A stretch of DNA of 64,000 nucleotides, from the NCBI GenBank assembly GCA_031389685.1, contig JANMSV010000211.1, positions 2,263 to 66,262 on the forward strand. Direction: 5' to 3'. Both the position numbers and the translations under genes were made by a program. The stretch is from Betaproteobacteria bacterium (GTDB lineage: Bacteria; Pseudomonadota; Gammaproteobacteria; Burkholderiales; SG8-39). Each line of letters starts with the position of its first letter. Within the stretch, counting starts at the first letter, position 1. A model generated the notes under the pieces. That model did not search any database, was not told the DNA's origin, and saw nothing but the letters and a program-made list of their open reading frames with translations. Shown here piece after piece: positions 1 to 64,000 of this stretch.

Positions 1-1418
<1,418 letters not shown>

Positions 1419-1419
<1 letters not shown>

Positions 1420-1841
1420 TGGCCGCCGCCACCATCCACGTCGACGTCGTCAGCGCCGAAGCCTCGATCTACTCGGGCGAGGCGGAATTCGTCGTATTGC
1501 CCGGCGAAGCGGGCGTGCTCGGCATCTATCCGCGCCACACGCCGCTCATCACGCGCATCAAGCCGGGCACGGTGGAGATCACACCGGCTGGGGGCGGCGA
1601 GAAGCAACTGATTTTCGTCGCCGGCGGCATCCTGGAGGTTCAGCCCAAGGTGATCACGGTCCTTGCCGACACGGCGATCCGCGGGGCGGACCTCGACGAG
1701 GCGAAGGCCAACGAGGCTCTGAAGAAAGCCGAGGAAGCGCGCGCCAAGGCCCAGGACAAGCAGGAAATCGCCGCCGTGGAAGGCGAACTGGCGATGCTCG
1801 CGGCGCAGCTCGCGGCGATCAGGAAGCTTCGAAAGCGCTAG
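1419..1841 (+). CDS. atpC: F0F1 ATP synthase subunit epsilon
   Basis: 140-aa ORF directly after atpD. N-terminus [38 protein letters not shown] is typical of F1 epsilon, followed by a helical C-terminal half. Confidence 0.95.
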
Positions 1842-1886
1842 AAGAATCGAGCGCGGCTTGGGCCGCATCTTGTCCGTGGAGTCCGT

Positions 1887-3047
1887 GTGATCTATATCGA
1901 TTTCCCGCTTGGATCGGCACACGGCTGGGGCGTATGCGGCAAATATTGCACGCGCGAACTGGCTCGGCTGACGCCGACGCGGATGCTGGCGGAGCAATTT
2001 ACGCCGGAAATTGTCGGCGATGGTTTTGAATGGCATGAACTCGCGCAGTTTCTTTTTCCGCACGAACGGCTGGCCGGGTTCCCCCGTCAGGGGGAGGTGA
2101 CCCGGCTCGATGCCCCGTTGCTGGAATGCGTAGCAGGCAGGGAGATGCTGCCCGCGAGTCCTAGGGTTCGGGGAACACGCACGGTCGGCTACTCGTTTTT
2201 CGAGGACAACATCCTCAAGCCGGCCTGGATCGACAATGCGCGCCGCCATTTCGACTGGGTTGCCACCGGTTCAGCATGGTGCACGCGGCTTCTCAAAGAG
2301 CATGGACTGGAAAAGGTTTCGACCGTGGTCCAGGGCGTGGACCACAAAGTCTTCTTTCCGCGCCCGGACGACAGGGAATTCTTTCGTGACCGCTTCGTTG
2401 TGTTTTCGGGCGGCAAGTTCGAGCTGCGCAAGGCTCAGGACATCGTGATTCGGGCGTACAAGGTCCTGCAAGACCGGCACGCTGACGTCATGCTGGTCAA
2501 TTCCTGGTACAACCCTTGGACCTTCAGCGTGCAAACCATGCTGTCCACCAAGCTGATTCGGTTCAACCCTCCGGAGGCTTCGTACGTCGGCTTCGTCAAT
2601 GCCGTTCTGGCGGACAATGGGATCGATGTGACGCGGGTTGTCACCCTGTTGCCGCAGCCCAATCTGATGATGCCCCGCGTCTACGCCAACTGCGACGTGG
2701 GCTTGTTTCCAAACCGGTGCGAAGGCGGCACCAACCTGGTACTCATGGAATTCATGGCCAGTGGCAAACCGGTCGTGGCCTCCAATGTCACCGGCCACGC
2801 GGATGTATTGAATCCGCACAACGCGCTGCTGATTGAAGCGAAGCACACCACCGAGATCCGGAATCAGGCCGGCGAGCCGATCGCCGTATGGCCGGAGCCG
2901 GATTTGGACCAGACCATCGCCCAGCTCGAACATGCGTATCAGCATCGCGATGAGCTGCGAGCAGTTGGGGAGCGTGCCGGTCGGGATCTGGCATCCTGGT
3001 CCTGGGGCCGGACGGCTGAAGAGTTTCTGCGGCTACTGTCGGCGTAG
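1887..3047 (+). CDS. glycosyltransferase, GT-B fold (family 1/4-like)
   Basis: 386-aa ORF with GTG start. C-terminal half has the GT1/GT4 nucleotide-sugar binding pattern (FPNRCEGGTNLVLMEFMASGKPVVASNVTGHADVL). Hand count of 2461-2560 gives 56% G+C, well below neighbouring genes. Confidence 0.8.
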   Translation: MIYIDFPLGSAHGWGVCGKYCTRELARLTPTRMLAEQFTPEIVGDGFEWHELAQFLFPHERLAGFPRQGEVTRLDAPLLECVAGREMLPASPRVRGTRTVGYSFFEDNILKPAWIDNARRHFDWVATGSAWCTRLLKEHGLEKVSTVVQGVDHKVFFPRPDDREFFRDRFVVFSGGKFELRKAQDIVIRAYKVLQDRHADVMLVNSWYNPWTFSVQTMLSTKLIRFNPPEASYVGFVNAVLADNGIDVTRVVTLLPQPNLMMPRVYANCDVGLFPNRCEGGTNLVLMEFMASGKPVVASNVTGHADVLNPHNALLIEAKHTTEIRNQAGEPIAVWPEPDLDQTIAQLEHAYQHRDELRAVGERAGRDLASWSWGRTAEEFLRLLSA

Positions 3048-3156
3048 CGCCCTGGGCGCGCCAAGGCGCAGGGCAAGACGGATACGCGTTCGATGCCGGT
3101 CTTCGCTGGTGGCGCAGCATGGTGCGATCAGGCAGCTGCGCAAGAAGTAACGCGGA

Positions 3157-4950
3157 TCAGGCCCTTTCGATCAATTTTTTGAAATCGTCGTCGACGCCGA
3201 GCACGTAGCGCGCCAGGTCGTCAATCGCGCCCTTGAATGTTTCCGTGGCGAGGCGCACGGTGACGCGGCCGAAGCGCCGTACGTTGATCAGCTCGACAGT
3301 GGCGGTCGCCGCCTCGTAATCGCCCCGAATGTTGACCTCGCACGGCAGGAGTCCTGTGACGATGAACATCGCCGGGCGTTCCTTTCCCTCATGACGCGCC
3401 CGCTGCTGGAACGCGACGCTCAGCGACTTGAGGTACTGCTCGCAGCGGCCGATGTCTTCGCCCAGGAGCATAAACTTGGGCGGCTCGGCCGCCCGGACGC
3501 AATAACGGAGCTGGACCTGCGCGCAGAGCTCCTTACCCGCCGGCAGCTTGAGCGTGCGGTTGGTGACCGATGCCTGGGTGAGCGTCACCGAGGGCAGCTT
3601 GCCGACATAAATGAATTCGTAGGGTGCGCCCGCATGCGGTTCGTGCGTGTTCATTTCCTTGCTGAATTCGGTCAGGTACTGCAAGGCTGCGCGCATCGCG
3701 GCGTCGAGCGCCGCCATCGCCTTCGGTTTCGCGTCAGCCTGCGCCTTTCTGAAGGAAGCCTGTTGCCGCATGATTTCGACGGCTTCCATCCGGCGCGTGG
3801 TGGTCATCCATTTCGGGTCGCTCTCGGGCGCCGCGCGCTCGCCGCGCTCGAATGCCGCGCGTTTCTGCTCTTCGGCCGCGCCCCAGTCGAATAACGCCTG
3901 TTCCTTCTTGAGGCGCACCTCCTGTTCCGCGCGCAGGCGCTGAGTCTCTTGCGTCTCGATGCTCTTCGCGAACTGGTCGAGATCGTCGATCAGCTGGTTG
4001 CGCATCTTCTGCTCTTCCACCGCTGCCGCCGGGGACTGCAAGGTCGCCTGGGGTACCGTCTTGGCGAACTCGGTGCCGCCGCCCAGGCTGTGGTAGTTGC
4101 GCAGGTCGCTCGCAAACTCGCTGGCGCTCTGGTAGCGGTCCTGCGGTCGCTTGGCAAGCGCTCGATCCACGATGCGGTCGAATCCCGCCGGGATCTGCGG
4201 GTCGATCTGCCGCAGCGGCGGATGCGGCTCGCCGGCGATGCGCTGCATGAGGGCGAACACCGTGGTGTCGCCCGGCCATTCGAAAGGGTTGCGCCGGGCG
4301 AGCAGTTCGTAGAGCACCACGCCGAGGGAAAAGATGTCGGCGCGCGCATCGATCGCCTGGCCGAGCACCTGCTCGGGGGCCATGTAGCGCGGTGAGCCGA
4401 GCGCCGAGCCGGTCTGGGTCACGTTCGAGGCGGGAACGTAGGCGACCCCGAAATCGGTGAGCTTGGCGCGCCCCGAGGGCGCCACCACCACGTTGGCCGG
4501 CTTGACGTCGCGATGCACGATCGAGAACTGGTGCGCGTGGTGCAGCGCCTCGGCCACCTGGGCAGTGACGTCGGCGGCGACATGGAAGGGGATGCGCTGC
4601 GGATCCTTCAGCATCTGGTGCAACGAGCGCCCTTCGAGCAACTCCATCGCAATATAGGCGGTGTCGCCTTCCTGGCCGACGTCGAAAATCGTCACGATGT
4701 TGGGATGGCTCAGCCGTCCCGCGGAGCGCGCTTCACGCAGGAAGCGGATACGCACCTCCTCAATCACATCTTCCGGCAGGTCGGGAAGCAGCGTCTTGAG
4801 GGCGACCTCGCGCTCGATGATTGGATCGACGGCGCGATACACAGCCCCCATGGCCCCGCGGCCAAGCTCTCCCAGGATGCGGTACCGCCCGAGCATTTTT
4901 TGTCCCACTGTCCGGCCGTCCTCCTCGTCCCAGGCGCCCATGATGCCCAT
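3157..4950 (-). CDS. Hanks-type serine/threonine protein kinase with uncharacterised C-terminal region
   Basis: GRGAMGAVY glycine loop, VALK, HRDVKPAN, DFG and APE motifs in the first ~285 aa. The remaining ~300 aa are unassigned and have no TM segment. Alternative start ATG 4896 (MLGRYRI) is preceded by GGGA. Confidence 0.85.
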   Translation of the reverse strand: MGIMGAWDEEDGRTVGQKMLGRYRILGELGRGAMGAVYRAVDPIIEREVALKTLLPDLPEDVIEEVRIRFLREARSAGRLSHPNIVTIFDVGQEGDTAYIAMELLEGRSLHQMLKDPQRIPFHVAADVTAQVAEALHHAHQFSIVHRDVKPANVVVAPSGRAKLTDFGVAYVPASNVTQTGSALGSPRYMAPEQVLGQAIDARADIFSLGVVLYELLARRNPFEWPGDTTVFALMQRIAGEPHPPLRQIDPQIPAGFDRIVDRALAKRPQDRYQSASEFASDLRNYHSLGGGTEFAKTVPQATLQSPAAAVEEQKMRNQLIDDLDQFAKSIETQETQRLRAEQEVRLKKEQALFDWGAAEEQKRAAFERGERAAPESDPKWMTTTRRMEAVEIMRQQASFRKAQADAKPKAMAALDAAMRAALQYLTEFSKEMNTHEPHAGAPYEFIYVGKLPSVTLTQASVTNRTLKLPAGKELCAQVQLRYCVRAAEPPKFMLLGEDIGRCEQYLKSLSVAFQQRARHEGKERPAMFIVTGLLPCEVNIRGDYEAATATVELINVRRFGRVTVRLATETFKGAIDDLARYVLGVDDDFKKLIERA

Positions 4951-5049
4951 TAGCCGGTTGAAATGCTATGCGCCGGGTGTCAATGCACGCAGGGCGAAGC
5001 GCCGCCCATGCCGAAGCAGGCGAGCGGGGAGGGCGGCCAGAGGAGGAGG

Positions 5050-5712
5050 CTAGCCCCGCGTCCCGCGCTCGCCGCCGCGGTTCTTGAATTCGTACGCGAA
5101 CACCACATAGCGCTGCGGGCCACCGGCGCGCAGCGCGTCGAACGGAAAGCAGGTGACCAGAGTCAGCCGGTCGGGTCCTTCCTGCTTCGCCACCCAGACG
5201 TCGCGCCGGTCCAGCACGTTGGCATCGCGCACGAGGTATGCGACCCGCCTGCCATCCGCACGCTCGATCTCGAGCGCGTCACCGGGTTTGAGGTGGCGCA
5301 GAAACGCGAGATGGGTATCGCGGTGCCCGCCGATCACGCTGTTGCCGGTTTCGCCCGGCACCGGAGTGCCGGAGACGTGGCCCGGACCGAAGGCCATCGC
5401 GCTGCCGTCGGCGCCTGCAAGGACATAGCGCTCGATTCCCAATGCTGGCGCGGAAAGACGCGCCACCGGCCAGGTATCGGCCCAGGGCCAGGGCTTGACT
5501 TGCTTTTCGCCTTTGAGCGTGCGCGACCAGGCGTGCGCGATGAGTTCCTGCGCGAGCCACGCCTTGGCCTGTATCCAGGCGCCGCGGCCGAACTGCAGGA
5601 CGCCAATCAAAAGCAACGCCAGCGCCAGGTATTTCAAGGGCCAGGCAGCGCGCGGCTGGACCTGCGCCTCCGGCCAGGCGCATTCCGCGCCCCATGCGAG
5701 ATCGGGCTTCAC
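5050..5712 (-). CDS. sortase (Gram-negative / proteobacterial dedicated sortase type)
   Basis: TLVTC catalytic Cys motif, GGHRDTH His motif and an N-terminal membrane anchor (LKYLALALLLIGVL). GTG at 5712 forms a GTGA overlap with the stop of the relic sorting-signal frame. Alternative starts TTG 5724 and TTG 5637. Confidence 0.8.
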   Translation of the reverse strand: MKPDLAWGAECAWPEAQVQPRAAWPLKYLALALLLIGVLQFGRGAWIQAKAWLAQELIAHAWSRTLKGEKQVKPWPWADTWPVARLSAPALGIERYVLAGADGSAMAFGPGHVSGTPVPGETGNSVIGGHRDTHLAFLRHLKPGDALEIERADGRRVAYLVRDANVLDRRDVWVAKQEGPDRLTLVTCFPFDALRAGGPQRYVVFAYEFKNRGGERGTRG

Positions 5713-6064
5713 GCCAGCCGCCAACGCCGCGGTGCGAGCAGCATCGCCAACGCGAGCAGCAGCATGAGGGCACCCGTCAGCATCGCGTAACGGCTGTCAG
5801 TCGCGCCCTGGCGAGCATCCCGGAGACGCGGAATGAGACGTCGGTGGACAGCAGCGGCGCGCTCGGCGCCTGCTTGCCATCGAGGGACCTGAGCAGCAGC
5901 GCACCGTGCTGTGTTTCGGAGGCGTGGGCGCGGCCGGCAAGAAGGAGGACGGCGGCGACCAGGACAATTGCCGTGGCGAGCGCAACCGAGGCAGCGAGCG
6001 CGACGAACGCGACCAGGTCCAGGGCGACGATGCGGGCGTTGGCGGGGCGCGTTTCGGTTTGCAT
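5709..6064 (-). pseudogene. remnant of the sortase target gene (N-terminal stump plus out-of-frame C-terminal sorting signal)
   Basis: ORF 5777..6064 (ATG at 6064, 95 codons) encodes a membrane/signal segment, then GALLLRSLDGKQAPSAPLLSTDVSFRVSGMLARARLT, then TGA. A second frame, 5709..5783, reads MLTGALMLLLALAMLLAPRRWRLA*, i.e. TG + hydrophobic stretch + basic tail. Its stop overlaps the sortase GTG. Confidence 0.55.
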
Positions 6065-6222
6065 GGGAGTGATGTCCTCGGCGGTGGCGTGGCTGCCAGG
6101 ACTGCATTGAAAGGCGCGGCACGGGCCGCGCGCGGTCCGGGTGATGGACAGGCGGCGAAGAATTCTGGCAATCCCGTGGCAGGCCCCGCCGCGGCTGCGG
6201 CGATGGGCTATAGTCGACCGCC

Positions 6223-6912
6223 ATGTCCCGCCGCATCGCCATCGTCGAGGACGATCCGGCCATTCGCGCCAATTACAGCGAAGCACTGCGCAAGCACGGT
6301 TTCGAGGTAAGCGCGTACAGCGGACGTGCGCAGGCCCTGGCGGCGCTGCGTTCGCGCTTGCCGGACCTTGCGATCATCGACATCGGGCTGGGCAGCGACG
6401 CCGACGCCGGATTCGCCCTGTGCCGCGAGTTGCGTGCACTTTCCGCCACGCTGCCGATCATTTTCCTTACTGCGCGGGACAGCGACTTCGACGTGGTTTC
6501 CGGACTGCGCCTGGGCGCGGACGACTACCTCACCAAGGACATCAGCCTGCCGCACCTGTTGGCGCGCATCGGCGCGCTGTTCCGCCGCGCCGAGTTCTCG
6601 CACGAGGCACAGTCGGCCGAGGAAGTGCTCGAGCGCGGCGCGCTGCGAGTAGATCTCAAGCGCTTCGCGGTCACGTGGAGCGGCAATCCCGTGCCCCTGA
6701 CGCTGACCGAGTTCTGGATGGTGCACGCCCTTGCCCGGCATCCGGGCCACGTCAAGAGCCGGGAGCAATTGATGCGCGAGGCCAACCTGGTGGTCGACGA
6801 TGGCACCGTGACCTCGCACATGAAGCGCATCCGCCACAAGTTTCAGGGCATCGACGCGCAGTTCGCGCACCTCGAGACCGCATACGGCATGGGTTACCGT
6901 TGGAAGGAGTGA
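6223..6912 (+). CDS. OmpR-family response regulator (sortase-system associated)
   Basis: Receiver domain (IAIVEDDP, phospho-acceptor context LAIIDIGL) plus winged-helix C-terminus (GYRW). Divergent from the sortase locus. Confidence 0.9.
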   Translation: MSRRIAIVEDDPAIRANYSEALRKHGFEVSAYSGRAQALAALRSRLPDLAIIDIGLGSDADAGFALCRELRALSATLPIIFLTARDSDFDVVSGLRLGADDYLTKDISLPHLLARIGALFRRAEFSHEAQSAEEVLERGALRVDLKRFAVTWSGNPVPLTLTEFWMVHALARHPGHVKSREQLMREANLVVDDGTVTSHMKRIRHKFQGIDAQFAHLETAYGMGYRWKE

Positions 6913-8564
6913 GGCGACGCTTCGCGTTCGGGTTGCGCGCACAACTGGTGTTGATGGCGCTGGCATTGTTCGCCCTGCCTTGGGCGGGCGTGGCCTATGT
7001 CAACGAGCTGGAGCGCGTACTGCTCGAGGGGCAGGAGCGCGCCCTGATGGGCACGGCGCGCGCGGTCGCCACCGCGCTGCACGGCCGGCCGCAGCTCCTG
7101 GTCGCGGTGCCGGCACGCGACGATGCCTTGCGCCGCGAAGCGGAACTGGAACTGCAGCGCCTCGCCGAGAGCGAAGGCCGATTGCCCGACGCCGCCGCTG
7201 CGCAACCGCTGGTGCGCGAGTCCGAGTTGGCTGCGCACGCGGCGCAGGCCGAGATCGCCGCCATTCTGCGCGGCCTGCAGCGCGCCGAGTCGCGCATCTG
7301 GGTGGTGAACCGCCGCTACCAGGTGCTCGCCCTGGAGGGTAGCTTGCGCCGCGCGCCGCCGCAGGCAAGTGCAGAGGACGGGTTTGGCCTTGCGGCGTGG
7401 CGGCGCCTCGCAGGCTGGCTGATCCAGCGCCCCAGCGAGGATTTCGCCGAGTCGATGCCGGACGACGTGCTTGCCACGGGGCGGTACATTGCTGCGGCGC
7501 TGCAGGGTACGCCGGCGACGCGCACGCGGCTCACGCCCGACAGCCGCGCGGTGGTGATGTCTGCCGCGCACCCCGTGTGGAACCGGGACGAGGTGGCGGG
7601 TGCCGTGGTGGTCGAGGAGACCACGAACCCGGTTGCCAGCCTGCGCAGCGCGGCGCTCGAGCGTTTGCTCATGCTCACGCTGGCGGCATTTGGAGGCGCG
7701 GCGCTCCTGCTGATCGCCTACGCGTCCTGGCTTTCTTATCGCATCCGGCGCCTGCGCGACGAAGCCGAACACGCGATCGACGCGCGCGGCAGGTTGGCGC
7801 AACTGAGCGCCGGCTCGGACGCGGGCGATGAGATCGGCGACCTGTCGCGCAGCTTTTCCGCCATGCTGGCCAAGCTCGCGCAGTACCACGCCTATCTGGA
7901 GAGCATGGCGGGAAGGCTGTCGCACGAATTGCGCACGCCGATTGCGGTGGTGCGCTCGTCGCTGGAGAATTTGAAGCTGGCGACCTCCGCCGAGGAAACG
8001 CGCACCTATGTCGCGCGCGCCGAGGACGGTCTGTCCCGCCTGAACACTATTCTGCAGCGCATGACCGAGGCGACGCGCCTCGAGCAGGGTCTGCGCACCG
8101 CGGAAAGCGAGCGCTACGACCTTTCGGCCCTGGTGCGCGGATGTGTGGAGGGCTACCGGCTGGCCTATGCCGCCACCCCGTTGCTGCTGGAGCTTCCCGG
8201 CCGCGCACTCGAGGTCCGGGGTTCCGCGGACCTGGGCGCGCAACTGCTCGACAAGCTGGTCGAGAACGCGGTCGAGTTTTCGCCGGGCGGCGAGGCGGTG
8301 CGCATCGTGCTGCAGGAACGCAATGCCCAGGCGCTGCTGAGCGTGGAGAACAAGGGACCTCTGCTGCCTGCGGCGATGCGCGGCCGGCTGTTCGAGTCCA
8401 TGGTCTCGGTGCGCGAGGTGCCCGCTGGCGGTGCACCGCATCTGGGGCTGGGACTTTATGTCGCGCGCCTGATCGCCGAGTTTCACGGCGGCTCGATCGA
8501 GGCGGCCGATCTCGATTCCCGCGACGGCGTTGCGCTGCGCGTGCGGCTGCCGCTGGCGCGATAG
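6909..8564 (+). CDS. sensor histidine kinase (sortase-system associated)
   Basis: GTG 6909 overlaps the RR stop (GTGA). Has N-terminal TM, periplasmic region and second TM, H-box SHELRTPIAVV, N-box LDKLVENAVEF and G-box GLGLYVARLI. The listed ORF from 6141 is an upstream frame extension over the RR gene. Confidence 0.9.
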   Translation: MRRRFAFGLRAQLVLMALALFALPWAGVAYVNELERVLLEGQERALMGTARAVATALHGRPQLLVAVPARDDALRREAELELQRLAESEGRLPDAAAAQPLVRESELAAHAAQAEIAAILRGLQRAESRIWVVNRRYQVLALEGSLRRAPPQASAEDGFGLAAWRRLAGWLIQRPSEDFAESMPDDVLATGRYIAAALQGTPATRTRLTPDSRAVVMSAAHPVWNRDEVAGAVVVEETTNPVASLRSAALERLLMLTLAAFGGAALLLIAYASWLSYRIRRLRDEAEHAIDARGRLAQLSAGSDAGDEIGDLSRSFSAMLAKLAQYHAYLESMAGRLSHELRTPIAVVRSSLENLKLATSAEETRTYVARAEDGLSRLNTILQRMTEATRLEQGLRTAESERYDLSALVRGCVEGYRLAYAATPLLLELPGRALEVRGSADLGAQLLDKLVENAVEFSPGGEAVRIVLQERNAQALLSVENKGPLLPAAMRGRLFESMVSVREVPAGGAPHLGLGLYVARLIAEFHGGSIEAADLDSRDGVALRVRLPLAR

Positions 8565-8577
8565 AATCGCGCCCTCC

Positions 8578-9360
8578 ATGAAGCCGCTAGCCGAGTTGCG
8601 CGGCGCACAGCACTTGCGCGGCCTGCTGTTCGATATCGACGACACCTTGACCACCGAAGGTCGGCTGACCGCGCAGGCCTACGCTGCGCTCGAGAGGCTG
8701 AAGCGGGCGGGACGCATCGTGGTTGCAGTGACCGGGCGTCCCGCCGGCTGGTGCGACCACATTGCGCGCATGTGGCCGGTGGATGCGGTGGTGGGTGAGA
8801 ACGGCGCGTTCTATTTCGGCCACGAGAACGGCAAGTTGCGCAAGCGCTTTCACGACCCGGAGCCGGTGCGCGCCGACAAGCGTGCGCGCCTCGCGGCGAT
8901 CGCGCAGCGCATCCTCGCAACCGTGCCGGGCTGCGCGCTGGCGTCGGACCAGGCCTACCGCGAAGCCGATCTGGCGATCGACTACTGCGAGGACGTGGCG
9001 CCCCTGCCGCTCGAAGCGGCGGAGCGCATCGCCGCGCTGATGCGCGCCGCGGGGCTCAACGCGAAGATCAGCTCGATCCACGTCAACGGCTGGTTCGGCG
9101 GCTACGACAAGCTGGCGATGAGCAGGGCCCTGTTCGCCGAGAGGTTTGCCACCGACCTCGACGCGGCGAATGCGCAATACGCCTACGCCGGCGACTCGCC
9201 CAACGACGCGCCGATGTTCAGCTATTTCGTGAACTCCGTCGGGGTGGCGAATATCGCGCGCTTCTCGGCACACCTGGCCGCTGCGCCGAAATATGTGACC
9301 CGGAACGAATCCGGAGCAGGCTTCGCCGAACTGGTCGCGCACCTGCTCGGGGAGCGTTAG
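8578..9360 (+). CDS. HAD-superfamily (IIB-like) hydrolase/phosphatase
   Basis: Motif I LLFDIDDTLT, motif II VTGRP, C-terminal GDSPNDAPMF. The ATG at 8578 follows the HK stop by 13 nt. Confidence 0.8.
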   Translation: MKPLAELRGAQHLRGLLFDIDDTLTTEGRLTAQAYAALERLKRAGRIVVAVTGRPAGWCDHIARMWPVDAVVGENGAFYFGHENGKLRKRFHDPEPVRADKRARLAAIAQRILATVPGCALASDQAYREADLAIDYCEDVAPLPLEAAERIAALMRAAGLNAKISSIHVNGWFGGYDKLAMSRALFAERFATDLDAANAQYAYAGDSPNDAPMFSYFVNSVGVANIARFSAHLAAAPKYVTRNESGAGFAELVAHLLGER

Positions 9361-10154
9361 TGGACTGGTGGTGGGCTTACCTCGCCATCGGCCTGGCGGT
9401 GGGATTCCTCGCGGGGCTGCTCGGCATCGGCGGCGGCATGGTGATGGTGCCGATGCTGGTGTTCGTGTTCACCGCCAAGGGCTTCCCGGTCGAGCACATG
9501 ATGCATCTTGCGCTCGCCACCGCACTGGCGACGATCGCCTTCACTTCACTCTCGAGCGTGCGCGCGCATCACCGCCACGGCGGCGTGGACTGGGCGGTGG
9601 CGCGCACCATGGCCCCCGGCATACTCGCCGGTTCGCTCGCGGCGGCGCTCGCCGCCGGATTCATTCCGACCCGCCCGCTGGCCATTTTCTTCACTGGCTT
9701 CATGTTTTACGCGGCAGCGCAGATGTTCGTAGAGATCAAGCCTCGCGCCGGGCGCCAATTGCCCGGACGCGCAGGTTTGTTCGCGGCAGGTGCGGGCATC
9801 GGCGCCATTTCCAGCGTGCTCGCCGCGGGCGGTGCGTTCCTGTCGATCCCGTTCCTCGCCTGGTGCAACCTGCCGCTCAAGCGCGCCATCGGCACCGCGG
9901 CGGCGAACGGCTTTCCGATAGCGGTCGCGGGCACCGTCGGCTACGTACTGCAGGGGTCGCGAGCGCCCGACCTGCCGCAGTGGAGCCTGGGCTACGTTTA
10001 CCTGCCGGCGCTGCTGCTGATCGTCGCAGCCAGCATGCCGATGGCGCCGCTCGGCGCGCGCCTTGCGCACCGGCTGCCGGTGAAGCGCCTGCGGGTGGTG
10101 TTCGCGCTGATGCTGTTCGCGCTCGGGCTGCGCATGCTGGCAAACTTGTGGTGA
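9360..10154 (+). CDS. TauE/SafE family sulfite/anion exporter membrane protein
   Basis: Polytopic membrane ORF with LLGIGGGMVMVP near the N-terminus and the internal repeat typical of TauE/SafE. GTG start overlaps the HAD TAG stop. Confidence 0.85.
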   Translation: MDWWWAYLAIGLAVGFLAGLLGIGGGMVMVPMLVFVFTAKGFPVEHMMHLALATALATIAFTSLSSVRAHHRHGGVDWAVARTMAPGILAGSLAAALAAGFIPTRPLAIFFTGFMFYAAAQMFVEIKPRAGRQLPGRAGLFAAGAGIGAISSVLAAGGAFLSIPFLAWCNLPLKRAIGTAAANGFPIAVAGTVGYVLQGSRAPDLPQWSLGYVYLPALLLIVAASMPMAPLGARLAHRLPVKRLRVVFALMLFALGLRMLANLW

Positions 10155-10169
10155 TCAGGGAGGAATGAC

Positions 10170-11381
10170 ATGGCAGGACCGCTGTCGCAAGTAAGGGTGC
10201 TCGATCTGTCGCGCGTGCTGGCCGGCCCCTGGGCCGGGCAGAACCTCGCCGACCTGGGCGCCGAAGTGATCAAGGTCGAGCGCCCGAAGGTCGGCGACGA
10301 CTCGCGCGCCTTCGGGCCGCCGTGGGTGAAGGACAAGGCGGGCAAGGACACTAAGGACTCCGCCTATTTCACCTCCGCCAACCGCGGCAAGAAATCGATC
10401 ACGGTGAACATCTCGATCCCGGCCGGCCAGGGGATCGTGCGGGAACTCGCGCGCGCCTCCGACGTGCTGATCGAGAACTACAAGTACGGCGATCTCGCGC
10501 GCTACGGGCTGGGCTACGACGACCTCAAGGCGATCAACCCGCGCCTCATTTACTGCTCGGTCACCGGCTTCGGCCAGAGCGGCCCTTACCGCGAACGGCC
10601 CGGCTACGACTTCATGATCCAGGGCATGGGCGGCATGATGAGCGTCACCGGCGAGCACGGCGGCGAGCCGATGCGCGCCGGGGTGCCGGTGGCGGACATC
10701 ATCACCGGGATGTATGCCTCGATCGCGATCTGCGCGGCGCTCGCGCACCGCGCCGAGTCAGGCAAGGGCCAGCACCTGGACCTCGCGCTGCTCGACTCGC
10801 AGATCGCGCTGCTCGCCTACCAGAACACCAACTACTTCGCGACCGGCAAGCCGCCTTCGCGTATCGGCAACCTTCACCCGAACATCGTGCCCTACCAGCC
10901 TTTCCATACCGCCGACGGAGAGGTGATCATCGCCTGCGGCAACGACAACCAGTACCGCAAGTTCTGCGAGGCGGCCGGCTGCCTCGAGCTGGCGGGCGAT
11001 GCGCGCTTCGCCACCAACGGCAAGCGCGTGGAGAACCGCGGCGAGCTGACGCGGCTGCTGCAGGAGATCTTCAGTCGCCGCTCGACACACGAATGGCTCG
11101 AGCTGCTGGAAGCCGCCGGGGTACCCAACGGCCCGATCAACAACGTGGCGCAGGTGTTCGAGGAGCCGCAGGTGCGCGCGCGCGGCGTGCGCGTCGAACT
11201 GGAGCACGCCGCCGCGGGCAAGCTGCCGACGGTGGCGAGTCCGATGCGTTTCTCGGGCACGCCGGTGGAACACAAGCTTGCGCCGCCGCTCCTCGGCGAG
11301 CACACCGAGGAGATCCTGCGCGAGCGCCTCGGCAAGAGCGCCGCACAGATCGCGGCGCTGCGTGCCGAGGGGGCGATCTAG
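10170..11381 (+). CDS. family III CoA-transferase (CaiB/BaiF)
   Basis: N-terminus VRVLDLSRVLAGPWAGQNLADLGAEVIKVERP is the hallmark of family III CoA-transferases. GGGAGGA Shine-Dalgarno upstream. Confidence 0.85.
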   Translation: MAGPLSQVRVLDLSRVLAGPWAGQNLADLGAEVIKVERPKVGDDSRAFGPPWVKDKAGKDTKDSAYFTSANRGKKSITVNISIPAGQGIVRELARASDVLIENYKYGDLARYGLGYDDLKAINPRLIYCSVTGFGQSGPYRERPGYDFMIQGMGGMMSVTGEHGGEPMRAGVPVADIITGMYASIAICAALAHRAESGKGQHLDLALLDSQIALLAYQNTNYFATGKPPSRIGNLHPNIVPYQPFHTADGEVIIACGNDNQYRKFCEAAGCLELAGDARFATNGKRVENRGELTRLLQEIFSRRSTHEWLELLEAAGVPNGPINNVAQVFEEPQVRARGVRVELEHAAAGKLPTVASPMRFSGTPVEHKLAPPLLGEHTEEILRERLGKSAAQIAALRAEGAI

Positions 11382-11385
11382 ACGC

Positions 11386-12351
11386 TCAGTTGTCGACCTT
11401 GGCGCCGGCGTCCTTGACCACCTTGGCCCACTTCACAATCTCAGTGCGAACCAGCTTGGTCATGTCTTGCTGCGACATGCCGCCGGGATCGGCGCCTTGC
11501 TCGGCCCAGATGTTTTTCAGCTGAGGCGTATCCATCGCCGCGACCACTTCCTTCCACATGCGGTCCTTGATCGGCTGCGGCGTACCCTTCAGCGCCCAAA
11601 GGCCATACCAGGTTCGCACCTCGTAACCAGGTACCCCAGCTTCGCCCATGGTCGGCACGTTCGGTAGCACGGGGTTGCGCCGCTGGCTGGTGACTGCAAG
11701 CGGGATCAGCTTGCCGGCCCTGATCTGGTTGGAGGAGGTGCCCATGCCGTCGAAGGCGAGGTCCACCTGGCCGGCGAGCAGATCGATCATCAGCGGGCCT
11801 GCGCCGCGGTAGGGGATATGGACCATGAAGGTGTTCGTCATGGTCTTGAACAGCTCGACCGACAGATGGTGCGTGGTGCCGCTGCCGGCGGAACCGTAGT
11901 TAAGGCGTCCCGGATTGGCTTTCGCGTAGTCGATCAGGTCCTTCAGCGTCTTGAATTTGTCGGCGTGCTTGGGGTGCACCACGACGACGTTCGGGATGAA
12001 CGCCGCGACCGTGATCGGCTCGAAGTCCTTTTCCAGGCTGTAGGCCAGGCGGGTGTAGAGACTCTCCGCGATGGTGTGATGCACGGCGCCGAAAAACCAG
12101 TTGTAGCCGTCAGGCGCGCGCTTGACCACGTTCGCCGCGCCGACTGTCCCGCCGGCGCCGCCCTGATTCTCGACGATCACCGACTGCCCGATGGTCTGCG
12201 ACACGTGCGCTGCGATCGGCCGCGCGAAAGTGTCGGTGCCGCCGCCTGCCGGGAACGGATTCAGAAATGTGACGGGCTTGGTCGGCCAGTTTTGCGCCGA
12301 AACGGTAGCACTGGCGAACGCGAGCGCCAGCAAGGCTGTGAATCTGAGCAT
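11386..12351 (-). CDS. Bug/TctC-family tripartite tricarboxylate transporter substrate-binding protein (orphan)
   Basis: Signal peptide MLRFTALLALAFASATVSAQ, then the Bug-family motif FPAGGGTDTFARP. Start ATG 12351, not the upstream extension to 12495. No tctA/tctB nearby. Confidence 0.85.
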   Translation of the reverse strand: MLRFTALLALAFASATVSAQNWPTKPVTFLNPFPAGGGTDTFARPIAAHVSQTIGQSVIVENQGGAGGTVGAANVVKRAPDGYNWFFGAVHHTIAESLYTRLAYSLEKDFEPITVAAFIPNVVVVHPKHADKFKTLKDLIDYAKANPGRLNYGSAGSGTTHHLSVELFKTMTNTFMVHIPYRGAGPLMIDLLAGQVDLAFDGMGTSSNQIRAGKLIPLAVTSQRRNPVLPNVPTMGEAGVPGYEVRTWYGLWALKGTPQPIKDRMWKEVVAAMDTPQLKNIWAEQGADPGGMSQQDMTKLVRTEIVKWAKVVKDAGAKVDN

Positions 12352-12376
12352 TGTCCCCTCTCCTGAGATTGTGGTG

Positions 12377-13573
12377 TTACGCCGCGGCGCGTGCCGGTTT
12401 GGCCCGGCACTCCGCCAGATACTGCATCGCTGCCTGCACGCCGTCTCTCCTGCACGGCACACCGGCAAGCGCAAGGCCCATCTCCACCCCCGCAAGTGTA
12501 CCCATCAACGCCAGGTCATTGAAGTCGCCGAGGTGCCCGATGCGAAATACCTTGCCGGCGAGCTTGCCCAGCCCGGTGCCCAGCGACATATCGAAGTTTT
12601 CCAGGATCACCTCGCGCACGCGGTCGGCGTCCTGACCTGCCGGCAGCACCACCGCGGTAAGGGCCCCGCTGTACTCTGCCGGATTTGCCGCCAGCACCTC
12701 CAGGCCCCAGGCGCGCACCGCACGCCGCGTGGCCTCGGCGTGCCGCTGGTGGCGCGCGAAGACGTTCTCCAGTCCCTCTTCCTCGAGCAGCATGACCAGC
12801 GCCTCGCGCAGGCCGTAGAGCAGGTTGGTCGCCGGCGTATAGGGGAAGTAGCCGCCCTTGCCGTTGGCGATCATCTCGTCCCAGGCCCAGTAGGCGCGCG
12901 GCAGACGCGCCGACTTCGAGGCGGCGAGCGCTTTGGTCGAGATCGCGTTGAAAGACAGCCCCGGGGGCAGCATCAGGCCTTTTTGCGAGCCGCCCACCGT
13001 GACGTCGACGCCCCATTCATCGTGGCGGTAGTCGATCGATGCGAGTGAGGAAATGGTGTCCACCATCAGAAGTGCCGGGTGTTGCGCCGCGTCGATAGCT
13101 TTGCGAACTTCGCCAATGCGCGAGGTGACGCCGGTCGAGGTCTCGTTGTGCACCACGCATGCGGCCTTGATCCGGTGCTCGCGATCCGCGCGCAGGCGCT
13201 GCTCGATGCGTGCCGCATCGGCGCCGGTGCGCCAGTCGCCGGCGAGAAACTCCGGCGCAAGGCCGAGCTTTTGCGCCATCTTGTGCCACAGCGTGGCGAA
13301 GTGGCCTGTTTCGTACATCAGCACGGCGTCCCCGGGCGAGAGGGTGTTGACGAGCGCCGCTTCCCAGGCGCCGGTACCCGAGGCAGGGTAAATCACCACC
13401 TCACCCTTGGTTTTGAATACGCGCTTCATGCCCGCAAGAACCGCTTTGCCCAGATCGGCGAAATCGGGCCCCCGGTGGTCCATCGTGGGGAAGTCGATGG
13501 CGCGCAGTACCCGATCAGGAACGTTGGTCGGGCCTGGGATCTGCAGGAAATGGCGCCCAGGGTTACGAGACAT
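12377..13573 (-). CDS. class V aminotransferase (serine/alanine-glyoxylate or serine-pyruvate type)
   Basis: N-terminus HFLQIPGPTNVPDRVL, SGTGAWEAA, and PLP-lysine context GGSQKGLMLPPG. Confidence 0.85.
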   Translation of the reverse strand: MSRNPGRHFLQIPGPTNVPDRVLRAIDFPTMDHRGPDFADLGKAVLAGMKRVFKTKGEVVIYPASGTGAWEAALVNTLSPGDAVLMYETGHFATLWHKMAQKLGLAPEFLAGDWRTGADAARIEQRLRADREHRIKAACVVHNETSTGVTSRIGEVRKAIDAAQHPALLMVDTISSLASIDYRHDEWGVDVTVGGSQKGLMLPPGLSFNAISTKALAASKSARLPRAYWAWDEMIANGKGGYFPYTPATNLLYGLREALVMLLEEEGLENVFARHQRHAEATRRAVRAWGLEVLAANPAEYSGALTAVVLPAGQDADRVREVILENFDMSLGTGLGKLAGKVFRIGHLGDFNDLALMGTLAGVEMGLALAGVPCRRDGVQAAMQYLAECRAKPARAAA

Positions 13574-13590
13574 GGATCTCTCCTTTCTTT

Positions 13591-13601
13591 GTATGCAATA
13601 C
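13591..13601. promoter_or_regulatory. candidate GntR/FadR-type operator (GTATgcaATAC)
   Basis: Inverted repeat with GTAT/ATAC half-sites in the divergent spacer between the aminotransferase and the GntR gene. Confidence 0.35.
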
Positions 13602-13650
13602 TGTCAGAACTGTCATCGTACCTGGCAAGACTTGCGTTTATGGCGTAATT

Positions 13651-13669
13651 TTTGTATTCTGCATACAAA
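13651..13669. promoter_or_regulatory. candidate GntR/FadR-type operator (TTTGTATtctgcATACAAA)
   Basis: Perfect 7-bp arms with a 5-nt spacer. Shares GTAT/ATAC half-sites with 13591-13601 and abuts the GntR ATG at 13670. Confidence 0.4.
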
Positions 13670-14350
13670 ATGGCAAACGTGCAAGACGTTACCCCAATCG
13701 TGCGCCGGCCTCTCCATGAAGAGGCGACCGACCGCCTTCGGGACTTGATCGTACAAGGCCAGGTTGCGCCCGGCGGCCGGCTAAACGAGCGACTGCTGAG
13801 TGCCCAACTAGGCCTGTCGCGCACGCCCTTGCGCGAGGCCATCAAGGTACTCGCCACCGAGGGTCTGGTCGAGTTGCTGCCGAACCGTGGCGCCATCGTC
13901 TCGCACATGGATGCGGCGCGCCTGTCCGAGACCCTCGCGGTCATGGGGGTGCTGGAGGCGCTCGCCGGCGAGCTCGCCTGCCTCAACGCCACCGACGCAC
14001 AGATCAACGAGATCCGCGCGCTGCATTACGAGATGCTTGCCTACCACGCCCGCAGCGATCTCGCCGGCTACTTCAAGTTCAACCAGGCGATCCATCTGAA
14101 GATCGTGAAATACTCCGGCAACGCCGTGCTCTTCAACACTTACCGCCAATTGAACGGCAACGTGCGCCGCGCGCGCTACATGGCGAACCTGTCGAAGGAG
14201 CGCTGGGACGCGGCGGTGCGCGAGCACGACGATATCCTCGCCGCGCTCGGCGCGCGGGACGTGAAGCGCATCAAGTCGCTGCTTTCCGACCACCTGGCGC
14301 ACAAGCTCTCAAGCGTGCTCGCGGCGCTGCCGTCGCGCCAGGCGGCGTGA
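13670..14350 (+). CDS. GntR-family transcriptional regulator (FadR/FCD subfamily)
   Basis: N-terminal winged HTH (LSAQLGLSRTPLREAIKVLATEGLVELLPNRGAIV) plus an all-helical FCD-type C-terminal domain. The TTG at 13652 is a less likely start. Confidence 0.85.
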   Translation: MANVQDVTPIVRRPLHEEATDRLRDLIVQGQVAPGGRLNERLLSAQLGLSRTPLREAIKVLATEGLVELLPNRGAIVSHMDAARLSETLAVMGVLEALAGELACLNATDAQINEIRALHYEMLAYHARSDLAGYFKFNQAIHLKIVKYSGNAVLFNTYRQLNGNVRRARYMANLSKERWDAAVREHDDILAALGARDVKRIKSLLSDHLAHKLSSVLAALPSRQAA

Positions 14351-17208
14351 ACACCCCCATCCCCATCAGGCTGGCAAAGGCGGATGCGGGCGACGCCCCG
14401 TTCGCGCAGCGCCTGCGGCGCGAAGTCGACGGCGAAGTCCTGTTCGACGCCGCCTCGCGCGGACGCTACGCCACCGACGCCTCGATCTACCAGATCGAGC
14501 CGATCGGTGTCGTCGTGCCACGCACCGAGGAGGCTGCACGGACGGCGATCGCCATCGCGGCCGACGCGGGCGTGCCGCTGTTGCCGCGCGGCGCCGGCAG
14601 CTCGCAGTGCGGGCAGGCCGTAGGCGCGGCGCTGGTCATCGACAGCTCGAAGTACCTCAATCGCCTGCTCGAGTTCGACGCAGCAGAGGCACGCGCGGTC
14701 GTGCAACCCGGGTTGGTACTCGACGCGCTCAACGCGCAGCTACGGGCGCATGGCCTTTGGTTCCCGGTGGATGTGTCTACGAGTGCCCAGGCGACGCTCG
14801 GCGGCATGGCGGGCAACAACTCCTGCGGCTCGCGCTCCATCGCCTACGGCAACATGGTGCACAACGTGCTCGCCATCGACGCGCTCGGCAGCGACGGCAT
14901 CGCGCGGCGCTTCGGGCCGATGACCGACGACTCGGAGTTGACCAGGAGACTGCGTGCGCTCTACGAGCGCGAAAAGGACGAGATCGCGGCACGCTTTCCG
15001 CAGGTGCTGCGCAAAGTCGCCGGCTATAACCTCGAGCACCTCGGCCCGCCGCACGAAAATTCGGCGCACCTGCTGGTCGGCTCCGAAGGCACGCTCGCCT
15101 GGTTCGAGCGCCTGCATCTCAAGCTCAGCCCGCTGCCCGCGCACCGCGTGCTCGGCGTCTGCCACTTCCCGAAGTTCTACACCGCGATGGACCTGACCCA
15201 GCACATCGTGAAGCTGGGACCTTCCGCGGTGGAACTGGTGGACCGTACGATGATCGACCTGGCGCGTGACATCGCCGCTTTCCGTGCCACGGTGGACACG
15301 GTGATCCGCGGCGCGCCCGACGCCATTCTGCTGGTGGAGTTTTCCGGCGAGGACCAGGCGGCGCTGCTGGCCAAGTTGCAGCAACTGGTGCAGCTGATGG
15401 GCGACCTGGGTTTGCCAGGCAGCGTGGTCGAGCTAACCGATGCGCAGCTGCAAAAGGACGTATGGGAGGTGCGCAAGGCCGGCCTCAACATCATGATGTC
15501 GATGAAAGGTGACGGCAAACCGGTGTCATTCATCGAGGACTGCGCGGTACCCCTCGAGCACCTCGCCGAGTACACCGAGCGCCTTACGCGGGTGTTCGAG
15601 AAGCACGGCACGCGCGGCACCTGGTACGCGCACGCCTCGGTCGGCACCCTGCACGTGCGGCCGATCCTCGACATGCGCCGGGACGGCGCCGCCAAGATGC
15701 GCGCCATTGCCGAGGAAGCCTGCGCCATGGTCAAGCAGTACAAGGGCGCGTACTCGGGCGAGCACGGCGATGGCCTGGTGCGCTCGGAATGGATCGCGCC
15801 ATTCTTCGGGCCGCGGCTCACCGCGTGCCTGGGCGAGATCAAGTCCTGGCTCGATCCCCGCGGCCTGATGAATCCCGGCAAGATCGTCAATCCGCCAAAA
15901 ATGGACGACGCGTCGCTGTTTCGCTTCAAGCCGGGTTATGCCACGCAGGTGCCAAATGCGGCCCTCGACTGGAGCGAGTGGGGCGGCTTCGACAAGGCCG
16001 TGGAGATGTGCAACAACAATGGCCATTGCCGAAAATTCGACGCCGGAACGATGTGCCCGTCTTTTCGAGCCACGGGCGACGAGCAGCATCTGACGCGCGG
16101 CCGCGCCAATACGCTGCGTCTGGCGCTCTCCGGGCAGCTCGGGCCGCGGCCGGATGCGGCGCTCAAGGAGGCGTTCGACCTGTGCTTGTCCTGCAAGGGC
16201 TGCAAGCGCGAGTGCCCCACCGGCGTGGACATGGCGCGCATGAAGATCGAATTCCTCGCGCAGTACCGCAAGCGGCATCGCCTGAGCCTGCGTGAGCGCC
16301 TGGTCGCGTACCTGCCGCGCTACGCGCCCTGGGCGGCACGCCTGGCGCCGCTCGCCAACCTCGGCAATGCTCTGCCCGGCCTGCGCGAGCGGCTTACGGG
16401 ATTTTCCGCACGACGCAAGCTGCCGCTTTGGCGCAGCAACTGGTTTATCGACCGCGTCTGGCCCAAGCGCGGCAGCCACGAGGTGGTGCTCCTGGTAGAC
16501 ACATTCAACCGCTACTTCGAGCCCGAGAACGCGCGTGCCGCGATCCGCGTGCTCGAGGCCGCGGGCTTCCGTGTGCACGTGGCGCAGCCAGCCATCGGCG
16601 AGCGGCCCCTGTGCTGCGGCCGTACGTTCCTTTCGGTCGGGCTGGTCGAGGAGGCGAAACGCGAGGCGCGTCGCGTGCTCGAGGCGCTCGGCCCCTGGGT
16701 GGACAGCGGGGTGCCAATTCTGGGTCTCGAGCCTTCTTGCCTGTACACGCTGCGGGACGAGTACGGGGTGCTGCTTCCTGGGGCCAAAGCGCTAGCCGCG
16801 AACGCGTTTTTATTCGAGGAATTTCTCGCGCAAGAAGCGGACGCGGGCCGTCTCGAGTTGCGACTCAGGCCGCTCGAGCAGGAAGCGCTGCTGCACGGCC
16901 ACTGCCATCAGAAGGCGTTCGGCGCGATGGGCGCGGTGCAGCGCGTGCTCGGACTGGTGCCCGGGCTCAAGGTCACGAATGTCGAGTCGAGTTGCTGCGG
17001 CATGGCCGGCAGCTTCGGCTACGAGGCGGAGCACTACGAGATATCGATGAAAATGGCCGAATTGAATCTGCTGCCCGCGGTGCGGCGGGCAGGCGCCGCG
17101 ACGCTGATCGTCGCCGACGGCACCAGCTGCCGTCAGCAGATCGCCGACGGCAGCGAGCGACGCGCGCTACACGTGGCGCGCGTGCTTGAACGCGCGCTCG
17201 AGCGCTAG
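14347..17208 (+). CDS. FAD-binding and Fe-S-binding oxidoreductase (GlcD-GlcF fusion, YdiJ-like 2-hydroxyacid dehydrogenase)
   Basis: 953 aa. N-terminal FAD/PCMH domain (GAGSSQCGQA), central Cys clusters CNNNGHCRKFDAGTMCP and CLSCKGCKRECP, and C-terminal CCG-type repeats. GTG start overlaps the GntR stop. Confidence 0.85.
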   Translation: MNTPIPIRLAKADAGDAPFAQRLRREVDGEVLFDAASRGRYATDASIYQIEPIGVVVPRTEEAARTAIAIAADAGVPLLPRGAGSSQCGQAVGAALVIDSSKYLNRLLEFDAAEARAVVQPGLVLDALNAQLRAHGLWFPVDVSTSAQATLGGMAGNNSCGSRSIAYGNMVHNVLAIDALGSDGIARRFGPMTDDSELTRRLRALYEREKDEIAARFPQVLRKVAGYNLEHLGPPHENSAHLLVGSEGTLAWFERLHLKLSPLPAHRVLGVCHFPKFYTAMDLTQHIVKLGPSAVELVDRTMIDLARDIAAFRATVDTVIRGAPDAILLVEFSGEDQAALLAKLQQLVQLMGDLGLPGSVVELTDAQLQKDVWEVRKAGLNIMMSMKGDGKPVSFIEDCAVPLEHLAEYTERLTRVFEKHGTRGTWYAHASVGTLHVRPILDMRRDGAAKMRAIAEEACAMVKQYKGAYSGEHGDGLVRSEWIAPFFGPRLTACLGEIKSWLDPRGLMNPGKIVNPPKMDDASLFRFKPGYATQVPNAALDWSEWGGFDKAVEMCNNNGHCRKFDAGTMCPSFRATGDEQHLTRGRANTLRLALSGQLGPRPDAALKEAFDLCLSCKGCKRECPTGVDMARMKIEFLAQYRKRHRLSLRERLVAYLPRYAPWAARLAPLANLGNALPGLRERLTGFSARRKLPLWRSNWFIDRVWPKRGSHEVVLLVDTFNRYFEPENARAAIRVLEAAGFRVHVAQPAIGERPLCCGRTFLSVGLVEEAKREARRVLEALGPWVDSGVPILGLEPSCLYTLRDEYGVLLPGAKALAANAFLFEEFLAQEADAGRLELRLRPLEQEALLHGHCHQKAFGAMGAVQRVLGLVPGLKVTNVESSCCGMAGSFGYEAEHYEISMKMAELNLLPAVRRAGAATLIVADGTSCRQQIADGSERRALHVARVLERALER

Positions 17209-17209
17209 G

Positions 17210-18172
17210 CTAGCGCCACAGCTCCACCGCCACGCCGCGCTCGCGCAAGCGCTCTGCACGCGACTGGATGAAGCGCTGGAATGAGGGCTCGGTACGGTAG
17301 GCGCGGCCCGCCACATACTCGAGCGCCGAGGCGAAATGGAACGGCCGCAGGTAGGCCTCGACGCGGAACACTTCCCGGCCGCCGTCGAAGAACACGACAC
17401 TGGGCGTGTAAGACACCTGTAGCGCTCCCGCCCAGGTCGCGTCGGCATCGCGCCGTGTGTCCAGCGTCAGCCGGAACACGTCGAAACGCTCGAGCAGCTT
17501 GCGCACTTCCGGGCGCCTGAATGCCTCGCGGTGCAATTCATCGCATCCGGCGCAGTAGGGCGTCTCGAATACCAGGGCGACGGGCTTCTTGCGGGCGAGG
17601 TCCACCGGTAGCTTGAGGAAGAAGGGTTCGTCGTGCAAGGTTGGACTCGCGGATTCCTTCACCGCGGCGTTCATGTAGTCCTCAAAGCGCAGCCCTTTCC
17701 CGGCGCTGCCCGCTGCATAGTCGAGCGCCGCGGAAAGCCGGTGCGGCGGGTAGTAGCCGTTCAGGCGCACCACGACATCGCCCTTTTCGTCCAGGAACAT
17801 CAGCGTTGGCGTGAATTGCACGCGCAGCGCCTGCGCCAGCGCCTTTTCGCTCATCCTGCGGCCATCGGTCCAGGTCACTTCGCGGTCGCCCCAGACGTTG
17901 AACGCGATGGCGACGAAGTGCTTGCGCGTCTTTTCGACGATCGGCCGCTGCGTGAAATTGGTCTGCATCAACTGCGTGCAGTAGGGACAGCCGTCCTGGC
18001 CGAAGTACAGCATCAGTCGCTTGCCTTCGCGTGCCGCGTCGCGCGCGTCCTCGGAGATCTCGAGTAAGGTTTCCGTGAACCAGGCGGGGATATGGATGGC
18101 GTAAGGGCTTGGGCCCTGGGCACGCGCGCCCAGGGCCAGGAGGAACAGTGCGATCGCGCAAAGCCACTTCAT
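17210..18172 (-). CDS. secreted thioredoxin-fold protein with two thioredoxin-like domains
   Basis: Signal peptide [20 protein letters not shown] and two CxxC motifs (CPYC, CAGC). The ATG at 18172 overlaps the lgt stop (ATGA). The listed 430-aa ORF is an upstream extension. Confidence 0.7.
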
Positions 18173-18945
18173 TGTCGCCGCCGGCTCCAAGCGAACAGCG
18201 CGATGCCGGCCGCGATCATCGGCAGGCTGAGCCATTGGCCCATCGACAAGCCGAGCGCCAGCAGCCCGAGAAAATCGTCCGGTTCGCGCGCATATTCGGC
18301 CAGGAAGCGGAAGGCGCCGTAGCCGATCAGGAACATCGCCGACACCGCGCCGCGCGCGCGCGGCCTGGAGGAATACCACCACAACAGCACGAACAGCAGT
18401 ACGCCTTCCAACGCGAACTGGTAAAGCTGGGAAGGATGGCGCGGCGCATCGCCCGCGTCGCGGAACATCATGCCCCAGGGCGCGTCGGTGACCCGGCCCC
18501 ACAGCTCGCCGTTGATGAAATTACCCAGGCGCCCGGCGGCGAGGCCCGGCGGCACGAGCGGAACGATGAAGTCCACCAACCGCCACCAGTCCAAGCGCTG
18601 CCGCCAGGCGAAAAAGGCGCCCGCGGCGAGCACGCCGAGAAAGCCGCCGTGAAACGCCATGCCGCCCTGCCAGATGGCCAGGATCTCCAGCGGATGCGAG
18701 GCGTAGTACAGCGGCTTGTAGAACAGCACGTAGCCCAGGCGCCCGCCGAGGACGGTGCCGAGCACGCCGAGGAAGATCAGGTCGTCGAACTGCTGGCGCG
18801 TAACGGGCGCTGTGCCGCGCGCGATCCGCCGCCGGCCCAGCCACCACAGCATGCCGAACGCCGCCAGGTACATGAGGCCGTACCAGCGCACGGCGAGCGG
18901 GCCGATGGAAATCGCGATCGGGTCGAATTTCGGGTGGATCAGCAC
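18169..18945 (-). CDS. lgt: prolipoprotein diacylglyceryl transferase
   Basis: 258 aa with GTG start. [17 protein letters not shown] and [10 protein letters not shown] are typical Lgt sequences. Confidence 0.93.
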
Positions 18946-18946
18946 G

Positions 18947-18964
18947 GTAGAATTTGCATTCTAC
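18947..18964. promoter_or_regulatory. perfect inverted repeat GTAGAAT-ttgc-ATTCTAC in the 37-bp lgt/ilvD spacer
   Basis: Each arm reads TAGAAT (-10-like) on its own strand. The ilvD Shine-Dalgarno GGAGGA lies at 18969-18974. Confidence 0.35.
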
Positions 18965-18982
18965 GTCCGGAGGAAATGCAAT

Positions 18983-20656
<1,674 letters not shown>

Positions 20657-20668
<12 letters not shown>

Positions 20669-21199
20669 CCCGGGCTGCGCGAGAAATTCGATCTCGGCCG
20701 CAGTATTTTCGCGGCCGAGAGGGCCGTTGCGGTGCGGGAACCGGCCGAAGCGCTGGATGATCTCCCGGTGCCGGATCGCGTAGCGCAGTTGCTCCGCATC
20801 GAAGTCCTTCATCAAGTCACAAGACAGGACCTGGTCCGCCAGCGACTCGCTGTGTTCAAAGGGCAGGTAGGCGAACAGCTGCTCCGATCGCGTCATCTGA
20901 TTGTCCCAGCCCCGCTGCAGGATCACACGGGCGGCCGCTCGCGCCAGAGGGTCGGCCGCAAAGGCGCGCGCCTCGCCGCGGAAGATGTTGCGTGGAAACT
21001 GATCGACGGCGATCACCAGGGCGAGGCAGCTGCCCGGCTCGTCCGCCCAGTGCGCGAGTCGGCCCGCGACCGCCGCCTCGTGCAGGGCAAGGAAACGAGA
21101 ACGGATCTGCGCGTCGAATGACGGGTTCTTCACGAACCAATCCTTCGGGTGCTCCTCAAACCAGAAGCGCAAAATGTCAGCTGCGTCGGGGCCGCTCAT
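20657..21199 (-). CDS. DUF924 family protein
   Basis: ILRFWFEE...WF and [11 protein letters not shown]-like motifs ([16 protein letters not shown]) typical of DUF924. The 3' end overlaps ilvD by 12 nt (convergent). Confidence 0.8.
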
Positions 21200-21303
21200 T
21201 CAGTGCACTATAATGTCGTGAATTGCCGACAGGCTGCAGTTGACGCTAGATGCGAGCACAGACTAGTCTTTTTGACCCGCAGTCTACAAAGGAGAATCAA
21301 ACA

Positions 21304-21684
21304 ATGACAGTCCTCTTTCGTCGCGTAATGGCTGGTTTTCTGATCGTTTGCATGGGCGGACTCACTGTGCCCCTGCCGGCGCTGGCCGGGATTGTAGGTA
21401 CCGACACGGTCGTGGCGGGCGCGGAGCGCGAGCGCCTCGCGAGCGTGCTCGATCGGAGCGAGGTGCGAGTGCGGCTCCAGGCGCTGGGCGTGGACCCCGC
21501 GAACGCCAGGGCCCGGGTCGCGGCGCTCTCGGATGCGGAGGCCGCGCAGCTCGCCGCGCAAATGGACGAACTGCCGGCGGGCGGGGATCTGCTAGGCGCA
21601 GCGGTTCTGGTCTTCCTGGTGCTGCTGGCCACCGACATCATGGGGTACACCAAGATCTTCCCGTTCACGCGCTCGGCGCGCTGA
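21304..21684 (+). CDS. PA2779-family small exported/membrane-anchored protein
   Basis: Signal peptide, LQALGVDPANARARVAALSDAEAAQLA, LPAGGD, and a C-terminal TM ending TDIMGYTKIFPFTRSAR. AAGGAG Shine-Dalgarno at 21289-21294. Confidence 0.6.
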   Translation: MTVLFRRVMAGFLIVCMGGLTVPLPALAGIVGTDTVVAGAERERLASVLDRSEVRVRLQALGVDPANARARVAALSDAEAAQLAAQMDELPAGGDLLGAAVLVFLVLLATDIMGYTKIFPFTRSAR

Positions 21685-21689
21685 TCCCG

Positions 21690-22630
21690 GTGCGGCGTCA
21701 GGCGGCCCCCGCTGCGGCGGGGGTTTTCATTTTGGCGGCCGTGTTACTTGCGGGCTGCGCCGCGCCGCAAGTCTCCAGCCTCGTCCAGCAGCGTCCGCCG
21801 GGGCTGGCCGCCAAGGCCGAAATTACCGCGGTCCCGTTCTTCCCTCAGGAGGACTACCAGTGCGGGCCCGCTTCACTTGCCGCGGCGTTGGTCCATGCCG
21901 GACGCGAAGCGACGCCCGAATCGCTGCTGCCACAAGTGTTCCTGCCCGGGCGCAAAGGTTCGCTGCAAGCCGAAATGCTTGCCACTACCCGGCGCCATCG
22001 GCTTGTTGCCTATCCGCTTGCACCGCGCCTGGAGGACCTGATGCGCGAAATCGCGGCAGGCGTTCCCGTCGTCGTGCTCCAGAACCTGGCCTTGAACTGG
22101 GCGCCGCAATGGCACTACGCGGTGGCCATCGGCTACGACCTCGAATCGAGGCAGATCGTATTGCGTTCCGGGGTGACGCGCCGCGCGACGATGTCGCTCG
22201 ACACCTTCGAGCACACCTGGGCGAGAAGCGGCCACTGGGCGATGCTCGCGTTGCCGGCGGATCGCTTGCCGGTCACTGCCACTGAGACATCGTTTATCGC
22301 CGCTCTCGCGGCACTAGAGCGGGTCGCGCCTGCGGCGGCGCACGCGGGCTACGAGCATGCGCTCCAGCGCTGGCCGGGAAGCGCCGCCGCGCAAATCGGT
22401 TTGGGCAATGCCAGCTACGCGCTGCGCGACCTGCCCGGAGCCGCGGCAGCCTACCTGCGCGCGACGTTCGATCACCCAGCGTCGGCTGACGCGTGGAACA
22501 ATCTGGCACAGGCGCTGCACGAGCTGGGAAAACGCGAGGAAGCCCTCGTTGCCGCCCGCCGCGCGGTGGATCTCGGTGGACTGCGTCTGGGGACCTACCG
22601 CGAGACGCTCGAGGGCATCCTGCGACAACC

Positions 22631-22634
<4 letters not shown>
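21690..22634 (+). CDS. PA2778-family C39-like cysteine peptidase lipoprotein with TPR repeats
   Basis: Lipobox LLAGC, papain/C39-type nucleophile context [15 protein letters not shown], a later HYAVAIGYD, and C-terminal TPR-like repeats. GTG start lies 5 nt after the PA2779-like stop. Confidence 0.65.
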
Positions 22635-24628
<1,994 letters not shown>

Positions 24629-24658
24629 CATGGCGGCCCGATTTCGAAGGGAAAATCC

Positions 24659-24982
24659 ATGAAACTAGAATTACTTTCCGCCACCGGGCTGGCGCTCGCC
24701 GCCGCGCTGACGGCGTCACTTCCCGCATCGGCGAGCGAAGCGCTCGCCAAGCAGCATGCCTGCGCCGCCTGCCACGTGGTGAAGGGCGCCAAGACCGTCG
24801 GCCCGGCGTACGCCGACGTGGCGAAGAAGTATGCGGGTCAGAAAGACGCCGAAGCCAAGCTGGTTGAAAAAGTGAAGAAGGGCGGCACGGGTGTTTGGGG
24901 CCAGATTCCGATGCCCCCGAACGCCAACGTTCCCGAAGGCGAAGTGCGCGCGCTGGTGAAGTGGATTCTCTCGATCAAGTAA
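24659..24982 (+). CDS. cytochrome c551/c552 (class I, c8 family)
   Basis: Signal peptide, single CAACH heme site, VGPAYADVAKKYAG and GVWGQIPMPPN, closely paralleling Pseudomonas c551. Confidence 0.9.
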   Translation: MKLELLSATGLALAAALTASLPASASEALAKQHACAACHVVKGAKTVGPAYADVAKKYAGQKDAEAKLVEKVKKGGTGVWGQIPMPPNANVPEGEVRALVKWILSIK

Positions 24983-25008
24983 CGCAACCCAACGTTCCCG
25001 GAGGTTTT

Positions 25009-26193
25009 ATGCAGTATCCCAAGATTTCGCTGACCCTCGTTGCGGCCGCGGTCGCATTGATCGGTTGCGGCGAGCAAAAGCCGGCCGCCAAGGCCGACGC
25101 GATGTTAGAAGTGAAGATCGGCCACGTCGGCCCGATGACCGGCGGCATCGCGCACCTCGGCAAGGACAACGAGAACGGTGCGCGCCTGGCGGTGGACCAG
25201 GCGAACGACGCCAAGATCAAACTCGGCGGCAAGGTCGTCAAGTTCGTCTTCATGGGCGAGGACGATCAGGCAGATCCGAAGGTTGGTACCACGGTGGCGC
25301 AAAAACTGGTCGACGCCAAGGTCGCCGGCGTGGTCGGCCACCTGAACTCGGGCACCTCGATCCCGGCCTCGCCGATTTACAGCCAGGCCGGCATCCCGGT
25401 GATTTCGGGTTCGGCCACCAACCCGAAACTCACCGAGCAGGGATTCAAGACGCAGTTCCGCGTGGTCGGCCGCGACGATCAGCAGGGGCCGGCGATTGCC
25501 AGCTACCTGGCGACCAACAACAAGCCGAAAATGGTGGCGGTGATTGACGACGCTACGGCCTACGGCGAGGGCATCGCCAACGAGGTCGAGAAGACCCTCA
25601 AGGCGTCGGGCGTGCAGGTGTTGCCGCGCGAGAAGGGCACCGACAAGACCACCGACTGGAAGGCGGTGCTGACCAAACTCAAGGGACGCAACCCGGATGC
25701 GATCTTCTACGGCGGCATGGACGCCACCGGCGGGCCGCTGATGAAGCAGGGGCGCGAACTGGGCCTCAAGGCCGTGTTCGCGTTCGGCGACGGCGCCTGC
25801 ACCGACGAGATGACCAAGCTCGCCGGCACGGCGGCCGAAGGGCTGCTGTGCTCGCAGGCCGGCATCCCGGTGGCCGCCGCGGACAAGAGTTTCCTCAATG
25901 CCTACAAGAAAAAATTCAACGTCGACCCGATCCTGTACGCGCCATTCACCTACGACGCGGCCAACATCCTGATCGCGGCGATGACGAAGGCGGATTCGGC
26001 CGATCCGGCGAAGTACCTGCCGGAACTTGCCAAGATCAGCTACAAGGGCGTTACCGGGGAGATCTCCTTCGACGCGAAGGGCGATCGCAAGGACGCCGAG
26101 ATGACCATCTTCACCATGAAGGGCGGCAAGATCGAACCGCTGGCGGTGATCAAGGGCGGCAAGACGATTCCGTTCGCCGAGTTCGGCAAGTAA
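25009..26193 (+). CDS. branched-chain amino acid ABC transporter substrate-binding lipoprotein
   Basis: Lipobox LIGCG. IGHVGPMTGGIAHLGKDNENGARLA is typical of the LivK/BraC family. ATG 25009, not 24895. Confidence 0.85.
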   Translation: MQYPKISLTLVAAAVALIGCGEQKPAAKADAMLEVKIGHVGPMTGGIAHLGKDNENGARLAVDQANDAKIKLGGKVVKFVFMGEDDQADPKVGTTVAQKLVDAKVAGVVGHLNSGTSIPASPIYSQAGIPVISGSATNPKLTEQGFKTQFRVVGRDDQQGPAIASYLATNNKPKMVAVIDDATAYGEGIANEVEKTLKASGVQVLPREKGTDKTTDWKAVLTKLKGRNPDAIFYGGMDATGGPLMKQGRELGLKAVFAFGDGACTDEMTKLAGTAAEGLLCSQAGIPVAAADKSFLNAYKKKFNVDPILYAPFTYDAANILIAAMTKADSADPAKYLPELAKISYKGVTGEISFDAKGDRKDAEMTIFTMKGGKIEPLAVIKGGKTIPFAEFGK

Positions 26194-26217
26194 GCGCCAC
26201 ACTCCGGCATCGAGAAG

Positions 26218-26241
26218 ACGGCACCTGCGGGGTGCCGTTTT
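26218..26241 (+). terminator. Rho-independent terminator after the binding-protein gene
   Basis: ACGGCACC-tgcg-GGTGCCGT (8-bp stem, 4-nt loop) followed by TTTTC. Confidence 0.65.
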
Positions 26242-26263
26242 CATATCTGCTAGGCTCCAGCGC

Positions 26264-27250
26264 GTGGACATTTTCCTGCAGCAGGTCGTCAACGGCCTGA
26301 CGTTGGGCAGCGTGTACGCGGTGGTGGCGCTCGGTTACACCATGGTCTACGGCATTATCCAACTGATCAATTTCGCTCACGGCGAAGTGGTGATGATCGG
26401 CGCGATGGTGGCGTTTTCGGTGATTACCAGCCTGGCCACCGCGGGCATGCCGCCGCTGCTGGTGGTGATGCTGGGCATCAGCTGCGCGGTACCGGTGTGC
26501 ATGGCGGTCGGCTACGCCATGGAGCGCCTTGCGTACCGGCCGCTGCGCCGGGCGCCGCGCCTCGCGCCGCTGATCACCGCGATCGGCGTGTCGATCATCC
26601 TGCAGCACCTGGCGCTGCTGGTGTGGACGCGCAATATGATCGCGTTTCCGCAGATCATCCAGATCCACATCTACACTTTCGCCGGGGCCACGATCACCAA
26701 CGTGCAGCTCGCCATCGTCGCGCTGTGCATCGCGATCATGGCGGGGCTGGCGATCCTCGTTTACCGGACGCGGCTCGGCACGGCGATGCGCGCCACTGCG
26801 CAAAACCCGCAAGTCGCCGGGCTGATGGGCGTGGACGTCAACCGCGTGATCGCCGCTACCTTCATCATTGGCGCCGGCCTCGGCGCGGTGGCAGGGGTGA
26901 TGGTCGGCACCTACTATGGCATCGCGCAGTACACCATGGGTTCGGTCCTCGGCCTGAAGGCGTTCGCCGCGGCGGTGCTGGGCGGCATCGGCAACATCCC
27001 CGGAGCGATGCTCGGCGGCGTGTTGCTCGGTGTCGTCGAGGCGCTGGGGGCGGGCTACATCGGGGACCTGACGGATCTGTGCCGCTATGCCTGGTTGGCG
27101 GACCTGCTCGGCGAGCGCTGCGCCGGCGACGGGCATTTCATCCTGTTCGGTTCCAACTACCAGGACGTGTTTGCTTTCGTGGTGCTGATTCTGGTGTTGG
27201 TGTTCAGGCCTTCCGGCCTGCTGGGCGAGCGAGTCGGCGACCGCGCATGA
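26264..27250 (+). CDS. livH: branched-chain amino acid ABC transporter permease
   Basis: FLQQVVNGLTLGSVYAVVALGYTMVYG N-terminus. GTG start. Contains an extra ~20-aa segment before the last TM (see findings). Confidence 0.9.
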   Translation: MDIFLQQVVNGLTLGSVYAVVALGYTMVYGIIQLINFAHGEVVMIGAMVAFSVITSLATAGMPPLLVVMLGISCAVPVCMAVGYAMERLAYRPLRRAPRLAPLITAIGVSIILQHLALLVWTRNMIAFPQIIQIHIYTFAGATITNVQLAIVALCIAIMAGLAILVYRTRLGTAMRATAQNPQVAGLMGVDVNRVIAATFIIGAGLGAVAGVMVGTYYGIAQYTMGSVLGLKAFAAAVLGGIGNIPGAMLGGVLLGVVEALGAGYIGDLTDLCRYAWLADLLGERCAGDGHFILFGSNYQDVFAFVVLILVLVFRPSGLLGERVGDRA

Positions 27251-28326
27251 ACGCGCTGTTCGACACGCGCAGCAATCCCAAACTGGTCTGGGCCGGGGTG
27301 GCGGTGATCGCGCTCACCCTGCTGGTCCTGCCGTTCGCGCTGGCGCAGGTCGGCACCAGCTGGGTGCGCATCACCAACTACGCCATCCTTTACGTGCTGC
27401 TCGCGCTTGGCCTGAACATCGTGGTCGGCTTTGCGGGCCTGCTGGATCTGGGCTACGTCGCGTTTTACGCGGTGGGCGCCTACACCTATGCGCTGCTCGC
27501 CAGTCCGCAGTTCGGCCTGCACCTGCCGTTCTGGTTGATCCTGCCGATCGGGGCGTTGGTGGCGGCGTTCTTCGGCGTGCTGCTGGGCGCGCCCACGCTC
27601 AAGCTGCGCGGCGACTACCTGGCGATCGTCACGCTGGGTTTTGGCGAAATAGTGCGCATCTTCCTGAACAACTTGTCGCGCCCCATCAACTTCACCAACG
27701 GGCCACAGGGCATCGCGCGCATCGATCCTTTCTCGTTTGGCGGGTTCGACTTCTCGAAACCGGAGTCGCTGCTCGGCCTCGCGTTCAGCGGCCCGATCAA
27801 GTATTACTACCTGCTGCTCGCGGTGATGCTGGTGGTACTGGTGGTCAACGTGCGCCTGCAGAACTCGAGGATCGGCCGCGCCTGGGAAGCGGTGCGCGAG
27901 GATGAGACCGCGGCGCGCGCCATGGGCATCAACACCACGCGCATGAAGCTGCTCGCCTTCGCCATGGGCGCCACTTTCGGCGGCGTGGCGGGCGGCATGT
28001 TCTCCGCGATCCAGGGGTTCATCTCCCCCGAGAGCTTCGTGCTGGTGGAGTCCATCATGGTGGTGGCGATGGTGGTGCTGGGCGGCATGGGCAATATCTG
28101 GGGCGTGGTGCTCGGCGCAGTGCTGCTGTCCTTCGTGCCCGAGATCCTGCGCTGGACGGTGCAGCCGCTGCAGGAGGCGCTGTTCGGCCGCATGCTGATC
28201 GAGCCCGAAGTGATCCGCATGCTGATTTTCGGCCTGGCGTTGGTGCTGGTGATGCTGTTCCGGCCTGCGGGGCTCCTGCCTTCCGGCGTGCGCCAAAGGG
28301 AACTCACCGATGAACGCGCTGCTTGA
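27247..28326 (+). CDS. livM: branched-chain amino acid ABC transporter permease
   Basis: ATGA overlap with livH. LGLNIVVGFAGLLDLGYVAFYAVGAY motif. The listed ORF from 26497 is an extension. Confidence 0.9.
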   Translation: MNALFDTRSNPKLVWAGVAVIALTLLVLPFALAQVGTSWVRITNYAILYVLLALGLNIVVGFAGLLDLGYVAFYAVGAYTYALLASPQFGLHLPFWLILPIGALVAAFFGVLLGAPTLKLRGDYLAIVTLGFGEIVRIFLNNLSRPINFTNGPQGIARIDPFSFGGFDFSKPESLLGLAFSGPIKYYYLLLAVMLVVLVVNVRLQNSRIGRAWEAVREDETAARAMGINTTRMKLLAFAMGATFGGVAGGMFSAIQGFISPESFVLVESIMVVAMVVLGGMGNIWGVVLGAVLLSFVPEILRWTVQPLQEALFGRMLIEPEVIRMLIFGLALVLVMLFRPAGLLPSGVRQRELTDERAA

Positions 28327-29080
28327 AGCCATAGGCGTCGGCAAGCGCTTCGGCGGCGTGCAGGCGCTCTCGGGCGTGTCGTTCTCCATCCGGCGCGGTG
28401 AGATCTACGGCTTGATCGGGCCCAACGGCGCCGGCAAAACCACGCTGTTCAACCTGCTGACGGGCATTTACGCCCCCGACGCGGGAAGCTTCGAGTTCGA
28501 CGGCGCGCCGCTCAAGCGCCTTGCGCCGCACCAGGTCGCCGAGCGCGGTATCGCGCGCACGTTCCAGAACATCCGGCTGTTCGCCAATATTTCGGTGCTC
28601 GAGAACGTGATGATCGGGCGCCACGTGCGCACGCACGCCGGCGTGCTTGGCGCCATCCTCAGGAACCGCGCCACGCTGGCGGAGGAAGCCGCCATCGAGC
28701 GCCGCGCGCTCGAGCTGCTCGAGTACGTCGGCATCCGCGCACGCGCCAACAATTCCGCCGGCAGCCTGCCCTACGGCGACCAGCGGCGCCTGGAGATCGC
28801 GCGCGCGCTGGCGACCGATCCGAAGCTGCTGGCACTGGATGAACCCGCAGCCGGCATGAATCCCGCCGAAACGCAGGCACTGCGCAAGCTGCTGAACAGG
28901 ATCCGCGCGGACGGCGTCACGATCCTGCTGATCGAGCATGACGTGCGCCTGGTGATGAACGTGTGTGACCGGGTGCTGGTGCTGGACTACGGCGAGAGGA
29001 TCGCCGAAGGCACTCCCGCCGAGGTGCAGCGCGACCCGAAGGTCATCGAAGCCTACCTCGGCACGCCGCATGCTGCTTGA
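28310..29080 (+). CDS. livG: branched-chain amino acid ABC transporter ATP-binding protein
   Basis: Walker A GPNGAGKTT, signature YGDQRRLEIARAL, Walker B LLALDEP. Confidence 0.93.
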   Translation: MNALLEAIGVGKRFGGVQALSGVSFSIRRGEIYGLIGPNGAGKTTLFNLLTGIYAPDAGSFEFDGAPLKRLAPHQVAERGIARTFQNIRLFANISVLENVMIGRHVRTHAGVLGAILRNRATLAEEAAIERRALELLEYVGIRARANNSAGSLPYGDQRRLEIARALATDPKLLALDEPAAGMNPAETQALRKLLNRIRADGVTILLIEHDVRLVMNVCDRVLVLDYGERIAEGTPAEVQRDPKVIEAYLGTPHAA

Positions 29081-29780
29081 AGTCCAGGGCCTGGAAGTCC
29101 ACTACGGCGGCATCCGCGCCGTGAAGGGCATCGACCTCGCGGTTGCCGAAGGAGAACTCGTGTGCCTGATCGGCGCCAATGGCGCCGGGAAAACTTCCGC
29201 CTTGAAGGCAATCTGCGGCTTGCATGCGCGCGGCGGCAAGGTGACCTACGCCGGTCAGTCGCTCGAAGGCCTGCCTGTGTTCGAGCTGCCGCGGCGCGGG
29301 TTGGTGATGGTGCCCGAAGGCCGCGGCGTATTTCCGCAACTGACCGTGGCGGAAAACCTCGCCATGGGCGCATACGCACGCCAGGATGGCGATGTCGATG
29401 CGGATCTTGCGCGCCAGTACGAGTCGTTTCCGCGGCTGAAAGAGAGGCGCCGCCAGACCGCCGGTACGCTCTCCGGCGGCGAGCAGCAGATGCTCGCCAT
29501 CGGGCGGGCGCTGATGAGCCGGCCGAAGCTGCTGCTGCTGGACGAGCCCTCGATGGGCCTCGCGCCGCTGATGGTGGCGAAGATCTTCGACATCGTGCGC
29601 GAAGTCGCCGCGCGCGGCGTGACCATCCTGCTGGTGGAGCAGAACGCGAAGCTCGCGCTCGAGCTCGCGCACCGCGGCTACGTCATGGAATCAGGCAGCA
29701 TCACCCTCGCCGACGGGGCAAAGGAGTTGCTTGCGAACCCCAAGGTGCGGGAAGCCTACCTGGGGGAAGGCGCAGGCTGA
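29070..29780 (+). CDS. livF: branched-chain amino acid ABC transporter ATP-binding protein
   Basis: Walker A GANGAGKTS, signature LSGGEQQMLAIGRAL, Walker B LLLLDEP. ATG 29070 overlaps the livG 3' end. Confidence 0.93.
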   Translation: MLLEVQGLEVHYGGIRAVKGIDLAVAEGELVCLIGANGAGKTSALKAICGLHARGGKVTYAGQSLEGLPVFELPRRGLVMVPEGRGVFPQLTVAENLAMGAYARQDGDVDADLARQYESFPRLKERRRQTAGTLSGGEQQMLAIGRALMSRPKLLLLDEPSMGLAPLMVAKIFDIVREVAARGVTILLVEQNAKLALELAHRGYVMESGSITLADGAKELLANPKVREAYLGEGAG

Positions 29781-30793
29781 GCAATATCCGCCTGCGTGGT
29801 GAAGCTGTCGGCGTAGAACTCGTCTTCCGGCAGCTTGCACTGCGCGATGAAATCACGCCGCGCGGAATCCACCATGATCGGCACGCCGCAGGCGTAGACC
29901 TGGTGCCCTGAGAGATCCGGGAAGTCCTGCATCACGGCGCGGTGCACGAAGCCCGTGCGACCCGACCAAGCGTCCTCGGGCAGGCCGTCGGAAATCACCG
30001 GCACGTATTTGAGCGAGCCTTGCGCCGCCCAAGCTTCGGCGATGGCGTGCATGTAGAGGTCCGCGGGCCGCCGCCCGCCCCAGTACAACGTCATCGGGCG
30101 GAAAATTCCCTTGCGCAGCGCGTGTTCGATCATCGACTTGACGGGCGCAAAGCCGGTGCCGGAGGCCACCAGCACGATCGGCTTGTCTGAATCCTCGCGC
30201 AGGAAGAACGTGCCCTGCGGCCCCTCGAAGCGCAGGATGTCGCGCTCCTTCATTTTGCCGAATACGTGGTCGGTGAACTGCCCGCCGGGCACGTGGCGCA
30301 CGTGCAGCTGGATCAGCTCGTCGTCGTGCGGCGCATTGCCCATGGAGAAGCTGCGCCGCGAGCCGTCCTTGAGGAGAAATTCGAGGAACTGCCCGGCAAG
30401 GAACTGCAGCCGCTCGTTGGCCGGGAGCTTGAGGCCGAGCAGCATCACGTCCTGGGTGACGCGTTCCAACTTCTGCACGCGGCACGGCAGAGTCTTGACC
30501 TGGATGTCCTTGGCCGCACCGATGGTGCGCGCCTCGATCACCAGGTCTGTAAGGGGCTTCGCCTGGCAGAACAGCGCTTTGCCTTGCGATTTCTCTGCAT
30601 CCGGCAGCGCCTTTTGCTGGTAAACGCCGTAGTCCACAGTGCCGGAGACGATTTTCCCCTTGCAGCTCCCGCAAGCGCCGTTTTTACACCCGTAGGGCAG
30701 CACGAACCCCTGGCGCAGCGCCGCGGCGAGGACGGCTTCGCCGTCCTCGACCTGGAACTCTTGCCCGCTGGGCTGGATCGTGACCTTGTACAT
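29756..30793 (-). CDS. 2Fe-2S ferredoxin / FAD / NAD(P)H oxidoreductase (CDP-6-deoxy-delta-3,4-glucoseen reductase-like)
   Basis: N-terminal plant-type ferredoxin CKNGACGSCKGK...C, RSFS flavin motif, GTGFAP NAD(P)-binding motif. ATG at 30793 (MYKVTIQPSG). Confidence 0.8.
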   Translation of the reverse strand: MYKVTIQPSGQEFQVEDGEAVLAAALRQGFVLPYGCKNGACGSCKGKIVSGTVDYGVYQQKALPDAEKSQGKALFCQAKPLTDLVIEARTIGAAKDIQVKTLPCRVQKLERVTQDVMLLGLKLPANERLQFLAGQFLEFLLKDGSRRSFSMGNAPHDDELIQLHVRHVPGGQFTDHVFGKMKERDILRFEGPQGTFFLREDSDKPIVLVASGTGFAPVKSMIEHALRKGIFRPMTLYWGGRRPADLYMHAIAEAWAAQGSLKYVPVISDGLPEDAWSGRTGFVHRAVMQDFPDLSGHQVYACGVPIMVDSARRDFIAQCKLPEDEFYADSFTTQADIAQPAPSPR

Positions 30794-30802
30794 ATCGCTA
30801 AA

Positions 30803-31645
30803 ATGGCACCAATGAAGAACAAGCTGTTGATCGCGGGCTACGGCGACATTGCGCGCCGCGCCGCGCCGCGGCTCGAAACGCACTACCAGGTTCAGCCGCT
30901 GTCGCGCCGCCACGGCTTCGATCTCGACTGCCCCACTACGCTTACCGCACTGCCGGAGGCGGTCGCCATCCTGCATTGCGCGCCGCCGCCGGGCACCGGC
31001 ACGGCGGACACCCGCACCGCCCATCTGCTCGCGGCACTCGCGAAGGGGCGGATTTTACCGGCGCGCGTGGTCTACGTCAGCACGAGCGGCGTGTACGGAG
31101 ACTGCGGCGGCGCGCGCGTGGACGAATTGCGCGCCGTGCGCCCGCAGACCGACCGCGCGCGCAGGCGCGTGGACGCCGAGTGCCAGCTTGCACGATGGTG
31201 CAGCGAGCGTGGCGTCGTCCTGGTGATCCTGCGTGTGCCCGGCATCTACGCCGCCGACCGGCTGCCGCTCGAGCGCTTGCGCGTGGGCACGCCGGCGCTG
31301 CGCGCCGAGGACGACGTGTATACCAACCACGTGCACGCTGACGACCTCGCGGCGATCGCGGTGAGCGCGCTGGGAGAAGGCGCGCCCGCGGGCATCTACA
31401 ACGCGAGCGACGACAGCGAAATCCGCATGGGCGACTGGTTCGACCTGGTGGCGGAGCGCGCCGGGCTGCCGCGGCCGCCGCGCATCGCGCGGTCCGAGGC
31501 GGCCGGCCGCATTGCGCCCGAGCTGCTTTCGTTCATGAGCGAATCCAGGCGCCTCGCCAACCGGCGCATGAAGGAGGGCCTGGGCGTGCGCCTGCAGTAC
31601 CCGACGGTATTCGAAGGCGTGCCGCGTTCCCTGGAGGCCCGATGA
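30803..31645 (+). CDS. NAD(P)-dependent oxidoreductase/epimerase (extended SDR-like)
   Basis: N-terminal Rossmann LLIAGYGDIARR and downstream YVSTSGVYGD. Alternative ATG at 30812. Confidence 0.7.
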   Translation: MAPMKNKLLIAGYGDIARRAAPRLETHYQVQPLSRRHGFDLDCPTTLTALPEAVAILHCAPPPGTGTADTRTAHLLAALAKGRILPARVVYVSTSGVYGDCGGARVDELRAVRPQTDRARRRVDAECQLARWCSERGVVLVILRVPGIYAADRLPLERLRVGTPALRAEDDVYTNHVHADDLAAIAVSALGEGAPAGIYNASDDSEIRMGDWFDLVAERAGLPRPPRIARSEAAGRIAPELLSFMSESRRLANRRMKEGLGVRLQYPTVFEGVPRSLEAR

Positions 31646-31965
31646 GTGCCCTGCTGGTCCTGACCACTCTGCCGGATCGCCCGGCCGCCGAGAAACTGGC
31701 CGCGGCGCTGGTCGAGGCGCGCGTCGCCGCCTGCGTCAACATCCTGGCGCCCTGCGCCTCGGTGTATCGCTGGAAGGGGGTCGTGCAGCATGACGAGGAG
31801 CACCCGCTGCTGATCAAGACCACGCGCGAGGCTTACGCCGCGCTCGAGGCGGCCATCCGCACACGGCACCCCTATGAACTTCCGGAGATCGTGGCAGTCC
31901 CAATCGAGCGCGGCCTGCCCGCCTATCTCGACTGGCTTGCCGCGGAGACCACCCCTTCCCAGTGA
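31642..31965 (+). CDS. cutA: divalent-cation tolerance protein CutA
   Basis: 107 aa. AACVNILAPCASVYRWKG...E and HPYELPEIVAVPI are CutA signatures. ATGA overlap with the SDR gene. Confidence 0.9.
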   Translation: MSALLVLTTLPDRPAAEKLAAALVEARVAACVNILAPCASVYRWKGVVQHDEEHPLLIKTTREAYAALEAAIRTRHPYELPEIVAVPIERGLPAYLDWLAAETTPSQ

Positions 31966-33515
31966 CCCGGCTAGGCTTCCTTTGCATTGCGTTCGCGGCG
32001 CTGACGGTGCATGCCGCGTCGCCCGACGAATTGCTCGAGCCCGAGCGGGCGTTCCGGTTCTCGGCCCGCGCCCTGGGCACGGACGCGCTGGAAGTGAGGT
32101 TCGCGATCGCGGACGGCTACTACATGTACCGCGAGCGCTTCAAGTTCGAGTCCGCAAATGCACGGCTGGGCAAGCCCGAGCTGCCGTCGGGGGAGCGCAA
32201 GACGGACCAGTTCTTCGGCGACACCGAGACCTATCGCAAGGAGGTGCGCATCCGCGTGCCGGTGCAGGCGGAGGCAGCGGCGCCGGTCGACCTGGTCGTC
32301 ACCTCGCAAGGCTGCGCCGATATCGGCGTGTGTTACGTGCCGATGGAGTCGCGCGCCAAGATCCAGCTGGCAGCATCTGAATTGGCGCCGCAGTTCAGCG
32401 AAGGTCCCCGTATCGTGCCCAATGCGGCGCGCTGGTCGATTTACGCGAGCGATCAGGACATCGCTGCGCTGTTCCAGGGGAATTTCGCCTTCGTCATCGC
32501 GGGATTCTTCGGCTTCGGGCTGCTGCTTGCGTTCACGCCCTGCGTCCTGCCGATGATCCCGATTCTCTCCGGCATCATCGCCGGCGAGGGCCGCGGCGCG
32601 AACAAGAAGCGCGCCTTCGTGCTGTCCCTTTCCTACGTGCTCGGCATGGCGGTGGCCTACGCCGCCGCCGGCGTCGCTGCCGTCTACTCCGGCTCGCTGA
32701 TCGCCGCATCGCTGCAAAACGCCTGGGTGCTCGCCGGCTTCGCACTGGTGTTCGTACTGCTGGCACTGTCGATGTTCGGGCTCTACGAACTGCAGTTGCC
32801 CGGATTCCTGCGCCAGCCGCTCTCCTCCGCGCATTCCCGCCTCGCGGGCGGCAAGCTTGCCTCGGTGGCCGGCATGGGGGTGTTCTCGGCGATCATCGTC
32901 AGTCCCTGCGTGGCAGCGCCGCTGGCCGGGGCGCTGCTGTATATCAGCCAGACGCGCGACGTCGCGCTCGGCGGCTCGGCGCTGTTCGCCATGGCGCTCG
33001 GCATGGGCGTCCCCTTGCTCGTGATCGGCGTATCCGAGGGTGCGCTGTTGCCCAAGGCGGGGCGCTGGATGAGCGCGGTGAAGAAATTCTTTGGCGTGCT
33101 GTTGCTGGCGGTGGCGGTCTGGATCGTGTCGCCATTGTTTCTCGACGGCAAAGGAGGCACCAAGTTCGTGCGCGTGGAAAGCGTTGCGGCGCTGGACGCG
33201 CAGCTCGTCGCGCCGGGCAAGCCGGTGATGCTCGATTTTTACGCTGACTGGTGCGTGTCCTGCAGGGAAATGGAAGCCTTCACGTTCACCGACGTGCGCG
33301 TCAAAGCGAAGCTTGACCGCATGCTGCTGCTGCAGGCCGATGTCACCGCGAACAGCGCCGAGGACAAGGCGCTGCTCAAGCGCTTCTCGCTGTTCGGCCC
33401 GCCGGGCATCATCTTCTTCGATACGCGCGGACAGGAGATCCGCGGGCTGCGCGTGATCGGCTACCAGAACGCCGAGCGTTTCCTGAAGTCGCTCGAGCAG
33501 GCCAGCGCGGACTGA
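31962..33515 (+). CDS. dsbD: thiol:disulfide interchange protein DsbD
   Basis: Alpha domain (YYMYRERF, CADIGVCY), central TM core with PCVLPMIP and SPCVAAPL, and gamma thioredoxin domain DFYADWCVSCRE. GTGA overlap with cutA. Confidence 0.9.
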   Translation: MTRLGFLCIAFAALTVHAASPDELLEPERAFRFSARALGTDALEVRFAIADGYYMYRERFKFESANARLGKPELPSGERKTDQFFGDTETYRKEVRIRVPVQAEAAAPVDLVVTSQGCADIGVCYVPMESRAKIQLAASELAPQFSEGPRIVPNAARWSIYASDQDIAALFQGNFAFVIAGFFGFGLLLAFTPCVLPMIPILSGIIAGEGRGANKKRAFVLSLSYVLGMAVAYAAAGVAAVYSGSLIAASLQNAWVLAGFALVFVLLALSMFGLYELQLPGFLRQPLSSAHSRLAGGKLASVAGMGVFSAIIVSPCVAAPLAGALLYISQTRDVALGGSALFAMALGMGVPLLVIGVSEGALLPKAGRWMSAVKKFFGVLLLAVAVWIVSPLFLDGKGGTKFVRVESVAALDAQLVAPGKPVMLDFYADWCVSCREMEAFTFTDVRVKAKLDRMLLLQADVTANSAEDKALLKRFSLFGPPGIIFFDTRGQEIRGLRVIGYQNAERFLKSLEQASAD

Positions 33516-33523
33516 GCGTTCCG

Positions 33524-35493
<1,970 letters not shown>

Positions 35494-35523
<30 letters not shown>

Positions 35524-36141
35524 CCCCGCTTCCGCTGCCTGAAGCCAGTCATCAAGCAGCGCGCGCGCTCGCTCCACGCCCTCGCCCGATACGCTCGAGA
35601 ACAACAGGGCCTCGCCGTCAAAAGCCCGCTCGGCAAGTCGCGTGCGCGCGGATTTGAGGACCTTGGTGCGTTCCTGGCGCGACAGCTTGTCGCACTTGGC
35701 CAGCAACACCAGCAAGCGCCGACCTGCGGGCCGCAGCCATTCCAGCAAGTACTCGTCGTGCGCAGTGAACGGGCGTCGCGCGTCCATCAATACCACTACG
35801 CCGGCGAGTACGCTGCGCGAGCCGAGATAGGCGCCGACCAGCTGGTCCCAGTGCGCACGAATTTCCTGCGGGACGCGCGCGTAACCGTAGCCCGGGAGGT
35901 CAACCAGCAGTCCCCGCCCGTCGAGATCGAAGAAATTGATGGTCTGCGTTCGGCCGGGGGTCTTGGAAAAAAACGCCAGCCGCTTGCGGTTGGCGAGGGC
36001 ATTGATGGCGCTCGATTTGCCTACATTCGAGCGCCCGGCGAAAGCCAGCTCCGGCACATCTTCAGGCGGCATTCCACCGGTAATTCCTGCGGAAACGAGG
36101 AACTCCACGCGGGAAAAGGCGTTGCTGGATTCCGGCATCAC
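35494..36141 (-). CDS. engB: ribosome biogenesis GTP-binding protein YihA/YsxC
   Basis: G1 GRSNVGKSSAINAL, G3 DLPGYGYA, G4 LAKCDK. Start GTG 36141 or ATG 36138. Confidence 0.92.
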
Positions 36142-36192
36142 TGAAATTCCAATAAAATGAGGCGTTTCCTACCGCTTTCAGGGAGTCGCAGT

Positions 36193-36828
36193 ATGAACCG
36201 TTTGCTGGCGGCGCTGGCCGCCATGGTGTTGCTGTGGGCGGCGCAAGCCGTCGCGCAAGGCGCCGCCACGGCCGATCCTGCAAAGGGCGAGCGAATCGCC
36301 AAGCAGGTCTGCGCCGCATGCCACGCCGCCGATGGAAACAGCGCCCTGGCCGCCAATCCGAAGCTGGCGGGCCAGCTTCCGGAGTACCTGCACAAGCAGC
36401 TCGTCAACTTCAAGCCGCTGGGTGGCAAAAAAGCGGAGCGCGATAACGCGGTGATGTCGGCTATGGTGGCCGGCTTGTCCGATGGCGACATGCGCGACAT
36501 CGCCGCATTTTTCGCAACGCAAAGGCTGCGGCCGGCGGCGGCGGCCAGCAAGGAGCTCGCGGCGAAGGGCCAAAAGCTCTGGCGAGGCGGCAATGCGGCG
36601 AGCGGATTGCCCGCATGCGCGGGCTGCCACGGTCCGGACGGAGCCGGCATTCCGAGTCGGTACCCGCGCCTCTCCGGCCAGTTCGCGGAGTACGTGGACG
36701 CGCAACTTAAGCTGTTCCGGGCGGGCAGTCGCGCCAATGACCCCAACGGCATGATGCGCGGCGTGGCCGCGCGCATGACCGACCAGGAAATCAGGGCGGT
36801 CGCGGAGTACGCTGCCGGCCTGCGATAG
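36193..36828 (+). CDS. cytochrome c4 (diheme)
   Basis: Signal peptide plus two CxxCH sites (CAACH, CAGCH) in two homologous halves. GGGAG Shine-Dalgarno before ATG 36193. Divergent from engB, as in other proteobacteria. Confidence 0.9.
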   Translation: MNRLLAALAAMVLLWAAQAVAQGAATADPAKGERIAKQVCAACHAADGNSALAANPKLAGQLPEYLHKQLVNFKPLGGKKAERDNAVMSAMVAGLSDGDMRDIAAFFATQRLRPAAAASKELAAKGQKLWRGGNAASGLPACAGCHGPDGAGIPSRYPRLSGQFAEYVDAQLKLFRAGSRANDPNGMMRGVAARMTDQEIRAVAEYAAGLR

Positions 36829-36898
36829 TCCGCTGGGGCGAAATAAAAGCCCTTGCGGCGCTGTTCGCTCCCAAGCAGTCCACCTAGAGGAGAACGCG

Positions 36899-37357
36899 AT
36901 GAAGAAGAGCTTGATTGCAGCCGCCGTAGCCATTGTTCTGGGCGCCGGCGTTACGCACACTGTGTTCGCACAAGCGAAGCCCGAGATCCTGGTGAAGCAG
37001 CGTCAGGCGGTCATGACGCTGCAGGGCAAGTACTTCGGCCCGCTCGCCGCCATGGCGCAGGGCAAGGCGCCGTACAACGCGGCAGCCGCCCAGCGCAACG
37101 CCGGGTTCCTCGACAATCTGAGCAGAATGGCCTGGGACGGTTTCGATCCCGCCACGAAGAACGAGAAGAGCCGGGCCTTGCCGGCAGTGTACGACGAGGG
37201 CGCGAAATTCAAGCAGGCCGCGACCCGGCTGGAGAACGAAACGTCCAAATTGGTTTCGTTGGCGGCTGGCGGCGATGAGGCGGCGGTAAAGGCGCAAATC
37301 GGTGCGGTCGGCAAGACATGCGGCGCTTGCCACGACGACTTCCGCGAGAAACAGTAA
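36899..37357 (+). CDS. cytochrome c-prime (class II cytochrome c)
   Basis: Signal peptide, four-helix-type sequence, and a single heme site CGACH four residues from... the C-terminal end (CGACHDDFREKQ*). Confidence 0.85.
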   Translation: MKKSLIAAAVAIVLGAGVTHTVFAQAKPEILVKQRQAVMTLQGKYFGPLAAMAQGKAPYNAAAAQRNAGFLDNLSRMAWDGFDPATKNEKSRALPAVYDEGAKFKQAATRLENETSKLVSLAAGGDEAAVKAQIGAVGKTCGACHDDFREKQ

Positions 37358-37362
37358 TCGAC

Positions 37363-38241
37363 TTGAGACCTGAGAAGAGCCCCGCGTTGGCGGGGCTTTT
37401 CCTTTTTGCGGCCCTTTGCTGCGCCCTCGCGCCGCCTGCCCTTGGGAAGGGCGACGCCAAGCACGGCGCGTACCTCGCGAAAGCAGGCGGCTGCGCCGGC
37501 TGCCATACGGAGGACAAGAAGGGCGCCGTGCCCTACGCGGGAGGGCGCGAATTGAAGACGCCGTTCGGCACCTTCTACGGGCCGAACATCACGCCGCACG
37601 CCGAGGCAGGCCTCGGGCGCTGGAGCGAGGCGGATTTCCTGCGCGCCCTGCGTTCCGGGAAGCGACCCGATGGCGCGCACTACTTTCCAGCGTTTCCGTA
37701 CCCTTCGTTCACCTTGATCACCGACGCGGACGTGCGCGACCTCTGGGCCTACCTGCGCTCGCTGCCGCCGGAGCGCCGCGCGAGCCGTCCCCACGACCTG
37801 AGTTTTCCTTTCAACCTGAGATTCCTGGTCGTCTTCTGGAACTGGCTGTACTTCTCGCCAGGCCCGTTCGTCGCGGATGCCGGGCGCGCGCCGACGCTTA
37901 ATCGGGGCGCCTACCTGGTGGGTGCGCTCGGCCATTGCGGCGAGTGCCACACGCCGCGCAATTTCCTTGGCGGCCTGAAGCGGGGCCGGCTGCTCGCCGG
38001 CGCGGCAAAAGGCCCCGACGGCAAGAGCGTGCCAAACCTGACGCCGGCGAAGCTGAAGAAATGGGACGACAACGAACTCAAGGAGTTCCTGGTCGTCGGC
38101 ATCACCCCGGACGGCGACGTCGCCGCGGAGACCATGGGGGAAGTGATCCGAAATACCACCAGCCAGCTGACCCCTGAGGACCTTGCAGCGCTGATTCGCT
38201 ACCTGCGCTCGCTGCCGGCGCATGCCGACGAGCCGCGCTGA
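37363..38241 (+). CDS. diheme c-type cytochrome
   Basis: Two heme sites, CAGCH and CGECH. A TTG start at 37363 gives a canonical signal peptide (RPEKSPALAGLFLFAALCCALAPPALG). The alternative ATG 37318 would overlap the c-prime gene by 40 nt. Confidence 0.7.
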   Translation: MRPEKSPALAGLFLFAALCCALAPPALGKGDAKHGAYLAKAGGCAGCHTEDKKGAVPYAGGRELKTPFGTFYGPNITPHAEAGLGRWSEADFLRALRSGKRPDGAHYFPAFPYPSFTLITDADVRDLWAYLRSLPPERRASRPHDLSFPFNLRFLVVFWNWLYFSPGPFVADAGRAPTLNRGAYLVGALGHCGECHTPRNFLGGLKRGRLLAGAAKGPDGKSVPNLTPAKLKKWDDNELKEFLVVGITPDGDVAAETMGEVIRNTTSQLTPEDLAALIRYLRSLPAHADEPR

Positions 38242-38292
38242 GCGCTTGCCTTTGTTGACGGAATACCTCGCCGCAAGGCACTGTTCTGTCCA

Positions 38293-38790
38293 ATGAGCAA
38301 CGCGCAGAGCCTGATCGATCTGATTCCGCGGTTGCGGCGCTATGCGCGCGCGCTGGTCGGCGACCGCGCGGCGGCGGACGACCTGGTGCAGGACACGCTG
38401 GAGCGCGCCTGGTCGAAGCTGCATCTGTACCAAAGCGGCACGGACTTGCGCGCCTGGCTGTTTACGGTGATGCACAACGTGCACGTGAACCGGGTGCGGG
38501 CGGCGCGGCCCACCGAATCGCTCGATGACGAGATGCCGGAACTCGCGCAGCGCGCCACGCAGGGGGACGCGCTGGTGGTGCGTGATCTCGAGCGCGGCAT
38601 CGCCGCGCTGCCTGTGGCGCAGCGCGAGGTGCTGCTGCTGGTGGCGCTCGAGGACCTGAGCTACGACGAGACCGCGCGCGCGCTCGGCATTCCGATCGGC
38701 ACCGTGATGTCGAGGCTGTCGCGGGCGCGCGAAAAGCTGCGCATACTGATGAACGGAAAGGGCGGCGGCAAGCTGCAAGTCGTGAAATGA
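38293..38790 (+). CDS. ECF-type RNA polymerase sigma-70 factor
   Basis: Region 2 (DLVQDTLERAW, WLFTVMHN) and region 4 (REVLLLVALEDLSYDETARALGIPIGTVMSRLSRAR). Confidence 0.9.
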   Translation: MSNAQSLIDLIPRLRRYARALVGDRAAADDLVQDTLERAWSKLHLYQSGTDLRAWLFTVMHNVHVNRVRAARPTESLDDEMPELAQRATQGDALVVRDLERGIAALPVAQREVLLLVALEDLSYDETARALGIPIGTVMSRLSRAREKLRILMNGKGGGKLQVVK

Positions 38791-39566
38791 GCGAGATGAG
38801 CGCGATCAGCGAAGCGGAATTGCAGGCTTGGGCGGACGGCCGGCTCGACGAGGGCCGGCGCGTGGCGCTGGAGGCCTGGTTTGCCGCGCACCCCGAGGAA
38901 GCGGAGCGCGCCGCGGCCTACCGCGGCTTCAGCGAGCAGCTGCGCATCCGTTTCGACCCGGTGCTGGAGGAACCCGTTCCGCTGCGCCTGCAGCTTGCGG
39001 CGCGGCGCGGGGCGCGACTGCGCACGCTCGGCGTTGCGGCCGGATGGGTTGCGCTGGGCATTGCCGTAGGCACTGTTGCCGGCTGGCAGTTGCACGCGCT
39101 GCAGGCGCCGGCGTCAGCCGCCAAGGCGGAGGCGCCGGTCATCGCGCGGCGTGCCGCGCTGGCGCATGCGACCTACTCCCCCGAGGTGCGTCACCCGGTG
39201 GAGGTGGGCGCCGACCAGGAGCAGCACTTGGTGGCCTGGTTGTCCAAGCGCCTCGGCGGCGAAGTGCGCGCGCCCAAGCTCGACGCTGAAGGCATGGCAC
39301 TGGTGGGCGGGCGCCTGCTGCCGCAAGACCCGGGACCGGTCGCGCAATTCATGTATCAGAACGCGCAGGGCCGGCGCGTGACGCTCTATGTGCGCACCGA
39401 GGGGCTGGATCACCGGGAGACGGCGTTCCGCTACGCTCGCGAAGGAAACGTGCGCGTGTTCTACTGGATCGACCGCAAATTCGGCTACGCGCTTTCCTCG
39501 GGCGACATGGAGCGCGAGGAACTTCTCAAGCTCGCCAACGTGGTCTACCGCCAGCTCAATCCCTGA
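38787..39566 (+). CDS. membrane anti-sigma factor
   Basis: ATGA overlap with the ECF sigma gene. N-terminal anti-sigma helix region (ELQAWADGRLDEGRR), a single TM (LGVAAGWVALGIAVGTVAGW) and a periplasmic C-terminal domain. Confidence 0.7.
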   Translation: MSEMSAISEAELQAWADGRLDEGRRVALEAWFAAHPEEAERAAAYRGFSEQLRIRFDPVLEEPVPLRLQLAARRGARLRTLGVAAGWVALGIAVGTVAGWQLHALQAPASAAKAEAPVIARRAALAHATYSPEVRHPVEVGADQEQHLVAWLSKRLGGEVRAPKLDAEGMALVGGRLLPQDPGPVAQFMYQNAQGRRVTLYVRTEGLDHRETAFRYAREGNVRVFYWIDRKFGYALSSGDMEREELLKLANVVYRQLNP

Positions 39567-39579
39567 GCAGGACTGCGCT

Positions 39580-40386
39580 TCAGGCGCCGCTGGCGGTGCG
39601 GATCAAATAGCCGCCGGACTTGTCGTCGCGTTCGAGGGTCACCAGCTTGCGCTTTTCCGCCTCCTCGAGCAGGTCGGAGAACGCCTTGAAGCCGTAGTAG
39701 GACTCGTTGAAGCCGGGCTTTCTGCGCTTGAGCGCCTGCTTGACCATCGAGCCCCAGATCTTTTCGCCCTCGCCGCGCTCGGCGATCAGCGCCTGCAGCG
39801 TCTCGATCACCAGGTCGAAAGCCTCCTGCTTCTTGTCGTCGGTCGGCGCGGCATCCTTGGGCACGCCCGCCGGACGCACCTCTCGGCGCCTTTTGGCGGC
39901 GCGGCGCTTCACCTCGTCCTCGCGTACCAGGTCGTCGTAGTAGATGAACTCGTCGCAGTTGGCGACCAGCAGGTCGGAGGAAGAATTCTTCACTCCGACC
40001 CCGATTACGGTCTTCGCGTTTTCCCGCAGCTTGGAAACCAGGGGCGAGAAGTCCGAGTCACCACTGACGATGACGAAGCTGTCCACGTGTTGCTTGGTGT
40101 AGCAAAGGTCGAGGGCGTCCACCACCATGCGGATGTCGGCCGAATTTTTGCCCGACTGGCTGCGGTGCGGGATCTCGATCAGCTCGAAAGCGGCGGCGTG
40201 CATGCCGCCCTTGAACTCCTTGTAGCGATCCCAGTCGCAATAGGCCTTCTTCACCACGATGGAGCCCTTGAGCAGCAGCTTTTCCAGCACCCGCCCGATG
40301 TCGAATTTCTCGTACTTCGCGTCGCGTACGCCCAGCGCGACGTTTTCGAAGTCGCAGAATACGGCGAGATTGCGGGTGTCGGTCAT
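39580..40386 (-). CDS. NYN (LabA-like) nuclease-domain protein with C-terminal OST-HTH/LOTUS domain
   Basis: NYN acidic motifs FCDFENV, SADIRMVVDALD and IVSGDSDFSPLV. C-terminal LOTUS-like region IWGSMVKQALKRRKPGFNESYYGFKAFSDLL. ATGA overlap with the RND gene stop. Confidence 0.8.
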   Translation of the reverse strand: MTDTRNLAVFCDFENVALGVRDAKYEKFDIGRVLEKLLLKGSIVVKKAYCDWDRYKEFKGGMHAAAFELIEIPHRSQSGKNSADIRMVVDALDLCYTKQHVDSFVIVSGDSDFSPLVSKLRENAKTVIGVGVKNSSSDLLVANCDEFIYYDDLVREDEVKRRAAKRRREVRPAGVPKDAAPTDDKKQEAFDLVIETLQALIAERGEGEKIWGSMVKQALKRRKPGFNESYYGFKAFSDLLEEAEKRKLVTLERDDKSGGYLIRTASGA

Positions 40387-43300
40387 GCCGGTCCTTGTTG
40401 TCGTTGCTGGGTTTGTGCGTGCTGCTGTCGCGCGCGGCGGTGTTCGCGCCAGTTTTCCACCAGCGAGTATGCGGCGGGCACCACCACCAGCGTGAGCAGG
40501 GTGGAGGTGATCATGCCGCCGATCACCGCAACTGCGAGCGGCGCGTTGGTCTCCGCGCCTGGGCCGACGCCGAACGCCGCCGGCAGCAAGGCAAGTATCA
40601 GCGTGGCGGAAGTCATCAGCACCGGGCGCATGCGGATCGGGCAGGCATCGGTCAGGGCCTGGTCCACGCCCAGGCCCTGCGCGCGACGCTGGTTCGTGAG
40701 GTCGACCAGCAGGATGGAATTCTTCGCCACCAGACCGATCAGCAGCACCAGGCCGATCATCGAGTAGATGTTAAGCGTATGCACCGGGATGCGCAGCCCG
40801 GTGAGCGCGCCCAGCGCCGACAGCGGCTGGAACATCCACAACGCGAATACTCCGCCGATGATCGCCAGCGGCACGGCGAGCATGATGATCAGCGGCTGCA
40901 GGAAGGAGTTGAACTGGCTGGCCAGCACCATGTAGAGCAGCACCAGCGCGAGCACGAAGGTGAAGGTCGTCGCCTGGCTGGTCTTCTCCAGCTGCTCGGC
41001 CTCGCCCACGAAAGCGACCGTGTAGCCGATCGGCAGCCCGCGCGCGGCATCGCGCACTTTTTCGATTGCCGCGCCGAGCGATACTGACGGCGTGGCGTAG
41101 AAAGTGGCGGAGTACTGCAGGTCAAAGCGTGAGATCACCGCCGGTCCCAGCGCCTCTCGGAAGCGTGCCACGCTGTCCAGGCGCACCAGTTGCCCGGTGC
41201 GGTTCCTGAGATAGATCTTGGACAGGTCGGCCTGCTGCTCGAACTCGCCGTCCTTGGCCTTGACGCGGATGTCGTAGCGTTCGCCATCGCCCGGGTGGTC
41301 GTTGTACTTGGCGATGTCCACGCCCCCGGTCAGCATGTTGATGGCGAGCGCTACGTCGGCCGAGGTGAGGCCGAGCCCCGCGGCGCGCGCTCGGTCGGGC
41401 TCCAGGACCAGCTGCGGCAGTTCGAGCTGCAGGTCGGTGTCCATGCGGCCGATCGCGGGGTCGGCCTGCAGCCGCAGCTGCAACTGCCCGGCAAGGCGCC
41501 CCATTTCCTGCAGGTTCGGGCCGCGCACCACGAATTGCAGCGGCTCGGAGCGCTGCCCCTGCACCAGGCCGAAGGCGCGCGGGAACGCGCGCGCACCGGC
41601 GATCTGCGCCAGGTCCAGGCGCAGCAGCGCGATGACCTCCTGCTGCGAGCGCCGCCTCTCGCTCTTGGGTTTCATGCGAGCCACCAGCGTCGCCTGGTTG
41701 ACCTGCTGTGCCGAGCCCAGGCCGATGACGCCGAACTCGGTGACGATCTCGGGGTAGCGGAACGCGATCTCCTCGACTTCGCGCAGTTTCGACTCGGTGT
41801 ACTGGATGGAGGAGCCCAGCGGCGTACGGATACCGACCAGGAAGCGTCCCTCGTCCTGCTGCGGCGCTAGCTCGGTGGGCAGTTGCTTGAAGAAGTAGAC
41901 CGACGAGAGGGTTACCAGCAGCGCAGCCAACATGACTTTCCAGCGGTGGGCCAGCGCGCCGCTGAGCGCGCGGCGATAAAAGTCGTCCATGCGTTTGAAC
42001 GCGCGCTCCAGCACCCAGTACAGGCGGCTGTGCTTCTCGCGCACCTCGAGGTAGCGCGAACACAGCATCGGCGTGAGGGTGAGGGAAACAAACAGCGACA
42101 CCAGTACGCCGAAAGTAACCACCACGGCGAACGAACGCAGGAATTGCCCCAGGATTCCGGAGACGAAGATCACCGGTGCGAAAATCGCCACCAGCGACAA
42201 ACTGGCGGCCATCACCGCGAAGGTCACTTCGCGGCTGCCCGAGACCGCGGCTTTGGACCGGTCGGGTTCCAGGTGCTCGCGATGCCGGTAGATGTTCTCC
42301 AGCACCACGATGGCGTCGTCCACCACCACGCCGACCAGCAGCAGCAGGGCGAGCAGCGTGACGGAATTGAAGGTGTAGCCGAAGAAGTACATGACCGCGA
42401 TGGCGCCGAACAGCGACACGGGGATCGACGTGGCGATGATCAGCGTCGAGCGGAAGCTTTTCAGGAACAGCCAGACAATGAGCGACGCGAGCAGCGTGCC
42501 TTCGATCAGGTGGCTCTTCAGCGCGTTCACCATCTCGCCGATGAACACGGCGTCGTTCTGCACGTAGTGCAGCTCCAAGCCTGGAGGCAGCTGCGGGCGG
42601 ATCTCGTTTTCGATTCGCTCGCGCACCTTGGCGATGATGTCCACCGTATTGGTGTTCGGCACCTTGACGATGCCGACGCCGACCGTCGACTTGCCGTTGA
42701 AGCGCGCCAGCTGGCGGAAATCGGCCAGGCCATCCTCGATTTCCGCGACGTCACGCAGGCGCACCGCGGCGCCATCGCGGTAACCCACGATCATCGCCGC
42801 CAGGTCGTCGAGGCGATGGAATTCCAGGTCAAGCTTGACCAGATGCTCGGTCGTGCGGCCGACGAGGAAGCCGCCGGAGAACTGGACGTGCTCACGACCG
42901 AACGCGTCGCTGATGTCCTGCGCGGCGATGCCGAAGGCAGCCATCTTCGCTGGCAGCAGATTGACGCGGATGGTGCGATCGCGCCGCCCGCCGATGCGCA
43001 CCTCGCCGACGCCGTCGACCGTTTCCAGCCGCTTCTTGATGACGTTGATCGCGTACAGGTTGAGCTGCTGCTGGGTACGGTCGCCCTGCAGGGCGGTCCA
43101 CATGATCGGCTGGGTGTTGGTCTCGACCTTGGCGACGACGGGCGGGTCCGCGTCTCTGGGCAGGCGGCGGACCACCTGGTTGACCTTGGCCTGCACTTCC
43201 TGGAACGCGGAGTCGATGCGCTTGTCCAGGTTGAACGTGATGGCGACCACCGAGGTGCCGGGGGAGGAAGTCGACTGGATGTGCTCGATGCCCGGGACGC

Positions 43301-43517
43301 TGTTCACGGCGGTCTCGATCAGGTTGGTAAGCGAGGCATCGACGATGTCCGGATTGGCACCCTTCTGTACCGTGGTGACCGAGATCACTGGAAACTCGAT
43401 GTACGGCAGCTTGTCGATGCCGATCCGGGTATAGGCGATGACGCCGAAAAGAATCAGCACCGCGTTCAGCATGAACGCGAATACGTGGCGCCTGATCGAT
43501 AGCTCAGGCAGGTTCAC
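40383..43517 (-). CDS. RND efflux transporter permease (AcrB/HAE1-like)
   Basis: 1044 aa with 12-TM RND architecture. N-terminus LPELSIRRHVFAFMLNAVLILFG and conserved VVDDAIVVLENI motif. Confidence 0.95.
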   Translation of the reverse strand: MNLPELSIRRHVFAFMLNAVLILFGVIAYTRIGIDKLPYIEFPVISVTTVQKGANPDIVDASLTNLIETAVNSVPGIEHIQSTSSPGTSVVAITFNLDKRIDSAFQEVQAKVNQVVRRLPRDADPPVVAKVETNTQPIMWTALQGDRTQQQLNLYAINVIKKRLETVDGVGEVRIGGRRDRTIRVNLLPAKMAAFGIAAQDISDAFGREHVQFSGGFLVGRTTEHLVKLDLEFHRLDDLAAMIVGYRDGAAVRLRDVAEIEDGLADFRQLARFNGKSTVGVGIVKVPNTNTVDIIAKVRERIENEIRPQLPPGLELHYVQNDAVFIGEMVNALKSHLIEGTLLASLIVWLFLKSFRSTLIIATSIPVSLFGAIAVMYFFGYTFNSVTLLALLLLVGVVVDDAIVVLENIYRHREHLEPDRSKAAVSGSREVTFAVMAASLSLVAIFAPVIFVSGILGQFLRSFAVVVTFGVLVSLFVSLTLTPMLCSRYLEVREKHSRLYWVLERAFKRMDDFYRRALSGALAHRWKVMLAALLVTLSSVYFFKQLPTELAPQQDEGRFLVGIRTPLGSSIQYTESKLREVEEIAFRYPEIVTEFGVIGLGSAQQVNQATLVARMKPKSERRRSQQEVIALLRLDLAQIAGARAFPRAFGLVQGQRSEPLQFVVRGPNLQEMGRLAGQLQLRLQADPAIGRMDTDLQLELPQLVLEPDRARAAGLGLTSADVALAINMLTGGVDIAKYNDHPGDGERYDIRVKAKDGEFEQQADLSKIYLRNRTGQLVRLDSVARFREALGPAVISRFDLQYSATFYATPSVSLGAAIEKVRDAARGLPIGYTVAFVGEAEQLEKTSQATTFTFVLALVLLYMVLASQFNSFLQPLIIMLAVPLAIIGGVFALWMFQPLSALGALTGLRIPVHTLNIYSMIGLVLLIGLVAKNSILLVDLTNQRRAQGLGVDQALTDACPIRMRPVLMTSATLILALLPAAFGVGPGAETNAPLAVAVIGGMITSTLLTLVVVPAAYSLVENWREHRRARQQHAQTQQRQQGPA

Positions 43518-44638
43518 GATGCCTTCCCGGCCGTCCCTGGTGCGGGTTTCGGCTTGGGTAGCGATACCGCGGCGCCATGGGTGAGAAACCCGGCACCGTC
43601 GACGGCGAGCGCATTGCCTGGCGCGATGCCCCGCAACACCTCGACCATGCCGTCTTGCCTGAGCCCGGTTTCTACCACGCGCTGCTCGGCGCGGCCGTCC
43701 TGGATGATGTACACCACATTGCCGGCGGGGCGCAGCACCACGCTTTGCTCCGGCACCATGATCGCCTCAGACTTGACCGACAGCACGACGCGCGCATTGA
43801 CGCTGCCGCCGCCGCGGAACGCGTGGCCGTCTGCCTCGAAGCGCACGATGGCGTCCAGCGCGCGATTACTGGTGCCGACCGTCGGTTTGATGTCCTCGAT
43901 ACGCGCCTCGACCTTGCGCTCGGGCGCAGCGGGCGAGGAGAGCACCACTTTGAGGCCGGGGCGGATGCGCTCGGCGGACGCCTCGGGAAACAGCAAGTGC
44001 GCGCGCAGCCGCTGCGTGCCGACCAGGTTGAACAGGGGATCGCCGACCTTGACGTAGTCGCCGGGTGCCACGGCCTGCACTGCGATCTCGCCGTCAATCG
44101 GCGCGACGACCCGCGTCTTGCCGAGGCTGCGGCCTGTGACTTCGGCGCGCACACGCGCCGCGGCGAGCTGCTCGCGCAATGCGTCGCGCTGGGCTGCCGC
44201 GTCGTCCGCGGAGTTCTGCGTGATGAATCCCTGGCCAACCAGCTTTTGCTGGCGCTCCACCACGCGCTCTTGCTGCGCCAGGAGGCTGCCAAGCCGCGCG
44301 ATCTCCGCCGCGTCGCCGCGCGACTGGATCTCGAAGTCCTGCGCATCGATCTCGGCCAGCAGTTCTCCCTTGCGCACCTTCTTTCCCGTCCGGCCCAGTA
44401 CACGTGTCACGCGTCCGGCCACTTCAGCACCGATCTTCGGGTCGAACACGTTCTCCAGCGAACCGACGACCTCTTCATAGACTTCGAGTGTGCGAGGTTG
44501 CACCACCGTCGTCGTAATGAGCACCGGCGGCGGGCCGGCGGGACCCTTCTTGGCCGAATCGGCTTCGCGCCCGCAGCCGGCCAGCGAGCCGCAGGCTGTG
44601 GCCCCGGCGAGAAGCAGCGCGCGAATGCAGATCACCAT
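43514..44638 (-). CDS. RND efflux periplasmic adaptor (membrane fusion) lipoprotein
   Basis: Lipobox SLAGCG, then coiled-coil hairpin, lipoyl and beta-barrel regions. ATG 44638 overlaps the lysA stop (ATGGTGA). 4-nt overlap with the RND gene. Confidence 0.88.
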   Translation of the reverse strand: MVICIRALLLAGATACGSLAGCGREADSAKKGPAGPPPVLITTTVVQPRTLEVYEEVVGSLENVFDPKIGAEVAGRVTRVLGRTGKKVRKGELLAEIDAQDFEIQSRGDAAEIARLGSLLAQQERVVERQQKLVGQGFITQNSADDAAAQRDALREQLAAARVRAEVTGRSLGKTRVVAPIDGEIAVQAVAPGDYVKVGDPLFNLVGTQRLRAHLLFPEASAERIRPGLKVVLSSPAAPERKVEARIEDIKPTVGTSNRALDAIVRFEADGHAFRGGGSVNARVVLSVKSEAIMVPEQSVVLRPAGNVVYIIQDGRAEQRVVETGLRQDGMVEVLRGIAPGNALAVDGAGFLTHGAAVSLPKPKPAPGTAGKAS

Positions 44639-45882
44639 TCCGGCATGCTTTCGCCGGCGAACAGGTCCGGCACGCTCTCGCGCCGTCGCACCAGGTGTGC
44701 CCGGTCGCCTGCGACCATGACCTCGGCCGCTCGCGGCCGCGAGTTGTAGTTCGAGCTCATGCTCATGCCATAGGCGCCCGCCGACATCACCGCCAGCAGG
44801 TCGCCCGCGCGCGCCGCCAGCGGGCGATCCTTGGCGAGAAAATCGGCGCTTTCGCAGACCGGGCCCACGATATCGTAAACAGCCGTCGCCGCTCCCGATT
44901 CCACTTCGCGCACCGGACGTACCTCGTGCCATGCACTGTACAGCGCCGGGCGCAGCAGGTCGTTCATCGCCGCGTCGACGACCAGGAAGCTGTTCGCGTC
45001 CCCGGGCTTCACGTACTCGATTCGCGTCAGCAGAACGCCGGCGTTGCCGACGATCGACCGGCCCGGGTCGACGATCAGGGATTCTTTGCGCCCGGCCAGA
45101 ACACCGAGCGCACCGTCAAGAAACTCGCCGATCGCCGCCGGGGACTCGTCGCGGTAGCGGATGCCGAATCCGCCGCCGAGATCGATGTGCGCGAGGCGGA
45201 TGCCGCCATGCTCCAGCCGCTGCGTGAGCGCCAGGATGCGCGCCGCGGCATCGATGAACGGACCCGCCGCGGCCATCAACGAGCCGATGTGGCAGCCGAT
45301 GCCGACCACTTCCACTTGCGCGATGCGCGCGGCATCCCGGTATAGCCTTTCAGCTTCCGCATACGGCACGCCGAACTTGTTCTGCTTGAGGCCGGTGGAA
45401 ATGTAGGGATGCGTATTCGCGTCGACATCGGGATTGACGCGAAACGCGATCGGCGCGCGCTTGCCCAGCCGCGCCGCCACTGTCGCTACGCGCTGCAACT
45501 CCCCCTCGGATTCCACGTTCAGGCACCGGATGCCCGCCTGCAAGGCGCGCGCAATCTCGTCTTCCGTCTTACCGACCCCGGAGAACAGGATTTTCCGCGG
45601 ATCGCCGCCCGCGGCAAGCACGCGCGCGAGTTCGCCTCCCGACACGATGTCGAAGCCTGCGCCGAGCCGCGCCAGCAGTGCCAGCACGCCAAGGTTCGAA
45701 TTCGCCTTGACCGAATACGCGATCAGCGCGCTGCGTCCGGCGAGCGCGCGGGCGAACGCGCCGTAATGGCGCTCGATCGCCGATCGCGAGTAGACGTAGC
45801 ACGGCGTGCCGAAGCGACGCGCGAGATCCTCGAACGGCACCTGTTCGGCGCACAAGGCGCCGTTGCGGTACGCGAAATCCAT
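44632..45882 (-). CDS. lysA: diaminopimelate decarboxylase
   Basis: 416 aa. PLP-lysine context AYSVKANSN, GIGCHIGS, and CESADFL near the C-terminus. Confidence 0.95.
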   Translation of the reverse strand: MDFAYRNGALCAEQVPFEDLARRFGTPCYVYSRSAIERHYGAFARALAGRSALIAYSVKANSNLGVLALLARLGAGFDIVSGGELARVLAAGGDPRKILFSGVGKTEDEIARALQAGIRCLNVESEGELQRVATVAARLGKRAPIAFRVNPDVDANTHPYISTGLKQNKFGVPYAEAERLYRDAARIAQVEVVGIGCHIGSLMAAAGPFIDAAARILALTQRLEHGGIRLAHIDLGGGFGIRYRDESPAAIGEFLDGALGVLAGRKESLIVDPGRSIVGNAGVLLTRIEYVKPGDANSFLVVDAAMNDLLRPALYSAWHEVRPVREVESGAATAVYDIVGPVCESADFLAKDRPLAARAGDLLAVMSAGAYGMSMSSNYNSRPRAAEVMVAGDRAHLVRRRESVPDLFAGESMPEW

Positions 45883-45890
45883 ACGGCGAG

Positions 45891-46064
45891 TTACTTTTTC
45901 TCGGCGTCGCCGTCGGCGTCCGCCGGGTAAGGGACGGGCTGCAAGGCCGGGGGTTTGGGCGGCTTCACTCCGGCGGGAGGTTTGTCACGAAGAAAAAGCG
46001 GGCCCCTCTGCCCGCAGCCCGCGGCCAGCAGCGCCGCGGCGACGATGAGGACGATGATGCGCAT
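45891..46064 (-). CDS. lptM: small lipoprotein LptM/YifL family (57 codons, below the ORF-track cutoff)
   Basis: My translation: MRIIVLIVAAALLAAGCGQRGPLFLRDKPPAGVKPPKPPALQPVPYPADADGDAEKK*. Lipobox LAAGC followed by GPL, Pro-rich tail. Lies 8 nt upstream of lysA and divergent from cyaY, the usual position of this gene. Confidence 0.7.
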   Translation of the reverse strand: MRIIVLIVAAALLAAGCGQRGPLFLRDKPPAGVKPPKPPALQPVPYPADADGDAEKK

Positions 46065-46106
46065 CCGGAGGCAGCTAAAATGGCCATGTTAGCAGGGAAC
46101 GATTCC

Positions 46107-46433
46107 ATGACGGACGCCGAATTTGAGTCGCTTGCCGACCGCACGCTGGCGGCGCTGGAGCGCGCGCTCGACGCCGCAGCGCTGGACGCCGACGTCCTGG
46201 CCAAGGGTGTCGGCCTGCTGGAGCTGGAGTTCGCCGACGGCTCGAAGATGGTGATCAACCGGCACACGGCCGCGCGCGAAATCTGGGTGGCGGCAAAATC
46301 GGGGGGATTCCACTTCCGCCACGCGGATGACGGGTGGCGCGATACGCGTGACGGCGGCGAGCTGTTCGCGGCACTGTCGCGGCTGGTTTCCGCGCAGGGC
46401 GGCGCGCCGGTGAAGCTCGCGCCCGGCGGCTAG
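46107..46433 (+). CDS. cyaY: iron donor protein CyaY (frataxin homologue)
   Basis: MTDAEFESLADRTL aligns with the E. coli CyaY start MNDSEFHRLADQLW. 108 aa. TAAAAT -10-like at 46076-46081 and AGGGA before ATG 46107. An in-frame ATG at 46080 is an alternative. Confidence 0.9.
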   Translation: MTDAEFESLADRTLAALERALDAAALDADVLAKGVGLLELEFADGSKMVINRHTAAREIWVAAKSGGFHFRHADDGWRDTRDGGELFAALSRLVSAQGGAPVKLAPGG

Positions 46434-48778
46434 TCCGAGACCGGGGCTGGCGACAGCGCGGATGCCGGCACTGACGGGTCCAGGGGCGGCGGCACGAAAG
46501 TGGGCAGCAGCTTGAACGGAGGCACGTCGTCTTTGGGCACGAACTCGCGGTAGAAGTACTCGGGGATATTCTTGGACTCCCCGAAGCCCGCGGGGTTGAG
46601 GTCGAAGGTTTCGGCCGTGACCACGCCGTCCGGGACGATGCGCTGCATCTCGGGTACCGCCTGCTGCGCCTTCTCCATGTAGCCGACCCAGATCGGCAAC
46701 GCCACCAATCCGCCGGTCTGGTTGCGGCCGAGAGTGCGCGGCTGGTCGTAACCCACCCACGCCACGCCGACCAGCGACGGCAGGTAACCTGCAAACCAGG
46801 CATCGATGAACTCGTTGGTGGTACCGGTCTTGCCGGCGACGTCCTTGCGGCCGAGGCTCGCGGTGCGCGCGGCGGTTCCGACGCGGGCGACGTCCTGCAT
46901 CAAACTGTCCATGATGAAGGCGTTGCGGGAGTCGATTACGCGCAACGATTCATCGCCGGCGCGCTGTGGCCGCGCGACGCCCAGGGAATTGCCTCGATCG
47001 TCCACGATTTTTTGAATGAAGTAGGGCTGCACCAGGTAGCCGCCATTGGCGAACACGGCATAGGCGCGCGCCATTTGCCACGGGGTCACCGTACCGGAAC
47101 CGAGCGCCATCGTCAGGTAGGGAGGGTGCCGCTCCGCTTCAAAACCGAAGCGCGTGATGTAGTCCTGCGCATACTTCGCGCCGATCGCATCCAGGATCCG
47201 GATCGAGACCATGTTCTTGGACTTCACCAGCGCAGTGCGCAGGCGCATCGGCCCTTCGAATTTGCCGTCGAAGTTCTTCGGCTCCCAGCGCTGGCTGCCG
47301 GTGACGTCCGCCTCGATGGCGATCGGGTCGTCGGGGATCACGGTGGCGGCAGTGAAGCCGCGCTCCAGCGCCGCCGAGTAGATGAACGGCTTGAAGGCGG
47401 ATCCGGCCTGGCGCCACGCCTGGGTGACGTGATTGAACTTGTTGCGATTGAAGTCGAACCCGCCGACCAGCGCGCGCACTGTGCCGTCTCCCGGGTCGAG
47501 CGCGATGAACGCGCCTTCCGTCTCGGGCAACTGCACGATCTGCCAGCGGCTGCGCTCGACGCGTTGCACGCGCACCACGGCGCCGCGACGGATGCGCCGC
47601 TGCGGCGCGACGCGCTGCAGCGAGGCTGCCGCGAAGCGCAGGCCGTCCCCCGTGATGGTGACGTTGTCGCCGTTCTTCAACGCCAATTTCACTTCGCGTG
47701 TGCTGGCCGACAGCACCAGAGCGACGCGCAGCTCGTCGTCGTCATCGCGTTCTGCGAGCGCCTCGTCGAAATCGTCTTCGTTGGCATCCGCGGCAAGCTC
47801 GACGAAGCCCTCGGGCCCGCGGTAGCCGAGGCGCCGGTCGTACTCGAGCAGGCCGTTGCGCAATGCCCGGACGGCCGCTTCCTGGTCTGCTTGCCGGATC
47901 GTGGTGTAGACGCGGAACCCGCGGCTGTAGGCGTCCTCGGGATACTGCTCGAAGATTGCCTGGCGCACCATTTCGGCGACGTACTCCGCGCGCACGGCGT
48001 AGGTTTCCGCGACCTTGTGCGTGACGATTGGGGTTTTCAGGGCCTGGTCGAACTCTTCGTCGCCGATGTAACCCAGCTCCTTCATGCGACGCAGCACGTA
48101 CTGCTGCCGCTGCTTTGCGCGCTGGGGATTGGCAACCGGGTTGTAGCTGGAGGGCGCCTTGGGCAGCGCCGCCAGCATTGCCGCCTCGGCCAGATTGAGC
48201 TGGTCGAGCGGCTTGCCGAAGTAAATCTGCGCCGCGGAGGCGAAACCGTAGGCCCGCTGCCCGAGGTAGATCTGGTTGATGTACAAGCCGAGGATCTGGT
48301 CCTTGCCGAGGCTGTGTTCGATCTTCAGGGCGAGCAGCACTTCATACAGCTTGCGCGTGAGCGTTTTCTCGGAAGACAGAAAGAAGTTCCGCGCCACCTG
48401 CATGGTGATGGTGCTGGCCCCCTGCCGGCGCCCGCCGGTCACCAGGTTTGCGTAGGCAGCGCGCGCCACCCCCGTGTAATCGATGCCGGAGTGCTGGTAG
48501 AAACGCTCGTCCTCCGTGGCGACAATGGCGTTGATCAGCGCCGGCGGGACCTGCTGGATGTCCACCAGCACGCGGCGCTCCTCGCCGAACTCCCCGATCA
48601 GGACACCCTCCGCCGTGTACACGCGTAGCGGCACTTTCGGGTGGTAGTCGGTCAGCGTGTCCAGGGACGGCAGATTCGGATAGGCGAGGGCAATCACCAA
48701 CCCAAGCAGGCACAGCGCAGCCGCTATCAGGCCCCCGATCAGGGCCAGCGGAAACGTCAAAAAACGAAGCCACATCAA
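46430..48778 (-). CDS. mrcA: penicillin-binding protein 1A (bifunctional transglycosylase/transpeptidase)
   Basis: N-terminal TM, glycosyltransferase motifs (EDERFYQHSGID, RKLYEVLLALKIE), and transpeptidase motifs SAFKPF, SKN and KTGTT. Confidence 0.95.
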   Translation of the reverse strand: MMWLRFLTFPLALIGGLIAAALCLLGLVIALAYPNLPSLDTLTDYHPKVPLRVYTAEGVLIGEFGEERRVLVDIQQVPPALINAIVATEDERFYQHSGIDYTGVARAAYANLVTGGRRQGASTITMQVARNFFLSSEKTLTRKLYEVLLALKIEHSLGKDQILGLYINQIYLGQRAYGFASAAQIYFGKPLDQLNLAEAAMLAALPKAPSSYNPVANPQRAKQRQQYVLRRMKELGYIGDEEFDQALKTPIVTHKVAETYAVRAEYVAEMVRQAIFEQYPEDAYSRGFRVYTTIRQADQEAAVRALRNGLLEYDRRLGYRGPEGFVELAADANEDDFDEALAERDDDDELRVALVLSASTREVKLALKNGDNVTITGDGLRFAAASLQRVAPQRRIRRGAVVRVQRVERSRWQIVQLPETEGAFIALDPGDGTVRALVGGFDFNRNKFNHVTQAWRQAGSAFKPFIYSAALERGFTAATVIPDDPIAIEADVTGSQRWEPKNFDGKFEGPMRLRTALVKSKNMVSIRILDAIGAKYAQDYITRFGFEAERHPPYLTMALGSGTVTPWQMARAYAVFANGGYLVQPYFIQKIVDDRGNSLGVARPQRAGDESLRVIDSRNAFIMDSLMQDVARVGTAARTASLGRKDVAGKTGTTNEFIDAWFAGYLPSLVGVAWVGYDQPRTLGRNQTGGLVALPIWVGYMEKAQQAVPEMQRIVPDGVVTAETFDLNPAGFGESKNIPEYFYREFVPKDDVPPFKLLPTFVPPPLDPSVPASALSPAPVSD

Positions 48779-48957
48779 GGGTTTTAGACAGCCGGAGCGA
48801 CGTTAGTGCCGCCGCAGATGGACCGGGCGGGAAATCGGGGGCATTATAGCCCGCCGCCAGGTGACGGATTCGCTAGACACAGGGAGGAGTTGTTGCTAGC
48901 ATTTAACGCAAATTCTACGTATCGTGCCTAAGGGCCGATACAAAAAGGGAAATAACG

Positions 48958-50031
48958 ATGCAACTGGATATATTTAGCCCGAAGGCACCGCCGTTGTTCG
49001 GGCTGGACATCAGCTCATCGTCGGTGAAGATGCTCGAGATCGTCGAGGCCGGCAGGGGCGCCTATCGTGTAGAGCGGTACGTGATCGAGCCACTGCCGCG
49101 CGATGCGACGGTGGACGGCAACATCAGCAACCTGGAAATGGTGGTGGAGGCGGTCAAGCGCGGCTACAAGCGCCTGGGCACGCGCTCCAAGCACGTCGCA
49201 ATGGCGGTTCCCACCGGGGCCGTGATCACCAAGAAGATCATCGTGCCGGCCAGCCTGCGAGAGCACGAGCTCGAAGTCCAGGTCGAGTCCGAAGCCAATC
49301 AGTACATCCCCTTCGCCCTCGAGGAAGTGAATCTCGACTTCCAGGTCGTCGGACCCTCGCCCACCTCGGCGGACGAGCAGGAAGTGATGATCGCCGCGAC
49401 GCGCAAGGAAAAGGTCGAGGACCGGGTGGCGGTGGCGGAATCCGCGGGTCTCAAGGCGGCGGTGATGGACATCGAATCTTTCGCCCAGCAGGCGGCGCTC
49501 GGCCTGGTGATCAAGCAACTGCCCAATGCGGGCAAGGACATGAACGTCGCGATCGTCGACGTCGGCGCCAACGTCATGAACGTCAGCGTGATGCGCAACG
49601 ACCAGTCGATCTACACGCGCGAGCAGGCGTTCGGCGGCAACCAGCTCACCCAGGACATCGTCGCGCGCTACGGGATGAGCATCGAAGAGGCCGAAAACGC
49701 CAAGCGTACCGGGGGCCTGCCGGACGATTTCGAGGCCGAAGTGCTGCGCCCATTCATGGAAAACCTGTCGATGGAAGTGCAGCGCGCGCTGCAGTTTTTC
49801 TTCACCTCGACCCAGTACCACAGCGTTGAGCAGATCCAGCTCGCCGGCGGCTCGGCGGTGATCCCGGGGATGGACGAAGTGGTGCACACGCGCACCCAGG
49901 TGCCGGCGATGGTGGCCAATCCGTTTGCCGCGATGCAGGCGTCGCCGCGCGTGGCGCTCAAGAAACTCATGGTGGACGCACCGTCGTTGATCGTGGCCTG
50001 CGGCCTGGCCATGCGGAGATTCGACCCATGA
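48958..50031 (+). CDS. pilM: type IV pilus assembly protein PilM
   Basis: Actin-like ATPase fold protein with GLDISSSSVKMLE N-terminus. First gene of the pilMNOPQ order, divergent from mrcA. Confidence 0.93.
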   Translation: MQLDIFSPKAPPLFGLDISSSSVKMLEIVEAGRGAYRVERYVIEPLPRDATVDGNISNLEMVVEAVKRGYKRLGTRSKHVAMAVPTGAVITKKIIVPASLREHELEVQVESEANQYIPFALEEVNLDFQVVGPSPTSADEQEVMIAATRKEKVEDRVAVAESAGLKAAVMDIESFAQQAALGLVIKQLPNAGKDMNVAIVDVGANVMNVSVMRNDQSIYTREQAFGGNQLTQDIVARYGMSIEEAENAKRTGGLPDDFEAEVLRPFMENLSMEVQRALQFFFTSTQYHSVEQIQLAGGSAVIPGMDEVVHTRTQVPAMVANPFAAMQASPRVALKKLMVDAPSLIVACGLAMRRFDP

Positions 50032-50624
50032 GCGTGCGCATCAACCTGCTGCCGCACCGCGAGGAGCGGCGCAAGCGCGGCCGCCAGCATTTCGCGGTGC
50101 TCGGCGGGCTGACCGCGGTGCTTGGTTTAGTGATCGTCGGCGCGGGCTTCCTGTACATCAGCGGCCTGATCGCGACGCAGGACGAACGCAACGACTTCCT
50201 CAAGACCGAGATCGCCAAGCTGGACAAGGAGATCGCCGAGATCAAGAAGCTGAAGGACGAAATCGCCGCGCTGCTGGCGCGCAAGCAGATCATCGAGACG
50301 CTGCAGGCCGATCGTGCGCAGACCGTGCACCTGCTTGACCAGATGGTGCGGCAGATGCCGGAGGGCGTCTACCTGCGCACGCTGACGCAACGCGGGCTTG
50401 GCGTCAGCGTGCAGGGTTATGCCCAATCCAATGCGCGCGTGTCCACGCTGATGCGCAATATCGAATCCTCGCCCTGGCTCGCCAGCCCCAAGCTGATCGA
50501 GATCAAGGCGAGCACGGTGAATAAAAAGCGTCTGTCCGAATTCAATATGACCCTGCAGCTCAAGCGCACCCAGCTCGCGGACGCCCCCAAGGACGCCGCC
50601 AAGGCGCCGGCGAAGAAGAGGTAA
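50028..50624 (+). CDS. pilN: type IV pilus assembly protein PilN
   Basis: INLLPHREERRKR N-terminus, single TM, coiled coil. ATGA overlap with pilM. Confidence 0.9.
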   Translation: MSVRINLLPHREERRKRGRQHFAVLGGLTAVLGLVIVGAGFLYISGLIATQDERNDFLKTEIAKLDKEIAEIKKLKDEIAALLARKQIIETLQADRAQTVHLLDQMVRQMPEGVYLRTLTQRGLGVSVQGYAQSNARVSTLMRNIESSPWLASPKLIEIKASTVNKKRLSEFNMTLQLKRTQLADAPKDAAKAPAKKR

Positions 50625-50628
50625 GCCG

Positions 50629-51282
50629 ATGGCGATCGACTTCAAGCGAATCGCGCAAGACTTCAAGGCGACCAACTGGCGGGACCCGGGTACCTGGACC
50701 GCGATCCCCAAGGCGGCCGTGCTGATCTCCGTCTTGGTCGCCTTGCCGGTGGCCGGCTATTTCGGCCTTTGGAAGGGCCAGCTCGAGGACCTGGAAAACG
50801 GCAAGGTTGCCGAGGTGCGTTTCAAGGACGACTACCTCAACAAGAAGAAGCAGGCGGTGAACCTCGACCTGCACAAGCAGCAGCTGCGCGAGATCGATAC
50901 CCAGTTCGGCGCCCTGCTCAAGCAGTTGCCGAACAAGTCGCAGATGGATGCGTTGCTGGTGGATATCAACCAGGCCGGCCTGGGCCGCGGACTGCAGTTC
51001 GAGTTGTTCAAGCCGGCCGGCCAGGAAACCGTGGGTGAGTTCTACGCCGAATTGCCGATCAGCGTGCGGGTGGTGGGCGTGTACCACGACATGGGCGCGT
51101 TCGCGAGCGACGTCGGTCAGCTATCGCGCATCGTCACGCTGAACGACGTCGGCATCAATGCCGGCAAGGATGGCAGTCTGGTGATGGACGTGACGGCGCG
51201 CACCTTCCGCTACCTGGACGAGGAAGAAGTGGCGGCGCAGCGCAAGGCGGCCGCGGGAGCACGCAAGGGAGCCAAAAAGTGA
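50629..51282 (+). CDS. pilO: type IV pilus assembly protein PilO
   Basis: Single TM followed by coiled coil and PilO-type C-terminal domain. Position between pilN and pilP. Confidence 0.88.
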   Translation: MAIDFKRIAQDFKATNWRDPGTWTAIPKAAVLISVLVALPVAGYFGLWKGQLEDLENGKVAEVRFKDDYLNKKKQAVNLDLHKQQLREIDTQFGALLKQLPNKSQMDALLVDINQAGLGRGLQFELFKPAGQETVGEFYAELPISVRVVGVYHDMGAFASDVGQLSRIVTLNDVGINAGKDGSLVMDVTARTFRYLDEEEVAAQRKAAAGARKGAKK

Positions 51283-51809
51283 TGAAACGCGTCCTGGTCC
51301 TCGCTTGCGCCGCGGTCCTCGCCGCCTGCGGCGGCGAGCAGCACAGCGACTTGAAAAAGGAGCTGAACGACATGACCAAGGACCTGCGCGGGCGGGTGGA
51401 TCCGCTGCCGCAGGTGCGTCCTTACGAGCCGGTGCCCTATCAGGCGGAGAGCGAAGTCGACCCCTTTCGTCCCGGGCGCATCGAAGTGGCGACGGCCGGC
51501 GTCGGCGGGGCGCAGGCGGCAAGCGGCAAGCAGCCGGACCACGACCGCCCGAAAGAGCCCCTCGAGGCCTTCCCGCTGGAGTCCATCCAGATGGTGGGAT
51601 CGCTGACCCAGGGCCGGGAGACCTACGGCCTGGTCAAGGCCGGACCAAACCTGTACCGCGTGCGCAAGGGAAATTACATGGGGCAGAACTTCGGCGTCAT
51701 CACCGGCATCGATGAGGTGCAGATCAGCATGAAAGAGCTGATCCAGGAAGGCAGCGGGGAGTGGGTGGAACGCGCCAGCTCGCTGCAACTGCAGGAGGTA
51801 AAGAAATGA
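51279..51809 (+). CDS. pilP: type IV pilus assembly lipoprotein PilP
   Basis: Lipobox LAACGG. Start GTG 51279 or ATG 51282, overlapping the pilO stop. Position before pilQ. Confidence 0.85.
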   Translation: MMKRVLVLACAAVLAACGGEQHSDLKKELNDMTKDLRGRVDPLPQVRPYEPVPYQAESEVDPFRPGRIEVATAGVGGAQAASGKQPDHDRPKEPLEAFPLESIQMVGSLTQGRETYGLVKAGPNLYRVRKGNYMGQNFGVITGIDEVQISMKELIQEGSGEWVERASSLQLQEVKK

Positions 51810-53890
51810 ACACCACCAACATCGTGCGGGCGGCTTTGCGGGCGCTCGGTTTCTGGCTGACGTGCACCGGTCTCGCGCTCGCCCAAACTAACAGCATCGA
51901 GACCTTCGAAGTCTCGCAGCAGGGCGGCAAAATCGTGGTTCGCGTCACCACCAAGGAGCCGCTGAAAACCGCTCCGCCCAGCTTCACCGTCGCCAATCCG
52001 GCGCGCATCGCGTTCGATTTTGCAGGCACCGTGAATGCGCTTGGCCGCAACAGCCAGGATATCGCGCAGGGCGAGTTGCGCTCCATGAATCTGGTGCAGG
52101 CCGCGGACAAGTCGCGGCTGGTACTCAATCTGCGCCGGCCAGTGGCGCACGAGGTGGCGCTCGACGGGCGCAGCGTAGTGGTCACTTTGTCGGCGGCGGC
52201 GGCGCCTGCGGGCGACAAGGTCGCCAACTTCGCCGAAGGCCGCGGCGACTCGAAGCACGCGATCCGCGACATCGACTTCCGGCGCGGCCGTACGGGCGAA
52301 GGCCGGGTGGTGGTGGATCTCTCGGACAGCACCACGGGCATCGACATCCGCCAGCAGGGGCAGAACATCATCGTCGATTTCCTCAAGACGGCACTGCCGG
52401 ACAACCTGCGCCGGCGTCTGGACGTGGTGGATTTCGCTACCCCGGTGCAGACCGTCAGCGCCTTCCAGCAGGGCGAAAACGTGCGCATGGTGATCGAGCC
52501 TCGCGGCCAGTGGGACCACAACGCCTACCAGACCGACACCCAGTTCGTGGTGGAAGTGAAGCCGATCACCGACACCACACCCAAGAAGGGACAGTACGTG
52601 GGCGAGAAGCTGTCGCTCAATTTCCAGAACGTCGAAGTGCGCGCGATTCTCAACGTGATTGCCGATTTCACCGACCTCAACGTCATCACCAGCGACTCGG
52701 TGGCGGGCAACATCACGCTGCGGCTGAAAGACGTTCCCTGGGACCAGGCGCTGGAGATCATCCTGCAGACGCGCGGCCTGGACAGCCGCCGCAATGGCAA
52801 CGTGATCTGGATCGCACCCCGCGACGAGCTGGCGACGCGGGAGAAGCTGGCGCTCGAGTCGGCGGCGCAGATCAACGACCTGGAGCAGACGCGCACCGAA
52901 GCCTTCGCCATGAGCTACCAGAAGGCGGCCGACGTGGCGAAGCTGCTGTCGGACAAAACGCAGCCGATCCTGTCCAAGCGCGGCAGCGCGGTGGTGGACG
53001 CGCGCACCAATACCCTGTTCGTACAGGACACGCCGACGCGGCTCGAGGAGGTAAGGAAGCTGCTGGCCAAGATCGACGTGCCGGTGCGCCAGGTGATGAT
53101 CGAGGCGCGCATCGTCGAGGCGAGCGACACCTTCAGCAAGAACCTCGGCGTGCGCTTGGGGTATATCGAAGACGGGATATCCGGGCGCCGGATGGGCGCC
53201 GGCATTCGCGGCCCGAACATCGGCGCCGAACTGGTCAATACCGGCCAGGCGCAGGGCCAGGTGACGGGCACGTCGGTGATCAACGGCCCGGGCCTGAACT
53301 CGAATTTCCCGGCGGCGGGCCTGAACTCGTTCAATGCGGGGCAGGTCTCCTTCATCCTGTTCAACAGTTCGCTCACGCGTTGGCTGAACCTCGAACTGTC
53401 GGCGCTGGAAGCCGACGGCAAGGGCAAGATCATTTCCAGCCCGCGCGTGCTGACCGCGGACCAGGTCGAAGCGGTGATCGAGCAGGGCACCGAGATTCCC
53501 TACCAGCAGGCGACGTCCTCGGGCGCGACCAGCGTGTCCTTCCGCAAGGCGAGTCTCGCGCTCAAGGTCAAGCCGCAAATCACGCCCGACGGGAATATCA
53601 TCATGACCCTCGACGTGAACAAGGATGCGCCTGGCGCCACCACGCCGGCCGGCGTGCAGATCAGCACCAAGCACGTCAAGACCGAGGTGCTGGTGGAGAA
53701 CGGCGGCACGGTGGTGATCGGCGGCATCTACGAACAGACCGAGCGCACGGACATCACCAAGGTGCCGTTCTTCGGCGACCTGCCGTTTGTCGGGCGGCTG
53801 TTCCGCAACGATTCCACCTCGTCGCAGAAGACCGAGCTGCTGGTCTTCGTGACGCCGCGCATCGTCAACGAGCGCATGACCGTGCGCTAA
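51806..53890 (+). CDS. pilQ: type IV pilus secretin PilQ
   Basis: Signal peptide, two AMIN-like N-terminal repeats, and secretin C-domain (VLVENGGTVVIGGI, PFFGDLPFVGRLFR). ATGA overlap with pilP. Confidence 0.93.
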   Translation: MNTTNIVRAALRALGFWLTCTGLALAQTNSIETFEVSQQGGKIVVRVTTKEPLKTAPPSFTVANPARIAFDFAGTVNALGRNSQDIAQGELRSMNLVQAADKSRLVLNLRRPVAHEVALDGRSVVVTLSAAAAPAGDKVANFAEGRGDSKHAIRDIDFRRGRTGEGRVVVDLSDSTTGIDIRQQGQNIIVDFLKTALPDNLRRRLDVVDFATPVQTVSAFQQGENVRMVIEPRGQWDHNAYQTDTQFVVEVKPITDTTPKKGQYVGEKLSLNFQNVEVRAILNVIADFTDLNVITSDSVAGNITLRLKDVPWDQALEIILQTRGLDSRRNGNVIWIAPRDELATREKLALESAAQINDLEQTRTEAFAMSYQKAADVAKLLSDKTQPILSKRGSAVVDARTNTLFVQDTPTRLEEVRKLLAKIDVPVRQVMIEARIVEASDTFSKNLGVRLGYIEDGISGRRMGAGIRGPNIGAELVNTGQAQGQVTGTSVINGPGLNSNFPAAGLNSFNAGQVSFILFNSSLTRWLNLELSALEADGKGKIISSPRVLTADQVEAVIEQGTEIPYQQATSSGATSVSFRKASLALKVKPQITPDGNIIMTLDVNKDAPGATTPAGVQISTKHVKTEVLVENGGTVVIGGIYEQTERTDITKVPFFGDLPFVGRLFRNDSTSSQKTELLVFVTPRIVNERMTVR

Positions 53891-53920
53891 AAAATTTGCC
53901 GGGTCTCCTTCTTGGGCATG

Positions 53921-53946
53921 CGGCCGGGACCTCCCGGCCGTTTTTC
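53921..53946 (+). terminator. Rho-independent terminator after pilQ
   Basis: CGGCCGGGA-cc-TCCCGGCCG GC-rich hairpin (53921-53940) followed by TTTTTC. Confidence 0.7.
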
Positions 53947-53971
53947 TGTCCGGCGTCCGTACAATAGGCCC

Positions 53972-54505
53972 ATGCGAGGCGCGCGCAACGTGTTCCTGAT
54001 CGGCATGATGGGGGCGGGGAAGACCACCGCGGGCCGCATCATCGCGCGCAGGGCAAAGCGCGATTTCCACGATTCCGACCAGGAGCTCGAGCGCCGCTGC
54101 GGCGTCAAGATTCCGGTGATCTTCGAGATCGAGGGGGAAGCGGGTTTCCGGGCGCGCGAGGCCGCGGCGATCGCAGAGCTCACGGCGCTGGAGGACATCG
54201 TGCTCGCCACCGGCGGCGGCGCGGTACTGGCGCAGGCCAACCGGCGCAACCTCGCGAGCCGCGGGACGGTAATCTACCTGCGCGCTCAGCCCCCGGCATT
54301 GTTCGAACGCGTGCGGCAGGACAAGAACCGGCCGCTGCTGGCGACCGCGAATCCGCTGGCGCGGCTGGAGGAGATCTACGCCGAGCGCGATCCGCTGTAC
54401 CGCGAGATCGCCGACATGGTTGTCGACACCGGCCGGCAAAGCGTGCAGAGCCTCGCACGCCAACTGCTCGCGCAACTCAGGGAAGAATGGAAACTCTCCG
54501 CGTAG
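53972..54505 (+). CDS. aroK: shikimate kinase
   Basis: [17 protein letters not shown] Walker A. Colinear with E. coli AroK from the ATG at 53972. The listed TTG 53912 start would run through the pilQ terminator. Confidence 0.93.
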
Positions 54506-55596
54506 AGTTGGGCGAGCACGCCTACCCGATCCATATCGGCGCCGGCACGATCGACGCGGCGGATCTGTACCGCCCGCATCTGGGCGCCGGGCGCGTCGCC
54601 GTGGTGACCAATCCGGTGGTCGCGCCGCTTTACCTGGAGCGCGTCAAGGCCGCGCTGGGCCGCGCCGGGGCACTCGACACCCTGGAGGTGCTGGTCGCGG
54701 ACGGCGAGGCGGCGAAAAGCTGGGGCGCGCTGGACCGCGTGTTCGACGCCCTGCTCGGCGCGCGGCTGGGCCGTGACGGGGTGATCATCGCACTTGGCGG
54801 AGGCGTGATCGGGGACCTCGCAGGATTCGCCGCAGCGATCTACCAGCGCGGGATCCCCCTCATTCAGGTGCCGACCACGCTGCTCGCGCAGGTCGATTCC
54901 GCGGTGGGTGGCAAGACGGCGGTCAACCACGCGCGCGGCAAAAACATGATCGGTGCCTTTCACCAGCCGCGCGCGGTCATCGCCGACGTCGCCGCGCTCG
55001 GCACGCTGCCCGAGCGCGAATTGCGCGCCGGCGTCGCCGAGGTCATCAAGCACGGCTTTGCGCTCGACGCCAAGCTCGTCGCGTGGCTCGAGAGCAACGT
55101 CGAGCGCGTGTTGGCGCGGGAAGCAGACGCACTGATTCACGTGGTGCGCCGGTCCTGCGAGCTGAAAGCCGCGGCCGTGGCGGCCGATGAGCGCGAGGCC
55201 GGAACGCGCGCACTGCTCAACTTCGGCCATACATTTGGCCATGCCATCGAGGCCGGGTCCGGCTATGGCGCGTGGCTGCATGGCGAAGCAGTGGCGGCCG
55301 GCATGGTGATGGCGAGCGAGCTTTCCGTACGTGCCGGGCGGCTGCCGGCAGCCGAGGCGCTGCGCGTACGCCACTTGCTTCAGCGTGCCGGACTTCCCGT
55401 CGCGGGGCCCGCGCTCGCGCCGGAGCGCTACCTGGAATTGATGGCCGGGGACAAGAAGGCGGCCGCCGGGCGCATCCGTTATGTGCTGCTCGAGGCCGTC
55501 GGGCGCGCCTTGCTGTGCGCCGACATCGACGAGCGCGACGTGCGCGCGTCGATCTTGGCCGGCACCATCGGCACCGCGGCTGCCGCAGCGCAGTAA
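54487..55596 (+). CDS. aroB: 3-dehydroquinate synthase
   Basis: [17 protein letters not shown] site, metal ligands in GHTFGHAIE and HGEAVAAGM. Overlaps the aroK 3' end. Confidence 0.95.
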
Positions 55597-55701
55597 CTCC
55601 GTCAGGCCCAGAAACTCTTGTTGCCGCAAGGCTCTGAAGGTATATTCCAAAGCTCGTCCGCCATTTTTGTGCAGGGCGGAAAATTTTTGGAATATTTTAA
55701 T

Positions 55702-60369
<4,668 letters not shown>

Positions 60370-60374
60370 GTCCG

Positions 60375-61838
60375 ATGGGCAAAATCACCGGCTTCATGGA
60401 ATACGAGCGCCTGGAGGAGCCCCACGAGGCGCCGCAGGCGCGCAAGCAGCACTACCGCGAGGTCTACCTGCGTCTCCCCGACGAGGATGCGAAGGTCCAG
60501 GGCGCGCGCTGCATGGACTGCGGCATCCCGTTCTGCATGTCAGGCTGCCCGGTCAACAACATCATTCCGGACTGGAACGACCTGGTTTATCGCGGCGACT
60601 GGAAGAGCGCGATCGAGACGCTGCACTCGACTAACAACTTCCCCGAGTTCACCGGACGCATCTGCCCCGCGCCTTGCGAGGAAGCTTGCGTGCTGCGCAT
60701 CAACGAGGACCCGGTCGGAATCAAGTCGATCGAGCACGCGATCATCGACAAAGCCTGGCAGGAGGGCTGGGTGAAGCCGCAGCCTGCGCAGCACAAGACC
60801 GGAAAGAAGGTCGCGGTCGTGGGCTCGGGCCCGGCAGGACTTGCCTGCGCGCAGCAGCTGGCGCGAGCCGGGCACGTGGTCACGCTCTACGAGAAGAGCG
60901 ACCGCATCGGTGGCCTGCTGCGTTACGGCATACCCGATTTCAAGCTCGACAAGAGCGTGATCGACCGCCGCCTGGAACAGATGCGCGCCGAAGGCGTCGA
61001 ATTCCGTACCAGCGTGTGCATCGGCAAGGAGCCCCCGGGCAGAGGTGTCCCCAACGACGCCACCGAGATGCTCGCCCCGGAGAGACTGCACGCCGAGTTC
61101 GACGCGGTGGTGCTGTCCGGGGGCGCCGAGCAGTCGCGCGATCTGCCGATTCCGGGGCGCGAGCTCGACGGCATCCACTTCGCCATGGAATTCCTGCCGC
61201 TGCAGAACAAGCGCGTCGCTGGTGACAAGAACGTGAAGGATCTGTGGGCGAGCGGCAAGCACGTCGTGATCATCGGTGGCGGCGATACCGGGTCCGACTG
61301 CGTCGGCACTTCGAACCGCCACGGCGCGGCTTCGGTGACCAATTTCGAGCTGCTGCCGATGCCGCCGGACGTCGAGCGCAATCCGGTGTGGCCGTACTGG
61401 CCGACCCGGCTGCGCACCTCCTCCTCGCATGAGGAAGGCGTTGCCCGCGACTGGTCGGTGGCGAGCAAGCGCTTCATCGGCGAGAACGGCAAGGTCAAGG
61501 CGCTCGAAGCGGTGCGCCTGGAGTGGCAGGACGGCAAGCCGGTCGAGGTGCCTGGCTCCGGGTTCACGATCCCGGCCGACCTCGTGCTCCTCGCGATGGG
61601 CTTCGTCTCGCCGGTGCAGTCGCTGCTCGCGGAGTTCGGTGTGGAGAAGGACGCGCGCGGCAACGCCAAAGCCACGACCGACGGCACGGGCTGCTACGCG
61701 ACCAGCGCGCCCAAGGTGTTCACGGCCGGCGACATGCGCCGCGGCCAGTCGCTGGTGGTCTGGGCAATCCGCGAGGGACGGCAGGCTGCACGCGCGGTGG
61801 ACGAATTCCTGATGGGAGTGTCCGAACTGCCGCGCTAG
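60375..61838 (+). CDS. gltD: glutamate synthase small subunit
   Basis: Cys clusters CMDCGIPFC and CPAPCEEAC, and dinucleotide site [14 protein letters not shown]. Confidence 0.96.
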
Positions 61839-61844
61839 TGCCGG

Positions 61845-62537
61845 CTAATCGCTGGCCGGGGCGATGCGGTATTCGATCACCGAGCGATTGCCCTTCAGCG
61901 CGTCCGACAGGGTGCGCACGCCGTCGGCGCCAACTGCGCGCAGCACCATGCGGTACTCGAAATGGCTGCCCTCGGTCACCAGCCGGTAGTTCAGGTTGTA
62001 GACGGAGAATCCGTGCTGCGACACGAGCTGGCGCAGCTCGGGTTCCGGCATCACGATTTCGCGAGCGAAACGCACGGAGAAGTTGGCGTAAAACTCCGTC
62101 GGAATCTTGCTTTCGATCCAGCGGAACACCGACAGGGTGCCGAGCGTCAGCACTGCACCGATGCCGGCCGCGAAATAAAAGCCGATCCCGGTGAGGATAC
62201 CGATCGCCGCCGTCACCCAGATCGACGCGGCCGTGGTCAGGCCGCGTACCGACAGGCCTTCCTTGACGATCACGCCGGCGCCGAGAAAGCCGATGCCGGT
62301 CATGATGCCCTGCGCCATGCGCGTGGGGTCCACCACCACGCGCGAGCCGCCGTGCGACGTGAACCACTGGCTCTCGTACACCGTCACCAGCATCAGCAGG
62401 CTGGAGGCGAGGCACACCAGTGCGTGGGTGCGGAATCCGGCTGCGCGGCCGCGATAGCTGCGTTCCAGGCCGATGATGCCGCCCGCGGCAAGCGCGGCCA
62501 CCAGCCTGAAGCTGATCTCGATGTACTCGTCGTTCAC
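61845..62537 (-). CDS. MgtC/SapB family membrane protein
   Basis: N-terminal MgtC motif GGIIGLERSYRGRAAGFRTH, 4-5 TM segments, soluble C-terminal domain. GTG start. Confidence 0.85.
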   Translation of the reverse strand: MNDEYIEISFRLVAALAAGGIIGLERSYRGRAAGFRTHALVCLASSLLMLVTVYESQWFTSHGGSRVVVDPTRMAQGIMTGIGFLGAGVIVKEGLSVRGLTTAASIWVTAAIGILTGIGFYFAAGIGAVLTLGTLSVFRWIESKIPTEFYANFSVRFAREIVMPEPELRQLVSQHGFSVYNLNYRLVTEGSHFEYRMVLRAVGADGVRTLSDALKGNRSVIEYRIAPASD

Positions 62538-62592
62538 CCGCCTATTTAAAGCGGTTTTCCATGATCTTTCAAGGAGTTCGCCAGAATCCGGG

Positions 62593-62601
62593 TGCTAGAA
62601 T
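62593..62601 (+). promoter_or_regulatory. extended -10-like element TGcTAGAAT upstream of glmU
   Basis: TGCTAGAAT ends 8 nt before the glmU ATG at 62610, and no Shine-Dalgarno lies between them. It is part of the direct repeat AGAATCCGG-gtgct-AGAATCCGG (62583-62605). Confidence 0.3.
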
Positions 62602-62609
62602 CCGGCGCC

Positions 62610-63965
62610 ATGAGCCTCGCGGTGGTCGTGCTTGCAGCCGGGGAGGGCAAGCGCATGCATTCGGCGCTGCCGAAGGTCCTGCATCCTCTGGCGGGCCGGC
62701 CGCTGCTCGCGCACGTGCTCGAAGCCGCGCGCGCCCTCGAACCGGAACGGATTCTCGTGGTGCACGGCCACGGTGCCGCCGCAGTGCGGGCCGCCTTTGC
62801 GGGCGCGGGCGTGGAATGGGTCGAGCAGGCGCAGCAGCTCGGCACCGGCCACGCGCTGTCGCAGGCGCTGCCGAAGGTGGCGCGCGGCGCGCAGGTGCTG
62901 GTGCTCAACGGCGACGTGCCTTTGCTGCGCGCCGAAACGCTCGCCCGTTTGGTGGCAGCGTCGAAGAAGGGGCTTGCCATCTGCACCTCGGATCTCACCG
63001 ACGCGACCGGCTACGGCCGCGTGCTGCGCGATGCGCGCAAGCGCGTGCGCCGCGTCGTCGAGCACAAGGATGCAAGCGCGAAGGAGCTGCGCGTCCGCGA
63101 GTGGTACGCGGGCTTCCTCGCCGCGCCGGCGCAGCGCCTCGCGGCGTGGCTGGCGAAGGTGAAGCCGGCGAACGCCCAGAAAGAGTATTACCTGACCGAC
63201 CTCATCGGCATCGCGGTCAAGGAGCGCGTCAATGTCGCGACGGTGAAGGCACTGGACCCCTGGGAAGTGGCCGGGGTCAATTCGCGGCATGAGCTCGCAC
63301 TGCTCGAGCGTGCGTTCCAGAATGCGCAGGCGAAAAGGTTGCTCGAAGCGGGCGTCACGCTCGCCGACCTGTGGCGCGTGGATGTGCGTGGCGAGCTGAC
63401 TTGCGGGCGCGACGTCACCATCGACGTGAATTGCGTGTTCGAAGGCAGGGTGCAGCTCGGCGACCGCGTGCGCGTCGGGCCGAATTGTGTGCTGCGTGAC
63501 GTTGTAGTGGGCGCAGACACAGAGATTTTTGCACACTCGCTGCTTGATGCCGCGAATATCGGCAGGCGCTGCAGAATTGGACCATTCGCGCGTATGCGGC
63601 CCGGCGTATCGCTTGGCGATGAAGTGCGTATCGGCAACTTCGTCGAGTTGAAAGCCAGCCGCATTGGCGCCGGCTCGAAGGCGAACCACCTGTCCTACAT
63701 TGGCGACGCGGAAGTGGGCGAACGGGTCAACATCGGCGCCGGCACCATCACCTGCAATTACGACGGCGTGGCCAAGCACCGCACCGTGATCGAAGACGAA
63801 TGCTTCATCGGCTCGGACGCCACGCTGGTCGCCCCGGTCATGATCGCCAAAGGCTCCTATATCGGCGCCGGCTCGACGATCAGCAAGAACACGCCGCCCG
63901 GGCAGCTCACCGTGGCGCGCGCCAGGCAGGTTTCGCTGCCCAACTGGAAACTGCGGAAGAAATAG
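62610..63965 (+). CDS. glmU: bifunctional UDP-N-acetylglucosamine diphosphorylase / glucosamine-1-phosphate N-acetyltransferase
   Basis: VVVLAAGEGKRMHSALPKVLHPLAG N-terminus and C-terminal left-handed beta-helix hexapeptide repeats (NYDGVAKHRTVIED). Confidence 0.96.
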   Translation: MSLAVVVLAAGEGKRMHSALPKVLHPLAGRPLLAHVLEAARALEPERILVVHGHGAAAVRAAFAGAGVEWVEQAQQLGTGHALSQALPKVARGAQVLVLNGDVPLLRAETLARLVAASKKGLAICTSDLTDATGYGRVLRDARKRVRRVVEHKDASAKELRVREWYAGFLAAPAQRLAAWLAKVKPANAQKEYYLTDLIGIAVKERVNVATVKALDPWEVAGVNSRHELALLERAFQNAQAKRLLEAGVTLADLWRVDVRGELTCGRDVTIDVNCVFEGRVQLGDRVRVGPNCVLRDVVVGADTEIFAHSLLDAANIGRRCRIGPFARMRPGVSLGDEVRIGNFVELKASRIGAGSKANHLSYIGDAEVGERVNIGAGTITCNYDGVAKHRTVIEDECFIGSDATLVAPVMIAKGSYIGAGSTISKNTPPGQLTVARARQVSLPNWKLRKK

Positions 63966-63968
63966 ACC

Positions 63969-64000
63969 ATGTGCGGAATTGTTGGCGCCGTGGCGCAGCG
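63969..64000 (+). CDS. glmS: glutamine--fructose-6-phosphate aminotransferase (5' end only)
   Basis: MCGIVGAVAQ, the Ntn Cys2 start typical of GlmS, 3 nt after the glmU stop. Truncated by the window end. Confidence 0.8.
   Translation, partial: MCGIVGAVAQ

Follow-up and report, generated by a model that had tools for sequence, protein, structure and literature searches.

A dedicated sortase cassette whose substrate gene was very probably lost through a single microhomology-mediated deletion

Proteobacterial dedicated sortase (Pds) systems are defined by the pairing of one enzyme with one substrate, which raises the question of what has happened at a locus where a sortase and its two-component regulators stand beside mere fragments of a target gene, and of what becomes of such a cassette afterwards. 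The families of the known system are a sortase (TIGR03784), its target (TIGR03788), PdsS (TIGR03785), PdsR (TIGR03787) and PdsO (TIGR03789) (Haft & Varghese 2011, PMC3237569; Huang & Liu 2024, PMC11580497). The target, a VIT-vWA protein, is described as the only LPXTG protein of its genome and is encoded beside its sortase (PMC3237569). PdsS/PdsR of Shewanella algae drives expression of pdsO, target and sortase 126- to 799-fold and has been connected with tolerance of beta-lactams (PMC11580497).

Positions 5050..8564 of the window (the whole 64-kb stretch of DNA that was analyzed) are such a Pds cassette, with a class GN sortase, PdsR and PdsS. The features discussed below are as follows:

5050..5712, minus strand: class GN sortase, 220 aa, GTG start (TIGR03784 and Pfam Sortase)
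5709..5712, minus strand: GTGA overlap of the old target stop with the sortase start (same overlap in relatives)
5709..5810, minus strand: C-terminal target remnant, orthologue residues 666-698 (tblastn; second blastn block, L001 5915-6057)
5802..5810, minus strand: deletion junction, the single kept copy of the 9-bp direct repeat CAGGGCGCG (blastn against L001 and L088)
5777..6064, minus strand: 95-codon remnant ORF, ATG 6064 to TGA 5777 (tblastn to the L001 target; ORF list)
6065..6222, no strand: divergent intergenic region between pdsR and the target-sortase operon (conserved in relatives)
6223..6912, plus strand: PdsR, OmpR-type response regulator, 229 aa (TIGR03787)
6909..8564, plus strand: PdsS-like sensor histidine kinase, 551 aa (TIGR03785 best match)

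Each of the remaining genes was first compared with its family profile. The sortase reaches 219.3 bits against TIGR03784 (cut-off 158.25) and 97 bits against Pfam Sortase, and it has an N-terminal membrane anchor. Alignment with relatives indicates that all catalytic residues are kept, namely His (IGGHRDTH), Cys (TLVTC) and Arg (GGPQRYVV), and places the true start at GTG 5712, since the relatives begin M/V-K-P-D/E-L-A-W-G-A-E-C at the same place. The adjacent PdsR scores 373.4 bits against TIGR03787 (cut-off 335.7). A first-pass annotation of this DNA had described a full-length sortase with TLVTC and GGHRDTH together with an intact OmpR-type response regulator, and both descriptions hold. 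The histidine kinase, whose GTG start overlaps the pdsR stop, had likewise been called full length, which is correct in the sense that it is intact at the length of its clade. TIGR03785 is its best match by a wide margin, with the best-scoring stretch at profile positions 257-703, but its 535.3 bits lie under the cut-off of 612.2; the model is ~150 aa longer, and it is the sensor region that is shorter here than in the described Pds system. Relatives with intact targets have kinases of 551-556 aa (the L088 gene call is 536 aa, yet aligns over all 551 residues). Because these relatives have the same short form, the short, sub-cut-off kinase is a clade trait, a divergent PdsS sub-type, and is neither a product of decay nor a member of another family.

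Sortase and response-regulator families, a kinase with PdsS as its best match and the betaproteobacterial gene order, in which pdsS-pdsR diverges from target-sortase, are all shared with the known system. That system had been taken to have four genes, three of them present here. In its canonical form it has a fifth, pdsO (PMC11580497), and in this the window differs: a tblastn search of the window with a PdsO from L056, itself verified at 210.6 bits against TIGR03789, gave a best E of 1.0 and hence no pdsO. Among the loci of our genome scan, pdsO was detected in just 16 of 80. The divergent intergenic region at 6065..6222 presumably holds promoters. It is 88% identical to that of L001 and aligns through to L002 and L003; a scan of 4900..6400 returned no sigma-70 consensus or promoter-like site and a single terminator-like site, at chance level.

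To the left of this region, an intact cassette would carry the target gene. A genome scan with the sortase yielded the 80 loci, of which the closest, L001 (JAQBXT010000006.1), has a sortase 93% identical to the window's at the protein level. Between its pdsR and sortase lies a gene of 698 aa that matches TIGR03788 at 772 bits. The intact cassettes L001, L088/L089, L090 and L091 occupy the same site as the window cassette, between the ATP synthase operon and HAD-hydrolase/TauE/CoA-transferase genes; their sortases are 80-94% identical to the window's, and the leader sequence and GTGA coupling are the same. They differ in that they encode a target of 698-701 aa, and in the segment between sortase and atpC, which in the window holds a glycosyltransferase and a Ser/Thr kinase. 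No full-length TIGR03788 protein with VIT and vWA domains is encoded upstream of the window's sortase.

What the window holds in its place are the two ends of the gene. In a tblastn search, residues 1-92 of the L001 target align to window 6064..5789 with 84% identity (E 2e-27), and residues 666-697 align to 5810..5715 with 91% identity (E 1e-4). All that the window retains of the 698-aa L001 orthologue is therefore residues 1-88 and 666-698; residues 89-665, comprising most of the VIT domain, the entire vWA domain and the LP of the sorting motif, are missing, which together with the frameshift sets this target apart from the full-length TIGR03788 proteins to which its remnants are orthologous. 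The 95-codon ORF, 6064..5777(-), had been read as a target N-terminus with the start of a VIT domain, and so it proves: its codons 1-88 are the target N-terminus, made up of a 48-codon leader or signal segment (6064..5921) and 40 residues of mature protein that include the VIT start, after which come seven frameshifted codons and a premature TGA at 5777..5779. The ORF ends 64 nt before the sortase GTG. The C-terminal remnant, now out of frame with this ORF, consists of the QGATDS of the sorting motif, a hydrophobic helix and an RRWR tail.

Part of this second remnant had already been noticed as a frame at 5783..5709(-) that reads MLTGALMLLLALAMLLAPRRWRLA and then stops, and had been interpreted as a sorting signal. 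The frame is present as quoted, and its helix and basic tail do match the target C-terminus (91%); the TG pointed to as its motif belongs to MLTG, however, and is not the sorting motif. The family motif, a consensus from about 70 loci, is LP[QRK][TG][AG]T, and in the window's clade it takes the form LPQGATDS, so that QGATDS is still present in the window, along with helix and basic tail, while LP and the reading frame are lost. Similarity to both target termini, on which the interpretation as remnants depended, is thus found by tblastn. Scans of both remnants with NCBIfam and Pfam HMMs at E up to 1 gave no match, which is not evidence against homology because the TIGR03788 profile starts only at target residue 72.

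The overlap of the second-frame stop with the sortase GTG (5712..5709) is likewise as first described. A GTGA, ATGA or TTGA overlap also occurs in the intact cassettes L001, L088, L090 and L091 and in collapsed alleles that have stayed in frame, which marks GTGA at 5709..5712 as a former translational-coupling junction between target and sortase.

Comparison with intact orthologous loci maps the loss to the base. Alignment of the window with L001 by blastn yields two collinear blocks that overlap on 9 bases, and these 9 bases, at 5802..5810, are CAGGGCGCG. L001 carries CAGGGCGCG twice, at 4174-4182 and 5915-5923, 1741 bp apart, and the window carries it once. The first copy encodes VIT codons 85-88 (A-R-A-R) and the second the Q-G-A of the sorting motif LPQGAT. 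Relative to L001, and with identical boundaries relative to the second intact relative L088, the deletion is exactly 1741 bp; as 1741 is not a multiple of three (1741 mod 3 = 1), the reading frame shifts. An out-of-frame internal deletion of ~1.5-2 kb, as the first-pass annotation had proposed, is thereby borne out. With L001 used as a proxy for the ancestor, the locus displays the signature of a microhomology deletion: a repeat at both breakpoints, one copy in the window with no inserted bases, and collinear flanks. In the target genes of this clade (68-71% G+C), 12-28 pairs of 9-bp direct repeats are separated by 1 kb or more, and substrates for such deletions are therefore plentiful. By its 1741-bp loss and frameshift against intact syntenic orthologues, the gene is a target pseudogene, and we conclude with high confidence that one microhomology-mediated deletion pseudogenised the only known substrate gene of the cassette. 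The locus should be annotated accordingly as a target pseudogene, and the 95-codon ORF should not be listed as a hypothetical protein.

The sequence of events can be set out as follows. As in the intact orthologues, the ancestral gene encoded a target of 698 aa whose parts were a 48-aa leader, the VIT and vWA domains, a C-terminal domain and a sorting signal composed of LPQGAT, a hydrophobic helix and RRWR; the stop codon of this gene overlapped the start of the sortase. The 1741 bp that the junction shows to be gone were then probably removed by slippage during replication, or by illegitimate recombination, between the two CAGGGCGCG copies. No VIT-vWA protein would be made any longer, and the sortase would lose its translational coupling. 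Inspection of the sequence before the sortase start reveals GGAGG in L001, L088, L090 and L091 and GGCGG in the window, a change that, judged from sequence, probably reduces expression or translation of the sortase. The deletion appears to be recent, because it is shared only with contigs at least 99.4% identical to the window and because no amino-acid change in the C-terminal remnant is unique to the window. From what is seen in relatives, the likely fate of the cassette would be either decay of the sortase or long retention in the target-less state.

A junction of this kind could in principle be produced by assembly or sequencing error, with an intact gene in the real genome. The window is likely to stem from a metagenome-derived assembly, and its exact response-regulator protein is without a record in the public gene index, both of which lend this reading some weight. 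Against it, assembler k-mers are much longer than the 9-bp repeat, which cannot collapse an assembly. A protein search found the same 95-aa ORF (P0001, 98% identical) on contigs of three public runs that had been assembled separately, SRR20217200, SRR20217204 and SRR20217208. These Logan contigs align to the window gap-free at 99.4-99.9% identity, junction included, and the longest reaches the flanking genes on both sides. Among JGI metagenome contigs, a junction-specific 24-mer had no match. Comparable deletions moreover occur in many independent assemblies, short-read and long-read alike. Since the same junction recurs in three independent assemblies, an artefact of assembly is very unlikely, and an intact gene hidden behind such an error has a probability that we consider close to negligible. 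The window allele could be one variant within a mixed population. The short gene itself recurs intact, with an identical junction, only in these strain-level relatives; more distant relatives have different short ORFs that arose through different deletions, so the ORF behaves as a conserved gene at strain level alone.

With the deletion accepted as real, a substrate might still be supplied in trans by a relocated target gene, or a duplicate of it, at another place in the genome. The intact sortase and two-component system would fit such a normal substrate, and the portion of the genome examined for one amounts to 64 kb. In those 64 kb, however, tblastn with the L001 target found the two remnants and no second target-like sequence. 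A regular-expression scan of the window for sorting signals gave one match, ending at 21681(+), which lies in an unrelated PA2779-family protein and was rejected as a chance match and no true signal. Every intact homologue whose context we examined sits at the same syntenic site and adjoins its sortase, in keeping with the description of the target as the sole LPXTG protein of such genomes, adjoining its sortase (PMC3237569). Relocation or duplication is thus an improbable explanation, and loss of the substrate gene is the reading carried forward here; beyond these 64 kb the genome may nonetheless encode a second target or another LPXTG-type substrate.

Despite that loss, the rest of the cassette in the window is intact and still looks constrained. 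Between the window and L001, dN/dS is 0.11 for the sortase, 0.09 for PdsR and 0.12 for the histidine kinase. Sortase dN to L002 amounts to 0.099 from the window and 0.128 from L001; that is to say, the window branch is not the longer one and shows no excess of amino-acid change.

Taken alone, the window is a case of recent pseudogenisation in a known system, that is, of ordinary gene decay; what it adds is an exact junction and, through its relatives, many of them from soil, a pattern of recurrent substrate loss followed by sortase decay or conservation. Degenerate alleles at the same syntenic site were gathered by protein search and by a second scan of JGI metagenomes, and relatives proved to carry ten or more further target alleles that are collapsed or partly deleted and whose junctions differ:

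Type A (window allele): out of frame, untranslated sorting-signal remnant
Type B (L086): 76 codons, in frame, ending ...APSAP/RCKRLA and a stop
Type C (L084/85, L087): 73 codons, in frame
Type D (L002, L003): 65 codons, in frame
Type E (L096): 44-codon leader-only ORF; intact counterpart L104
Type F (L102, L103, L111, L117): 39-codon leader-only ORF
Type G (L112): 87 codons, in frame
Type H (L151): leader and about 90 unrelated residues
Type I (L108): partial, in-frame deletion; leader, C-terminal domain and sorting signal kept
Type J (L139): partial deletion
Type K (L142): partial deletion

Types B to G resemble the window in that most or all of the target is gone while the leader and the downstream sortase are kept. 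In contrast to the out-of-frame window allele, types B to D and G are in frame, with ORFs of 65-87 codons, and in types B to D the target stop still overlaps the sortase start. In types E and F the leader-only ORF terminates beside the sortase. The ends of collapsed alleles, as far as an intact relative permitted their mapping, lie at short GC-rich repeats. Counting the events is complicated by the history of the locus. A tree of concatenated genes nests the intact L090 beside the collapsed L002 with 100% bootstrap, while dS between these two is 0.08 in pdsR/pdsS and 0.57 in the sortase, a seven-fold difference. Since the sortase has diverged so much further than pdsR/pdsS, the comparison points to recombination at the locus, with target-sortase alleles moving between strains and the timing of events blurred. 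The tree was dropped for counting deletions on account of this recombination signal, and independence was argued from junction sequences and flanks. None of types A, B and C/D can have given rise to another: type A keeps segments that the others lack, and on both flanks type B resembles clade I whereas types C and D resemble clade II. At least three deletion events are therefore independent, and types E to K add further ones. Separate deletions in L002 and L003 are disfavored, as the two are collinear through the junction with equal ORF lengths; recombination leaves their independence formally possible.

A census of loci by sortase identity to the window, with counts taken after manual correction of filter errors, gave the following:

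Identity at least 75%: 8 collapsed, 0 partial, 7 intact
Identity 60-75%: 7 collapsed, about 3 partial, about 41 intact
Identity below 60%: 1 collapsed, 0 partial, about 80 intact

Collapsed alleles are concentrated near the window, and about half of the loci at 75% or more are without a substrate.

The fate of the sortase after target loss varies among these lineages. In L086, TLVTW replaces TLVTC (Cys to Trp); the catalytic His and Cys are both gone from the L111 and L151 sortases; that of L117 has a 30-aa internal deletion; and those of L102 and L103 carry four substitutions just after the Cys. Three clade II members, L002, L003 and L084, all without a target, present a different picture. 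Compared in pairs, they give a dN/dS of 0.12-0.16 for the sortase (dS 0.64-0.80), 0.09-0.11 for PdsR and 0.12-0.18 for PdsS; pairs with intact targets give higher values, 0.20-0.27. Relaxed selection was considered for the divergent L002 sortase and rejected, given a dN/dS of 0.13 with high dS. The clade II sortase and two-component system thus remain under purifying selection. Next to the junction common to L002 and L003, the adjoining 51-nt tail has diverged by 37% and the leader by 20%, and because the tail has diverged so far, the deletion is old. The 48-codon leader, with dN/dS of 0.27-0.38, diverges 2-3 times more slowly than the tail and is still constrained. It follows from this long purifying selection that a cassette without a target in cis is not automatically without function.

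These observations raise the alternative that the cassette is not decaying at all, and that loss of the VIT-vWA protein was selected, leaving a stable target-less state in which sortase, PdsR/PdsS and the leader ORF still work. The recurrence of independent deletions with different junctions (types B-H, and the partial types I-K) speaks in its favor, as do the low dN/dS in the target-less L002, L003 and L084, the age of the L002/L003 deletion, the constraint on the leader and the stop/start overlap with the sortase kept by three in-frame alleles. In target-less relatives, the leader mini-ORF abuts or overlaps the sortase start. The window allele, however, is out of frame, uncoupled from its sortase and common only to relatives at least 99.4% identical. 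The sortase is damaged in several collapsed lineages (L086, L111, L151 and L117), which fits a truly dedicated enzyme becoming dispensable. Recombination blurs the timing of events, and no alternative substrate was identified in the 64-kb window. We therefore regard a selected, stable target-less state as doubtful, and pseudogenisation of the target gene by the deletion as the preferred account of the window. In its broader form, the idea would be that a soil betaproteobacterial lineage repeatedly lost VIT-vWA, after which sortase, PdsR/PdsS and leader mini-ORF persisted as a working module, with intact and deleted alleles exchanged by homologous recombination; we offer this as a speculation with the odds against it. 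Were it correct, either the sortase would act on a second substrate or in a second role, or the leader peptide itself would have a function, and possible selective causes would be escape from a phage or predator that uses the VIT-vWA protein as a receptor, or the cost of producing it.

Whichever way individual lineages have gone, the alleles form a natural series that could test the single-substrate claim for a Gram-negative sortase and could also show what else the PdsS/PdsR regulon controls. Full-text literature searches of limited coverage found no description of target-less Pds cassettes, which is weak evidence of novelty. A parallel from other systems is seen, for example, in rhombosortase genomes that have no GlyGly-CTERM protein (PMC3237569), where a dedicated C-terminal sorting enzyme is similarly left with no recognizable substrate. 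The enzyme family there is unrelated and no remnant of a substrate gene was described, whereas in the Pds cassette of the window the scar of the deletion can still be read.

Inspection of the related sortase loci (L-numbered handles) reveals that loss of the target, the VIT-vWA sortase substrate gene, extends beyond the window. At least ten additional target alleles in relatives are collapsed, with the leader kept and most or all of the remainder deleted, or partly deleted; their junctions differ, and all lie at the same syntenic site, directly upstream of the sortase (L002, L003, L084/85, L086, L087, L096, L102, L103, L111, L117, L112, L151, L108, L139 and L142). These alleles cluster in the lineage nearest to the window. 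Several of the collapsed alleles consist of a leader-only ORF, in frame and 39-76 codons long, which ends at the sortase start or overlaps it. The shortened target of L108 (2698..3491) is likewise in frame. Its VIT domain and most of the vWA domain are missing, but the leader and the whole LPQGAT sorting signal are retained, as are residues ~399-434 and 533-673. The sortase may still accept this product as a substrate.

Frame breaks affect further target genes. In L004, from a short-read soil metagenome-assembled genome, the target gene (305..2283) gives matches in two different frames, which switch somewhere from residue 363 to 395. Either one more inactivated target or an assembly error could account for the break. 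For the similar breaks in L017, L022, L057 and L063, sequencing error is a possible cause, because the contig names suggest long-read assemblies.

Several target-less loci also carry a damaged sortase gene. The L086 sortase (402..1064) has TLVTW in place of TLVTC, the motif with the catalytic Cys, and in the sortases of L111 and L151 the catalytic His is gone together with the catalytic Cys. An internal deletion removes 30 aa from the L117 sortase, and CYPFDAWRAGGS is replaced by CNAFDAWHAGGN in those of L102 and L103.

Comparison of the whole L002 and L090 loci indicates that the flanks and two-component genes are ~95% identical, with a dS of 0.08, versus a dS of 0.57 for the sortases. The target is intact in L090 and collapsed in L002. 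Homologous recombination appears to have swapped the segment that holds target and sortase.

A variable spot lies between atpC and the sortase. The window carries there:

1836..4975, atpC-sortase segment
1887..3047, GT4-like glycosyltransferase
3157..4950, Ser/Thr kinase of 597 aa

This segment is not common to L001, the closest intact relative, or to L088, another intact locus, both of which have unrelated DNA at that place. In other relatives the place is taken by a gene of 549-559 aa, by one of 197 aa or by a formamidase-like gene.

In its sensor region, the PdsS-like kinase of the window (6909..8564) falls ~150 aa short of the TIGR03785 model, and its score lies below the curated cut-off. 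Both features recur in every close relative, also where the target is intact. Ahead of the sortase start, the four closest intact loci present GGAGG at 7-11 nt, where the window (5713..5725) and L081 have GGCGG; this AGG to CGG codon change is synonymous in the former target frame.

Elsewhere in the window, one C-terminus (...MDELPAGGD, then a hydrophobic stretch) bears a superficial likeness to a sorting signal:

21250..21681, + strand, PA2779-family protein (NF033919, 117.9 bits)

This protein is probably without relation to the sortase.

Follow-up and report, generated by a model that had tools for sequence, protein, structure and literature searches.

The window analysed here, a 64-kb stretch of DNA, carries a string of five genes running head-to-tail on the minus strand: lptM, lysA, the adaptor (MFP) and the permease of an RND pump, and a gene for a protein with NYN and OST-HTH domains (Table 1). 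The gene identities and coordinates proposed in an earlier note agree with the Pfam and NCBIfam matches and the translations, and its junctions were confirmed by reading the sequence. Between lptM and lysA, the stop codon TAA and the ATG are 8 nt apart (ctcgccgt, +8). The other genes overlap, by 7 nt at lysA/MFP (ATGGTGA, -7), by 4 nt at MFP/RND (GTGA, -4) and by 4 nt at RND/NYN (ATGA, -4). The permease and NYN starts match residues 1-3 of their homologues in alignments, with Shine-Dalgarno-like motifs (GGGAAGG and AAGGA) located 4-5 nt 5' of them. Since, in addition, the overlapped adaptor start recurs in relatives, the start codons stand and the overlaps remain.

Table 1. Coordinates of the genes and segments at the lptM-lysA-pump-NYN locus (positions in the window).
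Feature	Position	Strand	Evidence and remarks
ECF sigma factor	38293-38790	+	Pfam Sigma70_r2, r4_2
259-aa protein, putative anti-sigma factor	38787-39566	+	directly after the ECF sigma gene
NYN (LK-nuclease) + OST-HTH/LOTUS protein, 268 aa	39580-40386	-	last gene of the string; Pfam NYN 125.6 bits, OST-HTH 25.1 bits
RND inner-membrane permease, type T1	40383-43517	-	GTG start inside GTGA, stop inside ATGA; Pfam ACR_tran, 838 bits
Variable cassette segment (adaptor + permease), 4.3 kb	40387-44672	.	blastn homology breakpoints
RND periplasmic adaptor (MFP), lipoprotein	43514-44638	-	TIGR01730 (RND_mfp), 233.6 bits vs cut-off 94.9
lysA, diaminopimelate decarboxylase	44632-45882	-	TIGR01048, 497.5 bits vs cut-off 297.9
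lptM	45891-46064	-	opens the string, with cyaY divergent from it; NCBIfam NF047847, 31.4 bits vs cut-off 27.7
cyaY (frataxin)	46080-46433	+	divergent neighbour; Pfam Frataxin_Cyay, 87.6 bits
Class A penicillin-binding protein (PBP1A-like)	46430-48778	-	Pfam Transgly, PCB_OB, Transpeptidase

The string is set in a frame, PBP1A / cyaY<>lptM-lysA ... NYN / anti-sigma-ECF sigma, which is kept in one uncultured Burkholderiales clade. PBP1A is its upstream member and is syntenic in relatives. The true start of cyaY is probably the ATG at 46107 (MTDAEF...). On the other side, the sigma factor gene and its partner converge on the NYN gene with stop codons 13 nt apart, and this pair is kept 3' of NYN in the clade; the 259-aa partner has no Pfam or NCBIfam match. 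The LptM protein, which carries the lipobox LAAGC, scores slightly below the Pfam cut-off (LptM_cons, 25.7 against 27.3). We take it to be a small lipoprotein acting as an LPS-translocon maturation factor.

The arrangement of cyaY is kept in relatives and in E. coli. In the latter, cyaY<>lptM(yifL)-dapF-yigA-xerC-yigB has the same head, with cyaY divergent from lptM and followed by a gene of the DAP/lysine pathway, dapF instead of lysA. The Pseudomonas version of the locus is lppL-lysA-dapF-xerC. This head, cyaY<>lptM-(DAP-pathway gene), represents the old proteobacterial arrangement. The tail genes differ, being the RND adaptor and permease and NYN/OST-HTH in the window and DUF484, XerC and YigB in E. 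coli. The E. coli genes, unrelated to each other, are joined by overlaps of -4, -4 and -1, much like the mixed string of the window.

The tight packing of the five genes is not exceptional. In a crude gene call, 9 of the 25 same-strand junctions in the window measure 8 nt or less, and 6 are overlaps of -4 or -1. This packing is kept in relatives and thus represents a real, inherited arrangement. Judging from the spacing only, the five genes are predicted to be co-transcribed. A consensus scan of 39300-46500 gave no sigma-70-like promoter match, which says little in a 65% G+C genome. No Rfam element was found in 38000-49000 and no terminator-like site at any junction, the minus-strand hairpins lying only inside lptM and the RND gene.

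The adaptor starts with MVICIRALLLAGATACGSLAGC, which forms a lipobox-containing lipoprotein signal. In at least 17 relatives with the same pump, its gene overlaps lysA by 4, 7 or 10 nt (-4, -7 or -10); this clade-wide conservation is left over as a mild curiosity. The earlier note regarded it as an oddity that lysA is joined to a pump lacking its own outer-membrane factor (OMF) gene. The five-gene string indeed contains no OMF gene, and none was detected in the 64-kb window by tblastn with one OMF query, a search of low sensitivity. This lack in itself is ordinary, as RND operons commonly have no OMF gene. In E. coli, acrAB and mdtABC rely on a tolC gene located elsewhere, and MexXY is of the same type. 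The window pump resembles them in having a lipoprotein adaptor, then a 12-TM permease, an overlapped junction and no OMF gene in the operon. Unlike them, it lacks a local regulator and is embedded behind a biosynthetic gene. Its permease stays under the NCBIfam subfamily cut-offs (RND_permease_2, 871.6 against 1250), and a homologue with 62% identity (L105) is found away from lysA, as TetR-MFP-RND-OMF.

About 110 related loci, labelled up to L113, were compared. The adjacency of the five genes recurs in uncultured soil and freshwater Burkholderiales and is thus not unique to this genome. A pump of the same type (T1) is located between lysA and NYN in L003, L004, L015, L017, L018 and most of L081-L113, with orthologues that are 79-93% identical; the permease orthologues in L003-L018 and L081-L113 as a whole span 77-93%. 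In nine relatives (L001, L002, L005, L008, L009, L011, L014, L016, L019), the same slot is occupied by an MdtB/C-like pump (T2), only 31% identical to T1. The closest GTDB species, L001 (NYN 91% identical), is among those with T2. There is no pump in L010, where 18 nt separate the lysA stop from the NYN ATG, and L012 bears a deletion scar in which adaptor residues 18-105 are fused to permease residues 895-1028. The slot behind lysA is therefore filled by one or the other of two unrelated pumps, and two relatives have no working pump.

The limits of this cassette were set where DNA homology to relatives with the other pump type, or with none, is lost. In blastn comparisons, homology to L011 (T2) stops at 44672 and restarts at 40390, homology to L001 (T2) restarts at 40387, and the breakpoints against the pump-free L010 are at 44677 and 40395. 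These breaks fall exactly where lysA ends and NYN begins. What lies directly 3' of lysA in this one uncultured Burkholderiales clade is a two-gene efflux cassette of adaptor and permease. The more distant T1 orthologues (69-71%; L094, L095, L098) keep PBP1A-cyaY-lysA-MFP-RND, with NYN absent downstream. T1 and T2 are intermixed on the flank trees, but the number of switches is uncertain because these neighbour-joining trees are star-like and unsupported. Alternative cassettes between conserved flanks are known from replacement-type flexible genomic islets, such as O-antigen or capsule loci. The likeness lies in two non-homologous cassettes, or none, between the same flanks in related species, with sharp breakpoints. 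In contrast to such islets, the cassette of the window has only two genes and sits inside an operon. No integrase or tRNA was seen, and no repeats were noticed.

The contact between the pump and the NYN gene has a different history. About 10 relatives (L003, L004, L016, L084, L085, L089, L093, L106, L113, and partially L082) carry an opposite-strand gene for an acetolactate-synthase-like TPP enzyme between RND and NYN. In L083, L103 and L111, spacers of 250-294 nt retain no more of this enzyme than residues 32-60 and about 489-544. In loci without the TPP gene, the RND/NYN junction measures -26 to +57 nt. Taken together, the intact genes and the three internal-deletion scars indicate that the contact arose through loss of the intervening TPP gene. 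Only in the three loci with scars is this direction proven. The coupling of pump and NYN had also been considered odd in the earlier note; the ATGA overlap is real, but it probably marks no special link.

The NYN protein has solved relatives in VPA0982 (2qip) and the NYN domain of MARF1 (6fdl). Its acidic catalytic motifs are all intact and its OST-HTH/LOTUS domain is recognized by Pfam, as had been read from the sequence. Across 101 sequences, the motifs FCDFEN, SGKNSADIR and SGDSDF show an invariance of 98% or more. No other protein of the string is as conserved: its median identity is 82%, versus 71% for LysA. Bacterial proteins combining LK-nuclease (DUF88/NYN) and OST-HTH domains were described by Anantharaman, Zhang and Aravind in 2010 and predicted to be stand-alone RNases (PMC2848206). 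The window protein shares their architecture, an N-terminal NYN/LK-nuclease and one C-terminal OST-HTH domain, and likewise combines intact acidic motifs with a neighbourhood that is not conserved. Nothing essential differs; in the window clade, the gene has come to close the lysA string. In 61 further genomes (L020-L080), it stands among genes of unrelated kinds, such as those for CorA, an ABC transporter, MutL, endonuclease V, RmuC and OmpA, and the 118 upstream neighbours comprise 141 Pfam families. This agrees with the published analysis, which saw no fixed gene context for this architecture. Genes of this NYN+OST-HTH type are widespread, highly conserved and stand alone. No bacterial member with a tested activity turned up in the literature searched.

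Could the pump be functionally tied to lptM-lysA? Either pump type would then be kept in translational coupling with lysine/DAP metabolism and the maturation of the LPS translocon. Its substrate would be a related compound, for instance a derivative of DAP, lysine or cadaverine or some envelope intermediate, or else the pump would be required in fixed proportion to these envelope functions. The order lysA-MFP-RND in all T1 loci, the conserved lysA/MFP overlap, the equally tight junctions of the second, unrelated pump and the envelope genes PBP1A and lptM nearby are consistent with such a tie. However, all cases belong to one lineage and may thus represent one inherited event and one replacement, and the pump is missing from L010 and destroyed in L012, which retains intact lysA and NYN. 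Outside the clade, the nearest homologue belongs to the ordinary operon of L105, and both pumps resemble generic multidrug-type (HAE-1) transporters. The exporters known for lysine or DAP-related compounds come from other families (LysE, LysO), and the literature search found no lysA-RND link. This tie is therefore considered unlikely: the overlap noted earlier holds, but it joins lysA to a cassette that can be replaced or lost. It is even harder to credit that the NYN protein is tied to its operon, cleaving or stabilizing the lptM-lysA-pump mRNA or acting on transcripts of membrane proteins. Its gene does follow the lysA(-pump) string throughout the clade, directly after lysA in L010, and abuts the upstream gene in many members (-26 to +2 nt), and its conservation exceeds that of lysA. 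Against this stand the TPP gene intervening in relatives, the unrelated neighbours elsewhere and, in L006 and L007 (NYN 79-81% identical), PilT-like genes upstream. Elsewhere, NYN lies near RND only in L054 and L064, which are of one lineage with a different order, about as often as expected by chance.

The genes might also be adjacent but transcribed separately, from internal promoters in the 3' ends of lysA and RND, with overlaps reflecting mere compaction. In relatives that carry the TPP gene, NYN needs a separate promoter, which has to lie in the very short spacer between these two divergent genes and might survive in part inside the RND 3' end. No regulator gene accompanies the pump. The junctions, with zero intergenic space and neither promoter-like matches nor terminator-like sites, speak against it, and little weight is given to this option.

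The string is thus probably a compact patchwork operon, built by accretion, rather than a functional module, and each of its components belongs to a known kind. As a counterpoint, the lysA-adaptor-permease order and the lysA/adaptor overlap persist with lysA identity down to 58-62%; given this persistence and the equally tight T2, selection may act on co-expression of the pump with lptM-lysA. In a patchwork operon, a promoter located within or close to the very small cyaY/lptM spacer would drive a single transcript of all five genes, and ribosomes would re-initiate where stop and start codons overlap (ATGGTGA, GTGA and ATGA). The pump would pair with an outer-membrane channel encoded elsewhere and export an amphiphilic substrate, and the NYN protein would be an independent RNA nuclease whose targets are unrelated to the pump or to lysine synthesis.

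Five open reading frames follow one another on the minus strand of the window (39580-46064): lptM, lysA, the genes of an RND periplasmic adaptor (MFP) and inner-membrane permease (RND), and a gene encoding an NYN (LK-nuclease) and OST-HTH/LOTUS protein. Re-reading of the sequence gave the genes, coordinates and junctions exactly as the earlier note had them. The two couplings presented there as oddities, lysA to the pump and the pump to NYN, find ordinary explanations in the relatives of this genome and in the corresponding locus of Escherichia coli.

Positions of the five-gene string and its flanking genes in the window
Gene	Position	Strand	Placement
Class A PBP (PBP1A)	46430-48778	minus	upstream
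cyaY	46080/46107-46433	plus	divergent, upstream
lptM	45891-46064	minus	
lysA	44632-45882	minus	
RND adaptor (MFP)	43514-44638	minus	
RND permease	40383-43517	minus	
NYN+OST-HTH	39580-40386	minus	
259-aa protein without family match	38787-39566		convergent, downstream
ECF sigma factor	38293-38790		convergent, downstream

The lptM and lysA genes are separated by 8 nt (TAA-ctcgccgt-ATG), lysA and the adaptor gene overlap by 7 nt (ATGGTGA), and the MFP/RND and RND/NYN junctions are 4-nt overlaps (GTGA and ATGA). Stop and start codons overlap or almost touch at every junction, which is the spacing of translationally coupled genes. A lipoprotein signal (MVICIRALLLAGATACGSLAGC) supports the start assigned to the adaptor, and the RND and NYN starts coincide with residues 1-3 of their homologues and are preceded, 4-5 nt upstream, by GGGAAGG and AAGGA motifs. 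Because spacers are absent, we infer that the five genes are co-transcribed and translated by re-initiation, and the lack of any promoter-like match or terminator at the string junctions fits this as well. A sigma-70 promoter scan gave zero matches, a result that is uninformative at 65% G+C. Rfam offered no credible riboswitch or leader for the region, its only match (E = 0.63) being located within the PBP1A gene. Within the lptM coding region, at 45998-46015 on the minus strand, GCGGGCAGAGGGGCCCGC and the TTTTTCTT after it resemble a terminator hairpin. The site overlaps the stretch encoding the conserved CGQRGPLFL motif and could be either incidental or an attenuator ahead of lysA.

The tight packing of the string is not unusual. 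In a crude gene call of the window, 25 junctions join same-strand genes; 6 of them are overlaps of -4 or -1, and 9 measure 8 nt or less. A second same-strand string (48958-55596, plus) has junctions of -4, +4 and -4 nt, after which more short gaps or apparent overlaps follow (longest-ORF starts); overlapped strings are thus routine in this genome. The homologous locus of E. coli K-12 has cyaY divergent from lptM-dapF-yigA-xerC-yigB, with overlaps of 4, 4 and 1 nt among the genes for a DAP epimerase, a DUF484 protein, a recombinase and a riboflavin-pathway phosphatase. A DAP/lysine gene overlapping unrelated genes behind lptM is therefore the state already known at this place.

As in E. coli, cyaY is the divergent neighbour of lptM. 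Only 15 nt separate its longest-ORF start (46080) from the lptM start; the true start is likely the ATG at 46107 (MTDAEFESLADR...), giving a divergent spacer of 42 nt. The cyaY stop overlaps the convergent PBP1A stop by 4 nt (46430-46433). On the other side, the ECF sigma gene overlaps the gene of the 259-aa protein by 4 nt, and this pair, convergent with NYN with the stops 13 nt apart, is kept throughout the clade. The 259-aa protein has no match in Pfam or NCBIfam and is presumably the anti-sigma factor of the adjoining ECF sigma.

The first four proteins are firmly assigned to known families. LptM scores 31.4 bits with NCBIfam NF047847 (cut-off 27.7) and, a little under the cut-off of 27.3, 25.7 with Pfam PF13627; it carries the lipoprotein signal and the conserved CGxxGPL region (...LLAAGCGQRGPLFL). 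LysA is assigned to diaminopimelate decarboxylase by the equivalog TIGR01048 (497.5 bits, cut-off 297.9), with both PLP-decarboxylase domains found. The adaptor, which has a lipoprotein signal peptide, matches RND_mfp TIGR01730 with 233.6 bits (cut-off 94.9), and the permease matches Pfam PF00873 (AcrB/ACR_tran) with 838 bits over positions 3-1020 of 1021. Among the curated subfamily models (RND_permease_1/_2, 2A0602, CusA/CzcA), none was reached by the permease, the best being RND_permease_2 with 871.6 bits against a cut-off of 1250. Between lptM and NYN there is no gene for an outer-membrane factor (OMF, OEP family), and tblastn of the 64-kb window with a single query, the OMF of locus L105, gave no match. 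RND operons lacking an OMF gene are normal.

The last gene encodes a textbook bacterial LK-nuclease and OST-HTH protein, with predicted ribonuclease activity. Its N-terminal NYN domain (PF01936) scores 125.6 bits against a gathering threshold of 24.2, and its C-terminal OST-HTH domain (PF12872) 25.1 against 23.8. The C-terminal domain alone found only a weak match in the PDB (2kpm, a Nitrosomonas OST-HTH, E = 0.85), so the OST-HTH call rests on Pfam. The acidic active-site residues of the PIN-like fold, D12/E14/N15 (FCDFEN), D84 (KNSAD) and D109/D111 (SGDSDF), align with VPA0982 (2qip) and with the MARF1 NYN domain (6fdl). Across 101 homologues, these residues and the motifs FCDFEN, SGKNSADIRMVVDALDLCYTK and SGDSDFSPLVSKLREN show at least 98% invariance. 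The protein falls outside TIGR00288, the JGI name on many of its homologues (30.5 bits, cut-off 178.45). With a median identity of 82%, compared with 71% for lysA, it is better conserved than any other protein of the string. A search returned at least 8000 homologues, the best 120 of its clusters all having at least 89% identity, and identities of 67-77% extend to MAGs labelled Gamma- and Deltaproteobacteria, Syntrophales, Planctomycetota and Verrucomicrobiota. This conservation reflects either very strong constraint on a predicted bacterial nuclease, recent lateral spread or mis-binned contigs.

The origin of the arrangement can be followed in two sets of loci, one anchored on NYN in 80 species-representative genomes (L001-L080) and one anchored on the permease of the window's own pump type, T1, in 33 metagenome loci (L081-L113). 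Genes in the high-G+C loci were called by clustering all ORFs and ranking them on the difference in G+C between third and second codon positions (GC3 minus GC2). Among the 80 genomes, the frame PBP1A-cyaY-lptM-lysA...NYN...orf259-ECF sigma occurs only in the closest clade (L001-L019 and L048), all uncultured Burkholderiales/Betaproteobacteria MAGs with NYN proteins 76-91% identical. Within this frame, the slot between lysA and NYN exists in four states. Six loci (L003, L004, L013, L015, L017, L018) hold a T1 pump, with permeases 79-85% identical. Nine others (L001, L002, L005, L008, L009, L011, L014, L016, L019), including the closest species in the collection (L001), hold T2, an MdtB/C- and MdtA-like pump that is 31% identical to T1 and 73-86% identical among its members. 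The pump is absent from L010, where 18 nt separate the lysA stop from the NYN ATG. Finally, L012 retains a deletion scar between intact lysA and NYN, a 248-aa ORF (L012:9238-9984) joining T1 adaptor residues 18-105 to T1 permease residues 895-1028. This ORF stays open, a clean in-frame deletion of ~3.9 kb.

DNA homology of the window to the T2 and pump-less relatives ends ~40 nt before the lysA stop and restarts 1-9 nt ahead of the NYN ATG; the part that varies coincides exactly with the two pump genes. In neighbour-joining trees of the flanks, which are poorly resolved, T1 and T2 are interspersed. In the metagenome loci, T1 orthologues (77-93% identity) sit in the same frame wherever the contig includes the flanks. 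At least 17 loci keep the lysA/adaptor overlap, at -7, -4 or -10 nt, and the MFP/RND junction lies between -4 and +4 in most, reaching +15 in L015. Remoter T1 orthologues (69-71%; L094, L095, L098) retain PBP1A-cyaY-lysA-MFP-RND, followed by PCuAC, ExbD, ExbB or a histidine kinase instead of NYN, and a 62% homologue at another location (L105) has the order TetR-MFP-RND-OMF.

The interval between RND and NYN is not conserved. In ten loci (L003, L004, L084, L085, L089, L093, L106, L113, the partial L082 and the T2 locus L016) it is filled by an opposite-strand TPP enzyme of 513-544 aa, acetolactate-synthase-like (PRK07586, 742 bits). The 1.6-kb gap of L003, L004 and L016 was considered as the place of the missing OMF, which its TPP gene rules out. 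Three further loci (L083, L103, L111) have spacers of 250-294 nt holding only TPP enzyme residues 32-60 and about 489-544, the scars of internal deletion. Where the gene is gone, RND/NYN junctions of between -26 and +57 nt are seen. The ATGA junction of the window thus probably represents one result of the loss of an intervening gene.

Outside the clade, the neighbours of NYN are unrelated (L020-L080), and all-against-all clustering of the neighbours in these loci gave no partner family. The 118 upstream neighbours match 141 Pfam families, the most frequent being CorA and an ABC permease (six times each), and lysA is near NYN in none of the 61 other loci. These data agree with the published description of the architecture as widespread and sporadic, without a conserved neighbourhood, and as a predicted stand-alone RNase (PMC2848206). 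A third, unrelated adaptor and permease pair, 26-28% identical to T1 and T2, comes after NYN in the same orientation in one gammaproteobacterial lineage (L054:9950-15615, L064:9971-15482); we judged this recurrence to be about what chance would give. In that lineage GTP cyclohydrolase I is encoded upstream and an amino-acid permease downstream. Several unrelated lineages have DNA repair or recombination genes ahead of NYN and in its orientation, mostly adjacent to it: MutL, endonuclease V, RmuC, a RecN/SMC-like ATPase and an Ogt/AlkA fusion (L055:8204-9979, L067:7953-8699, L044:9184-9954, L027:7979-9946, L029:7736-9160, L045:3648-5372, L063:1581-4208). About five independent cases against roughly two expected is marginal, and the enrichment is weaker in a systematic Pfam scan. 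These neighbours might hint that the NYN substrate is DNA instead of RNA.

Overlaps between start and stop codons do not alone prove a functional link, nor does synteny within a clade. The adjacency survey proposed in the earlier note, over the 80 genomes and 33 metagenome loci, found that lysA-RND and RND-NYN adjacency is confined to one Burkholderiales clade, the one other lineage with a pump downstream of NYN (L054, L064) having the third type. Within the clade, cassette loss and the TPP gene interrupt the adjacency. A literature search returned nothing relevant on a lysA-RND link; in the LptM paper, consulted for gene context, matches to "lysA" were the word "lysate". The residual curiosity is a pump directly overlapping lysA that has been retained over a long span, which keeps a functional link between lysA/lptM and the pump alive as an unlikely explanation. 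More improbable still is a joint reading, in which a selected RND pump of either type, translationally coupled in an lptM-lysA envelope operon, would remove a DAP-, lysine- or envelope-derived compound, and the NYN/LOTUS RNase would tune the polycistronic mRNA. If true, it would establish a new functional link of cell-wall precursor metabolism, efflux and RNA decay.

The best reading is that of a patchwork operon built by accretion. To the old head, lptM-lysA divergent from cyaY, a clade-specific, exchangeable and dispensable adaptor and permease cassette would have been added, and the stand-alone nuclease gene would then have been drawn in through deletion of the gene separating them. All components come from known families, and the arrangement adds one more example to a known type of mixed operon. 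Its assembly can be reconstructed stepwise from the alternative cassettes, the pump-less relative, the fused pump remnant and the scars of the lost gene. For uncultured Burkholderiales of soil and freshwater, the locus gives a clean example of how an efflux cassette is swapped or lost within an operon of housekeeping genes. In addition, the gene of a very conserved bacterial NYN and LOTUS predicted nuclease closes an operon that looks constitutive, which could aid studies of the nuclease's expression.
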